A stretch of 47,185 bases of DNA, taken from a virus. Lineage: Duplodnaviria; Caudoviricetes. Shown here one piece after another: positions 1 to 47,185 of this stretch (position 1 is its first letter; each line of letters begins with the position of its first letter). Below the pieces are notes generated by a model. The model did not search any database. It had not been told where the DNA came from and was given only the letters and a program-made list of their open reading frames with translations. A program made the translations under genes and the position numbers. The DNA lies in the IMG/VR virus record IMGVR_UViG_3300014208_001434, positions 1-47,185 of that record; one strand, given 5' to 3'.

Positions 1-1125
1 ATGGAAAAATTTAAAAATGCTATCTTCAAAGAAAAGCCAACACTTGATGAGCGTTGGTATGTAGAGTATTCATATATACATCCTGAAACCGGAAAGTTTA
101 AAGTATTCCGGGAATTCATTTCAAACAAAATTCCAACCAAAGAGGGCCGTCGCCGAAAGGGGTATGAAATTGCCAGAGCTTTTAATATAAAGCTAAAGCA
201 AGGTTGGAATCCTTTTCAAGTTCAAGAAAAACGGTTTACATCTATTACTCAGGCAATGGATTATGTGTACGAAATAAAAAAAAGTACTACAGAAAAACGT
301 ACCCATCATACTTACAATAACATGATAAGTACTTTTAAAAAGTATCTTGAAAAAAAGAAACTTGATAAACTATCGTGCGATGAATTCAATTATCACCACG
401 CTATTGATTATATCGATTACCTGAAACTTCAAAAAAAGTTTACAAACCGCACTTACAATAACCATCTTTCAAGCATGAGAACGTTTTTCACCTTTTTGCA
501 AAAGCGTGATTTTATTGTTTTCAATCCATTCCTAAAAATTGATATGCTTGAAGAGTCGGAACCAGAGCTGCTTACTTATACAAATATCGAAATGCAGTTA
601 ATTAAAACAAGGCTTCCAGAAATAGATCCTCAATTATTTACTTGCACGCAACTAGTTTATTATGCAGCCTTAAGACCTGCCGAAATTGTTAGGTTACGGA
701 TTTATTATATTGATTTTCAAAAGAGGTTGATAAGGATACCTGGAACATCAACAAAAAATAAAAAAATGCAACCCATTAAAATGCCCGAACAATTATTTAA
801 TTATTTGCTTGGGTTGAACTTAGATAGGTATCCGGAGAATTATTATTTATTATCGAAAAACTTTTTACCCGGTGAAACAAAAATAGCACCCACACGGATA
901 GCTGAAAGGTGGCGGCACTTTGCAAATGAAATAGGTTTTGATAAACGTAAAACTATTTACTTGCTAAAACATACTGCTGCAGGAAAAGCAATTGAAAGCG
1001 GAATAAATGCCCGTGAAATGCAGCTGCATTTAAGGCATCACAGTTTGGATATGACTCAGAGATATCTTGAAAAATTCAACAATATTGGAGGTGAAAAAAT
1101 ACAGATGCACTTCCCGAATTTTTAA
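1..1125 (+). CDS. int: Tyrosine recombinase/phage integrase
   Basis: ALRPAE (catalytic R), STKNK, YLLKHT, LRHHSLDMTQRY (H...Y) motifs; SAM-like core-binding region (RTYNNHLSSMRTFF). Confidence 0.93.
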   Translation: MEKFKNAIFKEKPTLDERWYVEYSYIHPETGKFKVFREFISNKIPTKEGRRRKGYEIARAFNIKLKQGWNPFQVQEKRFTSITQAMDYVYEIKKSTTEKRTHHTYNNMISTFKKYLEKKKLDKLSCDEFNYHHAIDYIDYLKLQKKFTNRTYNNHLSSMRTFFTFLQKRDFIVFNPFLKIDMLEESEPELLTYTNIEMQLIKTRLPEIDPQLFTCTQLVYYAALRPAEIVRLRIYYIDFQKRLIRIPGTSTKNKKMQPIKMPEQLFNYLLGLNLDRYPENYYLLSKNFLPGETKIAPTRIAERWRHFANEIGFDKRKTIYLLKHTAAGKAIESGINAREMQLHLRHHSLDMTQRYLEKFNNIGGEKIQMHFPNF

Positions 1126-2681
1126 ACAGCCCGGAGTTTCGACTTATCATAGGTAATTTTTTCAGCCTCAAAGCTATAATTCATCTCTTCAATGAAAAAT
1201 AACGTGCTCTTTATTTTATATATGGCTGTAAAATCAAAATTTGAAAGCATGGCTGGCGGAATGCGCAAGGTGCATTCATAGGGTTGAAACGAAGTAACCA
1301 TCATATTGGCAGTATTCTTCCAGCAGTAATTAAATATTGAATTTGGGTTTAAATATATTTGACCATCACCACCAGAATTGTTCCATAGCCCGGCAACTCC
1401 ATTTGCATTGTGGGCAAAACCAAGCATGAACGGAACTTTACCTTTCTCTTCAGAATAATAATTTGTTCCAATCATTTCAACCTTTGAGGTTGCTTCAACA
1501 CCTGATATTGAAGTAACTGCAGCAATGTCCGATTTTATTTCTAGCACTGAATCACCGGAACCCAGCGTTATTTCCTGAAAATTGCGGGTATATTTCTTCC
1601 AGGTAATTAAACCTGTATCTTGGTCCATGGTGTACACATAATATACATTCTCATCAATTACCAAACGGAGCTCACCCGGATGGTAAGTAAACGGCAAATC
1701 ATCAAAGGTTGCAACTGATGGCATTAAGTAATATTGGTCCTGTTCCGAAATGTATTTATGCGGTGTTTGCAATTCATCGCTGGTTTCAACTCCCAGTTTA
1801 AAAACAACTTTGGTGTTCAATGTATCTCCAATTTTTTCCAAATCATCGGCCATGTACTTAGTAATATCAACTATGTTAGGCCTAGTAATTCTTTCCTCAA
1901 GGCTTATTATTAACACCTCCTTAGTGCTTTCATTAATTATGGGATGCACATTCAATAAATCGCTTATTTTATTAATAAACTCACCAATGGCAATATCGGG
2001 CAAACAACTATTCAATCTCACTTTTTGGCCATTTGAATCGGTTACATAATGTGAAACTGTATTGGTATAAAAAACCAGTTTTTTAAAATGAATGTCGTTC
2101 CGTAAATGATTTGTTTTTATGGAATATCCCTGTTCAACAAAAATTTGTTCGTATAAATAGCATAAATAAACAAATGGGGTAAAGTTCTTAGTAACGCTGT
2201 ATGGAGTGCTATTTTGGCCTATTACTGTTTCCTCATAAAAACTGCCTTGCATAAATTTTGAGTTTTCCACGGCCGGAAATACAAAATTCACATTATCGGA
2301 AGTATCAAAATTTGGACGATCCCAAATTGACAGAATACCTCCTAAAGTTAACGTACGGATGCTTCTATCCTTGTTTTTGCCATAAAATTCCGATTCATCG
2401 AAATTAAGATTACAGGCATACAGCTCTTTATTTAGTGACTGATATTGCAGTTTTGCCGATTTTTTAAAACTACGGAAGCATAAATCAACATCCACTTCGT
2501 TTAACCGTTTTTTACCCGATGCGTGGGGAACCGATAAATATTTGCTGTTGATGGCCTGCAACCCAAAATTAATGGTATTGCTGCCACGGTCGCGCACCAA
2601 CATGGAATTAACTGTTGAAACCGATATTTTAATGTTACCTGGAATTACCAGTGAATCGGTATTTGTTTTAAGGGTTAGCAT
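1122..2681 (-). CDS. Putative distal tail/baseplate structural protein
   Basis: 519-aa ORF, last gene of the tail block; position only. Confidence 0.5.
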   Translation of the reverse strand: MLTLKTNTDSLVIPGNIKISVSTVNSMLVRDRGSNTINFGLQAINSKYLSVPHASGKKRLNEVDVDLCFRSFKKSAKLQYQSLNKELYACNLNFDESEFYGKNKDRSIRTLTLGGILSIWDRPNFDTSDNVNFVFPAVENSKFMQGSFYEETVIGQNSTPYSVTKNFTPFVYLCYLYEQIFVEQGYSIKTNHLRNDIHFKKLVFYTNTVSHYVTDSNGQKVRLNSCLPDIAIGEFINKISDLLNVHPIINESTKEVLIISLEERITRPNIVDITKYMADDLEKIGDTLNTKVVFKLGVETSDELQTPHKYISEQDQYYLMPSVATFDDLPFTYHPGELRLVIDENVYYVYTMDQDTGLITWKKYTRNFQEITLGSGDSVLEIKSDIAAVTSISGVEATSKVEMIGTNYYSEEKGKVPFMLGFAHNANGVAGLWNNSGGDGQIYLNPNSIFNYCWKNTANMMVTSFQPYECTLRIPPAMLSNFDFTAIYKIKSTLFFIEEMNYSFEAEKITYDKSKLRAV

Positions 2682-4939
2682 TATTCAAGTCCTCCATCGG
2701 TAAACGTCCAATTATCGGCTGCTATTATTGCGTTTTTTGCGGTTTGTCCAGTTTCTGTATATTTTGAAGTTCCAAAATGTACACTTAAATTATTAACTAA
2801 TTCTTGAGCATCCCAAGCAACTAAAATGGCATCATAGTTAGCCGAACTTAAATTTACTTTATACATGAAACTCGTTAGATTATTAACTTTTGCCAAATTA
2901 AAATTTTTAGGTGAATCATTATTAAAAGCAAAACATCCATAAAACATTTGAGACATACTAATAACAGTCACACTCGCATCTGCACCTAAATTATTAAGAA
3001 TAATTGGACTATTTAAAGTAGAACATTGCGAGAACATATCTTGTAAACTACTGCACTTTGGTAAAGAAAACGTCATTGGAATGTTTAGAATATCGCAACT
3101 TTGAAACATACCTAAAGTTCTTGTTACCAAACTCATATTCCAGCCGCTAACATCTTGGTTAAATGCGTTACAGTTGTAAAACGTTTGGTATAAATCAGTA
3201 TTTTTCGCAGTACTCCAACCACTTATATCTTGATTGAATGCCCTGCAATCACGAAACATAGCAGCCATGTTTGTTGCATTTGACACATTCCACGAGTTCA
3301 TTGGTTGATTATACGCCCAGCAATTATCGAATGTACCTGAAAAGATAGTTACTAATGACACATTCCAAGAATTTAAATTTTGATTAAAAGCATAACAGGT
3401 ACCGAATGTGTAGTACATATTTGTCAAAGCGGTAGTAACCCAACCACTTATGTCTGAATTGAAAGCATAGCAATAATAAAACATTGACTCCATTGTTGTT
3501 ACCTTGGCTACATTCCAACCGCTTATATCCTGATTAAAAACATAACAATTAAAAAACATTGAATTAGTTGTGGTGACATTAGCTGTATTAAATGTAGCAA
3601 GCGGTTGATTAAATGCTCTTGCATCCATAAACATATAAGACATATTAGTCACAAGAGAAGTATTAAAATTACTTACTGACTGGTTGAATGTTGTACAAAG
3701 CCTAAACATATTCATCATATTCGTAGCCTTAACCGTACTCAATCCACTAATACTTGAATTGAACGCTGGACAATTTTGGAACATTTGTGAGAAATCAGTA
3801 ACATTGCTGGTGTTCCATGTATTTAATTCCTGATTAAATATTGTACAATTTGCAAATAAACCTGACATATTTGTCACCTTGGAAGTATCCCAAGAAGGCA
3901 TCGATTGATTAAAGTGTGTACAGGATATAAATGTTCGGTACATATTCGTAACATTTCCTACACTCCATGAATTTAAGTTCTGTGAAAATGCTGTACAATT
4001 AGCAAAAGTTGTGTTCAATGTTGATACATTTGAAACATTCCAGCCACTTATATTTTGATTAAAAACAGTACAACCAGAAAAAGTAGCGGTAAGATTTGTA
4101 ATGTATTGGGTGTTCCAACCACTTATGTCTTGGTTAAAAACATTGCAATTCGTAAGTAAACCTTCAAGTGAAGTTAATGTAGCTGGAAGCGTCCAATTAA
4201 TAGCGGAATTAAATAAAATACAATTATAAAACATGTTTGTAACTGTAGTGACTTTACCAATATTAAAATTAATAGGGTGATTGAATTTTTCACAATACAT
4301 AAACATATTAGTCAATGCCGTTGCATTGGCTGTATTCCAATTTCCTACATTTTGAGTAAAATTACGACAGGCATAGAACATACCATTAAAAATCACACCA
4401 GAACTCACATTCCATCCACTTACATCTTGGTTAAATAAATTAAGTCCACTAAATGCAGATTCAAAATTTACTACATTAGAAACATCCCAACTACCTATGT
4501 TTCCCCAATTAGTTATCCCGCTGCATCCTTGAAACGCATAACTCAACGATACACAGTCTTTTAATCCAATGTTACCATCATCAGGAACCGTTGTTAAGTT
4601 TGTACAAGCTGGGCACGATAGCAGTAACAAACCTACTGATCCAAATTTCTTAATTTTTGTAAGGTATAATCTATTGGCAAGAGAAGAACTAAAAATCAAT
4701 CCCGGGAATATACCTTTAATTTTTACCTCATACGTACCAGCTACTGTATAGGTATGGTATAAATCAGGATCGTTATTTGATGTAAGAATACTCGTAGTAC
4801 CATCCCCCCAATCAGCTTCAGCATTAACAGCTTCATAACCTCCTATTTGTAATTGAATGGTTTGGCCAGCGGAACTAGTTACAAATTCTAATATCATTGG
4901 GTTAGAACCGCCAAACCTATGTGAGTTAATTACGTGCAT
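2681..4939 (-). CDS. PKD-domain plus DUF285/BspA-like (about 25-aa repeat) protein, possible receptor-binding or adhesin
   Basis: N-terminal DWGDG...HTYTVAGTYEV (PKD) then more than 20 repeats like FNQDISGWNVSNVTNMxxMFxxCxx; no signal peptide. Confidence 0.85.
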   Translation of the reverse strand: MHVINSHRFGGSNPMILEFVTSSAGQTIQLQIGGYEAVNAEADWGDGTTSILTSNNDPDLYHTYTVAGTYEVKIKGIFPGLIFSSSLANRLYLTKIKKFGSVGLLLLSCPACTNLTTVPDDGNIGLKDCVSLSYAFQGCSGITNWGNIGSWDVSNVVNFESAFSGLNLFNQDVSGWNVSSGVIFNGMFYACRNFTQNVGNWNTANATALTNMFMYCEKFNHPINFNIGKVTTVTNMFYNCILFNSAINWTLPATLTSLEGLLTNCNVFNQDISGWNTQYITNLTATFSGCTVFNQNISGWNVSNVSTLNTTFANCTAFSQNLNSWSVGNVTNMYRTFISCTHFNQSMPSWDTSKVTNMSGLFANCTIFNQELNTWNTSNVTDFSQMFQNCPAFNSSISGLSTVKATNMMNMFRLCTTFNQSVSNFNTSLVTNMSYMFMDARAFNQPLATFNTANVTTTNSMFFNCYVFNQDISGWNVAKVTTMESMFYYCYAFNSDISGWVTTALTNMYYTFGTCYAFNQNLNSWNVSLVTIFSGTFDNCWAYNQPMNSWNVSNATNMAAMFRDCRAFNQDISGWSTAKNTDLYQTFYNCNAFNQDVSGWNMSLVTRTLGMFQSCDILNIPMTFSLPKCSSLQDMFSQCSTLNSPIILNNLGADASVTVISMSQMFYGCFAFNNDSPKNFNLAKVNNLTSFMYKVNLSSANYDAILVAWDAQELVNNLSVHFGTSKYTETGQTAKNAIIAADNWTFTDGGLE
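3100..4530 (-). repeat. Degenerate ~75-nt coding tandem repeats within the DUF285 gene
   Basis: Recurrent cattcca(a/g)cc(a/g)ctta...tg(a/g)ttaaa units, e.g. near 3511, 4037, 4112, 4408. Confidence 0.8.
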
Positions 4940-4942
4940 GAC

Positions 4943-5407
4943 TTATAACCAATTAAAATTAAAATCTGGGAAAATGTTGGAATTTATGTAGGCATCCTCT
5001 CTCAATTGCCTTTCTTCCCTTAAGGATGTTTCTTGTGCTTGCCTTAATGTTCCTTCGTTGGTTGGTTGCGAAAAGTCTTTAACACGCTTCCAAATTGGAT
5101 AAGCCGTATCAATAAAATTGCCAAAAGAATTGTTAAAATTTACCAATACTTCAGCCTGGGGTTTTTCGGTTAACAGCCATTCAATAAGGCAAACTTTTAA
5201 AAACTCGCCTTGGTTAGTTGTCAAGGTCCAAATTTCGCTAATGGTATGTTTATTTGGATCGTAATCACCAGGATATGGCATTGTTTGAATTTCGTAAAAT
5301 TCAATGGATGCATCTAATCCAACTATGGGTTCTTTATCCTCCCTTGGATAGGTTGTTTTCAACATTTCTGTTGATTGTTCTTTTTGGATAACTCTAATTA
5401 CTTGCAT
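4943..5407 (-). CDS. Hypothetical protein (possible tail-fibre chaperone)
   Basis: 154-aa ORF tightly packed between tail genes. Confidence 0.55.
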   Translation of the reverse strand: MQVIRVIQKEQSTEMLKTTYPREDKEPIVGLDASIEFYEIQTMPYPGDYDPNKHTISEIWTLTTNQGEFLKVCLIEWLLTEKPQAEVLVNFNNSFGNFIDTAYPIWKRVKDFSQPTNEGTLRQAQETSLREERQLREDAYINSNIFPDFNFNWL

Positions 5408-5408
5408 T

Positions 5409-6140
5409 TTATTTACGATCTAAAATTAGATAACCTTTTAAAGCTTTACCTGCATTTGTTGCTCCAATTTGGTCAACGTGCCCGGTAACTTCGTCGCCTT
5501 TTGCAAATGTTATGGTGCCATTCAAAACAAAAGGGGTTGCAGCAGTTAACGATGTTTTTTCTGTTGCGTCAATACTTGGTTTTGTGGTAAAAAATGAGAT
5601 GCCATTTTTCTTTAAATCGGCAATTAAACTTGAACCTGTTGGAGCTTCGGCCACTGCAATGAATAAATCAATTAGTTTTGATGGGTGTGTCATGTTAAAC
5701 GCATCCTTAACGCCTGTTGTTAAAGCGGTGGCATAATCGCTTAATGCAAATGAAAACACATCGAAGTTCGATTTAACCCATATTGCAGCATCTGTTGTGG
5801 CATCCACACAATCATAAATATTATCATTGGTAACATCTATCCAACGGCTGCCAACCACATAGCCCTCTGTGTTATCATTAGTAGCTGCTGGTGCGGTGGT
5901 GGCTACGTAGTTATTTTGAATGGCGGTTGTACTTGGCAACTGCTCTGTTGGAACTTTCCCATCCTCCCCCAATGTTGCCAAGCCACCGGCAACAGCTTTT
6001 GAATTGAACAGTTCTTCGGCTTTGGTTAATACCTTTTTTAATCCTTCATTGGCGTGGGGACCGGTGATAAACTTGCGGCCATTGCTCTTAAAAATGGAAT
6101 CAATCCAGGTACGTATCTGTGTATAGGTTTCGCTTGCCAT
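5409..6140 (-). CDS. Putative tail fibre/tail-associated protein
   Basis: Thr/Ala-rich; GGLATLGEDGKVPTEQLP and APAATND..EGYVVGSRW segments resemble phage fibre modules. Confidence 0.6.
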   Translation of the reverse strand: MASETYTQIRTWIDSIFKSNGRKFITGPHANEGLKKVLTKAEELFNSKAVAGGLATLGEDGKVPTEQLPSTTAIQNNYVATTAPAATNDNTEGYVVGSRWIDVTNDNIYDCVDATTDAAIWVKSNFDVFSFALSDYATALTTGVKDAFNMTHPSKLIDLFIAVAEAPTGSSLIADLKKNGISFFTTKPSIDATEKTSLTAATPFVLNGTITFAKGDEVTGHVDQIGATNAGKALKGYLILDRK

Positions 6141-6142
6141 GG

Positions 6143-7747
6143 TTAGTTAAAATAATCTTCGTTAAAATCATCGCTGTAATCGCCGCTAATTGGTATATCA
6201 TCATCGGAGCAAGCTTCATCAACAAAAGCACGCCTGTAAACCGATGAATGGGTATATATGCTGGTATTGTCGTTATGCAGCATATAGTCGTCGGTAATAA
6301 AGCTGCATGGCACGGTAATGCCATTTATGTACTCAAAAATATCGTCCGATAGTTCAATCTGCTGAATGTAGTTTTTCCAGTTGCGCGAATTGCCACCAAA
6401 ATTTATCATTAAACCCCAGTTTAAATTGAATTCAAGGGTACGGGTAGCCGATACCTGAATTTCCTTTCGGGTTTTGGTGGTATAATCGTCGGGTAAGGCA
6501 ACAGTGCCAAATTCCTTTTCAATTTTTGCGGGGTTGGTAACTATACCCGTTGACCGCAAACAGTCGTAACCACCGCCATAATCGGAACGGAATATAAAAA
6601 ACCTTAAATAGTCGTAGGTTTCATAATCTAAAATGTAGGTACGTTCCTGGCTAATATCAACATTGCTTTGGTTGCGCAAAACAACGGTGTAATTAGCCAC
6701 GGTTTTTGAAATGTTTATCTCAAAAATATTAAGCCTTAATGGGGAAACAATTGCTTGTAACACCTTGCCATAGATTGCACCAATGGTTCCTCGGTCAGCT
6801 TCGTAGCTGCTGCCATCGGTAAAATTAACTTTTAAGTGAAGTTTAACGGTGCTTATAGTAGCATCGAATACCAGAAATGAAAGCAATTCTGGTGCTAATG
6901 GCGTTATTTTTTTAAAGTTGGGCTGCAACGTAAGGAACGACTTATGTACCGATAATTCGTTATAAAAACTACCAGCCTCCTCGTTCCAGATAGCCTTTTT
7001 CATATAGCTGCTTTGGCCGTAAATGGCATAATAAGTGCTGCTAAAAAGCGTATTGTGTTCTACTGCAGGAATTCCATACCTATCGAATAATAAATAAAAA
7101 TATGGTTTGCAAGTTTCGTTGAAGCTGAGAATGTTGGCCTCCAAATCAAAGTCGGGTTGTGGCAGTATCTCAATAAATTCAGAAATATCGAATATTACAC
7201 GGCCCTCCAAATCAGGGAATTCTACCAATTCACCCAGTAGTTCGGAACTGCCATTATAAATGCGGATTCCTAACCGATAATTTTCATTATAATGGGGTTC
7301 TACGCCTAAAGTAAAATCAATTTGCTCAAATGTAAATGAAGGTGAACCAACCATTTGATGATCGTTCATTTTAATTGATTGCATGCGGATGAACCCATTT
7401 GGATAGGTTGAATTGGTAACAACGCTAAATGTAAAATATGCCACCGCGTTGGGAAATCCGTTCATTCGGTCAACCGCATGATTAAGAAACTCGTTGTCAC
7501 TGGAAAAATTAGATCGTTTTAAAATATCGTTAAGGTTAACCAGGTGATCAACAAAATTGAAGTGTAGGGAATAGGCTCCACTTATTGTAATATCAAAATA
7601 ATGGACATCGGCATCATCGCCATAAATTAAAAAATCGAGAATGGTTTTTGAACCTGCATCCAAATGCGAAGTGGTAATGGCTTCCACTATTACGGGGTCG
7701 CCAACCAACGATAACAGCTTAGGAACTCTATATTCTGAAATAGCCAT
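6143..7747 (-). CDS. Putative structural (tail) protein
   Basis: 534-aa ORF in tail block; acidic C-terminus GDYSDDFNEDY. Confidence 0.5.
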   Translation of the reverse strand: MAISEYRVPKLLSLVGDPVIVEAITTSHLDAGSKTILDFLIYGDDADVHYFDITISGAYSLHFNFVDHLVNLNDILKRSNFSSDNEFLNHAVDRMNGFPNAVAYFTFSVVTNSTYPNGFIRMQSIKMNDHQMVGSPSFTFEQIDFTLGVEPHYNENYRLGIRIYNGSSELLGELVEFPDLEGRVIFDISEFIEILPQPDFDLEANILSFNETCKPYFYLLFDRYGIPAVEHNTLFSSTYYAIYGQSSYMKKAIWNEEAGSFYNELSVHKSFLTLQPNFKKITPLAPELLSFLVFDATISTVKLHLKVNFTDGSSYEADRGTIGAIYGKVLQAIVSPLRLNIFEINISKTVANYTVVLRNQSNVDISQERTYILDYETYDYLRFFIFRSDYGGGYDCLRSTGIVTNPAKIEKEFGTVALPDDYTTKTRKEIQVSATRTLEFNLNWGLMINFGGNSRNWKNYIQQIELSDDIFEYINGITVPCSFITDDYMLHNDNTSIYTHSSVYRRAFVDEACSDDDIPISGDYSDDFNEDYFN

Positions 7748-8307
7748 TATGCTTTATTTGTTTTGAATTTTGCCATAGCTCTATCACCAAACCACCAACC
7801 CACCACCGAAAAAGTAAGGTAAATTATAGATGCTATCAAGTCAAATACCTGATCAGGAGTAAGAAAAGTGTGATTTTGCATTACAATTATTACCGATTGC
7901 TGTGTAATGTAAGCCGTTATAACCATTAGTGTAATTGTAATGCCCGGGCGCATGCCTGAGCGAAGTACATCAACCAATCCCAACAAAAAGGTTAGCAAAA
8001 CGCCAAAAATAGTTGTCCACCAACGTTCAAAAAGCTTTTCAATAAGTTGATTGCTTACATTCACCTTATTGCCAAACTCCTGTGACATTCTGAAATTATC
8101 GTTTGCCGAAAGTTCTAAATCGCGCTGAACTTGTTGTTCTGTAATTTTTATATTGGCTTCGGTTTCGGCAATCATGGCATTGGTTTCAGCTTGAACCATA
8201 GCCAAATCGTGTTCGTTTTTTAGTTTTTGGGTTTTCAAATTCATTATGCCGGTTGCTATTGAACCGCCCAATCCGGTTACAATGCCTAAAATGCTTTCTA
8301 AAATCAT
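7747..8307 (-). CDS. Holin-like membrane protein (3TM holin type)
   Basis: Several hydrophobic helices, coiled coil, MRPGIT and C-terminal WWFGDR motif; adjacent to lysin. Confidence 0.65.
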   Translation of the reverse strand: MILESILGIVTGLGGSIATGIMNLKTQKLKNEHDLAMVQAETNAMIAETEANIKITEQQVQRDLELSANDNFRMSQEFGNKVNVSNQLIEKLFERWWTTIFGVLLTFLLGLVDVLRSGMRPGITITLMVITAYITQQSVIIVMQNHTFLTPDQVFDLIASIIYLTFSVVGWWFGDRAMAKFKTNKA

Positions 8308-8744
8308 GATGGTTGTTTTTTATAGGTTTCTGTAATAATTAGCTTGAATTCGTTATTTTCCAGCAGGCTCATAAACTTGCGAACCGTAATACGTGAGTTA
8401 AGCACTGCCTTTTGTTTGCCTATCAGGCCTCTTTGTTTGCCTAATAAAAGGCACCCTTTTGAATGTGTTAAAAAGCCCTTTGAAACATCGCCGGCATAGT
8501 TACCCGGATGTATTAAAATATAGGAACGACCATGTACATCGGTAACATGAAATATTAAGCCGTATTTTTGGCTGTAACGTATTTTAACCCAATAGGTACC
8601 AGCCGGAATACAGCTGATTGAATTCTGATTTTGTCGCCATGGCAATTCCAAACAAAATGATGAAAAACCCAATTCGGGAACATTCCATGTTGAAAAGGTT
8701 CCATGATCGGTTGATTCGTATCGGTTTGAAAAAACGCTTAGCAT
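8304..8744 (-). CDS. DUF5675-type putative endolysin (L,D-transpeptidase-like His/Cys)
   Basis: LELPW..N...SCIPAGTY, ILIHPGN, SKGCLLLG motifs; sits between two membrane genes. Confidence 0.75.
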   Translation of the reverse strand: MLSVFSNRYESTDHGTFSTWNVPELGFSSFCLELPWRQNQNSISCIPAGTYWVKIRYSQKYGLIFHVTDVHGRSYILIHPGNYAGDVSKGFLTHSKGCLLLGKQRGLIGKQKAVLNSRITVRKFMSLLENNEFKLIITETYKKQPS

Positions 8745-9037
8745 TATTCGTCCTTTTTGAGTGATTTAAGAAAAGCCTTATTTTTTTCGGGTTCAGCGCC
8801 TGCCATGGCTTCTTTCTTTAGCTTGGTGGTTAAGTACTGATCATATATTTTCATTATTATCCATAGTATGGATAAAACTGAAATTACAATGGTTAGTAAA
8901 CTGCTGAATATTGGGCTGAACAGAAAGCCGCTGAAGGTTGCGCCAAGGAAACCTATTTTAATATTCAAGTAGGTAGCAATGCCTGTAAATGTTAGTCCAA
9001 TACTGTCGGTAAGAGGTTTTAATGATTCTGGTATCAT
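8744..9037 (-). CDS. Small membrane protein, putative holin/antiholin
   Basis: Two hydrophobic stretches and a basic C-tail; ATG at 9037 preferred because the longer start overlaps the promoter motif and the tape measure gene. Confidence 0.6.
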   Translation of the reverse strand: MIPESLKPLTDSIGLTFTGIATYLNIKIGFLGATFSGFLFSPIFSSLLTIVISVLSILWIIMKIYDQYLTTKLKKEAMAGAEPEKNKAFLKSLKKDE

Positions 9038-9054
9038 TCCGTGTTTTTTTATTT

Positions 9055-9089
9055 CAAAAATGGGTTTCATATTTTTGTAATTAAAGGAC
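9055..9089 (-). promoter_or_regulatory. Candidate late promoter, copy 1 (lysis/distal tail block)
   Basis: GTCCTTT-N20-CATTTTTG on minus strand. Confidence 0.65.
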
Positions 9090-9092
9090 AGT

Positions 9093-12000
9093 TTATGTTC
9101 TACTTCCAACTTTTTTTTGCACTTCAATTTCAGCACCTATCTCATTAATACGCTTAATGGCATCGGCAGTAATTACCAATTGTTTCGATTTGAAAATTAA
9201 AGCAGCCTCATATATATATTTAGCTGCGGAATCTAAACTTCCGCTTTCAGTGGTTTTATTATTGGGTTTTACTGGTTGTATTGTGTCGGTAGTATAACCA
9301 CCGCTGGCGTACCCGCGCGTAATGTTCATATTGGCAATGGCTGTTGGCAAATCGAGTGTATTAATGGTACCGTTTTGCTGTGCCAGGTTAATAATATCTA
9401 ATGCCCTTTTTACACTTGGGTTTGCTGTTGCCTTGGCATTGGCCACAAACTCATTTTTGTGAACTATACCGGCGGCATCGGAACTGTTGCCTTGGCTGGT
9501 ATAACCGCCAACCTCAAAACCACCCATTGATTTTAATGCTTGACCGGCTATTCCCGCAATACTTATGGCTGCACTTGCTGTATTTATACCAACCCAAGGC
9601 ATACCGAATGATAATGGTGATGCAGCAACAGCCTTTGCGTTTGCAATTCCCGTATTAAATATTACCTGACCAATAGCAGCCGCTTGCTCAAATAAATACA
9701 AAGCTTGCCCCATTTTCGATTCTTGACCAACCAATTCACGGAGTGTACCAAAAGCCTGTTGGGCAACGCCTAATTCAGCCATTTGAATCTGTTTTTTAGC
9801 TTCAAATGCATCTAACTTTAACTGCCGCTTATCGTTTTCCAATTTTGCTTCGGCTTGCAATTCTTTAAGCCTATTGCCATCGGCCAGTGCAAATTCCTGA
9901 TTGTACTGTTCTTGTAATATTTCCAGTTTGGCTTGAAATGCTTCTTCATCGGTGGCCGCTTCCAATTCAGCAATCATTAGTTTATCTAATGTTTTCCGTG
10001 CATAATCGTCATCTTCAATGGCTGCAATACGTTTTAAATGTTCTGCTTTTTTTATCTCTAATTGAGCATAAGTGAGCTCATTAATTTCAACTTCGTATGA
10101 ATTTAACTGTTGCTTTTTTACAATGCGGCCTTTTAAATTTTCCTGCTCTTCGCGCCAGCGTTGTTCTTCAATGGCTTTTTCTTTTTCAATCCCATCTTTT
10201 AGTGAAGCTATACCGGCATCATTCAATTCCTTTTGAGCTTGAATAATTAGTTTTTTCTGTTCTTCAAGCCTTTCCAATAAAGGCTTTAAAAAATCTTTGG
10301 AGTCTGTTTTATCTTTTTTAGTTGTATTTGTTGGGTCTGTTGTTAAATCGGGAGTAGGTGAATTTGGATTAACCGATGATGCAGCAGTATTACCTCTTGA
10401 AATTATATCCAATAATCGTTTCTTTGTCTCAATATAATCTTCCTCCGCTTTTTTGGCATTTTCAGCTGACGTTTCAAGACTACTATATACAGCCTGAGTA
10501 TCGCCCAATGCCATTCTTATGCCAGTTACTATATGTTGCCAAGTCTCTAATTTTTTATCGTCGCCACTTGCTACGGCGGCCAAACGCTTCTGTTCTAATT
10601 CAACCAAAGCATTATAAGCGGCTTCGGCTTCGGCACGTTTTAACAACGATGCCAAGTATTTATCGCTGGCAGTGGTGGCAGCATCGGTATTAATGGTTTC
10701 AAGAGTAAGGTTTCCAAAATATTCGGGCGATATTTCATTCAATTTTTTAATGGCAGCCAACCGTTCTTCTTTGCTTTTCTTTTCATCCTTAGCAATTTTC
10801 ATCAGCTTTTCCATCTCAATTTTTTCGGCAGCAATGTTCTTTTGGGCTTCAACCGTAACATCGTTCACTGCTTTTTGAGCCTTTTCGGCTGATGATAACT
10901 GGCGGGTTAGTGCATAAAGGGCGACACCTGCAGCAACCAATAATGTAACTAATAAGGCAATTGGGTTTGCCTTTTGCGCTAAATTCCAAGCCTGTTGGGC
11001 AATGGTGGCCAGTTTAATCTGTCCGGTTAAAACTTTTTTAGCTATTGTATATGTTTTAACTATAAATTCTTTTGCTACCATTGAGGCGTAATGAATATCG
11101 TCCCATCGTTTGGCAACTTGTATGGCTAAAGTATAAGCACCAATAGCAGCGGTAATTGTAGTTATAACCCCAATATGGGTGCTAATAAAATTAATGGTAG
11201 CCATTAAAACCTTTAAAAACATGGTAACGGCATTGGTACTAAAAGTCATGGCGGGAGCCAACTTTTCACCAAATTCAATAGCAGTTAATTGTGCCTTGTT
11301 TTTTGCCTGCTCCAATGCTGCGGAATTATTGCTTGTATTTATTGATGCTTGCCTTATAGCCTCATTAGTTCCAGTAACAGCTTTAGTTAGCGATTCGTAA
11401 GTACCAATGTTGTTAAGCAAAATAGTTCCTGCAGTAACATTTTCGGCACCAAAGTATTTTATTTTTAGTGCATCTTTTTCGGCGGCTGTACCTTGTTCAT
11501 TAATCTTTTTATTGGCTTCATTCATGGCATCGGCCATATTGAACTGACCGGATGCATAACCCAACCCCGCATCTTTCATTTTTAAAAGGGCACCCCGGAG
11601 TTTTGTTCCGGCCTCTTCGCCTTTTAGCTGTTTGGTAGCCAAAACTTCCAATGCGGCAACGGTTTGCTCTAAGCTCATATTGCTGTCGTTGGCCACGGCA
11701 CCCACGTTTTTCATTGAACCGGTTAAGTCCGATATTTCAGCCGAACCTTCCAATGCTCCTGCTGCTAAAGTATTTATTACCCTTGCGGCTTCGCTAGCGG
11801 GTAAGTTAAACTGGTTCATGGCTCCGGCAACGGCTTCAACGGCTGGGGCGGTTTCCATTTTTGCAGCTTCGGCCAATATAAGTGCCTGTTTGGTTACTTC
11901 ATTCAGGTCTTCTTTATTTTTAAGGAGTTCAGGGCGGGCTGAACCCATTAATTTATAGGCATCAACAATATCGGTGGCACTTTTGGTTATTTTAATACCT

Positions 12001-12623
12001 CCTTCAAGGGTGCTGGTGCTTAGTTCTTTTGCTTGGTCGCTTAACCATTTTAAATCGTTTCCGGCTAAACCGGTAATAGCCGATAGTTCGCTAACCTTAC
12101 TTTCAAATTCATTGAACGAATCGACCATTTTTTTAGCTCCAAAAACCACTCCTGTAAAGGAAGCAGCCATGGCCGTTATTAACCCGAAATAATTATTGAA
12201 TCCACCGGCTAGTTTTTTAAATATTCCCTGTTGCTGGGTAAGTTCGCTGTTAAACCCGGTCATGGCTCCTTTTAGGGTTTTCAGCTTTTCAACTTCTTGT
12301 CGGTAGTCTTTATGGTCCTTGCTTAAATTGCGAACCGCTTTTGCTTGCGTTTCATACGCCTTTTTAAGTTGGTTGAATGTAGAACCATTCATATTTTTAA
12401 GCACCGAATCAACAGAAACTAATTCGCGCTTCAGTGATTTTATTTCAGTTTCGGTTTTATTCAGTTCTTTTTGAATGCCCGGGAGAAGATCGTGTTGTTG
12501 AAGGGTGAAAGCATCTTTGAGCTGCTTTTTCAAATCTTTGGCTTTTTGCTCAATACTTTCGAGCTGGGCTTCAACTTGTTTGTTATTTAGTTCTACCCGT
12601 GGGCGCGCAATCTTTTCTGCCAT
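9093..12623 (-). CDS. Tail tape measure protein (TP901-like core)
   Basis: 1176 aa, helical and Ala-rich; FESKVSELSAITG...LKGEEAGTKLRG core; coiled coils. Confidence 0.93.
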   Translation of the reverse strand: MAEKIARPRVELNNKQVEAQLESIEQKAKDLKKQLKDAFTLQQHDLLPGIQKELNKTETEIKSLKRELVSVDSVLKNMNGSTFNQLKKAYETQAKAVRNLSKDHKDYRQEVEKLKTLKGAMTGFNSELTQQQGIFKKLAGGFNNYFGLITAMAASFTGVVFGAKKMVDSFNEFESKVSELSAITGLAGNDLKWLSDQAKELSTSTLEGGIKITKSATDIVDAYKLMGSARPELLKNKEDLNEVTKQALILAEAAKMETAPAVEAVAGAMNQFNLPASEAARVINTLAAGALEGSAEISDLTGSMKNVGAVANDSNMSLEQTVAALEVLATKQLKGEEAGTKLRGALLKMKDAGLGYASGQFNMADAMNEANKKINEQGTAAEKDALKIKYFGAENVTAGTILLNNIGTYESLTKAVTGTNEAIRQASINTSNNSAALEQAKNKAQLTAIEFGEKLAPAMTFSTNAVTMFLKVLMATINFISTHIGVITTITAAIGAYTLAIQVAKRWDDIHYASMVAKEFIVKTYTIAKKVLTGQIKLATIAQQAWNLAQKANPIALLVTLLVAAGVALYALTRQLSSAEKAQKAVNDVTVEAQKNIAAEKIEMEKLMKIAKDEKKSKEERLAAIKKLNEISPEYFGNLTLETINTDAATTASDKYLASLLKRAEAEAAYNALVELEQKRLAAVASGDDKKLETWQHIVTGIRMALGDTQAVYSSLETSAENAKKAEEDYIETKKRLLDIISRGNTAASSVNPNSPTPDLTTDPTNTTKKDKTDSKDFLKPLLERLEEQKKLIIQAQKELNDAGIASLKDGIEKEKAIEEQRWREEQENLKGRIVKKQQLNSYEVEINELTYAQLEIKKAEHLKRIAAIEDDDYARKTLDKLMIAELEAATDEEAFQAKLEILQEQYNQEFALADGNRLKELQAEAKLENDKRQLKLDAFEAKKQIQMAELGVAQQAFGTLRELVGQESKMGQALYLFEQAAAIGQVIFNTGIANAKAVAASPLSFGMPWVGINTASAAISIAGIAGQALKSMGGFEVGGYTSQGNSSDAAGIVHKNEFVANAKATANPSVKRALDIINLAQQNGTINTLDLPTAIANMNITRGYASGGYTTDTIQPVKPNNKTTESGSLDSAAKYIYEAALIFKSKQLVITADAIKRINEIGAEIEVQKKVGSRT

Positions 12624-12635
12624 GTTTTTTTATTG

Positions 12636-12670
12636 GCAAGGTATTGCCTTGGGCAAAGGTGGTAAAGGAC
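12636..12670 (-). promoter_or_regulatory. Candidate late promoter, copy 2 (tape measure)
   Basis: GTCCTTT-N20-TACCTTGC (downstream box one base shorter than consensus). Confidence 0.55.
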
Positions 12671-12678
12671 ACTTTATT

Positions 12679-12745
12679 AATTAGCAATTGGCAATTAGCA
12701 ATTAGTAATTAATAAGATTTGAGATATTAGATGTGAGATGTGAGA
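12679..12745. repeat. Two adjacent heptamer tandem arrays
   Basis: aattagc/aattggc/aattagc/aattagt/aattaat then agatttg/agatatt/agatgtg/agatgtg. Confidence 0.75.
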
Positions 12746-12763
12746 AAAGAGAAACCCACCGGA

Positions 12764-13075
12764 TTAGGTTGGGTTTTTATCGATGTTTTTTTTTGCAGGC
12801 TTTTTTTCGAAGGTAGTATTGTTGCGCTCTATTATTACCGTTCCAAGCAATATATCGAAGAAATCTTTTTTTGTGTAGCCCATGGGTCTAAGGGCATTTA
12901 ATATTATAAACTCGGGAACCGGTTCAATGTGGTTTTGAAATGCAATGGGCCTGAATAAATCGGAACGCACATATTTAACATGGCCTTTTTTGTTTTCCAT
13001 AAATTTGCATTGTGCCAATTCCAGAAAAGCTTCAAATTCGGCAATTGATATGTTGCTGAGCTTTCTTGTTGACAT
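12764..13075 (-). CDS. hicA: HicA-like mRNA interferase toxin
   Basis: Small basic protein with KKGHVKY and HIEPVPEFIILNAL pattern; coupled to HicB-like gene. Confidence 0.7.
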   Translation of the reverse strand: MSTRKLSNISIAEFEAFLELAQCKFMENKKGHVKYVRSDLFRPIAFQNHIEPVPEFIILNALRPMGYTKKDFFDILLGTVIIERNNTTFEKKPAKKNIDKNPT

Positions 13076-13467
13076 TATGCAAATTCTAATCCATATACAT
13101 TTTCAAAATCATGTACTCCTTTTTTATTTTGCAAATCCCTAAAGGTTTCATTTTCCTGTAGCAAATCTTCCACATCGGGAGCCATTGATCGTTTTTTGCG
13201 TATGTTAATGCTCCATCCCAACCGCTCCAATTCTTTGTATATGGTTTTTTTCTTTTTCGAATAATCAACAAAATCATTCAACATGTATTCAAACGATTCC
13301 TTTGCCTCATTTATACTATTTCCATACCCAGTTAAATCAAGAGCCGGCGAATACAGAAAATGAACATTGGAATCATCATCTTTCCATCCTTTTAAAAGCA
13401 ACTGTATTTCTACTCTCCCTTTTTTTATTTTAAAAGAACCGGTTATGCTATGTTGTTTCATATCCAT
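13075..13467 (-). CDS. hicB: HicB-like antitoxin
   Basis: YSPALDLTGYGNSINEAKESF motif typical of the HicB N-domain; stop overlaps hicA start. Confidence 0.72.
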   Translation of the reverse strand: MDMKQHSITGSFKIKKGRVEIQLLLKGWKDDDSNVHFLYSPALDLTGYGNSINEAKESFEYMLNDFVDYSKKKKTIYKELERLGWSINIRKKRSMAPDVEDLLQENETFRDLQNKKGVHDFENVYGLEFA

Positions 13468-13506
13468 AAAACAGAAAATGAATTAAAAAGTTTTGTATTT
13501 ATAGTA

Positions 13507-13514
13507 CAAATATA
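13507..13514 (-). promoter_or_regulatory. Bacteroidetes sigma70 -7 box for hicBA
   Basis: TATATTTG matches TAnnTTTG about 40 nt upstream of hicB. Confidence 0.55.
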
Positions 13515-13544
13515 GTGCTTAAAATTCTATTAGCAATAGTAAAT

Positions 13545-13570
13545 AAAAAAAGACGCACACCGTGCGTCTG
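13545..13570 (-). terminator. Intrinsic terminator
   Basis: agacgcac-acc-gtgcgtct stem followed by a U-run on minus. Confidence 0.7.
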
Positions 13571-13605
13571 TACATTTGGGATTAAAATGTTTTCGAGGAC
13601 ATCCG

Positions 13606-13791
13606 TTAATCGGCTGCTAATTTACGTAAATCGAGCCTTGATTGTACAAGGGCCGTTAAAATATTTTGCTTTAGTTGCCATTGTTCTTGGTTTTGCTCTT
13701 GGTCCATATCCATTACTATAAGGCAAATGGCATCGGAAATGTTTTCGCAAACTTCGTTAACAAGGGCTCTTTTTTTTGATAGTATGTTCAT
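13606..13791 (-). CDS. Hypothetical protein
   Basis: 61 aa, ATGA overlap with upstream ORF. Confidence 0.55.
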   Translation of the reverse strand: MNILSKKRALVNEVCENISDAICLIVMDMDQEQNQEQWQLKQNILTALVQSRLDLRKLAAD

Positions 13792-14246
13792 TTGGCCTCC
13801 TGGTTAAGGGTGAATAAATGGGTACGGGCTTTCATATACATTTCAAAAGCGTTGCTGTAACCGGCAATGGCTTCCTGTGTTTTTTGCTCAGCCTGTTTTA
13901 TTTCAGCTTTCCAACCGGTTACTATTTCGGCTAAGCTATTAACATCGCGCTGGGCCATAACTGTGGCATCGGCATTGTATTCTTTTAGCCATGTTAAAAA
14001 CTGTTCTTCGGTAATGCGGCCTTCGGCAGCATACTGGTGGGCTAGCCACATTCCTTTTTCGCCCCAGTAATATTCGGTACCGTTTGGGTAAACTACTTTA
14101 ACTGGGTCACCCCAAGTTTTACTAGCTTCAAAAATGTGGTAACATAGTCCGGTAAGACTATTTTCGGTAAATTCTTCGGTAATTTTGGCTACCTGATGAA
14201 AATGAATAATAAATTCACTGCTGGTTTTAGGTTCTAAATTTTTCAT
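13788..14246 (-). CDS. Hypothetical protein
   Basis: 152-aa ORF with A-rich leader. Confidence 0.65.
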   Translation of the reverse strand: MKNLEPKTSSEFIIHFHQVAKITEEFTENSLTGLCYHIFEASKTWGDPVKVVYPNGTEYYWGEKGMWLAHQYAAEGRITEEQFLTWLKEYNADATVMAQRDVNSLAEIVTGWKAEIKQAEQKTQEAIAGYSNAFEMYMKARTHLFTLNQEAK

Positions 14247-14316
14247 AAATTTGTATGTTTTATTTATTTAATAGCCCCCGGCAATGTTTCTGAGACATGC
14301 CAGGGGTTTTTTATTT

Positions 14317-14892
14317 TTAATTAGTTGGAAAAAACGGTTTCATATCGCGGTAAATTTCACGGAAGCGGGCTTTTGTGGCATTAGCCCTTATGCTTCGTTC
14401 ATGTGTTAATTCAGCATTTAGCTTAATAAACTTTTCAAAATCATCACCGTTTTTATCGGCCTTACGTTCCAATTTACTTAGCTCATGTTGCAATAATACA
14501 GCACGCGAAATTGAATTATCCTGCTCACGGGAATAGGAAAACAATATTTCATCGATGGTTTTGTAAACCCAAACCTCAAAGAAAGGATCTAACCATGCGG
14601 CAAATTTTAATGCAACGGTTCTATGCATCCAAGTTCCATTAATTGAATTGTGACCTTTTACTGTTTTTACAAGTTTTCCTTTCGGTGAAAATTCATTCTC
14701 AAACTGAATATCTTCAGTTTGACAGAAAGCATTTATGAAATTTCTTGTACTGTCGATTTTTACAAAATCGGTTACATTTTTACCAAATGCTTTTGCCATT
14801 TGCGTGGCATTTACCATTACATTGGCATTAACTACTGAGGGCTCAAAAGCTATTTCAGCACCTCCAAAACTTTTTGTTACAATCATATTCAT
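14317..14892 (-). CDS. KilA-N domain DNA-binding protein
   Basis: MVNATQMAKAFGK...GTWMHRTVALKFAAWLDPFFEVWV. Confidence 0.9.
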   Translation of the reverse strand: MNMIVTKSFGGAEIAFEPSVVNANVMVNATQMAKAFGKNVTDFVKIDSTRNFINAFCQTEDIQFENEFSPKGKLVKTVKGHNSINGTWMHRTVALKFAAWLDPFFEVWVYKTIDEILFSYSREQDNSISRAVLLQHELSKLERKADKNGDDFEKFIKLNAELTHERSIRANATKARFREIYRDMKPFFPTN

Positions 14893-14996
14893 TATATTAT
14901 AATTAATAATAATATTATTTAATTACAAAATAATGATAAATAAATGATGAAAACAAATTAATTTATAATATTTTTACATTATAAATAATTATACCT

Positions 14997-15176
14997 ATGA
15001 AAGAAGGCGAAGTTTCAGTTACATTCCATGTAGATAAAGATTTATTAAAGAATTTTGAGGATGCAATTAGGCACAAAGAAAAGGAAATTGGAGTTCCTTT
15101 GAATAGAAAACAAGCATTGCACCTTGCTATAAAAGAGGCTTCTGCAAAATGGAAACAAAAAAACCCAACCTTATAG
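14997..15176 (+). CDS. Small ribbon-helix-helix-like regulator (59 aa, absent from the ORF track)
   Basis: MKEGEVSVTFHVDKDLLKNFEDAIRHKEKEIGVPLNRKQALHLAIKEASAKWKQKNPTL; alternating beta strand then two helices; divergent from kilA-N. Confidence 0.6.
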   Translation: MKEGEVSVTFHVDKDLLKNFEDAIRHKEKEIGVPLNRKQALHLAIKEASAKWKQKNPTL

Positions 15177-15189
15177 GCTGGGTTTTTTT
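15157..15189. terminator. Bidirectional intrinsic terminator
   Basis: aaaaaaaccca-acc-ttata-ggc-tgggttttttt between convergent genes. Confidence 0.7.
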
Positions 15190-15190
15190 G

Positions 15191-15811
15191 TTACTTTTTA
15201 AATTCATTTCTAAGTTTTTCGTTATATTCTTTATATGGGTAAATAGAATCAAGATGTTTAAAAACCCTATCAGTAAAAACAATACCAGCTTCCTTTGTTT
15301 CATTAAACCATGGCCAAATTTCATCCTTTTGCAAGAATTCAGCAGCATGCAATAACTGTTCTTCGTATTTTAGGCCAATACGCTCCTGAATTAGCTTATA
15401 ATCGTTACTTGAAAATTTAACCTTTTGCTTTTTGGCTTCAATAAACCAATTTTCAATTTTTGAAGGATCTGCCTTTGACCAATCACCAATTTCAATTATT
15501 ACTTTAAAAATAGTATAAGGCCATGAATCACACTCCCAACTTATATTAACTTTTTTTGCTTCATTAAAACGCAAGTTGTGTTCTTCCAAATATGCTTGAA
15601 ATGGAGTATTAAAATAATTATTTATTAATGAATCAAAAATATCTGATGTTATCTCTCTAGTATATTCAATAATAAAATCATCAGGATCGGAGAAAACATT
15701 AAAACTATTAATAAAATTATTATAAGCTTTTTCTTTTTGTTCATAAGTAGTTTCTTCACTTATCCAAGTATTAAAAGCTTTCGTTTGAGCATCAGTTACA
15801 TCTTTAATCAT
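15191..15811 (-). CDS. Hypothetical acidic low-GC moron protein
   Basis: 206-aa ORF, very AT-rich. Confidence 0.65.
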   Translation of the reverse strand: MIKDVTDAQTKAFNTWISEETTYEQKEKAYNNFINSFNVFSDPDDFIIEYTREITSDIFDSLINNYFNTPFQAYLEEHNLRFNEAKKVNISWECDSWPYTIFKVIIEIGDWSKADPSKIENWFIEAKKQKVKFSSNDYKLIQERIGLKYEEQLLHAAEFLQKDEIWPWFNETKEAGIVFTDRVFKHLDSIYPYKEYNEKLRNEFKK

Positions 15812-15826
15812 AGCAAATATTTTTTT

Positions 15827-16195
15827 TTAATCTTCCCATGTATATAGTTTTTTAGTTTCTGGGGCAAGCTCATCAAATGGTTTTCTAAGTAGATAGTGGT
15901 AAATACTTGCGTCACCTACTGAAAGGGTATAAGCCTGAACAAATTCCCATCCGTGCATACCCATATAATTTAATGCAGCTACCATGCTTCCAAATTTTAG
16001 ATCTATATCTTTTGAATCAACTAATTGTGATGCCCTACCGGTTGATTCAATATCGCCATAATCAATAACTACAGTTATTTGTCCATTTAATTTTAACTGT
16101 CCCATTAATAAACAATGAACATATTTTGGTTTGAACTGACTAAACCCAACAAAGCAAAAACCGACAAATATTGCCAGTAACAGTAATTTTTTCAT
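15827..16195 (-). CDS. Secreted hypothetical protein
   Basis: Signal peptide MKKLLLLAIFVGFCFVGFS-Q; ALNYMGMHGWEFVQAY. Confidence 0.7.
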   Translation of the reverse strand: MKKLLLLAIFVGFCFVGFSQFKPKYVHCLLMGQLKLNGQITVVIDYGDIESTGRASQLVDSKDIDLKFGSMVAALNYMGMHGWEFVQAYTLSVGDASIYHYLLRKPFDELAPETKKLYTWED

Positions 16196-16211
16196 AATCG
16201 TTTATTTAAGG

Positions 16212-16646
16212 TTAAAATTTATAAACTAAACTTACCCCATTACCGGTAAAGTTAAGGCTGGTGTTTTTTTGGGCTTGTTTGCGCTCCTCGTCCATTAGGT
16301 TGCCGGCACTTATAAGTTTACCAAAAGCCACCAAGGTACAAGCAAAGCTGGCCCCGTAAAACACATTACTAACGGTGTTAATGGTTTTCTGTTTACCAGA
16401 ATAATCGGTGGTAAGGTTCTGCTCCTGTTGGCTTTTAATTGATTGGTTGCCTAAATAACTAATTGTAGCACCGGCAAAGCTTAAAGCCGCACCCAAATAA
16501 AAAGCCTTACCGGCCCCTTTTAATTGGCTGCCTGCTGTTTTGGTTGTGTTTTTGGGTTTGCGGTTATCCCAATAGTTAATAGCTTCGTCGGTCTGGGCAA
16601 TTGCCATAATGGGCATAAAGGCTAAAAAAATAAGTAGAATTTTCAT
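16212..16646 (-). CDS. Secreted/membrane hypothetical protein
   Basis: Signal peptide ending AIA-Q, two hydrophobic helices, C-terminal GVSLVYKF. Confidence 0.7.
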   Translation of the reverse strand: MKILLIFLAFMPIMAIAQTDEAINYWDNRKPKNTTKTAGSQLKGAGKAFYLGAALSFAGATISYLGNQSIKSQQEQNLTTDYSGKQKTINTVSNVFYGASFACTLVAFGKLISAGNLMDEERKQAQKNTSLNFTGNGVSLVYKF

Positions 16647-16701
16647 TTATTAATGGTTTATAGTTGGAGTATAAAGCTAACAACAATAAACTATATAAAC
16701 A

Positions 16702-16727
16702 AAAAAAAGCGGTGGTTAGCCGCTTTT
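16702..16727. terminator. Intrinsic terminator
   Basis: aaaagcgg-tggttag-ccgctttt. Confidence 0.7.
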
Positions 16728-16751
16728 ATCCTTTCCTCCTCCCTATAAGAT

Positions 16752-16928
16752 TTAACTATCAAACTTTTGAAAGAGTTCGCAAAGCACAGCAATAACCGAA
16801 TTATTATCGGTAATGGTTCCTTCGCTGCTAATGGCAATAATTTTAATACTTTCAATTATTGCCCTTTTAAACTCTTCCTTTTCTTCCGATTTGACAACAA
16901 TTGTCAAGTCTTGTTTTTCATTACTCAT
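16752..16928 (-). CDS. Small hypothetical protein (58 aa, absent from the ORF track)
   Basis: MSNEKQDLTIVVKSEEKEEFKRAIIESIKII...; co-oriented, fills the gap before the terminator. Confidence 0.5.
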   Translation of the reverse strand: MSNEKQDLTIVVKSEEKEEFKRAIIESIKIIAISSEGTITDNNSVIAVLCELFQKFDS

Positions 16929-16954
16929 AGGTTTACATTTTTTGGGTGGGATTA

Positions 16955-17335
16955 TTAATCGTTTAAGGTATCAACTATTGAACTAGCAATCTTCATACCG
17001 TATTTTTCGGCCAAAATTTCGGCTAATTTATCTACATGGTAATCGAATGTGGCGCTAAACCAAGGCCGTTTTTTGCGGCGGGTAACTGAATTGCCTACAT
17101 CATCCGATTCAATTCCGCGTCCTACACCCATATCAACAAACCGACCATAATAATTAAAGGCAAATACAATGCGTTCCGGGTCACCACCTGAATTGGTATA
17201 TACATGATAAACGAATGAATTTAATAATTCGCCTGTATGGGTTATTTTTTTGCGGATAATTTTACTTTCCCAAACCTTAATCACAATCTCAGCCCACGCT
17301 TCAACCGATAACCGTATGTCTTCGTTTTCGCTCAT
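16955..17335 (-). CDS. Putative neck/tail completion protein (HK97 gp10-like)
   Basis: TGELLNSF...YGRFVDMGVG...RPWF pattern; position. Confidence 0.6.
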   Translation of the reverse strand: MSENEDIRLSVEAWAEIVIKVWESKIIRKKITHTGELLNSFVYHVYTNSGGDPERIVFAFNYYGRFVDMGVGRGIESDDVGNSVTRRKKRPWFSATFDYHVDKLAEILAEKYGMKIASSIVDTLND

Positions 17336-17835
17336 TATACCTCCCAATCGGCTGCATTGTATACCATTCCCGATGATTGATTGACATCGAACCGGAAGTA
17401 AACGGAAATAGCCCTGTCGCCAAATGGACCAACAGGAAAGTAAGGAATATTGCCAAACTGCATTAAATCTAACCCATGTAGCCTTTGCCGGCTATCGTGT
17501 AACATTTTAGCCAATATCTTTTGCCCTATGGTTTTACATTGTTTCTTAGCGGCGGCCCTTGCACCATGGTCAGCAAATTCATAATTGGTTACAATGTAAA
17601 ATTCATAGCTGGGGGTATCCACAAAATTATCGCCAAGGTTATCCGATATCCTTCCTTCGTTATTTTCAACCACCATTAAAGCGGGGTACTGTGCATCGGG
17701 CAATTCGCCAATCAGTTCTTCAAGCCCTGCAATGCCCGATATACGGAAGAATCTTTTATTGAATTCATTGTGGCCTATATCTTTGAGTTTTATGGCCACA
17801 TCCTCCATGTAGGTTATAAAATCGAACTGTATCAT
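17335..17835 (-). CDS. Putative tail terminator-like protein
   Basis: Position; QYPALMV; ATG at 17835 abuts the upstream stop. Confidence 0.5.
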   Translation of the reverse strand: MIQFDFITYMEDVAIKLKDIGHNEFNKRFFRISGIAGLEELIGELPDAQYPALMVVENNEGRISDNLGDNFVDTPSYEFYIVTNYEFADHGARAAAKKQCKTIGQKILAKMLHDSRQRLHGLDLMQFGNIPYFPVGPFGDRAISVYFRFDVNQSSGMVYNAADWEV

Positions 17836-17836
17836 G

Positions 17837-18688
17837 TTACTTCTTTTTATGCTTGCGTTTAAACTCCTGTACCCGCTCATGGGCCGTTTCCATTTCGCCC
17901 AATATTTCGCGCACATTCAAATCTAATAGCTGTTCGTTCTTTGTTGGGTCGCCACCGTTAACGGCACGTACTAGGCTCATCATTTGGTTGGCCATGTTTT
18001 TGGTTTTGCCTGCCGAACTGTTATCGGGGCTAAATACATTGGGGAACTCTTTTTGCAAGGCTGACCTGGCACCGCTGTAAAAAGTAAACAATGCCAGCTT
18101 TTTATACATACGCAACCAAATTAGTTTATGGGCACGGCGGGCAAACAAATTATCGTTGAACCGTTCGCGGCGGTCGCCTCCATAACTTGGTGAATTTGGC
18201 ATGTATGGATCAACCTGTGGGCGCCATAGTATGGCTACCAAATTATTCAAATAGGTAACATGCTTGCTTTTGCAAAAACTCAGAAAATTCATTTCGGCAA
18301 AAATAAATTCCCGGAGTGTGATGTTATAAATATTATCGTCGGGCCCGTATAAACGGCGACGAAACATTTTTATAACCGGCATTGGGTTAATGGTTAATGT
18401 GCTTTCTTTTAGCAAAAACGAAAGTTCTTTAACCATTACAGTCACCTCTTCGGCCGTGAGTATGAAACTCCTTCTACCTTGCCTAAATTTAAAAAACTCT
18501 TTTGCTTCCTGCCAGTGGGTTTTTTTCATAAGGCGAATTCCAGAAAACTTGCATAAACAGTTTATTAAAAGGAACTGTTCCGGAATGTCGAGCAGGTAAT
18601 ATTTCATTACAAAAAACAGTTGGCTAACGGTTAATTCGTTCCATGTTTTTGGGGTGGTGAGCCTGATGGTATCGGTTTGTTTTTTCAT
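17837..18688 (-). CDS. Hypothetical virion-assembly protein
   Basis: 283 aa, PKTWNELT N-terminus; morphogenesis operon. Confidence 0.5.
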   Translation of the reverse strand: MKKQTDTIRLTTPKTWNELTVSQLFFVMKYYLLDIPEQFLLINCLCKFSGIRLMKKTHWQEAKEFFKFRQGRRSFILTAEEVTVMVKELSFLLKESTLTINPMPVIKMFRRRLYGPDDNIYNITLREFIFAEMNFLSFCKSKHVTYLNNLVAILWRPQVDPYMPNSPSYGGDRRERFNDNLFARRAHKLIWLRMYKKLALFTFYSGARSALQKEFPNVFSPDNSSAGKTKNMANQMMSLVRAVNGGDPTKNEQLLDLNVREILGEMETAHERVQEFKRKHKKK

Positions 18689-18689
18689 A

Positions 18690-19541
18690 TTATCCTAGTT
18701 TTATAAACCCGAATGTTGATAAATCGTTTTGAAACGCGGTGCTATATCCAAATTCTTGATAAACCGGGTACGTTTCTAAATGGGTGTTTAGAAAATCGAT
18801 ACAACTGTTTAAATATTCGTTGGCCGTTTCAATGTTTTTTTCATTCAAATGTTTCAATCCCAATGAATCGTCTTTCAGTTCATCGTTTCCTTTTAGATAA
18901 ACGGCATAAAAAGCCAATGCTTTGCGAGCATCGGGCAATACATCCATATCATCGGTATCGGCAATTACCGCAACAAACTCAGGGCTTAATTTTTTGGTAA
19001 CATAAAGCCTTTCGGCTTGCTTAATATAAGGTACCAGGTTCACAAACTTTACCCTCGAATAGTTAATATTTATCTCAGCTGGCCATTCGTCAATACTGGC
19101 CATCAACCCGCCATCAATCAAACTGCTTTTGTTCCAGGTTGGATAATTGGCTGAATTCAATTCTAAAAACAAAAGGGCGTCGCTCAAGTAATCATCGGCC
19201 GCTTTAAGGCAGGCATCTTTAAAATTCTCAACCCGTTGCGCACTTGCGGGTGCCATGTTCTGGTTGCTCACAATGCCAAACCCTGTTTTTGTCGATACCA
19301 AATCGATAAATGGAACTGCCTCCAGATAAGCCAAATTAGCAATGGCTCCCTTCAGCGATTCAATCAACAGCAAATTGTTTGCAGAAGGTTCTTCAACCAT
19401 TAACTGTTTGGTTAAATCAACGCCCAGGTATTTAGGCAAATGTTTCAACATGGCACGGGTTTCGTGCATGGTTAGGTATTGAATATCAACCATGGTGGTT
19501 GGTATGTAATCCTTTATTTCCGAAATGGTTTTGAATATCAT
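18690..19541 (-). CDS. Putative head-tail adaptor (DUF6712-like)
   Basis: Follows portal; internal two-domain similarity; TGFGIVSNQNMAPAS. Confidence 0.55.
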   Translation of the reverse strand: MIFKTISEIKDYIPTTMVDIQYLTMHETRAMLKHLPKYLGVDLTKQLMVEEPSANNLLLIESLKGAIANLAYLEAVPFIDLVSTKTGFGIVSNQNMAPASAQRVENFKDACLKAADDYLSDALLFLELNSANYPTWNKSSLIDGGLMASIDEWPAEININYSRVKFVNLVPYIKQAERLYVTKKLSPEFVAVIADTDDMDVLPDARKALAFYAVYLKGNDELKDDSLGLKHLNEKNIETANEYLNSCIDFLNTHLETYPVYQEFGYSTAFQNDLSTFGFIKLG

Positions 19542-19544
19542 GGC

Positions 19545-21044
19545 TTAACCCTCCAAGGTTGATTGAACACCTGTTTTGTTTTTGTCGAGCGTGGTAAGCT
19601 CTATGTTTGGAATTATAAATTGCAAATACTTGCTCCAACGGTTTATTGCCTTTATTACATAGAATGGGCGCAATACACGGTTGATAATTGGTTTTAGAAT
19701 GGCTTGCTTTATTAGGAACAATTCCCGGGCTTCGCTGCCCGAAATGGTACTGTTTTTTCCGGGTGCTGCACCTACCAAACTTGGATGTACCAACATGGCA
19801 TAACACATTATATTCGATACCTCTTCGCTATCCTCTATATATTCACCCGTTTTAATGCTGGTTTCAACCGGCTTAATGGTCATTTTAGGATACGGTTTGC
19901 CATCGGAACCCCGCTTTGTATAGGTAATAATGCTTTTATTCGACTGTTCTTTTTCAGTTAAGAACTTATTCAGGTTGGTATATTCCAATAAAATACGCTC
20001 CTTTTGGGCTTTCTCTTCCGTAATTTTTTCATACTTGAAAATATCGGTAAAGTAATCCTGATCCAATTCAATTATATAGTTTACAATTGATTGATTCTGG
20101 ATAATATTTTTCTTCAGCTCAGGAATCATAATGGCAAAATCGTACCATCCGCTTTCAATAAGGCTGTACCAATAAGGCTTTTGATAATAGTTCCTTCCTG
20201 GCGTTGGAAAATTAATGGGTATAATGTAACTGTACGTTCTAGCACCTTCACTCTTTTTTGCTTCCGCTTCCATCCGTTTGCGCATGTCGCGCACGGGCGA
20301 ATGGTAATCGAGTACCGGAGTGGCAAAAGCTATTTCTTTATCTTCGTTTGGAGTTTTATCGCCCCATTTGCCATAGTAATAATGATACTCAATTTGTCCG
20401 CTGGCATTCATTTCAGAGAACCGTGAAAAAACAGCTTCCTTATTTTTCAGCTCCACTATTTTCCATTTGTCGCCCGATTCCTGGTTAAGAATTATTTCGG
20501 GAAAAATATTAAAGAACCAATGCAAGTCGGTAATGCTTTCCATTATATAACCGTCCACATCGTTTTCCTCAAAGAATTTATCCACTTCATCGCGGCATTT
20601 AAGTATATCGTCTAAAATTGCCTGATATACTTTCTTTGATGCCTCGCTCGATGTTTCAATCAAATCGGTTAGATAAAGTTCGGCATTAAAAAGCGGTACC
20701 ATTTCTTTATCCTTGCCTTTGGGTATCACCACTACCGGAGTAACACCCTCGCCAAAGCTCGATGTGATATTGAAAAATAGGTTGGCACTCATCACGGGGC
20801 TTAATGCTACTTTATCAGTAAGCACTTTCGGAAAGTCGTTGCTCTCTCCCCAGGGAACAAACTTAGGCATATCCTTTTTGCCTTTAATAATCACGCTTCG
20901 CGATGCATCGGCATTTGGCAACAATATGGAGCTGCTGTCTTCCAAAATAACGGCTGCTTTTACACCTGGCAAATAAGCCATTCTACCGTTTTCGCTTACA
21001 ACTACGCTGCCGTATTCCTTATTCCTATCAATAGGTGGTTTCAT
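19545..21044 (-). CDS. Putative portal protein
   Basis: 499 aa; PWGESNDFP, YYQKPYW, VHPSLVG, SGSEARE; size and position. Confidence 0.75.
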   Translation of the reverse strand: MKPPIDRNKEYGSVVVSENGRMAYLPGVKAAVILEDSSSILLPNADASRSVIIKGKKDMPKFVPWGESNDFPKVLTDKVALSPVMSANLFFNITSSFGEGVTPVVVIPKGKDKEMVPLFNAELYLTDLIETSSEASKKVYQAILDDILKCRDEVDKFFEENDVDGYIMESITDLHWFFNIFPEIILNQESGDKWKIVELKNKEAVFSRFSEMNASGQIEYHYYYGKWGDKTPNEDKEIAFATPVLDYHSPVRDMRKRMEAEAKKSEGARTYSYIIPINFPTPGRNYYQKPYWYSLIESGWYDFAIMIPELKKNIIQNQSIVNYIIELDQDYFTDIFKYEKITEEKAQKERILLEYTNLNKFLTEKEQSNKSIITYTKRGSDGKPYPKMTIKPVETSIKTGEYIEDSEEVSNIMCYAMLVHPSLVGAAPGKNSTISGSEARELFLIKQAILKPIINRVLRPFYVIKAINRWSKYLQFIIPNIELTTLDKNKTGVQSTLEG

Positions 21045-21283
21045 ACCATTACCTCCTCTCCGTTGAATTCTATAATTTGCAAAGCATGAATGGAACGCAT
21101 CTCACCCGAAGGAATAAACTTAAAGTTTACCATATCGCGTTCCCAGTTGGTCGATGTGCATACCACTTTACCTGAAGCAATGGCCCCGGTACTTTTCTTA
21201 ATAAATTTTATGGTAACTATTGGCCGCTGTTTGGTCTTATCAATAGGGTCGATAAGTTTCCGGACTGCATTAATATAAATCAT
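21041..21283 (-). CDS. Small beta-rich hypothetical protein preceding portal
   Basis: ATG at 21283, just downstream of promoter copy 3; stop overlaps portal start. Confidence 0.6.
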   Translation of the reverse strand: MIYINAVRKLIDPIDKTKQRPIVTIKFIKKSTGAIASGKVVCTSTNWERDMVNFKFIPSGEMRSIHALQIIEFNGEEVMV

Positions 21284-21295
21284 CGCTTTTTTTAG

Positions 21296-21330
21296 CAATG
21301 ATAATAAGCCCCAATGTTTGACTAAAGGAC
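21296..21330 (-). promoter_or_regulatory. Candidate late promoter, copy 3 (portal/neck block)
   Basis: GTCCTTT-N20-TATCATTG. Confidence 0.65.
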
Positions 21331-21465
21331 AATGAAAAGCGGCATTTCATTTCACTTTAAAACATGTGCTGGTAAATGTGGGATGGAAGTTTTTTGAGTG
21401 AAATTAATCAACTCCTGTTGTTTCGGCAATAATGCTAATTATTTAATGAGGAACGAATTATACGC

Positions 21466-21571
21466 TGAAAGCGGATTACCGGAACAACTCCTATTTCAGC
21501 GCGCCCGAACACACAAGTCCTTATGTGTGTTCTGCGGTGTTATCGCTACACTTTTGCGGTTTTCGCTTTCA
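21466..21571. ncRNA. Candidate structured RNA/DNA element
   Basis: Outer stem tgaaagcg/cgctttca, inner accg/cggt, 9-bp hairpin gaacacaca/tgtgtgttc, small gtgt/acac hairpin. Confidence 0.4.
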
Positions 21572-21642
21572 AATTATCGGCACATTTTCAAAGGAAGGTA
21601 CTAACGAATATTTAAGCCATCGAGTTTGCAAACTGTAAAAAA

Positions 21643-22050
21643 TTAAAAAACTAAATCGGGAACTAAGTCAGAGTTTTGTTTTTCCTTCGGCTTTATCGCC
21701 TGTTCTGCTTTTACATTTATTACCTGTAAGTTACTAAATAGGTAAGCCAGCGGAAAAAATTTAAACTCTTCTGGTTCCGTTCCACCTTCAGGGGTTTGGC
21801 TATAATTGCGGGGCTGCCCCCAAAATAAAAATGCCTTGCTACCTTTGGCAATGGTAAAGCCTTTTTGCTTCCATTGGTTAAAGGTGTTAAACTCCTCAAT
21901 GTCGGGGTTTTCTCCCTCGTAAAATTCTTTTAATCCTTCGTTAACTGTGTCGTAAATCCCTTCTTTTACTGCCAGTCTTATATTTTGGCTCATTGCAATT
22001 AATTCCAGCCGCTTGGCTTTGTATTGCTCTTTTTTACTATCTTTGTTCAT
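21643..22050 (-). CDS. ArdC-like N-terminal (ssDNA-binding) domain protein
   Basis: FNTFNQWKQKGFTIAKGSKA...LFSNLQV motif. Confidence 0.7.
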   Translation of the reverse strand: MNKDSKKEQYKAKRLELIAMSQNIRLAVKEGIYDTVNEGLKEFYEGENPDIEEFNTFNQWKQKGFTIAKGSKAFLFWGQPRNYSQTPEGGTEPEEFKFFPLAYLFSNLQVINVKAEQAIKPKEKQNSDLVPDLVF

Positions 22051-22098
22051 CGCTCTAAAATTTTGGTTAAACAATTTATTAGGGTCTTAAATCTTAAG

Positions 22099-22125
22099 AA
22101 AGCCCGGTTTGGTCGCCGGGCTTTT
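22099..22125. terminator. Intrinsic terminator-like hairpin
   Basis: aaagcccgg-tttggtcg-ccgggcttt. Confidence 0.6.
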
Positions 22126-22130
22126 GCTTT

Positions 22131-22655
22131 TTAAAAATCCGCTTTTATTTCTTCCTCTAGGGCTGCCGTTTTTTGGTCAATCTCTCCCCTTAAAAAACCA
22201 ATGCACTTAGTAATTATCAACGGATTGGTAATTTTAAAAAGTTCCTCCCCTTTGCTGTAATTTGAATGAACGGCAAACGTTAAAACAAACTCCTGTTTCT
22301 CAAATTCCTGATCATCCGCTTGGGGTTTAACTACGTTTAGGGCTTCATTTAAACGCAACCTAATTTTTTTGAATAATTCAAGGTGTGTAATTTTCTTTTT
22401 CTTATCCTCAAAAAAATTAATAACCTCTTGAATGTTGGCGGGTTTCTTTGCGTGTTGTTTCTCCAGTTCTTCCAACCGTTTTAATAAATCTTCGTAGGTT
22501 GGTTTTTTGGCTTCACCTGGTAAAGGGGTTTTAACTTCGGGTTTTCCCTGGTCAACTTTCACCAGATGCACGTTAGGCGAATTTTTTACAATCTCACCAA
22601 TTTTAGATCCTGTGTTTTGGGATGTGGTTTTCCCTTCTGACTTTTTCTCTGTCAT
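22131..22655 (-). CDS. Hypothetical coiled-coil protein
   Basis: 174 aa, Lys/Glu-rich; preceded by a TTTG-N19-TATATTTA sigma70-like promoter. Confidence 0.65.
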   Translation of the reverse strand: MTEKKSEGKTTSQNTGSKIGEIVKNSPNVHLVKVDQGKPEVKTPLPGEAKKPTYEDLLKRLEELEKQHAKKPANIQEVINFFEDKKKKITHLELFKKIRLRLNEALNVVKPQADDQEFEKQEFVLTFAVHSNYSKGEELFKITNPLIITKCIGFLRGEIDQKTAALEEEIKADF

Positions 22656-23072
22656 AGCTTTAATTTTTAGTTAAACATTAAAATATATTTGGTCTTAAAT
22701 CTTACTTAAATATAGTAATAATCAGCGAATTAGCAAAATTTTTAATTAAAATAATCACTCTAAAAATGATTTCTTTTTAGTGGAATCCATTCTATTTTAT
22801 TGAATGGTTCTAAATAAGTGGAAAAATTTCACCGTTGAATAGTTAAATTATTGTTTTACTGTTGATAAGAGCATAAAAAGGGGTATTTTACCCTCTTTTT
22901 TTCTCTTGAGACCCTGCGCCGCGCTGTCCATCATCGGTCGCGACAGGGTTGTAAAATTGCGTTATATGCCGTAATACTGTAGGGTTTGAGGTGGTCGCAA
23001 CCAATTGGGGAGGGGTGTGTAAAAAAAAAGGCTCCTATTCTAGCCATGCATGTGGGTGGTGGTAGAATAGGA

Positions 23073-24740
23073 TTAGCGTTGGCCTCTTAATACTACACTG
23101 GCTGGGCTTACTACTGATGGAGTAAAAGGAAAGAAGTTTAGTCCTATGAATAATGTATCCCATGCATCGGTTCCATCGGTTCTAAGTTCTAACGGATCGT
23201 CTTCTGTTTCTTGTATCTTCTCACCTGATTTGTTCTTTTGAAATCCATTTGAACCTATCTTAACACCTGCTTGCTCCATTGCTGGCAATAAGAACTCATT
23301 GTTCTGGTCGTTGAATTGAGGGAATAAGTATTTGATTCCAGTTAGTGCATCATTGATGTATTGGTGTTTGATGTGATGCTTCCATGGCTTACCTGTATTA
23401 ACTAGATGTACATACCAACCACGTGCAGTTAGTTCGTTGTAAACTATCTCAGCAAAGTTCTCTGTCTGCTCATCAGCATAGGCGCTATCTAATGCGGTAG
23501 TATCAAAGTAGTACACTACTTCCTTTACTGGATGGTCGGTGTAGTACTCAGCCCAATAGCGTAACACACTCCTAAGCTTCTGCTCATGCTTAGTAAAGAA
23601 CGATGATAAGGTAATCATCTGGCCTTTCTGCTGCTGCCCTGTTATTACCCAGTTAATGTTAGCATTGTAATCGCATGCTATGGATAAGGGTTGGGTAATA
23701 TCTATATCACCATCGGCAAGGCATGTATGCTTTTGCAGGGCACCCATGTCCAAAGTCCCTTTATGGGTACGCTGATTATCTAACCAACTGTCGTTGCTTT
23801 TATTGTAGTAGTGTAGCGATGGCTTAAGGTTGGCATAAAAGCCTGATGGGTCGTTGCGCTGTAGTTTATTCAGGATGGAAGTATAAAAGATTATTGGAGG
23901 TAATAACCTCTTTTGCTCCCTAATGTATTCCTGTCCTACAATTTCAATATTTTCAATGGTATCGAATTCGAAATACATATACAGATAACGCCTGAAGTAA
24001 TTCAGTTCTTTATTGATATTTGCAATTCTATTTTGTGCTGCGGGGAAATGTTCCAAATTGGCACCGTACTTTTGATATATTAATGAACGGTCGAAAAGCA
24101 ATCCTTCAACAACGGCTTTTACTTTAATATTTTTAGGATCTAACATTTTGTTTTTCTCATCAACAACCCACATACCTTGCTTACTTGTGGGCATGTCGCT
24201 AACCAAAGTAATACCTTTATACCATGGCACATCTTTAAACTTTCCGGGGCTGCCAGATACTGCAGGAATTGCTTCTTCAAATAGCTTTTCTTTTTTTAGT
24301 GAGCGCGCTTCATCGGCTTTAAGCCAATCCAATGTTAATGAGTTGGCTGTAAACTTAACGTCCTGAGAAAGTAAATGAATAATTGAACCATTATAAAAAT
24401 GAACCACATGTTCCCACGATAACGGTTTAATGAATGGTTCTTTAAAATTCATAAACTTTGGAGCTTTCCGTCCAATAAAATAATGAACATCGGCCTTGTA
24501 ATTAAGCCTATCCAAGAATTGAAGTGTTGATGGTAACGTACGCCCTAAAAGTTGTTTGTAGCTTGCCTGGTACAATGACCCGCTTCCTTGTGGCATGTGT
24601 TGAATATCGCGAAGTAGATCGGGGCCAACAATACCATCGGATTTACCAAAACGGCGGGAAGCTACAATTGTTTTACTGTTTGGAGCATAAGCCCTTACTT
24701 TTTGTTGCCCTGGATTGAGATATATTTTACTCGTTGTCAT
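23073..24740 (-). CDS. terL: Terminase large subunit
   Basis: ASRRFGKS Walker A, WLKADEA Walker B, acidic RNase H-like C-domain (IACDYN, TDGTDAWD). Confidence 0.88.
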   Translation of the reverse strand: MTTSKIYLNPGQQKVRAYAPNSKTIVASRRFGKSDGIVGPDLLRDIQHMPQGSGSLYQASYKQLLGRTLPSTLQFLDRLNYKADVHYFIGRKAPKFMNFKEPFIKPLSWEHVVHFYNGSIIHLLSQDVKFTANSLTLDWLKADEARSLKKEKLFEEAIPAVSGSPGKFKDVPWYKGITLVSDMPTSKQGMWVVDEKNKMLDPKNIKVKAVVEGLLFDRSLIYQKYGANLEHFPAAQNRIANINKELNYFRRYLYMYFEFDTIENIEIVGQEYIREQKRLLPPIIFYTSILNKLQRNDPSGFYANLKPSLHYYNKSNDSWLDNQRTHKGTLDMGALQKHTCLADGDIDITQPLSIACDYNANINWVITGQQQKGQMITLSSFFTKHEQKLRSVLRYWAEYYTDHPVKEVVYYFDTTALDSAYADEQTENFAEIVYNELTARGWYVHLVNTGKPWKHHIKHQYINDALTGIKYLFPQFNDQNNEFLLPAMEQAGVKIGSNGFQKNKSGEKIQETEDDPLELRTDGTDAWDTLFIGLNFFPFTPSVVSPASVVLRGQR

Positions 24741-25326
24741 TTAATATTACTGCTTCGTGTATTACATCACTCTCACCACTTAATTCGCGCCTTAATTTTG
24801 CTTTAAGCGCCTCAATATCTCCAGTTGGTTTTTCGAGACCTAAAACAGTAACATCACCGGTAATTTCGTAGCTATCGGGTTTAATATTTTCCCATTGGTA
24901 TGGCATTATATCGTCTTTATCCAATTTGTTGACCTTTGCCATTGCTTGGGCTGCTTTTATCATTACTTCGGCTTGTTTTACCTCAATAATGGTTTCGGCT
25001 GTTTCAGCTAATTTATATCCTTCGTTAATCATGTGGTTGGCGCGATATCGCTGGAATTCTTTTGAAGCCTGTTTAATATTACCAACCAAATGGAGAATAA
25101 TTGGCATATCGCGGTAAGCGGTTGCTTCCGAAATAGCAAAATGGCTCATTAATTCACTCCTCATATCGCTTTCCGATAGTGTGGGTTGGCTTAACCATTT
25201 AGTAAATGCATACCTATATCTGGTAACCATTTTAACTTCATCTTTATCGAAAATAGAGGGTAACCTTTCTTCATCAGCAAAAAGGTCGGTTTCTAATTTA
25301 TCGATGAGTGCCATATTTGCGGCCAT
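24727..25326 (-). CDS. Putative terminase small subunit
   Basis: HTH-like ISEATAYRD; directly upstream of and overlapping terL. Confidence 0.55.
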   Translation of the reverse strand: MAANMALIDKLETDLFADEERLPSIFDKDEVKMVTRYRYAFTKWLSQPTLSESDMRSELMSHFAISEATAYRDMPIILHLVGNIKQASKEFQRYRANHMINEGYKLAETAETIIEVKQAEVMIKAAQAMAKVNKLDKDDIMPYQWENIKPDSYEITGDVTVLGLEKPTGDIEALKAKLRRELSGESDVIHEAVILNDNE

Positions 25327-25606
25327 GTTTTCTTTCTTCTAGTTCCTGTTCTTTTATATAGCGTTCGGCTAATTCTTCGGCTTGAGGTGAGCCATGTTTC
25401 GCCATTTTTATTATATTCTCGCGTATTGCTTTCTTCGATTCCGATTTGCCCAATAGGTAAGCGCAATAAACGGTACCTTTTCGCGATGCAATTTCATTTA
25501 CCAGGGAATCGATATCGACTCCCATTAATACCGCAATTTCATCGGGCGAAAGAAATAAGGCGGCCAGTTCCTTTACTTTTTGTAACTGTTCTTCAGTTAA
25601 ATTCAT
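25298..25606 (-). CDS. Small HTH-like protein in packaging operon
   Basis: LSPDEIAVLMGVD; MAKHGSPQA. Confidence 0.55.
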   Translation of the reverse strand: MNLTEEQLQKVKELAALFLSPDEIAVLMGVDIDSLVNEIASRKGTVYCAYLLGKSESKKAIRENIIKMAKHGSPQAEELAERYIKEQELEERKHGRKYGTHR

Positions 25607-26087
25607 CGCTTGTAACTTCAATTCCTCCCGATATCCCTTCAATAAGCTTGGTATAGAAATAATCGAAAATAGCCGTATCGGTGCTAATTATACCCGCTTC
25701 CATTTTGTCGTTTATATTTAGGTTTGCCGATGATACCACGGTAACGTAATGCTTTCCGTTATAGATAAGCACAACCTTGGCGTGGCATTTAGCTATTGAT
25801 ATTTGGCTAATTACATTCCTGGCAAAAAATAATAGCCCCAGTTTATGGCGCCTAACGGTAAAATCGAACAAACAGGCCAAGCTTTGGATGGTACCTTGCT
25901 CCATCAATCGCTGAAAGGTGCGTATGGCAACTTCAGTAATACTAAATGAAGAAAGAACCACCTTAGCGGGTCCCGTTTGTTCAAGCAAATGCTCAATTAG
26001 TTGGTGCATCGAGAATTCACCGTTTGAAAAATAGGGAATGTTATTTCCCGGCTCCGGCAGCTGGAGTATTTCCAATACTTTCTTCAT
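25593..26087 (-). CDS. Single-domain phospholipase D-like (Nuc-type) putative nuclease
   Basis: CHAKVVLI...VVSSANLN...EAG motif. Confidence 0.7.
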   Translation of the reverse strand: MKKVLEILQLPEPGNNIPYFSNGEFSMHQLIEHLLEQTGPAKVVLSSFSITEVAIRTFQRLMEQGTIQSLACLFDFTVRRHKLGLLFFARNVISQISIAKCHAKVVLIYNGKHYVTVVSSANLNINDKMEAGIISTDTAIFDYFYTKLIEGISGGIEVTSDEFN

Positions 26088-26844
26088 AGTTTACTTCCCA
26101 TGCTTTCAGTTCTGAAATGCGTAACTCCACTTCTTTTGCTTTGTTTTCGTCTTTCGAAAAACGGCGCAAATAAGCCACGTTGGCTTTAATGCGTAAGTCT
26201 TTACTTTGGGCTTGAATTACCAAGTCGGTAGTGGCATCAATTTCCGCTTTGGTTAATGCTCCCGATGGTTTGGTAGGTTGTACACCTGTTACGGGAGGCA
26301 AACCGGCTGCCCAATCGTCAATCAATTTCCAGTTGGCTTTAATGTTTTCCTGAATGGAAAGCATTTCATTCAACAGCTCCTTACGCTCTTCATCATTTGT
26401 TACATCGGCTGGCACCGCTTTTATTTTGGCATGAAGCGTTTTTACTTTGGAGTAATTCTCGCCATTCTCATCGTAAGCTTTCTTGAGCTCATCCGATAAA
26501 TCTTCATACTTTACCCTAGGGTTTTTGTCAATTACTACCCTGCCGGTTGCAATTTCCTTCTCCACTTCACCCAGCTTTTCTTTAACCTCCTGAAGGTTTT
26601 TGCTGGTCGATTGCTTTTTATTCGAAGCTTCCTCTTTTTCAGGTTGCTTTTCGTCCTGGTTATATACCCGGTGGTAATTTGCCAATAACGAATAAAGCAT
26701 GTTCCTGTGAATTGCTTCCGGTTCTTCGGTATTAAAGAATCCTTCCTTTTTTGGGTTTACTTTTAATTCCTTGAATAAAGTTACCCCAGCATTGTAATCA
26801 CGCTCCGGAGATTGGAGCCATGACTTTAATTTTTGATTTGCCAT
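26041..26844 (-). CDS. Hypothetical protein, first gene of packaging operon
   Basis: 267 aa, charged and helical. Confidence 0.65.
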   Translation of the reverse strand: MANQKLKSWLQSPERDYNAGVTLFKELKVNPKKEGFFNTEEPEAIHRNMLYSLLANYHRVYNQDEKQPEKEEASNKKQSTSKNLQEVKEKLGEVEKEIATGRVVIDKNPRVKYEDLSDELKKAYDENGENYSKVKTLHAKIKAVPADVTNDEERKELLNEMLSIQENIKANWKLIDDWAAGLPPVTGVQPTKPSGALTKAEIDATTDLVIQAQSKDLRIKANVAYLRRFSKDENKAKEVELRISELKAWEVNYEESIGNTPAAGAGK

Positions 26845-26885
26845 TTTTACAAAAGTTTAATTAATAAACTGAATTAATGCGAATT

Positions 26886-26920
26886 CAAAAGTGGAAGTTT
26901 GGTCACGACCAACAAAGGAC
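26886..26920 (-). promoter_or_regulatory. Candidate late promoter, copy 4 (packaging block)
   Basis: GTCCTTT-N20-CACTTTTG, immediately after a terminator. Confidence 0.65.
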
Positions 26921-26923
26921 TAC

Positions 26924-26956
26924 AAAAAAAGCCCCAACCATAAGGCCAGGGCTTTT
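26924..26956 (-). terminator. Intrinsic terminator of capsid operon
   Basis: aaaagccc...gggctttt stem with a U-run on minus. Confidence 0.6.
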
Positions 26957-26977
26957 AAATTTAAACCAGTAAAGCTA

Positions 26978-27592
26978 TTAATGAAAAAAGTCTTTCAAGG
27001 CTTTTTGGCCGTGCTTATTCACTACCACAAACTTTTTATGTTTTAGTAAATGAGCGGTACGGTACTCATCCGGGCGGGAATCGTACACTTGAAGCCTGAT
27101 TTTATCGGCTAGGTCGCGCAAAATTACCGTTGGTTTTTCTTTTGAATAATGATTGAAATACTTGCTTTCAAAATTGAACGGTACATTTACTATATCAAAG
27201 TCGTTTTTTAGCTGCAATACCAATGCTTTTTCATAAATACGGGGCAATTCGGTTGCAAAATCAATTGGGTAAGCATCGTTACCGGGTGCCGGATTGGCAA
27301 ATAATTGGTCAATATCTGACAAGTCAATTTTTTGCAACGGATATGTATTGTTTGCAAAAACAAACGATTCAGCTTCCAATGCTTCAGCTGCAGCTACAAT
27401 TTTACGACTTTTATCGGTTCTACCTGCAATACTTGGGCAACCAATAAAACCAACTCCCTTCGGAAGTTCGCATTCATCGCCAACAACCATTAATTCGCAC
27501 TTCGATAAATGTTTTTTCCATGCCTCAATTGAAGCTGCCAAAATACATTCATCGCCCAGAGCGAAACCTATAACTACAATTACTTTAGCCAT
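26978..27592 (-). CDS. Hypothetical protein (Rossmann/glycosyltransferase-like N-terminus, weak)
   Basis: KVIVVIGF...LMVVGD alpha/beta pattern. Confidence 0.5.
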   Translation of the reverse strand: MAKVIVVIGFALGDECILAASIEAWKKHLSKCELMVVGDECELPKGVGFIGCPSIAGRTDKSRKIVAAAEALEAESFVFANNTYPLQKIDLSDIDQLFANPAPGNDAYPIDFATELPRIYEKALVLQLKNDFDIVNVPFNFESKYFNHYSKEKPTVILRDLADKIRLQVYDSRPDEYRTAHLLKHKKFVVVNKHGQKALKDFFH

Positions 27593-27629
27593 ATTATTAA
27601 AAAATAAAGGGGGCTTTCACCCCCTATTA

Positions 27630-28181
27630 CTAAACTGCTGGAGTTAATGGGATAGCTGCCGTGTAAATTGGTGCGGGTCCGCTTCCAATATCCTCGACTT
27701 TGAACGTTATCCCTGGGCGGTCAGTTGATGCCTTACCGCTGGTATCGTTGGCTGAACATTTAGCAGGGAACCTAGGAGAACCCAATAAACGAAGCTGCCC
27801 TTTCATATCTTCGAATATGAAGAACATTCTCCGGTTCTGGATAACCCTTGCAAATCCTAAAGAATCGGCATTCGGTTGTGGAAAGAAAAATTCAGCCGTG
27901 CGTTTGGTGCTTTCGGCATCACGCTCACCTTGTGTCTCACCATCTAAACCACTGGTTTCGGGAGTCACATAAATGGTGTTCATCTTTTTGGTGGCTAGCA
28001 TTACTATTGGCAACGCAATAGTAATGGCCAACGCAAACGATGTGGGAGAATCTGCTGGCTCAGGCCATTGGGTTTCATCGGCATCGGCCAAGAAACCATA
28101 ATAGACCTTACTTATACCGCCTAAGTTTTCCTGACCCTCAGGAAATGCGATATTTGAGTTAACTAGTGCTGAAAAGTTCAT
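27630..28181 (-). CDS. Putative major tail tube protein
   Basis: 183 aa, beta-rich; ENLGGI, FIFEDMKGQLRLLGS; follows capsid. Confidence 0.6.
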   Translation of the reverse strand: MNFSALVNSNIAFPEGQENLGGISKVYYGFLADADETQWPEPADSPTSFALAITIALPIVMLATKKMNTIYVTPETSGLDGETQGERDAESTKRTAEFFFPQPNADSLGFARVIQNRRMFFIFEDMKGQLRLLGSPRFPAKCSANDTSGKASTDRPGITFKVEDIGSGPAPIYTAAIPLTPAV

Positions 28182-28195
28182 AGTTTTCCCCTTTC

Positions 28196-29227
28196 TTATG
28201 CGGTGTAATCGCCGCTTAGTGAGTTTGCAACTGGAACGCCTTCGTTAACCATGAATTCCCTTTTATGCAAATTGGTAATACGCATACCAATATGCCATTG
28301 CATCCAGAACTGAACCAAATTTGGATCTTCGAAAATGTTACGTACTTGAACAAAATCGATATCACCAAAAGTATTCATACCTAAATCGAAGTTTCCGGGA
28401 GTGGTTAAGTGCATGCGTTCACCGGTACCTAAACAATAGTGCGATGCAATGCTCAATTTCGACAATCCGGAACGGAATTGGATGTGTTTTAATACATCTT
28501 CAAACTCAACAGCCTTTACAGCTAATTTATTTTGAAGGGCATCCTGCACATTCAATAACTGCACCGGAGGAATGCGAAGAATAAGCGGTTTATCCTTAGC
28601 CTTTTCATCGGCTTTTCGCAGCCAGGTAATTAAATTATCGTAAGCTGTAGTATCTGCACCATCAACAGGAGCATCTAAAGCGCCGGAGTTAACCAGGTTA
28701 CCTTTGGCCAACGAAATATCGGTGGCGGTAATGGCATCGCTAATAATGGTATCAAAACCATCAACCATTCCCATAGGGGTTTTATCAGCTGTATTCCTAT
28801 TCGATGGAAATAAGGCATCAATAATATCTTCAGCTACGGTAATTACCTTTTTAGCGATAATATCGCGCTCCAACGGGTGCTTTTTATCCTGGTTGTTCAC
28901 CTTGTTTGCCGATGCATCAAACAGCACATTTTTCGCTCGATAGCTTTCAATATCGTCTTTAAGTGCGGCATAAGCTTTTACGGTAATCAAATCGCTTTCG
29001 CTTAATTTAGCAATCTCGGTTATATAATCGAGAGTACCAGCTACATAAGGTTTGGCAACGCCTCCTTTACGCTGCTCTACTACAATGGTATCTTTGTAGT
29101 TCACTTCCAACAGTGAAATACCTAAAATTTTCAACACATCAATAAGGATTGCGTAAGGCAATACCCTGAAATCCTTTTGATAATTTTTGGCTTCGCGTTG
29201 AAGCCCTGTAATATTTACTACAGCCAT
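28196..29227 (-). CDS. Putative major capsid protein
   Basis: 343 aa directly after protease/scaffold; MVDGFDTII. Confidence 0.75.
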   Translation of the reverse strand: MAVVNITGLQREAKNYQKDFRVLPYAILIDVLKILGISLLEVNYKDTIVVEQRKGGVAKPYVAGTLDYITEIAKLSESDLITVKAYAALKDDIESYRAKNVLFDASANKVNNQDKKHPLERDIIAKKVITVAEDIIDALFPSNRNTADKTPMGMVDGFDTIISDAITATDISLAKGNLVNSGALDAPVDGADTTAYDNLITWLRKADEKAKDKPLILRIPPVQLLNVQDALQNKLAVKAVEFEDVLKHIQFRSGLSKLSIASHYCLGTGERMHLTTPGNFDLGMNTFGDIDFVQVRNIFEDPNLVQFWMQWHIGMRITNLHKREFMVNEGVPVANSLSGDYTA

Positions 29228-29228
29228 G

Positions 29229-30548
29229 TTACTTTCCTCCTAAATATTCGTTTGCAACTGCATTAATGTCTGCTACAATGTTTTCACCGGTTGCAACAGC
29301 ATTACTCTTTTCTTTTGGATCGTCATCGCCTTCGGTAATGGCAACAGCTCCTTTAGTACCCGGTTCGCCTTTTAATTCGGCAATTTTGTTTTCTTTCTCG
29401 GTGATAGTGGCATCGCGCAAGGCGATAGTTTCGGTTGCAGCGGTTAAATCGGCTTCGGCTTTCGCTTTTAAGTCGTTGGCTGCTTGCAGTTGGCTTTCCA
29501 ATAGTGGAATCTTATCGAGTCCTGCACTAATGGCTTCCAACTGTTCTTCAGATAAGTGGGCGTGCCCTTCAACTATTTCGATACTTGAAATAGCCAAAAG
29601 CGCCACCAGTGCGGACAGTTTCGGATTCATGTGATTTACAGATTTATTTGGGTTTGAATTAGATGAACTTGATTTGGTTGTTTTTTCTTCTACCTGGTAA
29701 CCGGCCAATTCCAAAACACGAGTTACGGCATCGTCAAAGGTTCCAATACTATCAATGAGCGTTCCAACAGCATCTTTGGCTTGCATTACACCCCCCAAAA
29801 TTTGTTTATCGGTTACATTGGGACGGCTGGCTTTTACATCGGCAATAAATTGGTTGCGGTGTGGATTGAGAAAATTATCTTTTACCGGTTTAAAATTATT
29901 GTGGTTTATAGCTTGCTCATACTCGAGGTTCTTTTCTTCGGATCCATCGGCATAAATGCGAACGTGTACAACACCATCGGAATTGGCTTCGCTAACTGCC
30001 TTTCGGCCTTCGTAAACCATCATGGTTCCAGTACTGCCTACAATATCGGTATCGCGGCTGGCCATTATTTCATCGCAACCGGAATGCAAATAATACATAG
30101 CGCTGGCGCTAACACCATCAATGTAACCAAGAACGGGTTTTGTTCTTTTTTGCATGGGTTCTCGCAGCTCAGGAATAGCATTTGCCTGGCCACCTCCCGA
30201 TTCTCCTAAAAGAATATGACCTATCACATTTGGGTTGGCATCGGCTTCGGCAAATCGTTGGCCAAGGGTTCTGGTTCCAACAGGTCCGCAAGGTTGATCA
30301 TGTTTGGTAATTATACCACGTACGGGTAAAACATGAATAAGCTTTTGGTTTGCTTCCGTATTATCCATACCAGTTACAGCATGGCTGGCCGCTAAAACAT
30401 GAAAAGGAATGGAATTTTGTGGTTCTCCTTCGGCTTGGAATGCCATACCATTTAACATACCGTTGAATAACGGATACATGGTATTGAATGTATTGGCATC
30501 AATTAACCATGGCGAAGAAAGTAATGAGCTTAAAAAAGTAAAATGCAT
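29229..30548 (-). CDS. S49 (SppA/ClpP-like) prohead protease with C-terminal coiled-coil scaffold
   Basis: ESGGG, SASAMYYLHSGCDEI, VGSTGT, LIDSIGTFDDAV; acidic coiled-coil tail after a Ser-rich linker. Confidence 0.85.
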   Translation of the reverse strand: MHFTFLSSLLSSPWLIDANTFNTMYPLFNGMLNGMAFQAEGEPQNSIPFHVLAASHAVTGMDNTEANQKLIHVLPVRGIITKHDQPCGPVGTRTLGQRFAEADANPNVIGHILLGESGGGQANAIPELREPMQKRTKPVLGYIDGVSASAMYYLHSGCDEIMASRDTDIVGSTGTMMVYEGRKAVSEANSDGVVHVRIYADGSEEKNLEYEQAINHNNFKPVKDNFLNPHRNQFIADVKASRPNVTDKQILGGVMQAKDAVGTLIDSIGTFDDAVTRVLELAGYQVEEKTTKSSSSNSNPNKSVNHMNPKLSALVALLAISSIEIVEGHAHLSEEQLEAISAGLDKIPLLESQLQAANDLKAKAEADLTAATETIALRDATITEKENKIAELKGEPGTKGAVAITEGDDDPKEKSNAVATGENIVADINAVANEYLGGK

Positions 30549-30569
30549 TGCCTTGTTTTTTTTTCAAGG

Positions 30570-30604
30570 CAATGCTATTTAAAAGGCTGTAGCTATTAAA
30601 GGAC
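30570..30604 (-). promoter_or_regulatory. Candidate late promoter, copy 5 (protease/capsid block)
   Basis: GTCCTTT-N20-TAGCATTG. Confidence 0.65.
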
Positions 30605-31647
30605 TATGAATTATCGCGATATGAAAGGGGTCGAATCTGAATCATCTTTGCTTTAATTGCAAGGGCTTCCGCACTAAATGGAGTTCCATTAAATCCATAT
30701 TCGCCAGAACCATCGATATAGAAGTATTCATCAATGCCCCAATAAACAGGTTGGTTAAGAATTATTTGATATTGTTTGAGCAATTCATCTAAATCAGATG
30801 AAATAATTGAATTTCCACTTAAATCTAGATGTCCTGGAGTAGAATATGTGAAAAATCTAGTCATACCTGCATTTATAATTGTTAAGCTATCTTGATAATA
30901 AAAATATAGTCCAAAATTTGAAATAAAAATTCCGTTTATAAATCTACCCAATCTTATAGCAAGGTAGCTTTCTTGAGTTACAGTATAATGTCTCAAAATT
31001 GTTTTAGTTTCCCCAGGTTGGAATGATAATTCTTCTAAAATACCATTGAAATCAATGGTTAAAAAACTTTCATTATCTTCAACACATTTCAATGTAAAAT
31101 TTAAATCGAAATCCTTATTAACTATTGCCAATATGTTTGAAGTAAAATGCCAATCATTAAAAATGGTATCCCACAAACTCAAAGGTGGAATAGCATACGC
31201 ATCTAAATTAATAAACGGCACCTGCTCACCAACTGCATTGAATTCAATGTTGTATCCGTTGTAATTTGGCATATCGGATACGTTTTCCTGAATGGTAATT
31301 TTGCCTGAAGGCGTTAAACGGCTCACTCCATTTTTATCGGTTAGTACGAGCCTTACCAATCGGCCACGGAATGTTTTGAGGAACAGTTCGGCATCCTCGC
31401 GAACTTTTGGGTGCCTGAAATTTGCCTGAACTTTGTATATGGTTCCATGGCCTTCATCATCATCGGTAATGGAGTATGTTCCGTCGGTAATTTCAATTTC
31501 GTTGAATTGCTGGCCTGTTGAAAATTCAATTTCCGATAGGTTAATGCTTAAGGCAAATGGCAAATTGGTTACATATACATCTTTAATAATTTGCACCTTG
31601 TTAAGGCTGGCAAAGTTCTGTGTATTGGTACTTTTTACTAAATTCAT
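30604..31647 (-). CDS. Hypothetical protein (tail-tube-like N-domain plus AT-rich C-terminal extension)
   Basis: LVLTDKNGVSRL...NGYNIEF echoes 27630-28181; composition shifts near 31200. Confidence 0.55.
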   Translation of the reverse strand: MNLVKSTNTQNFASLNKVQIIKDVYVTNLPFALSINLSEIEFSTGQQFNEIEITDGTYSITDDDEGHGTIYKVQANFRHPKVREDAELFLKTFRGRLVRLVLTDKNGVSRLTPSGKITIQENVSDMPNYNGYNIEFNAVGEQVPFINLDAYAIPPLSLWDTIFNDWHFTSNILAIVNKDFDLNFTLKCVEDNESFLTIDFNGILEELSFQPGETKTILRHYTVTQESYLAIRLGRFINGIFISNFGLYFYYQDSLTIINAGMTRFFTYSTPGHLDLSGNSIISSDLDELLKQYQIILNQPVYWGIDEYFYIDGSGEYGFNGTPFSAEALAIKAKMIQIRPLSYRDNS

Positions 31648-31665
31648 AATTATTTGATTTATAAG

Positions 31666-32166
31666 TTAATGACTAATTGAGACAGATAAAGACGGTTTAG
31701 GACAGTATGAGGACAAATCGTCGAAAAAAATAGCGGGGTTATTTGAATAATTTTTCTTGCGCATGCGGTAATCCCGTTTTTTTAACATTTCATAAGTGCG
31801 CATGTCGCCTGGCAAATTATGGGCATCAATAAAAAGGTAAATACCATCTTTTAAATAAAGGCTTGAATTTTTATGATACGGTGCCAGGAACTGGAATAGA
31901 TCGATATCGAGTAAACTATCTAAATAATCGCCAATAACTTTGTTTCCGCGCTCGCCTATATTCACTTTTCCGCCTGAATCTTTTAAAACCCAATCGGGAA
32001 CATATACTTTGGTTTCGGGCAGTGGTGCCGAAAATTCCTCCCAGCGTAATAATGAGAAAACAAGCGGTGCAAGGTTGAATTTTGCCGAAAGAAATGGGGG
32101 TTTTCCACAAATACTTATAAGGTAACGTTCCTGGTGTGGTTTTAAATAAAGCTTAAGCTGCTGCAT
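31666..32166 (-). CDS. Hypothetical protein, candidate late transcription activator
   Basis: At the early/late boundary; basic C-terminal helix YEMLKKRDYRMRKK; ATG at 32166 preferred over the start inside the repeat region. Confidence 0.45.
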   Translation of the reverse strand: MQQLKLYLKPHQERYLISICGKPPFLSAKFNLAPLVFSLLRWEEFSAPLPETKVYVPDWVLKDSGGKVNIGERGNKVIGDYLDSLLDIDLFQFLAPYHKNSSLYLKDGIYLFIDAHNLPGDMRTYEMLKKRDYRMRKKNYSNNPAIFFDDLSSYCPKPSLSVSISH

Positions 32167-32249
32167 ACTGATAAATTTTACTGGTTTTGACAAATTTATG
32201 ATTATAACTTTTGTTTTAAAACTTTTGTTTGATGTGATATTGTACCAAA

Positions 32250-32485
32250 AAAGTGTAAGTGTGTAATAATGCAATTTTGTGAGCCTAATAAACACATTAA
32301 CAATTTGTTGCACATTACACTTGTTTTGTAATGTGGCAAAATTGAAAATGTAATGTTTGTAATTTTTGTAATGTTGAAAATATGCATTACACTTTTTTTG
32401 TAATGTTTGAAAAAGTGTAATGAAAAATGTAATGTGTAACTTTTTGGGCTTTAATTCTTTGGAGGAATATTACAGAATTACATTT
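32250..32485. repeat. TGTAA(T) repeat cluster, candidate replication origin
   Basis: About 14 TGTAA/TTACA copies; two CATTACA-N7-TGTAATG palindromes at 32313-32333 and 32385-32405. Confidence 0.65.
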
Positions 32486-32603
32486 TTTTTAAATATAATC
32501 AAGTTGAAGGAAAAAAAGGAAATAAAGAGAGGCCACCAAATAAAGTTGAAAAGTAAAAAATGGGTAAAAAAAAGGAATAGAATGTGGTGTGCTTCGCACC
32601 AAT

Positions 32604-32628
32604 AAAAAACCCAGCGAAGGGCTGGGTT
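32604..32628 (-). terminator. Intrinsic terminator ending the early operon
   Basis: aacccagc-gaagg-gctgggtt plus a U-run on minus. Confidence 0.7.
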
Positions 32629-32662
32629 AAAAGGAATGGATATGACCATATATTTATTTCGT

Positions 32663-33886
32663 TCATGTTCTAGTATGTTCCCGCAATTCATTAAATAATA
32701 AAGCCATTGTAGAACCGTCGCTGTATTTTCTATCCAATAGTACATCACCAATGGTTTCAGTACCGTCCCAATTATTGGGCCATGTATTGGCGTTAATTAA
32801 TTCGTGAATGCGCTGTATTTCATCAACGTTTATAATATCAATTGTGGGCCTATTCAAACTTACGGCCTCTTTATTAACCGATTCCTGAATTCCAATTATC
32901 CTGGATAGGAAAATCTTTCGGGCATCAAGTGTTAATGGGCCTAATCGTTGCTGGTTTTTTGATAAGGTTCCATCCTTTTTAACCGATCCGTTTTTTCGTA
33001 GCCTATATTGCGGGTTCCTCATTTCCCTATAAATTGGTTTCAACTCCATTAACGGAGTTAAATAGCTCCAATAGGGCATTCGGATAACCGCTTTTAGCGC
33101 TTTATCTTCTTGGGCCAACGGACAACCAATGCACCCGGTTCTGGCGTTTATCTCTTCCGCTTCATCACCACCGTAGGCATCGGCCAAAAACGCTGTGGGC
33201 CATTCTCCGTATTGTTTCGATGGAGCAAATATTTTAAGCCAATCCCACACTGAGCAAACACGCCAATGTAATATTGGGGCCAGTGTACTGCAAATGGAGC
33301 TGTCTAATCCGGTTTGATACCAACCCTGGCCACATTCTGCCCCATCTTTTGAGCAACTCATTGCAATACGGCCATCGCGAATAGCGCTTTCGCCTTGCCG
33401 AACTCCGGTAAGCATCAATATTTTCTGGCCAATTTCTTTATGCAATGAGTCTAACGCCTGTTCCATGGGTTCTACTTTAATTTGACCCGTACACCAGCGG
33501 AAGGTGTTGGATGGGGGCGGAACTCCCTTACCTAATATGTATACAAAAAAGCGTTCATCCAACGGAGCCATAACTACTCGGACATCAACTCCCAATGTTT
33601 TTAGCTTTTCAATTACCCCTTTAGCGGCCAACCACAACGGAATCAATTCCATACGGGTATCGGCACAAAGAACGGTAATAGACTTTGGGGCAACTATTTG
33701 GCCTGTAATTATTAATTGAATAACCAATGTTACCAAAGTAGTTGAATCTTTGCCCCAGCTCCAAGCGATAGCCCAATGATCATGTTTTGGGCCATGTAGG
33801 TTTAAACTAGCTACGGTTAAGTCAATCTGTTCGTTAAAATCCAATCGCCTGGAACCAAATAAGCTCAATTGTTCTATTTTCTTCAT
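32663..33886 (-). CDS. PAPS reductase-family (DndC-like) protein
   Basis: SWGKDS PP-loop, ADT, RWCTGQIK, GVRQGESAIR, RTGCIGCP. Confidence 0.85.
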   Translation of the reverse strand: MKKIEQLSLFGSRRLDFNEQIDLTVASLNLHGPKHDHWAIAWSWGKDSTTLVTLVIQLIITGQIVAPKSITVLCADTRMELIPLWLAAKGVIEKLKTLGVDVRVVMAPLDERFFVYILGKGVPPPSNTFRWCTGQIKVEPMEQALDSLHKEIGQKILMLTGVRQGESAIRDGRIAMSCSKDGAECGQGWYQTGLDSSICSTLAPILHWRVCSVWDWLKIFAPSKQYGEWPTAFLADAYGGDEAEEINARTGCIGCPLAQEDKALKAVIRMPYWSYLTPLMELKPIYREMRNPQYRLRKNGSVKKDGTLSKNQQRLGPLTLDARKIFLSRIIGIQESVNKEAVSLNRPTIDIINVDEIQRIHELINANTWPNNWDGTETIGDVLLDRKYSDGSTMALLFNELREHTRT

Positions 33887-33898
33887 GGGTGTGATTCG

Positions 33899-34444
33899 TT
33901 ATGTGTTAATCAATACAAATGGGCGACGGATTCCCTCCGACAAAAACTCAGCAGCTTCCAGCGCCTTTAAAATCTTATCTTTTGTAGGTATGCTATGATC
34001 CAATATGGTGAATAAAGCCCCTAGGGCAAAATCTGCTCCGCATCCAACGGCATCAATGCCGTTTAAATTCTCGGCTACCTGAAAATCGCTTTCAATTTTA
34101 AACAACCTGTTTTTGTAGGCTACCAGAAAGGTTCCCCCTTTTTCGTCACCATCGGTATATTTCTGCAGATATCCACCCTCTTTAAAACAGGCCCTAACGG
34201 CATCAATGAATTGGGTGCACATGTACGCATAAACATCGTCGGCTTTTATTTCGGGTGGGTTAAACGAAAACCGCAATAACTGAATCATACGGAATGAGGA
34301 GGTACAGCCAATAACGAATTCACCGTTTTTGAAAACTTTTACATCCTTCCTGATGAAAATATTGCTTCCGTTCGATTCGGCTGAATCTCCACCGATGGTA
34401 ACTCTGTTTGAGTGTTTGTTGACAATTCCTACTATACAGGTCAT
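33899..34444 (-). CDS. Ntn-hydrolase (HslV/proteasome beta-like) peptidase
   Basis: True start M-TCIVG (Thr1 nucleophile), GGDS, KVF, AVGCGADFALGAL. Confidence 0.75.
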   Translation of the reverse strand: MTCIVGIVNKHSNRVTIGGDSAESNGSNIFIRKDVKVFKNGEFVIGCTSSFRMIQLLRFSFNPPEIKADDVYAYMCTQFIDAVRACFKEGGYLQKYTDGDEKGGTFLVAYKNRLFKIESDFQVAENLNGIDAVGCGADFALGALFTILDHSIPTKDKILKALEAAEFLSEGIRRPFVLINT

Positions 34445-34495
34445 AATTAGGTATTTAAAATTAGTTGTACTGTGTTTATTGATAATTGTTAGCAT

Positions 34496-34735
34496 TCATG
34501 CTAAAACCTCACATTTTGACAGTTCGTTGTATGGTATATGTTTTTTGCGGTTATTGAAATATCCAACAATCTTTTTTTCTGATTGTAGGTTTTCAACTAC
34601 TATAATTTCGACATTATGAAGGTTTTTTGAACCATCTGTTTTGTGTCGAATAGTTGCCTTGCATCTGTCTCCAGCTTCTAATTCCTCAGCCCAATGACTG
34701 ATATACTTTTCGTTGTAAAATTTGTTTAAATCCAT
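34496..34735 (-). CDS. Hypothetical protein
   Basis: 79 aa in the early operon. Confidence 0.55.
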   Translation of the reverse strand: MDLNKFYNEKYISHWAEELEAGDRCKATIRHKTDGSKNLHNVEIIVVENLQSEKKIVGYFNNRKKHIPYNELSKCEVLA

Positions 34736-34772
34736 TTTTATAATTTGTTTAATTGTTTCCTAACCCTTCTCC

Positions 34773-34970
34773 TCAAAAACACGCGTGGTATTCAATACAT
34801 TGGCACTGTCGCGTTCTTTGCCGTTGCGGATGAATACACCATCGTATATTAAAGCCTCGTAGTTTGCTTTTGTGGTGTAAAAAAGGCAGGTTCGGCCATC
34901 GATAATTATTTTGCATGCCGAATTGTTCTAAAATATTAACTACATCGATTTGTAAGGTTCTCTTTGCCAT
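34773..34970 (-). CDS. Hypothetical Cys/His-containing protein
   Basis: 65 aa, co-oriented. Confidence 0.45.
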   Translation of the reverse strand: MAKRTLQIDVVNILEQFGMQNNYRWPNLPFLHHKSKLRGFNIRWCIHPQRQRTRQCQCIEYHACF

Positions 34971-34988
34971 GGTGCTTTATTTAAAAGG

Positions 34989-35552
34989 TTATACCGTTCG
35001 GTTCAATAATTCTACCTCTTCAGCAGTGCGGTTTTTTTCCAGTTTCTTCAGTATCCGCGACTTTTCGTGCACGGCATAATAGCGCTTCAAATGCTCCAGT
35101 TTATGGGTTGCATCGGAAAGTAAGTTTTGGGTCAGTTGCAAATCACTTCGCAGTATTTCGGCATCAGTGTTGGTGTGCTGGTGCTGTTCGGCATTTATTT
35201 GGCCAAGGCTGTAAGTTATAAGCCCCGCAAAAGCCGAAAGGAATACGCTCATGTAAAACCGTACGGGATTTTCAAACATATCGTTGTAGTGTTGCAAATT
35301 GAATCCGCAGAATACCAGGGCAACATCGAATAGCGGAAAAACCAGTTTTAACCAGTTGCGCTTGCCCAGGCGCATCACCAAAACGGTAACTATGCTAAAG
35401 GCAATGGCGCCAATAATGCCGAATACAATATCGGTAAGGGTTTGCTTGTTGAACATGTACATGAGCGAAAGGCTGTTAATGTAGCTCAGCTCTGCAACCA
35501 TAAAGAGCAGGGCAATGCCCACTCCTGTTTTTGAAAGAAAGCGGTCAATCAT
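34989..35552 (-). CDS. Membrane protein (4 TM plus coiled coil)
   Basis: Four hydrophobic helices, then a coiled tail. Confidence 0.7.
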   Translation of the reverse strand: MIDRFLSKTGVGIALLFMVAELSYINSLSLMYMFNKQTLTDIVFGIIGAIAFSIVTVLVMRLGKRNWLKLVFPLFDVALVFCGFNLQHYNDMFENPVRFYMSVFLSAFAGLITYSLGQINAEQHQHTNTDAEILRSDLQLTQNLLSDATHKLEHLKRYYAVHEKSRILKKLEKNRTAEEVELLNRTV

Positions 35553-36583
35553 ACGGTGGCGGTATTTGGAAATTGTTTGTACTCTTTGCCGTTAAGGGTG
35601 CATCCTGCTTTCTTTTTTCCAACTCGAATGGTCATGTGTCCGGGTCTTGTACCGGTATCTTTGCCATCTATTTCGTTAACCCATCTGTGGGTTCCTTTTA
35701 GATCGGCTTGATTGCCCCATGATTTAGGAACTTCGTTTACCGGAATCCATTCGCCCCATTGTTTGAAAAATAAACATGTTTCGTATTTGTTGCATTGATT
35801 TTTCAGGTTTTCAACCCAATTGTGATTAACCGGCCGGGCATTAATTCCGCTTTCGCCACCACAGATTACCCAATTTATTATGTCGTCGTAAGGGGGTTCT
35901 GTCCAACCGGTAGCCATGTAAATACTTAAATCAACGGCACCCAACATGGGTTCAACGGAAACAAAACGGATGGCGGCGGGTATATTCAATAGAAACGGAA
36001 CCCGCTTGTTTACCATTTCCTGATTTTCGGCAGTAACGCCCAACCAGATGTTTTTTAAAGGCCATTCCCTATCCGCACGGTTATTAACGTGGCAAGCTGC
36101 TGCATCGGGGTCGTCGTTTTTATCGCACAATCCCAGTTCATAAACGGCATCTTCCCAACGTGCTATAAGCATTTCCTTTCCTTGGTTAAAGTATTCGGCC
36201 ATCCGATGGGGGCGCTTGGTTAAAATTTGATAGGTATGTTGTGGAGTGCAGGCAATAACGGCCATAACCTTATCAATCCATTCAAACGGTACGCTTTCGT
36301 GGAATAAATCGCCCATGGAGCAAACAAATATCATCCGCGGTTTACGCCAGCTTAACGGCTTTTCGATGGCTTGGCTCACGAATTGAGTTTTGCCATTCCA
36401 TTTTTTGGTTTTCCAATTAACCACTACTGAATAATTGAGCGCCGATATGCAACGCTCTAGTTTCATGCTGCCTAAACGGAACGCCATCTTTTCGGCATAA
36501 CAGTTTTTGCATCCGGGAGAAACTGGGGAACATCCTATAATTGGGTTCCATGTTTCGTTGGTCCATTCTATTTTTGTACTCAT
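35549..36583 (-). CDS. DUF5131 (phage Gp37/Gp68) radical-SAM-like protein
   Basis: TKIEWT..TWNPIIGCSPVSPGCKNCYA, FVCSMGDLFH, LTKR, WVICGGESG, FFKQWG. Confidence 0.9.
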   Translation of the reverse strand: MSTKIEWTNETWNPIIGCSPVSPGCKNCYAEKMAFRLGSMKLERCISALNYSVVVNWKTKKWNGKTQFVSQAIEKPLSWRKPRMIFVCSMGDLFHESVPFEWIDKVMAVIACTPQHTYQILTKRPHRMAEYFNQGKEMLIARWEDAVYELGLCDKNDDPDAAACHVNNRADREWPLKNIWLGVTAENQEMVNKRVPFLLNIPAAIRFVSVEPMLGAVDLSIYMATGWTEPPYDDIINWVICGGESGINARPVNHNWVENLKNQCNKYETCLFFKQWGEWIPVNEVPKSWGNQADLKGTHRWVNEIDGKDTGTRPGHMTIRVGKKKAGCTLNGKEYKQFPNTATV

Positions 36584-36598
36584 AAATTGGGTTTTTGG

Positions 36599-36754
36599 TT
36601 AAATTAATCCTTGCTTTTTTAATAATAATTCAATCTCGGATTGGGTATGGGCTTTGCCTCTTCCTTTTATTATAGTTCTTCTTTTTACACACACTTTTTT
36701 GTGTCTTATTTCGGCACTATGTTTCTTATTTTTTCTTTGATTCTTGTATGCCAT
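36599..36754 (-). CDS. Small very basic protein (51 aa, absent from the ORF track)
   Basis: MAYKNQRKNKKHSAEIRHKKVCVKRRTIIKGRGK...; fills an operon gap exactly. Confidence 0.5.
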   Translation of the reverse strand: MAYKNQRKNKKHSAEIRHKKVCVKRRTIIKGRGKAHTQSEIELLLKKQGLI

Positions 36755-36755
36755 G

Positions 36756-36941
36756 TTATACCTCCTTTTCCACTTTAACGCCAGCGGCTATTTGAATGGC
36801 ATGCCTGTAAAAATCGTCGGCACGGCTGTATATGTTAATGCCGTTTTTGTGTAGGTAAACCAAGGCTGTTGCATAGCGCTTTTCGGCAGCAGTGGTTTTT
36901 TGGTTTGGTTGGCTATTGGCCAAGTTGGTTGTTTTATTCAT
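36756..36941 (-). CDS. Hypothetical protein
   Basis: 61 aa; start overlaps the upstream stop region. Confidence 0.5.
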   Translation of the reverse strand: MNKTTNLANSQPNQKTTAAEKRYATALVYLHKNGINIYSRADDFYRHAIQIAAGVKVEKEV

Positions 36942-37629
36942 GGATGGTGGGTTTAGTAACTTGTTTAAACTCAATTACCCAAAGCCAAGGATTAAGGTCC
37001 CAACTTTCTCTGCCATTTATTTTACACCATAATTCTGCCCATAAAGCAAAAAGTATATCATAATTTTGCAAATCGATATTTGATGGTTCAAAATTTGGTA
37101 AAAATTTAAACGCTGAATTCTCTTTACCTAATTCCAAAAATATTGTATCGATACCATTGCATTTAGTCACAGGAATTCGAATGCCTTCTTTTTTAATATC
37201 ATCTTCGGTAATGCTTTGCAGCCTTTCAACCCGAATGTTGGTTATTTCCAACCAAATGCGGCAAGCAACTTTGGGCATGTGGATGGATGGTTTCCATTTT
37301 ATATCGGCAGAATTATCCTTATCTGCTTTATAAAAAACATAGTTGGGTGGTATAATTACAAACGATTCGCGCACCCAAAGCAAATCACCTACTTCCCCGA
37401 ATGGAAATTTGCATTTTATAGTTTCACCTTTTTTATTTATGAATTCAGCAAAAGTAGCATTATCACTTTTTTTGAATCCTGTTCTAAAATAAGGTGCATC
37501 AAATTTCCGATCATTGGGGTTTTGGTTAATTATCTCCAAACCACGGGTTCGGCGGGTGCGATTCTTACTATTATTCAGAATACCCTTAACCATTGGGGTG
37601 CTGAACAATATGGGGGTTTCTTTTTTCAT
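36934..37629 (-). CDS. ASCH/PUA-like phage protein
   Basis: PILFSTPMV, LWVRES, WKPSIHMP, VERLQSITEDD..EG, NPWLWVIEF. Confidence 0.75.
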   Translation of the reverse strand: MKKETPILFSTPMVKGILNNSKNRTRRTRGLEIINQNPNDRKFDAPYFRTGFKKSDNATFAEFINKKGETIKCKFPFGEVGDLLWVRESFVIIPPNYVFYKADKDNSADIKWKPSIHMPKVACRIWLEITNIRVERLQSITEDDIKKEGIRIPVTKCNGIDTIFLELGKENSAFKFLPNFEPSNIDLQNYDILFALWAELWCKINGRESWDLNPWLWVIEFKQVTKPTIHE

Positions 37630-37632
37630 ATT

Positions 37633-37815
37633 CTATTTTTTAAAAGGTTCGTAGGTTATTTTGGTTACCATATATTCGCGGCCATAGCCGTTACAGTTGG
37701 TGCAGAATAGTATCTCTTGTTTCGATAGCGGTCCGCGGTGTTCATTATCAACTAAAATACCTTCGCCTTTGCATACGTGGCACAATACCAGTTCGCGTTT
37801 GTTTAGTGTGTACAT
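37633..37815 (-). CDS. Small zinc-finger protein
   Basis: CHVCKGEG and CTNCNGYG (CxxCxGxG twice). Confidence 0.7.
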   Translation of the reverse strand: MYTLNKRELVLCHVCKGEGILVDNEHRGPLSKQEILFCTNCNGYGREYMVTKITYEPFKK

Positions 37816-38060
37816 TGGTTAATGTTTTTAAAAGCTTCAGCAGTTCTTATTTTCCGATATACTTTAACCGGATAGCTGTCCATATCTTGGGCGGCCTGAA
37901 AATCTTCGCCAATGATCATCGAGTTTCCGTTTTTGTCAATCCAAATCCATTCTTCGGCTTTGGTTGTTTTTTCAGGTAAAATGTCAGGAACTCTGTTTAT
38001 CCATTCCTTTTTGCTGGACAACTTGAATAAAAACTCTGCGTTTACACTAATTTTTTCCAT
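37803..38060 (-). CDS. Hypothetical protein
   Basis: 85 aa, co-oriented. Confidence 0.6.
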   Translation of the reverse strand: MEKISVNAEFLFKLSSKKEWINRVPDILPEKTTKAEEWIWIDKNGNSMIIGEDFQAAQDMDSYPVKVYRKIRTAEAFKNINQCTH

Positions 38061-38075
38061 GGTTATTCTCCTTTC

Positions 38076-38312
38076 TTAAAAAATATTTACTCTTCTCAAT
38101 TTCTTATAATCGTCTAAAAACTCCCAACCACCTTGCCATGGTGTCATGACCATGTATTCTTTTACCAAGGCAATAAATGTGGGCTGGTTTTCGGCAATAC
38201 ATAAGGTTGTCATGTTATAACTAGCTCCCTGTTTCCCATTCTTCAAAAAGGTGTACACCTTATCGGCATAATCAGAAGGGAGGTTCTTCAATTGTTCCAG
38301 TGTTTCGCTCAT
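38076..38312 (-). CDS. Hypothetical protein
   Basis: 78 aa, downstream of primase. Confidence 0.6.
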   Translation of the reverse strand: MSETLEQLKNLPSDYADKVYTFLKNGKQGASYNMTTLCIAENQPTFIALVKEYMVMTPWQGGWEFLDDYKKLRRVNIF

Positions 38313-41133
38313 TGGTTAAATCTTCGGGGTTCCAAGGTTTCGTTTGTACGTATATCATTTCGGTGGTTTTGCCATCGATATACTTTGAGATTCGTCCTGA
38401 TGAATTCTTCATGTGCTCTGGATTCAGGCTTATTACATATTCGGTATAATCGGCCCAGGCTTGCATGCTTTTACTGAACTTGTTTGTAGTCCAATTACGT
38501 TGGCCCGACGATTTTAGGAAGTCTTCCATGGCTTCCTGACGGCTTATCTCCACGTCAATGGCCGATGAATTTTGTTCGCTGGCTCCCGGTTTGCCCGATG
38601 TATCTTTAAAAAAGTAGATATCGGCCCAGTTTTTAAATGTATCGCCCATAATGGTGCGCAAGTTGCGGCGGGTAATATTGTCCATTGGCGGATTAACGCG
38701 GTTGGGCGATGGTACACTCAAGTAAAAACTGATGCAATCGGCCAGAAAGTTTATATCGGCATTCCATTCAGGTTCACTGTAATCGGCACGGTGAAGGGTT
38801 TTACCAAAATCGTCGAATATCTTGCGGGTTTCTCGGTAGTCGCTGTTGGTGGTCTGCTCGTGGTAATAGTCGCTAAATACGGTGTACAATACACGGGCTT
38901 CGGTACTGGGGTCAATATCACGCAGTGTATAGTTGGATGAAAAGCAAAACTTGGGCGATTTTTCGAAGTTTATTTCATAACTCTGGTTATTTTTTGGGTT
39001 CACGGTCATATCGCCGGTTAAATCGCCAAAAAAGAAGTTGAAGTTCAGATACTGGTTGCTGTCGTCAACAATAATGAGTTTGGTGTACTCATTCACGCGG
39101 TCGTAAATGTGCGGGTTATCGGTAAGCTTTGGGTTACGTCCGCTTAGCATTACCGTTTTCATAAAGTTTTTAAGAAATTTGAACATAAAGCTTTTTCCCG
39201 TCCGTCCGTGACTTTCACCAATGTCGCTCACCCTGTTATCCATGGCAAAAACACACCATGGACGGGCTTCATCTTTGTATCGGTGCATTAAATAGCCGAT
39301 GGCAAATATTTTATTAAGCAAATGTTGTTTTTGTTCCTTAATTTCCTCCTCATCCAACAGAGGACCATCTATTTTGAATTTATTTTCAATTCTATATTTG
39401 GTAAGCTCTTCAAGGTTGTTGGTTTTCAAATCCAAACGGGTTTCCAGTTCTATTTGCCAATGGATGCGGCTGGCATTAATTAAATAGCTGAAGAACTTGC
39501 TTTCGGTGCTTTTAACCTCAATATTGAACCCATCTTTGGTTTTGGTGGCTATAAATGTAGGTTCCTGCCTTACTACTTTGTGTTTAATCACCTCTTCGTC
39601 CCAAACGTATCGTTCCACATCGGTAATTTTGTGCTCAATTACTTTGTTTGGGGTTATTTCCCACGTTTTGTTTTCGAAAAACATGAACTGTGTTTTGGCA
39701 TCAAAATCGGTAAAGTCAATTTCCGTTTTCGGGATGCCCGCCAACTGGTTTTCGCTCATTTGGGTGGTTTTGTGAATGAGGTTTATTAAATCTACCGGAT
39801 GGTGGTTTTGCCTTAGGAACTGCAGTACAAATTCTTTTGCACGGTTTGCACGTATAATTTCTACAATGTTGCCTTCAATTTTAATGAATGAGAATCCCTC
39901 TTTCTCGTTTTTGTTCTCGATGCGGTAAAAACCGTTCGCACTTAAAAAAGCATATGCCTGTTCGTTATTAAAGTAGTACTTAACGCCTTTATCTGAGTAC
40001 GATATATCCCAAAACTGCAACGGAATGGCCGAACGGTAAAGCTGGTTAAAGTCTTCAATTTTTGGGTACAGCTCAATAAAATCCTTAAAATCTTTGCGTG
40101 GTTTGCCCCGGTTATCACGGAAACGCAACATTTTTTGAGGCAACCAAATAATACGTATTTCTAAATACTGAAGGGCTAATTTTAAACCTGCTTTACGACC
40201 CGTGCTGTCAATGTCTGGTAGCGCATAAACTTCGTTACAGTATTTCTTTATTTCTTTAAAATCTTTGGGTAACAGGGAGGCGGTTTCGGAATTGAGCCAA
40301 ATAACATGGTATCCATAACTGGCCACGTTAAACGAATCGCGTTCGCCCGATGCAATAATTACAGAATCAAGCTTTTTAATTTCCCAGTTGGCAGGTTCCT
40401 CCTTGCCTTCGGCTTTAACTTCCTTAATCTGTTCGTCTCTAAAAGCCTCATACGCTTTGCGTAATTGCACCAAACCATTTATATAATCTTTTGGCCGATT
40501 ACCAACATACCTAAAGCGATATTGCTTTTCGGGGTTGCAAGGCTGGTAAATTTTCTGGAACCCATCATGCTCAATCAAAAATATGGGGTAGTTTTCGGTG
40601 CTCGATGTAACCAGGGCTTTACGGTCCTTTATTTGGGTGAACGATTTTAAGGCATGCACCCTGAATTTCTTTAATACCCCATCAAAGCGTTCTTTATTCT
40701 TTTCATCGTAATTGGGAAAAATCTCACGATAATCGGTTACCGAAAGCTGATCCTTAATGTCGTAATAATAGGCTCCTTCCTCTTCGTCGGGTTTGGCATC
40801 GCGCTTTTCGAATGCCGATTGATGTGTTTCTGGTTTTAATCCGCCAATGTTGTAACGACCAGCGAGCATAATAATGGCTTCGCGGAATTCTATGCCCTCT
40901 TCCTTCATGCATACCAAGATTCCATTGCGCGGGGTGCTGTCGTCGCCAAAGTCGGTAACTACCCAGTTTTTGTCGGGTAATTGCTTTAACCTGGCCGATG
41001 CCGAACGCTCATCGCGTATTTTGAATTCCTTACGGCTACCGGCATGAGCCTCACGTGCCTGTGGATAATAGTGGATGATAATTTCAAGGCCGCCATTGGT
41101 GGCATCTAATATGGTTTGTTGTTCTACGTACAT
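38272..41133 (-). CDS. Primase-helicase (TOPRIM plus P-loop NTPase)
   Basis: SGERD and PDIDSTG TOPRIM motifs; GRTGKS Walker A, IIVDD Walker B, SSN motif C. Confidence 0.85.
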   Translation of the reverse strand: MYVEQQTILDATNGGLEIIIHYYPQAREAHAGSRKEFKIRDERSASARLKQLPDKNWVVTDFGDDSTPRNGILVCMKEEGIEFREAIIMLAGRYNIGGLKPETHQSAFEKRDAKPDEEEGAYYYDIKDQLSVTDYREIFPNYDEKNKERFDGVLKKFRVHALKSFTQIKDRKALVTSSTENYPIFLIEHDGFQKIYQPCNPEKQYRFRYVGNRPKDYINGLVQLRKAYEAFRDEQIKEVKAEGKEEPANWEIKKLDSVIIASGERDSFNVASYGYHVIWLNSETASLLPKDFKEIKKYCNEVYALPDIDSTGRKAGLKLALQYLEIRIIWLPQKMLRFRDNRGKPRKDFKDFIELYPKIEDFNQLYRSAIPLQFWDISYSDKGVKYYFNNEQAYAFLSANGFYRIENKNEKEGFSFIKIEGNIVEIIRANRAKEFVLQFLRQNHHPVDLINLIHKTTQMSENQLAGIPKTEIDFTDFDAKTQFMFFENKTWEITPNKVIEHKITDVERYVWDEEVIKHKVVRQEPTFIATKTKDGFNIEVKSTESKFFSYLINASRIHWQIELETRLDLKTNNLEELTKYRIENKFKIDGPLLDEEEIKEQKQHLLNKIFAIGYLMHRYKDEARPWCVFAMDNRVSDIGESHGRTGKSFMFKFLKNFMKTVMLSGRNPKLTDNPHIYDRVNEYTKLIIVDDSNQYLNFNFFFGDLTGDMTVNPKNNQSYEINFEKSPKFCFSSNYTLRDIDPSTEARVLYTVFSDYYHEQTTNSDYRETRKIFDDFGKTLHRADYSEPEWNADINFLADCISFYLSVPSPNRVNPPMDNITRRNLRTIMGDTFKNWADIYFFKDTSGKPGASEQNSSAIDVEISRQEAMEDFLKSSGQRNWTTNKFSKSMQAWADYTEYVISLNPEHMKNSSGRISKYIDGKTTEMIYVQTKPWNPEDLTNERNTGTIEEPPF

Positions 41134-41151
41134 GGGTTGAGTTCTATACCG

Positions 41152-41982
41152 TTAATTTTTATATTCCAGATGTAATTGATATTCTTTATTATTTCGTTCC
41201 GGAACGAAATTATAGACCAGTATTTCGGTCCGGTAATTATTTTTAATTCGGTTTGCGACCTTAATATTTATTTTATGGCTTTCGAATTTCCAGTTGTTTT
41301 TTAGAATAAAATACTTGAGGGTTTGACTCCAGTAATTTGATAGGATGAATTTTCCCTTAATATCTGAAATGAATTCCAGCAGCCTAAAAAAATCAAGCAT
41401 GGTAAATCCTTTGTAGTGACCTTGGTAAAATCCGGGATAAGGAGGATCAAGATAAAATACTGTTTCTTTGGTATCTCGGTCTTTTATAACACGGAGCGCC
41501 TCCCGGGATGATATTTGAATATTTTTTAAACGGTTATTCAATAATTGAAACTCAATTTTCCTCCCATTCATATACCGGCCGGAATGACTACCCGCAGTTC
41601 CATTACACCATTTCCATCCACCATGAATTGAACCGGAAAAACTCATGTTTGTAGTAATCCAAACCGACCAAGCCAATTGGACATCAGTAAATTCAATTCT
41701 ACCGCAATAAATATCCTTGGCTTTTCTATATAAGAATTCGGAATGAAGAGTTGTTTCAATTAGTTCCTGAAGCTCTTCAAAATTATCGCGCATCTGCAGG
41801 AAGAAATTTATTAATTTTTGGTTGTTATCGTTGATTACCTCAAGGTATGATGGTTCTTTCTCAAAAAAAACTGCACCACCCCCAAAATAGGGCTCACAAT
41901 AAATTTTATGCGGTGGTATTATACCAACTATTCTTTTAGCCATTTTTTGTTTTCCACCATAATATGTAATTGGGGTTCTCAT
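41152..41982 (-). CDS. Dam/D12-class DNA adenine methyltransferase
   Basis: TPITYYGGK, EPYFGGGAV, IND, YLDPPY. Confidence 0.92.
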   Translation of the reverse strand: MRTPITYYGGKQKMAKRIVGIIPPHKIYCEPYFGGGAVFFEKEPSYLEVINDNNQKLINFFLQMRDNFEELQELIETTLHSEFLYRKAKDIYCGRIEFTDVQLAWSVWITTNMSFSGSIHGGWKWCNGTAGSHSGRYMNGRKIEFQLLNNRLKNIQISSREALRVIKDRDTKETVFYLDPPYPGFYQGHYKGFTMLDFFRLLEFISDIKGKFILSNYWSQTLKYFILKNNWKFESHKINIKVANRIKNNYRTEILVYNFVPERNNKEYQLHLEYKN

Positions 41983-43664
41983 ACAATTTGCTTTTTAGAG
42001 GTTACATTCATAAGGGCTTTTGAATTTGCTTCGGCAATGGCTTTGGCTACCATAGGAACCACGGCATTACCGATAAACTTTTTTTGGTTGGCTTGCGAAC
42101 CTTTTAAAATATACCCTTCAGGAAAACCTTGTATTTTTAACAGTTCCAATATTTTGAGCATCCGCATTTTAATATCGATGATACCATATGCCACCATGAA
42201 ATTCTTGATTTTTACCATTATGGGTGAATCGGCATTGGTTATTTCAATGGAAGGACGGCCGGTTTCTGTTTGCACAATGTAGGGTGGCCGTTTGTCCATT
42301 TTGGCAATAAGGGTAAAACACGGCCTATCTAAATCACGGCCTTTGTCGTTGAATTGCGGGTTTAATAAATAATGCTGTTTGTGCGATGCGGTTATTACCC
42401 GGTTGGGTTCATTTAATGAACTACCCACATTTTTAAAGTTCGTATCCATTATCCACTTTACCATGTTCAGTTTTGGAACGCCAGTAATGGATCCAACCGG
42501 TTTATTTATACCGTTTGGTTTACCATTTCCATATTGGTAATCAATAAATATGGATGCAAATCTATCTTTTGTAGTTACCGTTGGGCAAGGTTCTTTAATA
42601 CTTTGGGCACCGATACTCTTTCCATAGTAGGATGTAAGAAATAATGCTTTTACTAATGAATGATGATCAATTGTTGTAATTGCTCCCGATGGTTTTTCAA
42701 TGCTGATTGCCTTGCTTTTTGGATGGCCGGAATAGTTTTTGGTCAAAAAAGTAGCATCAACAATTCCCAATCTGTTTTGTGTAGAAATAACCGGACACGG
42801 TTCATTAATACCTGGTGCTTTATATTTTCCGTTTATATTCATGGAATTATATTTCACCATGAATTTAGCTTCACCCCCCGCCACAAACTTCACCAATCCA
42901 GCGTAAATGCGTTCCAGTGTAGCATCCACCAATGGTTTTTTTCGGTTAAAAATGCTAGTACCTTCATCATCCAAATCAAGAACCTCGCGTACCGGGTTCC
43001 ATAGTTTTAATGTGTTTTCAAAAAGGCTTCCTTTGTTTACGGTTTTGCCATGGGTTGCCTCCGGCCAAACTATGGGCAAACCATCTTTGGCAAATTGGGC
43101 AAAGAACCGTTCGCGGCTTGTATAGGCTCCAAAATCGGCGCTATTGAGTATCTTATAATCAAAATCGTAACCATAGCTGCACATTTTTTTAACCCAATGA
43201 ATGTATTCGCGGCCATTCAATTTATTCAACGGTCTTCCGCTTTCGTCCAATGGTCCCCAGCTCATGAATTCACGAACGTTTTCAATCATAACAAAATCTG
43301 GATTCAATTCGGCGTTGTAATCGTAAAGTGAATAGGCAAGGGTGCGGCTATCAGCATCTCGTGGCATGCCACCTTTTGCTTTGCTGTAGTTGGTACATTC
43401 AAGGCTGGCCCATATAATTATAATGCAATCCGGATTATCGTTGCGGAGTTTACGAACTAAGTTTGCCAGTGCTTTAATAACCTTCATATCACGAACATCT
43501 TCCACAAAATGCAAGCAATTCGGGTGATTGGCTTTATGGCTTTCAATGGCCAATGCATCGTGGTTGACGCATGCTACCACCTCAATATTTGGGTTATTTG
43601 TTAAATGGATTCCGGTTGTGGTTCCACCGGCTCCTGAGAATAGATCAATGTAAAATATTTTCAT
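41979..43664 (-). CDS. DNA (cytosine-5) methyltransferase
   Basis: DLFSGAGG, ASLECTNYS (motif IV variant), ENV, RERFF, IGNAV; start M-KIFYIDLF at 43664. Confidence 0.9.
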   Translation of the reverse strand: MKIFYIDLFSGAGGTTTGIHLTNNPNIEVVACVNHDALAIESHKANHPNCLHFVEDVRDMKVIKALANLVRKLRNDNPDCIIIIWASLECTNYSKAKGGMPRDADSRTLAYSLYDYNAELNPDFVMIENVREFMSWGPLDESGRPLNKLNGREYIHWVKKMCSYGYDFDYKILNSADFGAYTSRERFFAQFAKDGLPIVWPEATHGKTVNKGSLFENTLKLWNPVREVLDLDDEGTSIFNRKKPLVDATLERIYAGLVKFVAGGEAKFMVKYNSMNINGKYKAPGINEPCPVISTQNRLGIVDATFLTKNYSGHPKSKAISIEKPSGAITTIDHHSLVKALFLTSYYGKSIGAQSIKEPCPTVTTKDRFASIFIDYQYGNGKPNGINKPVGSITGVPKLNMVKWIMDTNFKNVGSSLNEPNRVITASHKQHYLLNPQFNDKGRDLDRPCFTLIAKMDKRPPYIVQTETGRPSIEITNADSPIMVKIKNFMVAYGIIDIKMRMLKILELLKIQGFPEGYILKGSQANQKKFIGNAVVPMVAKAIAEANSKALMNVTSKKQIV

Positions 43665-43680
43665 GGGATGTCTTGCTAAA

Positions 43681-43998
43681 TCAGGTGAAATAAAAGGTTT
43701 TACCGCTTCCACTGCCAAAACGCTGCTGCTTGATGGTTGCAATGAATGGAAAATCAGATTTGGATATCTTACCTAATGCCTCTTTTATGGGAGTTGCATT
43801 GGTGAAAAATTTACGCTCCATTCCATCGAATTTTACCTTAACGATGCTCCTACCATCACCGTGCCGTGTTTTCACATCAGCTTCATAATCAATTACCTCT
43901 ATTTCGCAATTGGTTACCTCCTCGATGGAGATAACCGGTACCGGAAATATGTTTTTGTTTTCAAGGGTGTTTATATTGAAATCAGAGAATTTTTTCAT
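43681..43998 (-). CDS. 105-aa beta-rich protein overlapping the RT stop; candidate DGR accessory factor
   Basis: 17-nt overlap with the RT gene; alternating hydrophobic strands with aromatic/basic residues. Confidence 0.6.
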   Translation of the reverse strand: MKKFSDFNINTLENKNIFPVPVISIEEVTNCEIEVIDYEADVKTRHGDGRSIVKVKFDGMERKFFTNATPIKEALGKISKSDFPFIATIKQQRFGSGSGKTFYFT

Positions 43999-44968
43999 TT
44001 TTAATAAGCTTTTTTAATAAGTGTTTTGAATTGCAATGTTTGGCCCAACCTATGTAGGAGCAAATCCTTTTCTTGTACTCTTTGGGTTCGATGCTCTTTT
44101 TATCGAGCTTGGCAACCCGCCTGCAAAACCGTTGTTTTATTGATTTTCGCATCAGGATGTGGGTATGAAAGAATACATAGCCAACAAAATCGATTCCACG
44201 GGCATCAACCGGAAATACCTGGTAATTGTGCTTTAATTCAAGGTTGAGTTTGCTTTGCATGTATTCGGTTATTTCGGCCAATAAAGTGTGCAAAGAAGGC
44301 TTAGTTGCTGATAAGATAACCATATCGTCGGCATACCGGTAGTAGTATTTAACTCCTTTTTCTTCCTTCAACCAATGGTCGAAATACGACAGGTACAGAT
44401 TTGCAAAGAACTGGCTTAAATAGTTACCAATGGGAACGCCTTCAGCCGAGTCAATTATTTCATCGAGCAGTACCAGGAGCTGTTTATCCTTAATCTTTTT
44501 TCGTACTATTTGCTTTAATATGCTGTGGTCGATTGTTGGATAGAACTTCCGTACATCCATTTTTAGGCAATACCGGGTATTTTCAACATCGTTTAAATCT
44601 CTTTTAAGGTGCTTTAATACCCCATGTATGCCACGGCCTTTTATGCAGGAATAGGTATCGGCGGTAAAAACAGAAACCCACAAATCTTCCAAAACATTCA
44701 TAATGGCATGATGCACCACCCGGTCGCGGAACGGTAAACGGTAAACTATCCGTTCTTTGGGTTCGTAAATCTTAAAAATGCTGTATTCCGAAGTCTTGTA
44801 GGTTCCCGCCATTAATTCAAGGTTTAGCCGGTTCAGGTTCTCATCGAGGTGCTTTTCGAATAGTTTAACACCGTAGGTATTTACCTTGCCTTTCCGTGCT
44901 TTACCGTATGCCAGTTGAAGGTTTTCAATACTGCAGATAATACCGAACAAATTTCCTTTTCTTTTCAT
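43982..44968 (-). CDS. DGR reverse transcriptase
   Basis: 328 aa; RDRVVHHA, KMDVRKFY, GVPIGNYLSQ (DGR GxxxSQ signature), RYADD, IDFVGY; no maturase/endonuclease tail; adjacent TR/VR pair. Confidence 0.96.
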   Translation of the reverse strand: MKRKGNLFGIICSIENLQLAYGKARKGKVNTYGVKLFEKHLDENLNRLNLELMAGTYKTSEYSIFKIYEPKERIVYRLPFRDRVVHHAIMNVLEDLWVSVFTADTYSCIKGRGIHGVLKHLKRDLNDVENTRYCLKMDVRKFYPTIDHSILKQIVRKKIKDKQLLVLLDEIIDSAEGVPIGNYLSQFFANLYLSYFDHWLKEEKGVKYYYRYADDMVILSATKPSLHTLLAEITEYMQSKLNLELKHNYQVFPVDARGIDFVGYVFFHTHILMRKSIKQRFCRRVAKLDKKSIEPKEYKKRICSYIGWAKHCNSKHLLKKLIKNEKIL

Positions 44969-45072
44969 TTTTTCTTTGCTTTTCTAATTGGAGCCTTCGC
45001 TTGCGCTACCGGCACCTTTTGAAAGGTTGTTTTTTGCCAAGGGGCAAGGTTCCTGTTTTTGATATCTTTTTT
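44969..45072 (-). ncRNA. DGR spacer RNA between TR and RT with short hairpins
   Basis: ttgcc-aagg-ggcaa and acctt-ttga-aaggt hairpins directly 3' of TR on minus. Confidence 0.5.
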
Positions 45073-45154
45073 AGCATAGGTGAGAGCTGTTACCTGCATT
45101 CGCATTCGTATAGTTGTAATTCGTATCGTTGAACACGAAGCCCGAAGAGGACAA
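45073..45154 (-). repeat. DGR template repeat (TR)
   Basis: 82-nt gapless match to 45256-45337; AAC/AAT-rich (would read LSSSGFVFNDTNYNYTNANAGNSSHLC); 21 adenines. Confidence 0.96.
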
Positions 45155-45181
45155 CCCTCAAAAACAAGCAACCTATTTTTT

Positions 45182-45655
45182 TTATTTACTCAGGATATCG
45201 TTCCAGATATCGATAAAATGCTTGCCCGCGTACGTGGCCAGTTCTTCGCTTGCAAAGCAAAGGCGAGAGCCGTAACCCGCAGTCGCAGCCGTACAGCGGT
45301 AAGCCGCATCGCGGAACACGAAGCCCGAAGAGGACAAATCGAACCATGGTACCCATTTTTTTTGATTGGGGTTGTTCCAGTCAATAACCTTATCTTCATT
45401 TAATGCCTTGGTAATTGTTTTAATTTTTCGGTAATTGATTTCGTCATCGGTAAAGCCCATTTCCTTTAATTCATCGTCATCCATGGGGCTTTCTCCGAGC
45501 TCGGCACAGGCATCGGCGTAGGTTTTAATTCTATCGGTAATTTTACCGTTGAAAAACTCTTTGCCAAATGAATCTTCTAGAGTTGCTTTGAACTCCGGAG
45601 AGGCATCTTTGTACAACTTTCTCGCTGTTTTTTCTTCAATTTGTAGTGTTCTCAT
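45182..45655 (-). CDS. DGR target protein (157 aa, VR near the C-terminus)
   Basis: Contains VR encoding LSSSGFVFRDAAYRCTAATAGYGSRLC; likely start MRTLQIEEK at 45655. Confidence 0.9.
   Translation of the reverse strand: MRTLQIEEKTARKLYKDASPEFKATLEDSFGKEFFNGKITDRIKTYADACAELGESPMDDDELKEMGFTDDEINYRKIKTITKALNEDKVIDWNNPNQKKWVPWFDLSSSGFVFRDAAYRCTAATAGYGSRLCFASEELATYAGKHFIDIWNDILSK
45256..45337 (-). repeat. DGR variable repeat (VR)
   Basis: 16 mismatches to TR, all at TR adenines on the minus strand. Confidence 0.96.
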
Positions 45656-45689
45656 TTTTACTGGTTTTATTATTTGAATTTTTATAAGA

Positions 45690-45887
45690 TTATTCGCAGC
45701 TCTGGCAAACGACATTGCCCTGAAGGGGTAACTGGCGGTACCAATTCTGTTCAAATATGGTATTCCCACAGTTGGGGCACTTCCAAGTTTGCCGTATCTG
45801 TTGCATTTGGATATTCATCCGTTCGCGCAGAACTTTCTTGATAGAGTTTCGACGGATAATTTTGCGTGTGCTGGCAGTTATTGTCAT
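45690..45887 (-). CDS. Small zinc-ribbon protein
   Basis: CPNCG...CQSC; overlaps the upstream ORF, start uncertain. Confidence 0.45.
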   Translation of the reverse strand: MTITASTRKIIRRNSIKKVLRERMNIQMQQIRQTWKCPNCGNTIFEQNWYRQLPLQGNVVCQSCE

Positions 45888-46062
45888 AACAATAGTTTTT
45901 TATGATTAGCATTTTTGAATGATAAGCATGGCCTAATTCAACTTCAATTTGCTGTTTTAATTGAAAATCGATGGTTGGGTATACCCTGCAAAAAGCAAAT
46001 TCTAGGGTACGGATATGGCTTTCAATAACCGCCAGCATTGATAGGCTAGGTTGTGGAAACAT
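45751..46062 (-). CDS. Hypothetical protein
   Basis: 103 aa; 3' part overlaps the zinc-ribbon ORF in another frame. Confidence 0.4.
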   Translation of the reverse strand: MFPQPSLSMLAVIESHIRTLEFAFCRVYPTIDFQLKQQIEVELGHAYHSKMLIIKNYCYDNNCQHTQNYPSKLYQESSARTDEYPNATDTANLEVPQLWEYHI

Positions 46063-46384
46063 TTTCCACTATTTCGCCATACAAATCGGCATAATCAATT
46101 ATTCTTTTGTCGTACATAACCGCCCAATCGCGTTCTTGGGCCGCTCCATCGCTATCCTTCCAATCGGGTAAGAATAATACTGTGTCGCAATTTCTTAAAT
46201 GGGGCTTTAAAATGTCCATTGAATCTTGCCAAGGAGTTCCTTGTGGCACAATCTTCATTGGGTTAATAGGTAGGAATCCAAATTCGGTTAACAGTTCTTC
46301 AGTTGCACGGAATTTGTCTAAGCATTTTTGGTAATCTTCGCCGGTAACTTTACCGGCAATGTAAATTTTTTTACTGGTTTCCAT
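46046..46384 (-). CDS. DUF4406 / nucleoside deoxyribosyltransferase-like protein
   Basis: KIYIAGKVTG, INP, CDTVLFLPDWKDSDGAAQE. Confidence 0.8.
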   Translation of the reverse strand: METSKKIYIAGKVTGEDYQKCLDKFRATEELLTEFGFLPINPMKIVPQGTPWQDSMDILKPHLRNCDTVLFLPDWKDSDGAAQERDWAVMYDKRIIDYADLYGEIVENVSTT

Positions 46385-46418
46385 AGAAGTGATTTTTGAG
46401 ACTCTGGGGAGAGCACGT

Positions 46419-46961
46419 TTACATTAGTTTATTTTTGTATGCCCAATTCACTAAATCGGACTTGGCATGAATATTCAATTTTTTGAAAATACGCTGACGG
46501 TGGTTGCGCACAGTATTTGGCGAAATAAAAAGACGTTCTCCAACCTCTTCAACACTTAGTCCAGTGGCATAAAGTATGGCCACATCTTTTTCGCGGTCGC
46601 TGATGGTAGTATTTAATTTTGGTTCGCATATTACCTGATAATCTTTGCAAAATAACCCTTTCAATGGGCATTCAACCCTTTCAAGGCATAGGTTTCCATC
46701 ATCATCAATGTCTGGTTCATGGTCGTTTTTTGAGAAGTTGCAACGTAGGAAACGTGCTACCAACATATATTTACGCTCAGCACCGTTCCAATAGTGCTGC
46801 TTTAACCGTTCGTATGCTTCAGGATAATCCTCCTCAATTTTGTCGGTAATTAGGTTTATCACCTCTTTATCTTCGTTATTGAAGATTCGGAATTCATCTT
46901 TAGTTAGGTCGTTAATTACCAAATTACGTCCCGATGGATCCTTAAAAAATTCGACTAACAT
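46419..46961 (-). CDS. LuxR-type HTH regulator with N-terminal Cys cluster
   Basis: ISDREKDVA...GLSVEEVGERLFISPNTVRNHRQRIFKKL. Confidence 0.88.
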   Translation of the reverse strand: MLVEFFKDPSGRNLVINDLTKDEFRIFNNEDKEVINLITDKIEEDYPEAYERLKQHYWNGAERKYMLVARFLRCNFSKNDHEPDIDDDGNLCLERVECPLKGLFCKDYQVICEPKLNTTISDREKDVAILYATGLSVEEVGERLFISPNTVRNHRQRIFKKLNIHAKSDLVNWAYKNKLM

Positions 46962-47185
46962 GGGAACAGTTCTTTAACGGGTCTACCAACTACTTTAGCT
47001 ATTTGCTCTTTTTCCTGTTCATCAAATTTATTTTCGCGGAGTTTATACCAAAATGTCACATCTGGCATTCCGGTAGCTTCAATGCAAGCCTTACGCAATT
47101 CGACATGTGGGTTTGATTTCTTAAGTTTTTCAAAAAAATCAGAGAACGAAAGTTCTTCATTTTTGAAATAGTCTTTAAAGCTCAT
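46955..47185 (-). CDS. Cro-like small HTH protein
   Basis: 76 aa ending IAKVVGRPVKELFP; first visible gene of the early operon. Confidence 0.6.
   Translation of the reverse strand: MSFKDYFKNEELSFSDFFEKLKKSNPHVELRKACIEATGMPDVTFWYKLRENKFDEQEKEQIAKVVGRPVKELFPC

Follow-up and report, generated by a model that had tools for sequence, protein, structure and literature searches.

The analysed stretch of DNA (47,185 nt, hereafter the window) carries a DGR with a complete cassette, an identification that we regard as practically certain, and the VR of this element has been rewritten in the past. On balance, and by no wide margin of confidence, we favour an explanation of the whole in which an Avd-less DGR, its reverse transcriptase (RT) being helped by the product of the gene behind it (DS105), rewrites about 11 codons in a cytoplasmic binder that would serve in phage-host conflict. 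The accessory candidate DS105, the predicted helical scaffold of the target and the fate of template adenines that precede a guanine are new here. The class of early, non-structural DGR targets is already in print (Roux et al. 2021, Wu et al. 2018, Benler et al. 2021).

Cassette, prophage and past activity

The window comprises nearly the whole of a prophage of 47,991 nt (C7:42301-90291), which is located between 19-nt repeats at the 3' end of a tRNA-Met and has both att sites. The left and middle parts of the prophage contain tail, head and packaging-type genes, and the right end holds methylases, the DGR, DUF4406, a LuxR-type regulator and a 76-aa first gene (Table 1). The earlier note had placed the target in an early operon led by Cro and LuxR. 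The LuxR-type HTH assignment stands, and 'Cro', like 'repressor', is a label given by position, the 76-aa protein showing no family match. Named homologues of the target come mostly from Bacteroidota, of many families, and from these homologues we infer the host of the window. The stretch is contained in two groundwater runs, one of which may be its source.

Table 1. Positions of the features discussed in the text (window numbering, unless the contig C7 is named)
Feature	Position	Strand	Remarks
Tyrosine integrase	1..1125	+	adjoins attL
Tail-side module	1122..12623	-	without VR for this TR
DUF285-repeat protein	2681-4939	-	part of tail-side module
Tape measure	9093-12623	-	part of tail-side module
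C5-cytosine and D12 adenine methyltransferases	41152..43664	-	directly behind DGR cassette
DS105, 105-aa basic protein	43681..43998	-	phrog_19665, PAG1-like; overlaps RT end by 17 nt
DGR reverse transcriptase	43982..44968	-	328 aa, open frame; RVT_1; phrog_1423, E 3e-130
Spacer hairpin, 4 bp	45035..45046	-	in TR-RT spacer; alignment-derived structure
Putative IMH*	TR 3' extension to 45066	-	holds in-frame TAA
TR	45073..45154	-	starts 27 nt past target stop; extends to 45066
DGR target	45182..45655	-	157 aa, ATG; phrog_11581; PC_00007 family of Roux et al.
Putative IMH	45249..45271	-	inside coding sequence (G-S-R-L-C-F), about 25 codons before stop
VR	45256..45337	-	target codons 107-133; A-only match extends to 45249
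Truly variable core	45272..45313	-	codons 115-128
LuxR/GerE-type HTH regulator	46419..46961	-	PF00196, E 1e-15; near head of early run
76-aa first gene of early run	46955..47185	-	Cro-like by position; no family match
Divergent 128-aa ORF	C7:89784-90170, outside window	diverges from 76-aa gene	no family match

On the minus strand the cassette runs from the target over TR, spacer and RT to the 105-aa ORF. VR and TR could be aligned over 82 nt without gaps at an offset of 183 nt, and all 16 mismatches are located at TR adenines (9 A>G, 5 A>C and 2 A>T; TR has 21 A), with identity at 61/61 non-A positions; the chance that 16 randomly placed mismatches would all hit an A is 4.9e-13. These values reproduce the earlier observation, and the ORFs together with the matches to RVT_1 and phrog_1423 confirmed the order target-TR-spacer-RT and an intact RT with the motif YADD (residues 212-215, nt 44324-44335). 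The A-only match lengthens to 89 nt (45249-45337 versus 45066-45154) with 20/20 mismatches at A. It had been claimed that no TR codon can become a stop by substitution of adenines; this is correct for the 82-nt block, where 0 of the 27 in-frame codons can do so, and incorrect for the longer match, in which TR has an in-frame TAA opposite Phe134 of the target. Scanning the 5.57-Mb genome with any base allowed at the adenines of TR returned TR and one VR and nothing else. In the spacer hairpin, which was derived from an alignment without shuffle control, any given pair is preserved by 70-71 of 71 distinct spacers, and 4/4 pairs show changes on both sides.

A profile search of the genome revealed no Avd over the cut-off and one weak match elsewhere in the genome. 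In 98 related cassettes the gap between target and TR, 27 nt in the window, has a median of 29 nt and a maximum of 79 nt, and the gap between TR and RT has a median of 105 nt and exceeds 300 nt in two cases. Gaps this short leave no space for avd before TR and seldom any after it.

Comparison with the nearest relative (locus L082) showed an identical 89-nt TR and a VR that differs at 13 sites, 13/13 of them at TR-A, at an upstream identity of 86%. Since VR differs from this relative solely at template adenines and TR is identical, VR was rewritten in the past. Contigs that are identical for 150 nt upstream of VR form 39 groups, with a differing VR in six and the same VR in 33, and these 33 may represent repeated sampling of one phage. 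The largest group, consisting of six near-identical contigs (L153-156, 158 and 159), contains five VR variants with 14/14 sites at TR-A; one of the differing groups shows a single non-A change. The adenine-specific variation that had been proposed as a check is thus found between relatives and not in the contigs of this very phage: the runs of 2018 (depth 277) and 2022 (depth 4) contain no VR variants in their contigs, from which rare variants are dropped; the deep run yields a single contig, and the contig of the independent 2022 run is letter-identical over 44986-45544. The same VR in both years and the loss of one target by deletion (see below) would be consistent with a copy that is intact and dormant now, or that was purged to one VR allele. 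We consider this possible and rather doubtful, as RT, TR, spacer hairpin and DS105 are intact, the prophage retains both att sites and rare variants are invisible in contigs.

Variable codons and predicted fold of the target

The adenines at the 3' end of VR are nearly fixed in 183 distinct VR/TR pairs (CAC>Arg in 132/132, CTA(T)>CTT in 112/112 and AGC>Gly in 62/67 cases). As the last VR adenines hardly vary among relatives, 11 codons and not all are counted as variable. The variable core consists of six AAY codons and five single-A codons, which hold 17 A between them, and also contains a silent GCA. Its effective diversity amounts to 1.2e10 proteins (about 17 adenines, 11 codons), compared with 1.9e11 proteins if every TR A were free, and the previous value of up to 4^21 nucleotide variants was overstated. 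The fixed differences at the VR 3' end would fit a pair of IMH and IMH*, with a role as in the BPP-1 model. The residues at the AAY codons are Tyr (19%), Asp (15%), Gly (11%), Asn (9%) and Ser (8%; n=1022), a mix that resembles antibody loops.

A template ApG ends as GpG almost always. In natural VR/TR pairs a template A before G is found as G in 393/440 cases, and the silent exchange GCA>GCG in the middle of VR in 99/102 cases or, when each TR cluster is represented by a single pair, at 37/38 silent sites. The same change was seen in 50/53 cases of another set, which comprises 23 pairs that are mostly of the tail type. We regard this pattern as a lead, because natural VRs are filtered by selection. 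The same A>G direction is known for the RT of BPP-1, for which the accessible parts of two studies report that errors, near 30% on average, become less frequent when a G follows (10.1101/2025.03.24.644984; PMC12875486).

The target had been described as a 157-aa protein without TM segment, and both the size of the ATG ORF and the absence of a hydrophobic segment hold, the highest 19-residue hydropathy being 0.49. A longer frame with a GTG start has 195 aa; most homologues have 155-159 aa. The pI of the target is 5.0, and within the family a hydropathy above 1.6 was observed in 3 of 149 members. Homologues amount to 255 matches in a word search and to about 5,100 clusters at 50% identity in a profile search. 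A full target ORF is present in 154 of the loci (157 fetched plus the window), with one target in 29, two in 109 and three to five in 16 of them, and a TR lies within the locus in 117 of the 157 loci plus the window. Summed over the family loci, 3,503 VR/TR differences are located at A and 39 elsewhere, a ratio that was favoured by the scoring.

Single targets are found in 3 of the 106 loci with TR and RT, the window included. Until just past VR the window target tracks the long paralogue of L082 (TP1), and its last residues and the 3' flank track the short one (TP2). Because of this switch between paralogues behind VR, the compact cassette is likely to result from a deletion between tandem paralogues, and the single target is, judged by its sequence, likely a deletion chimera of the usual pair.

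An AlphaFold model of the target from a diverse alignment (pLDDT 90.6, pTM 0.83) contains nine helices, one hairpin (100-108, 111-120) and a loose loop (126-129), and in this model the variable codons sit on the second hairpin strand and the loop. In a profile comparison with CLec3 tail targets beside related RTs, residues 108-135 alone matched (probability 95%, E 2e-8), so that the similarity spans 28 VR columns, and the FGE-like motif located upstream in these tail targets has no counterpart in this target. The minimal C-type-lectin-like fold suggested in the earlier note is doubtful, given a model with one hairpin on a helical body and a match confined to the VR columns. The target is rather predicted to be a helical scaffold that shares just VR with lectin-type targets. 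The protein gp58 of PV4-TP1 has the same scaffold with a longer tail-type VR. A helical phage protein may have received its VR by grafting.

The gene behind the reverse transcriptase

We consider DS105 probably a DGR accessory factor and a candidate substitute for Avd, because it follows RT in 96/98 cassettes, is fused to RT or adjoins it in 128/136 loci that were fetched by DS105 alone, and has a structural lead towards SSB. Control segments upstream contained the gene in 0/89 cases. In the 136 loci (80 viral and 56 genome loci, partly redundant) RT is fused to DS105 in 12 and ends not more than 600 nt upstream in 116; in the remaining loci it is located elsewhere in the locus (two), absent with sufficient upstream DNA (four) or untestable (two). 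Eight of nine longer DS105 homologues carry RVT_1, most of them as continuous chains of 394-428 aa. DS105 occurs also with tail-type CLec3 DGRs, which have no Avd-sized ORF between target and TR. The absence of avd and the conserved gene behind RT had both escaped the earlier note, the 105-aa ORF lying inside the region that it described.

The Atlas model of DS105 (pTM 0.67) reaches TM scores of 0.86/0.93 to a cluster with PF17427 (Phi29 SSB) on 44% of its members and lies also near RT-fused structural clusters. The PF17427 profile itself matches 0/120 DS105 homologues, and we take the SSB-like fold of the model as a lead. PAG1 of Wu et al. and DS105 have the motifs VKT-x-x-G, KFFTN and FP in common, as seen by eye.

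Alternatively, DS105 could hitch-hike as a phage gene, such as one for a replication SSB, and play no role in retrohoming. Such a reading would agree with the description of PAG genes as tenuous in the accessible part of Wu et al. (PMC5758913), with the two of 98 cassettes that are devoid of DS105, and with several tail-type loci in which one or two other genes intervene between RT and DS105. It is unlikely in view of the fact that DS105 accompanies RT in phage backbones that are unrelated and also in tail modules, and that in-frame fusions, found in 12/136 loci, occur in distinct RT lineages. As to an SSB-like or Avd-independent DGR accessory, Wu et al. was the one relevant paper in the literature covered, which included subscription papers in part, and an earlier notice is possible.

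Site of action and comparison with known systems

That the target is a tail fibre is very improbable, because of its position in the early operon, the absence of tail neighbours and the class 'Phage_other' of its family in Roux et al. 2021 (PMC8144416); the earlier note had come to the same view. In the accessible part of that study the family, PC_00007, has 1,694 occurrences in the target table and is predicted to be structural in 1.6%. Around 38 non-redundant cassettes 270 ORFs were scanned and 63 could be named in a hand tally, namely DNA metabolism (28), other (15, mostly methylases, ATPases and phosphatases), moron/takeover (8), head (5), integration (4) and transcription (3), with 0/63 tail, connector or lysis genes; the pattern is alike in Mu-like and RecT/SbcC-type backbones, and since the loci are redundant and related, the counts overstate independence. 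The homologues in Versailles and PV4-TP1 are situated amid replication, methylase and tRNA-ligase genes. From its sequence context we consider it highly probable that the target is a non-virion protein. Two findings count against this: head genes flank 3 of the 38 cassettes (L048, L052 and L082), and the Versailles homologue carries the HHpred annotation 'tail protein'.

If the target were a virion or ejected protein that has escaped recognition, or a soluble accessory to receptor binding, and its diversity served attachment as in Mtd, the Versailles label and a VR motif common to CLec3 tail-type targets would be accounted for. Roux et al. (PMC8144416) allow for unrecognised structural proteins in the family, and according to the accessible part of their data one RT (2510129601) can serve both kinds of target. 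The distance is also smaller than it appears. The separation of more than 35 kb from the distal tail genes that had been stated applies to the linear map, on which the tape-measure gene is 32.6 kb and the last tail-side gene 42.5 kb away; after excision the latter is 3,457 nt away across attP. The integrase and the divergent, repressor-like ORF nevertheless separate the target from the tail-side module across attP, no tail gene is among the 63 named neighbours, and the label could be explained by a likeness to tail targets that stops at VR. We therefore judge a virion role distinctly unlikely.

As a non-virion protein, the target likely remains in the cytoplasm and likely binds host proteins, in an evolvable way, during the conflict of phage and host. 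A role in conflict was previously proposed as an idea by Benler et al. 2021 for a member of this family. The same non-virion evidence would be compatible with a protein that guards the lysogen or the replicating phage by sensing or inhibiting, in a variable manner, the proteins of phages that enter, and the arrays of two to five paralogues in 125/154 loci as well as tandem two-domain fusions would suit a sensor panel. Yet 16 extended or representative members yielded no effector domain, PADLOC gave no match for the target, and the cassette belongs to the strand of lytic early genes, where repression in the lysogen is to be expected; a guard function appears unlikely. Another partner could be a machine of the host that is conserved yet divergent (RNA polymerase, helicase loader or protease), to which the target would bind as a host-range adaptor. 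The mostly replication, recombination and regulatory neighbours, the acidic pI of 5.0-5.3 and a family that spans many Bacteroidota families would be in line with an adaptor, but such partners presumably change slowly, repeated hypermutation would be harder to justify, and we consider this quite unlikely.

For the preferred reading, a binder of host proteins, we propose the following course of events. Upon induction of the prophage the early run would be co-transcribed from an early promoter, and RT would copy TR with A-specific errors. DS105 may bind and protect the nascent single-stranded cDNA or hand it to the IMH site, replacing Avd, and the cDNA would then replace VR from the IMH inside the target gene. 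Variants of the cytoplasmic binder would be selected within the infected cell. Its partner would be a fast-evolving host factor, most likely a defence protein and next a replication or transcription factor.

A broader generalization, which we put forward tentatively and think doubtful, is that Lineage-3 DGRs use an SSB-like PAG1/DS105, free or fused to RT, and not Avd, read ApG as GpG near-deterministically, and display a lectin hairpin grafted on an unrelated helical scaffold, forming arrays of intracellular antibody-like binders against host defences. If true, this would mean a second mechanism of retrohoming and a non-lectin display fold for DGRs; such a variable scaffold, cytoplasmic and without lectin fold, would contradict the rule by which surface binders with a lectin fold are the targets of DGRs, and would point to a weapon resembling adaptive immunity on the side of the phage. 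For the mechanism of the avd-less DGRs, a lineage named by Wu et al. 2018, DS105 is a concrete candidate that can be tested in the reconstitution systems available for E. coli. The RT fusions of 428 aa that occur naturally as single chains could be compact tools, and the cultured carriers of homologues (PV4-TP1, LoVEphage and Versailles) make testing possible.

The following comparisons refer to the accessible parts of the papers cited. Locus L155 shows 51% identity to the window target and encodes proteins that, compared by eye, read the same as the PC_00007 members 2576065990 and 2576065991 of Roux et al.; the family assignment of the window goes through this bridge. PC_00007 resembles the window family in its tandem targets adjoining RT and in a VR at about 0.75 of the length, and the window differs from this layout by one chimeric target instead of two. 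The closest RT cluster is REF_DGR_[t122] (FCB, viral), and the window is likewise viral and without avd, with a host deduced from homologues. For PC_00007 the parts covered give no function, fold model or accessory gene. The literature searched contained no functional study of the target family, and an earlier notice of the fold is possible, the per-cluster annotation sheet of Roux et al. being outside the coverage; the accessible parts of 10.1101/2024.11.15.621889, PMC12694917, PMC10743442 and PMC12386605 hold nothing on the family.

Lineage 3 of Wu et al. 2018 (PMC5758913) is without avd, belongs to class CLec3/f4 and includes t120 from Galbibacter with the order TG-TG-TR-RT; the family described here has in common with it the lack of avd and the same pair of a long and a short target, which according to Wu et al. 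can be aligned only poorly with the other targets of CLec3. Wu et al. based PAG1 on three sequences, list architecture A1 without accessory genes and report unexplained C-terminal extensions for about 20% of RTs. In contrast, accessory linkage is found here in 96/98 cassettes plus fusions, and the lectin assignment is questioned.

Benler et al. 2021 (PMC8008677) described a non-structural DGR target of Quimbyvirus amid defence-related genes and proposed a role in conflict. The distal target of Quimbyvirus/LoVEphage has a homologous scaffold (26-28% identity, E 1e-8 to 1e-9) and the same neighbourhood of methylase, MutY-like and tRNA-ligase genes as the window family. There it is a remote second target that shares a longer TR with a tail protein, whereas the cassette of the window is a dedicated one, its TR is shorter and a tail target is absent.

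The cassette of BPP-1 (mtd-avd-TR-brt) and that of the window are alike in A-specific VR/TR differences, an AAY-rich TR, a YADD RT, a conserved spacer hairpin and an A>G bias before G. With regard to the latter, natural VRs here almost never keep the A of a template ApG, whereas bRT errs less often before G. Unlike BPP-1, the window has no avd and no Mtd-like tail target, its putative IMH is located inside the coding sequence, and an extra gene follows behind RT.

Cassette architecture at related loci

In several tail-type DGRs, which are related cassettes with lectin-type tail targets, another conserved gene of about 120 aa is located between the RT and DS105, the 105-aa gene behind the RT. 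At L287 and L290 this gene is placed behind DS105 instead. The copies scanned gave no Pfam match, and a further accessory or tail-assembly function is possible.

The RT was lost from the cassettes at L270, L261 and L277. Two targets, the TR and a part of DS105 remain at L270 (the L019 contig), and a tail-type target and DS105 remain at L261 and L277. At L140-L142 the target ORF ends near residue 135 and the RT starts about 100 nt further on; a TR was looked for at these loci and not found. Here VR and TR have apparently collapsed through recombination.

Coordinates of the features (L-numbers, fetched loci with target or DS105 homologues)
Feature	Location	Remark
About 120-aa gene	L259:2932-3291	between RT and DS105
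About 120-aa gene	L262:3632-3991	between RT and DS105
About 120-aa gene	L264:3639-4004	between RT and DS105
About 120-aa gene	L266, L268, L288	between RT and DS105
DUF285/PARCEL-repeat protein	window 2681-4939	752 aa; tail-side module
ArdC-like anti-restriction match	window 21643-22074	weak, below cut-off
Second RT	G000:C2:143589-144407	outside the window prophage
Scaffold homologue	L296:5980-6387	crAss-like phage cr109_1
TR with distant targets	L050:5477-17913	
TR with distant targets	L054:3181-10471	
TR with distant targets	L035:802-10468	
Extended target-family members	L025-L027, L029, L031, L038, L043, L045-L047, L057, L062, L069, L073	

RT residue 225 and genes of the window

Both compared sequencing runs (2018 and 2022) contain A at position 44295 instead of the G of the window, which changes Ser225 of the RT to Phe. 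Since both runs agree and Tyr is the family consensus at this residue, the G may be a minor allele or an assembly error. The second RT of the genome is distant (26% identity).

The DUF285/PARCEL-repeat protein is likely a receptor-binding protein; it is not among the DGR targets.

Scaffold homologues and remote targets

CrAss-like proteins predominate among the predicted-structure matches, and the cr109_1 homologue of the scaffold is located within a cluster of small unnamed genes. At each of L050, L054 and L035, a single TR serves targets of its own prophage at a distance of 7-9 kb. The extended family members carry N- or C-terminal additions and are found in part in Firmicutes-labelled bins; neither a TR nor an RT lies in the surrounding sequence of up to 10 kb. 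They are probably remote targets, as in Quimbyvirus (Benler et al. 2021).
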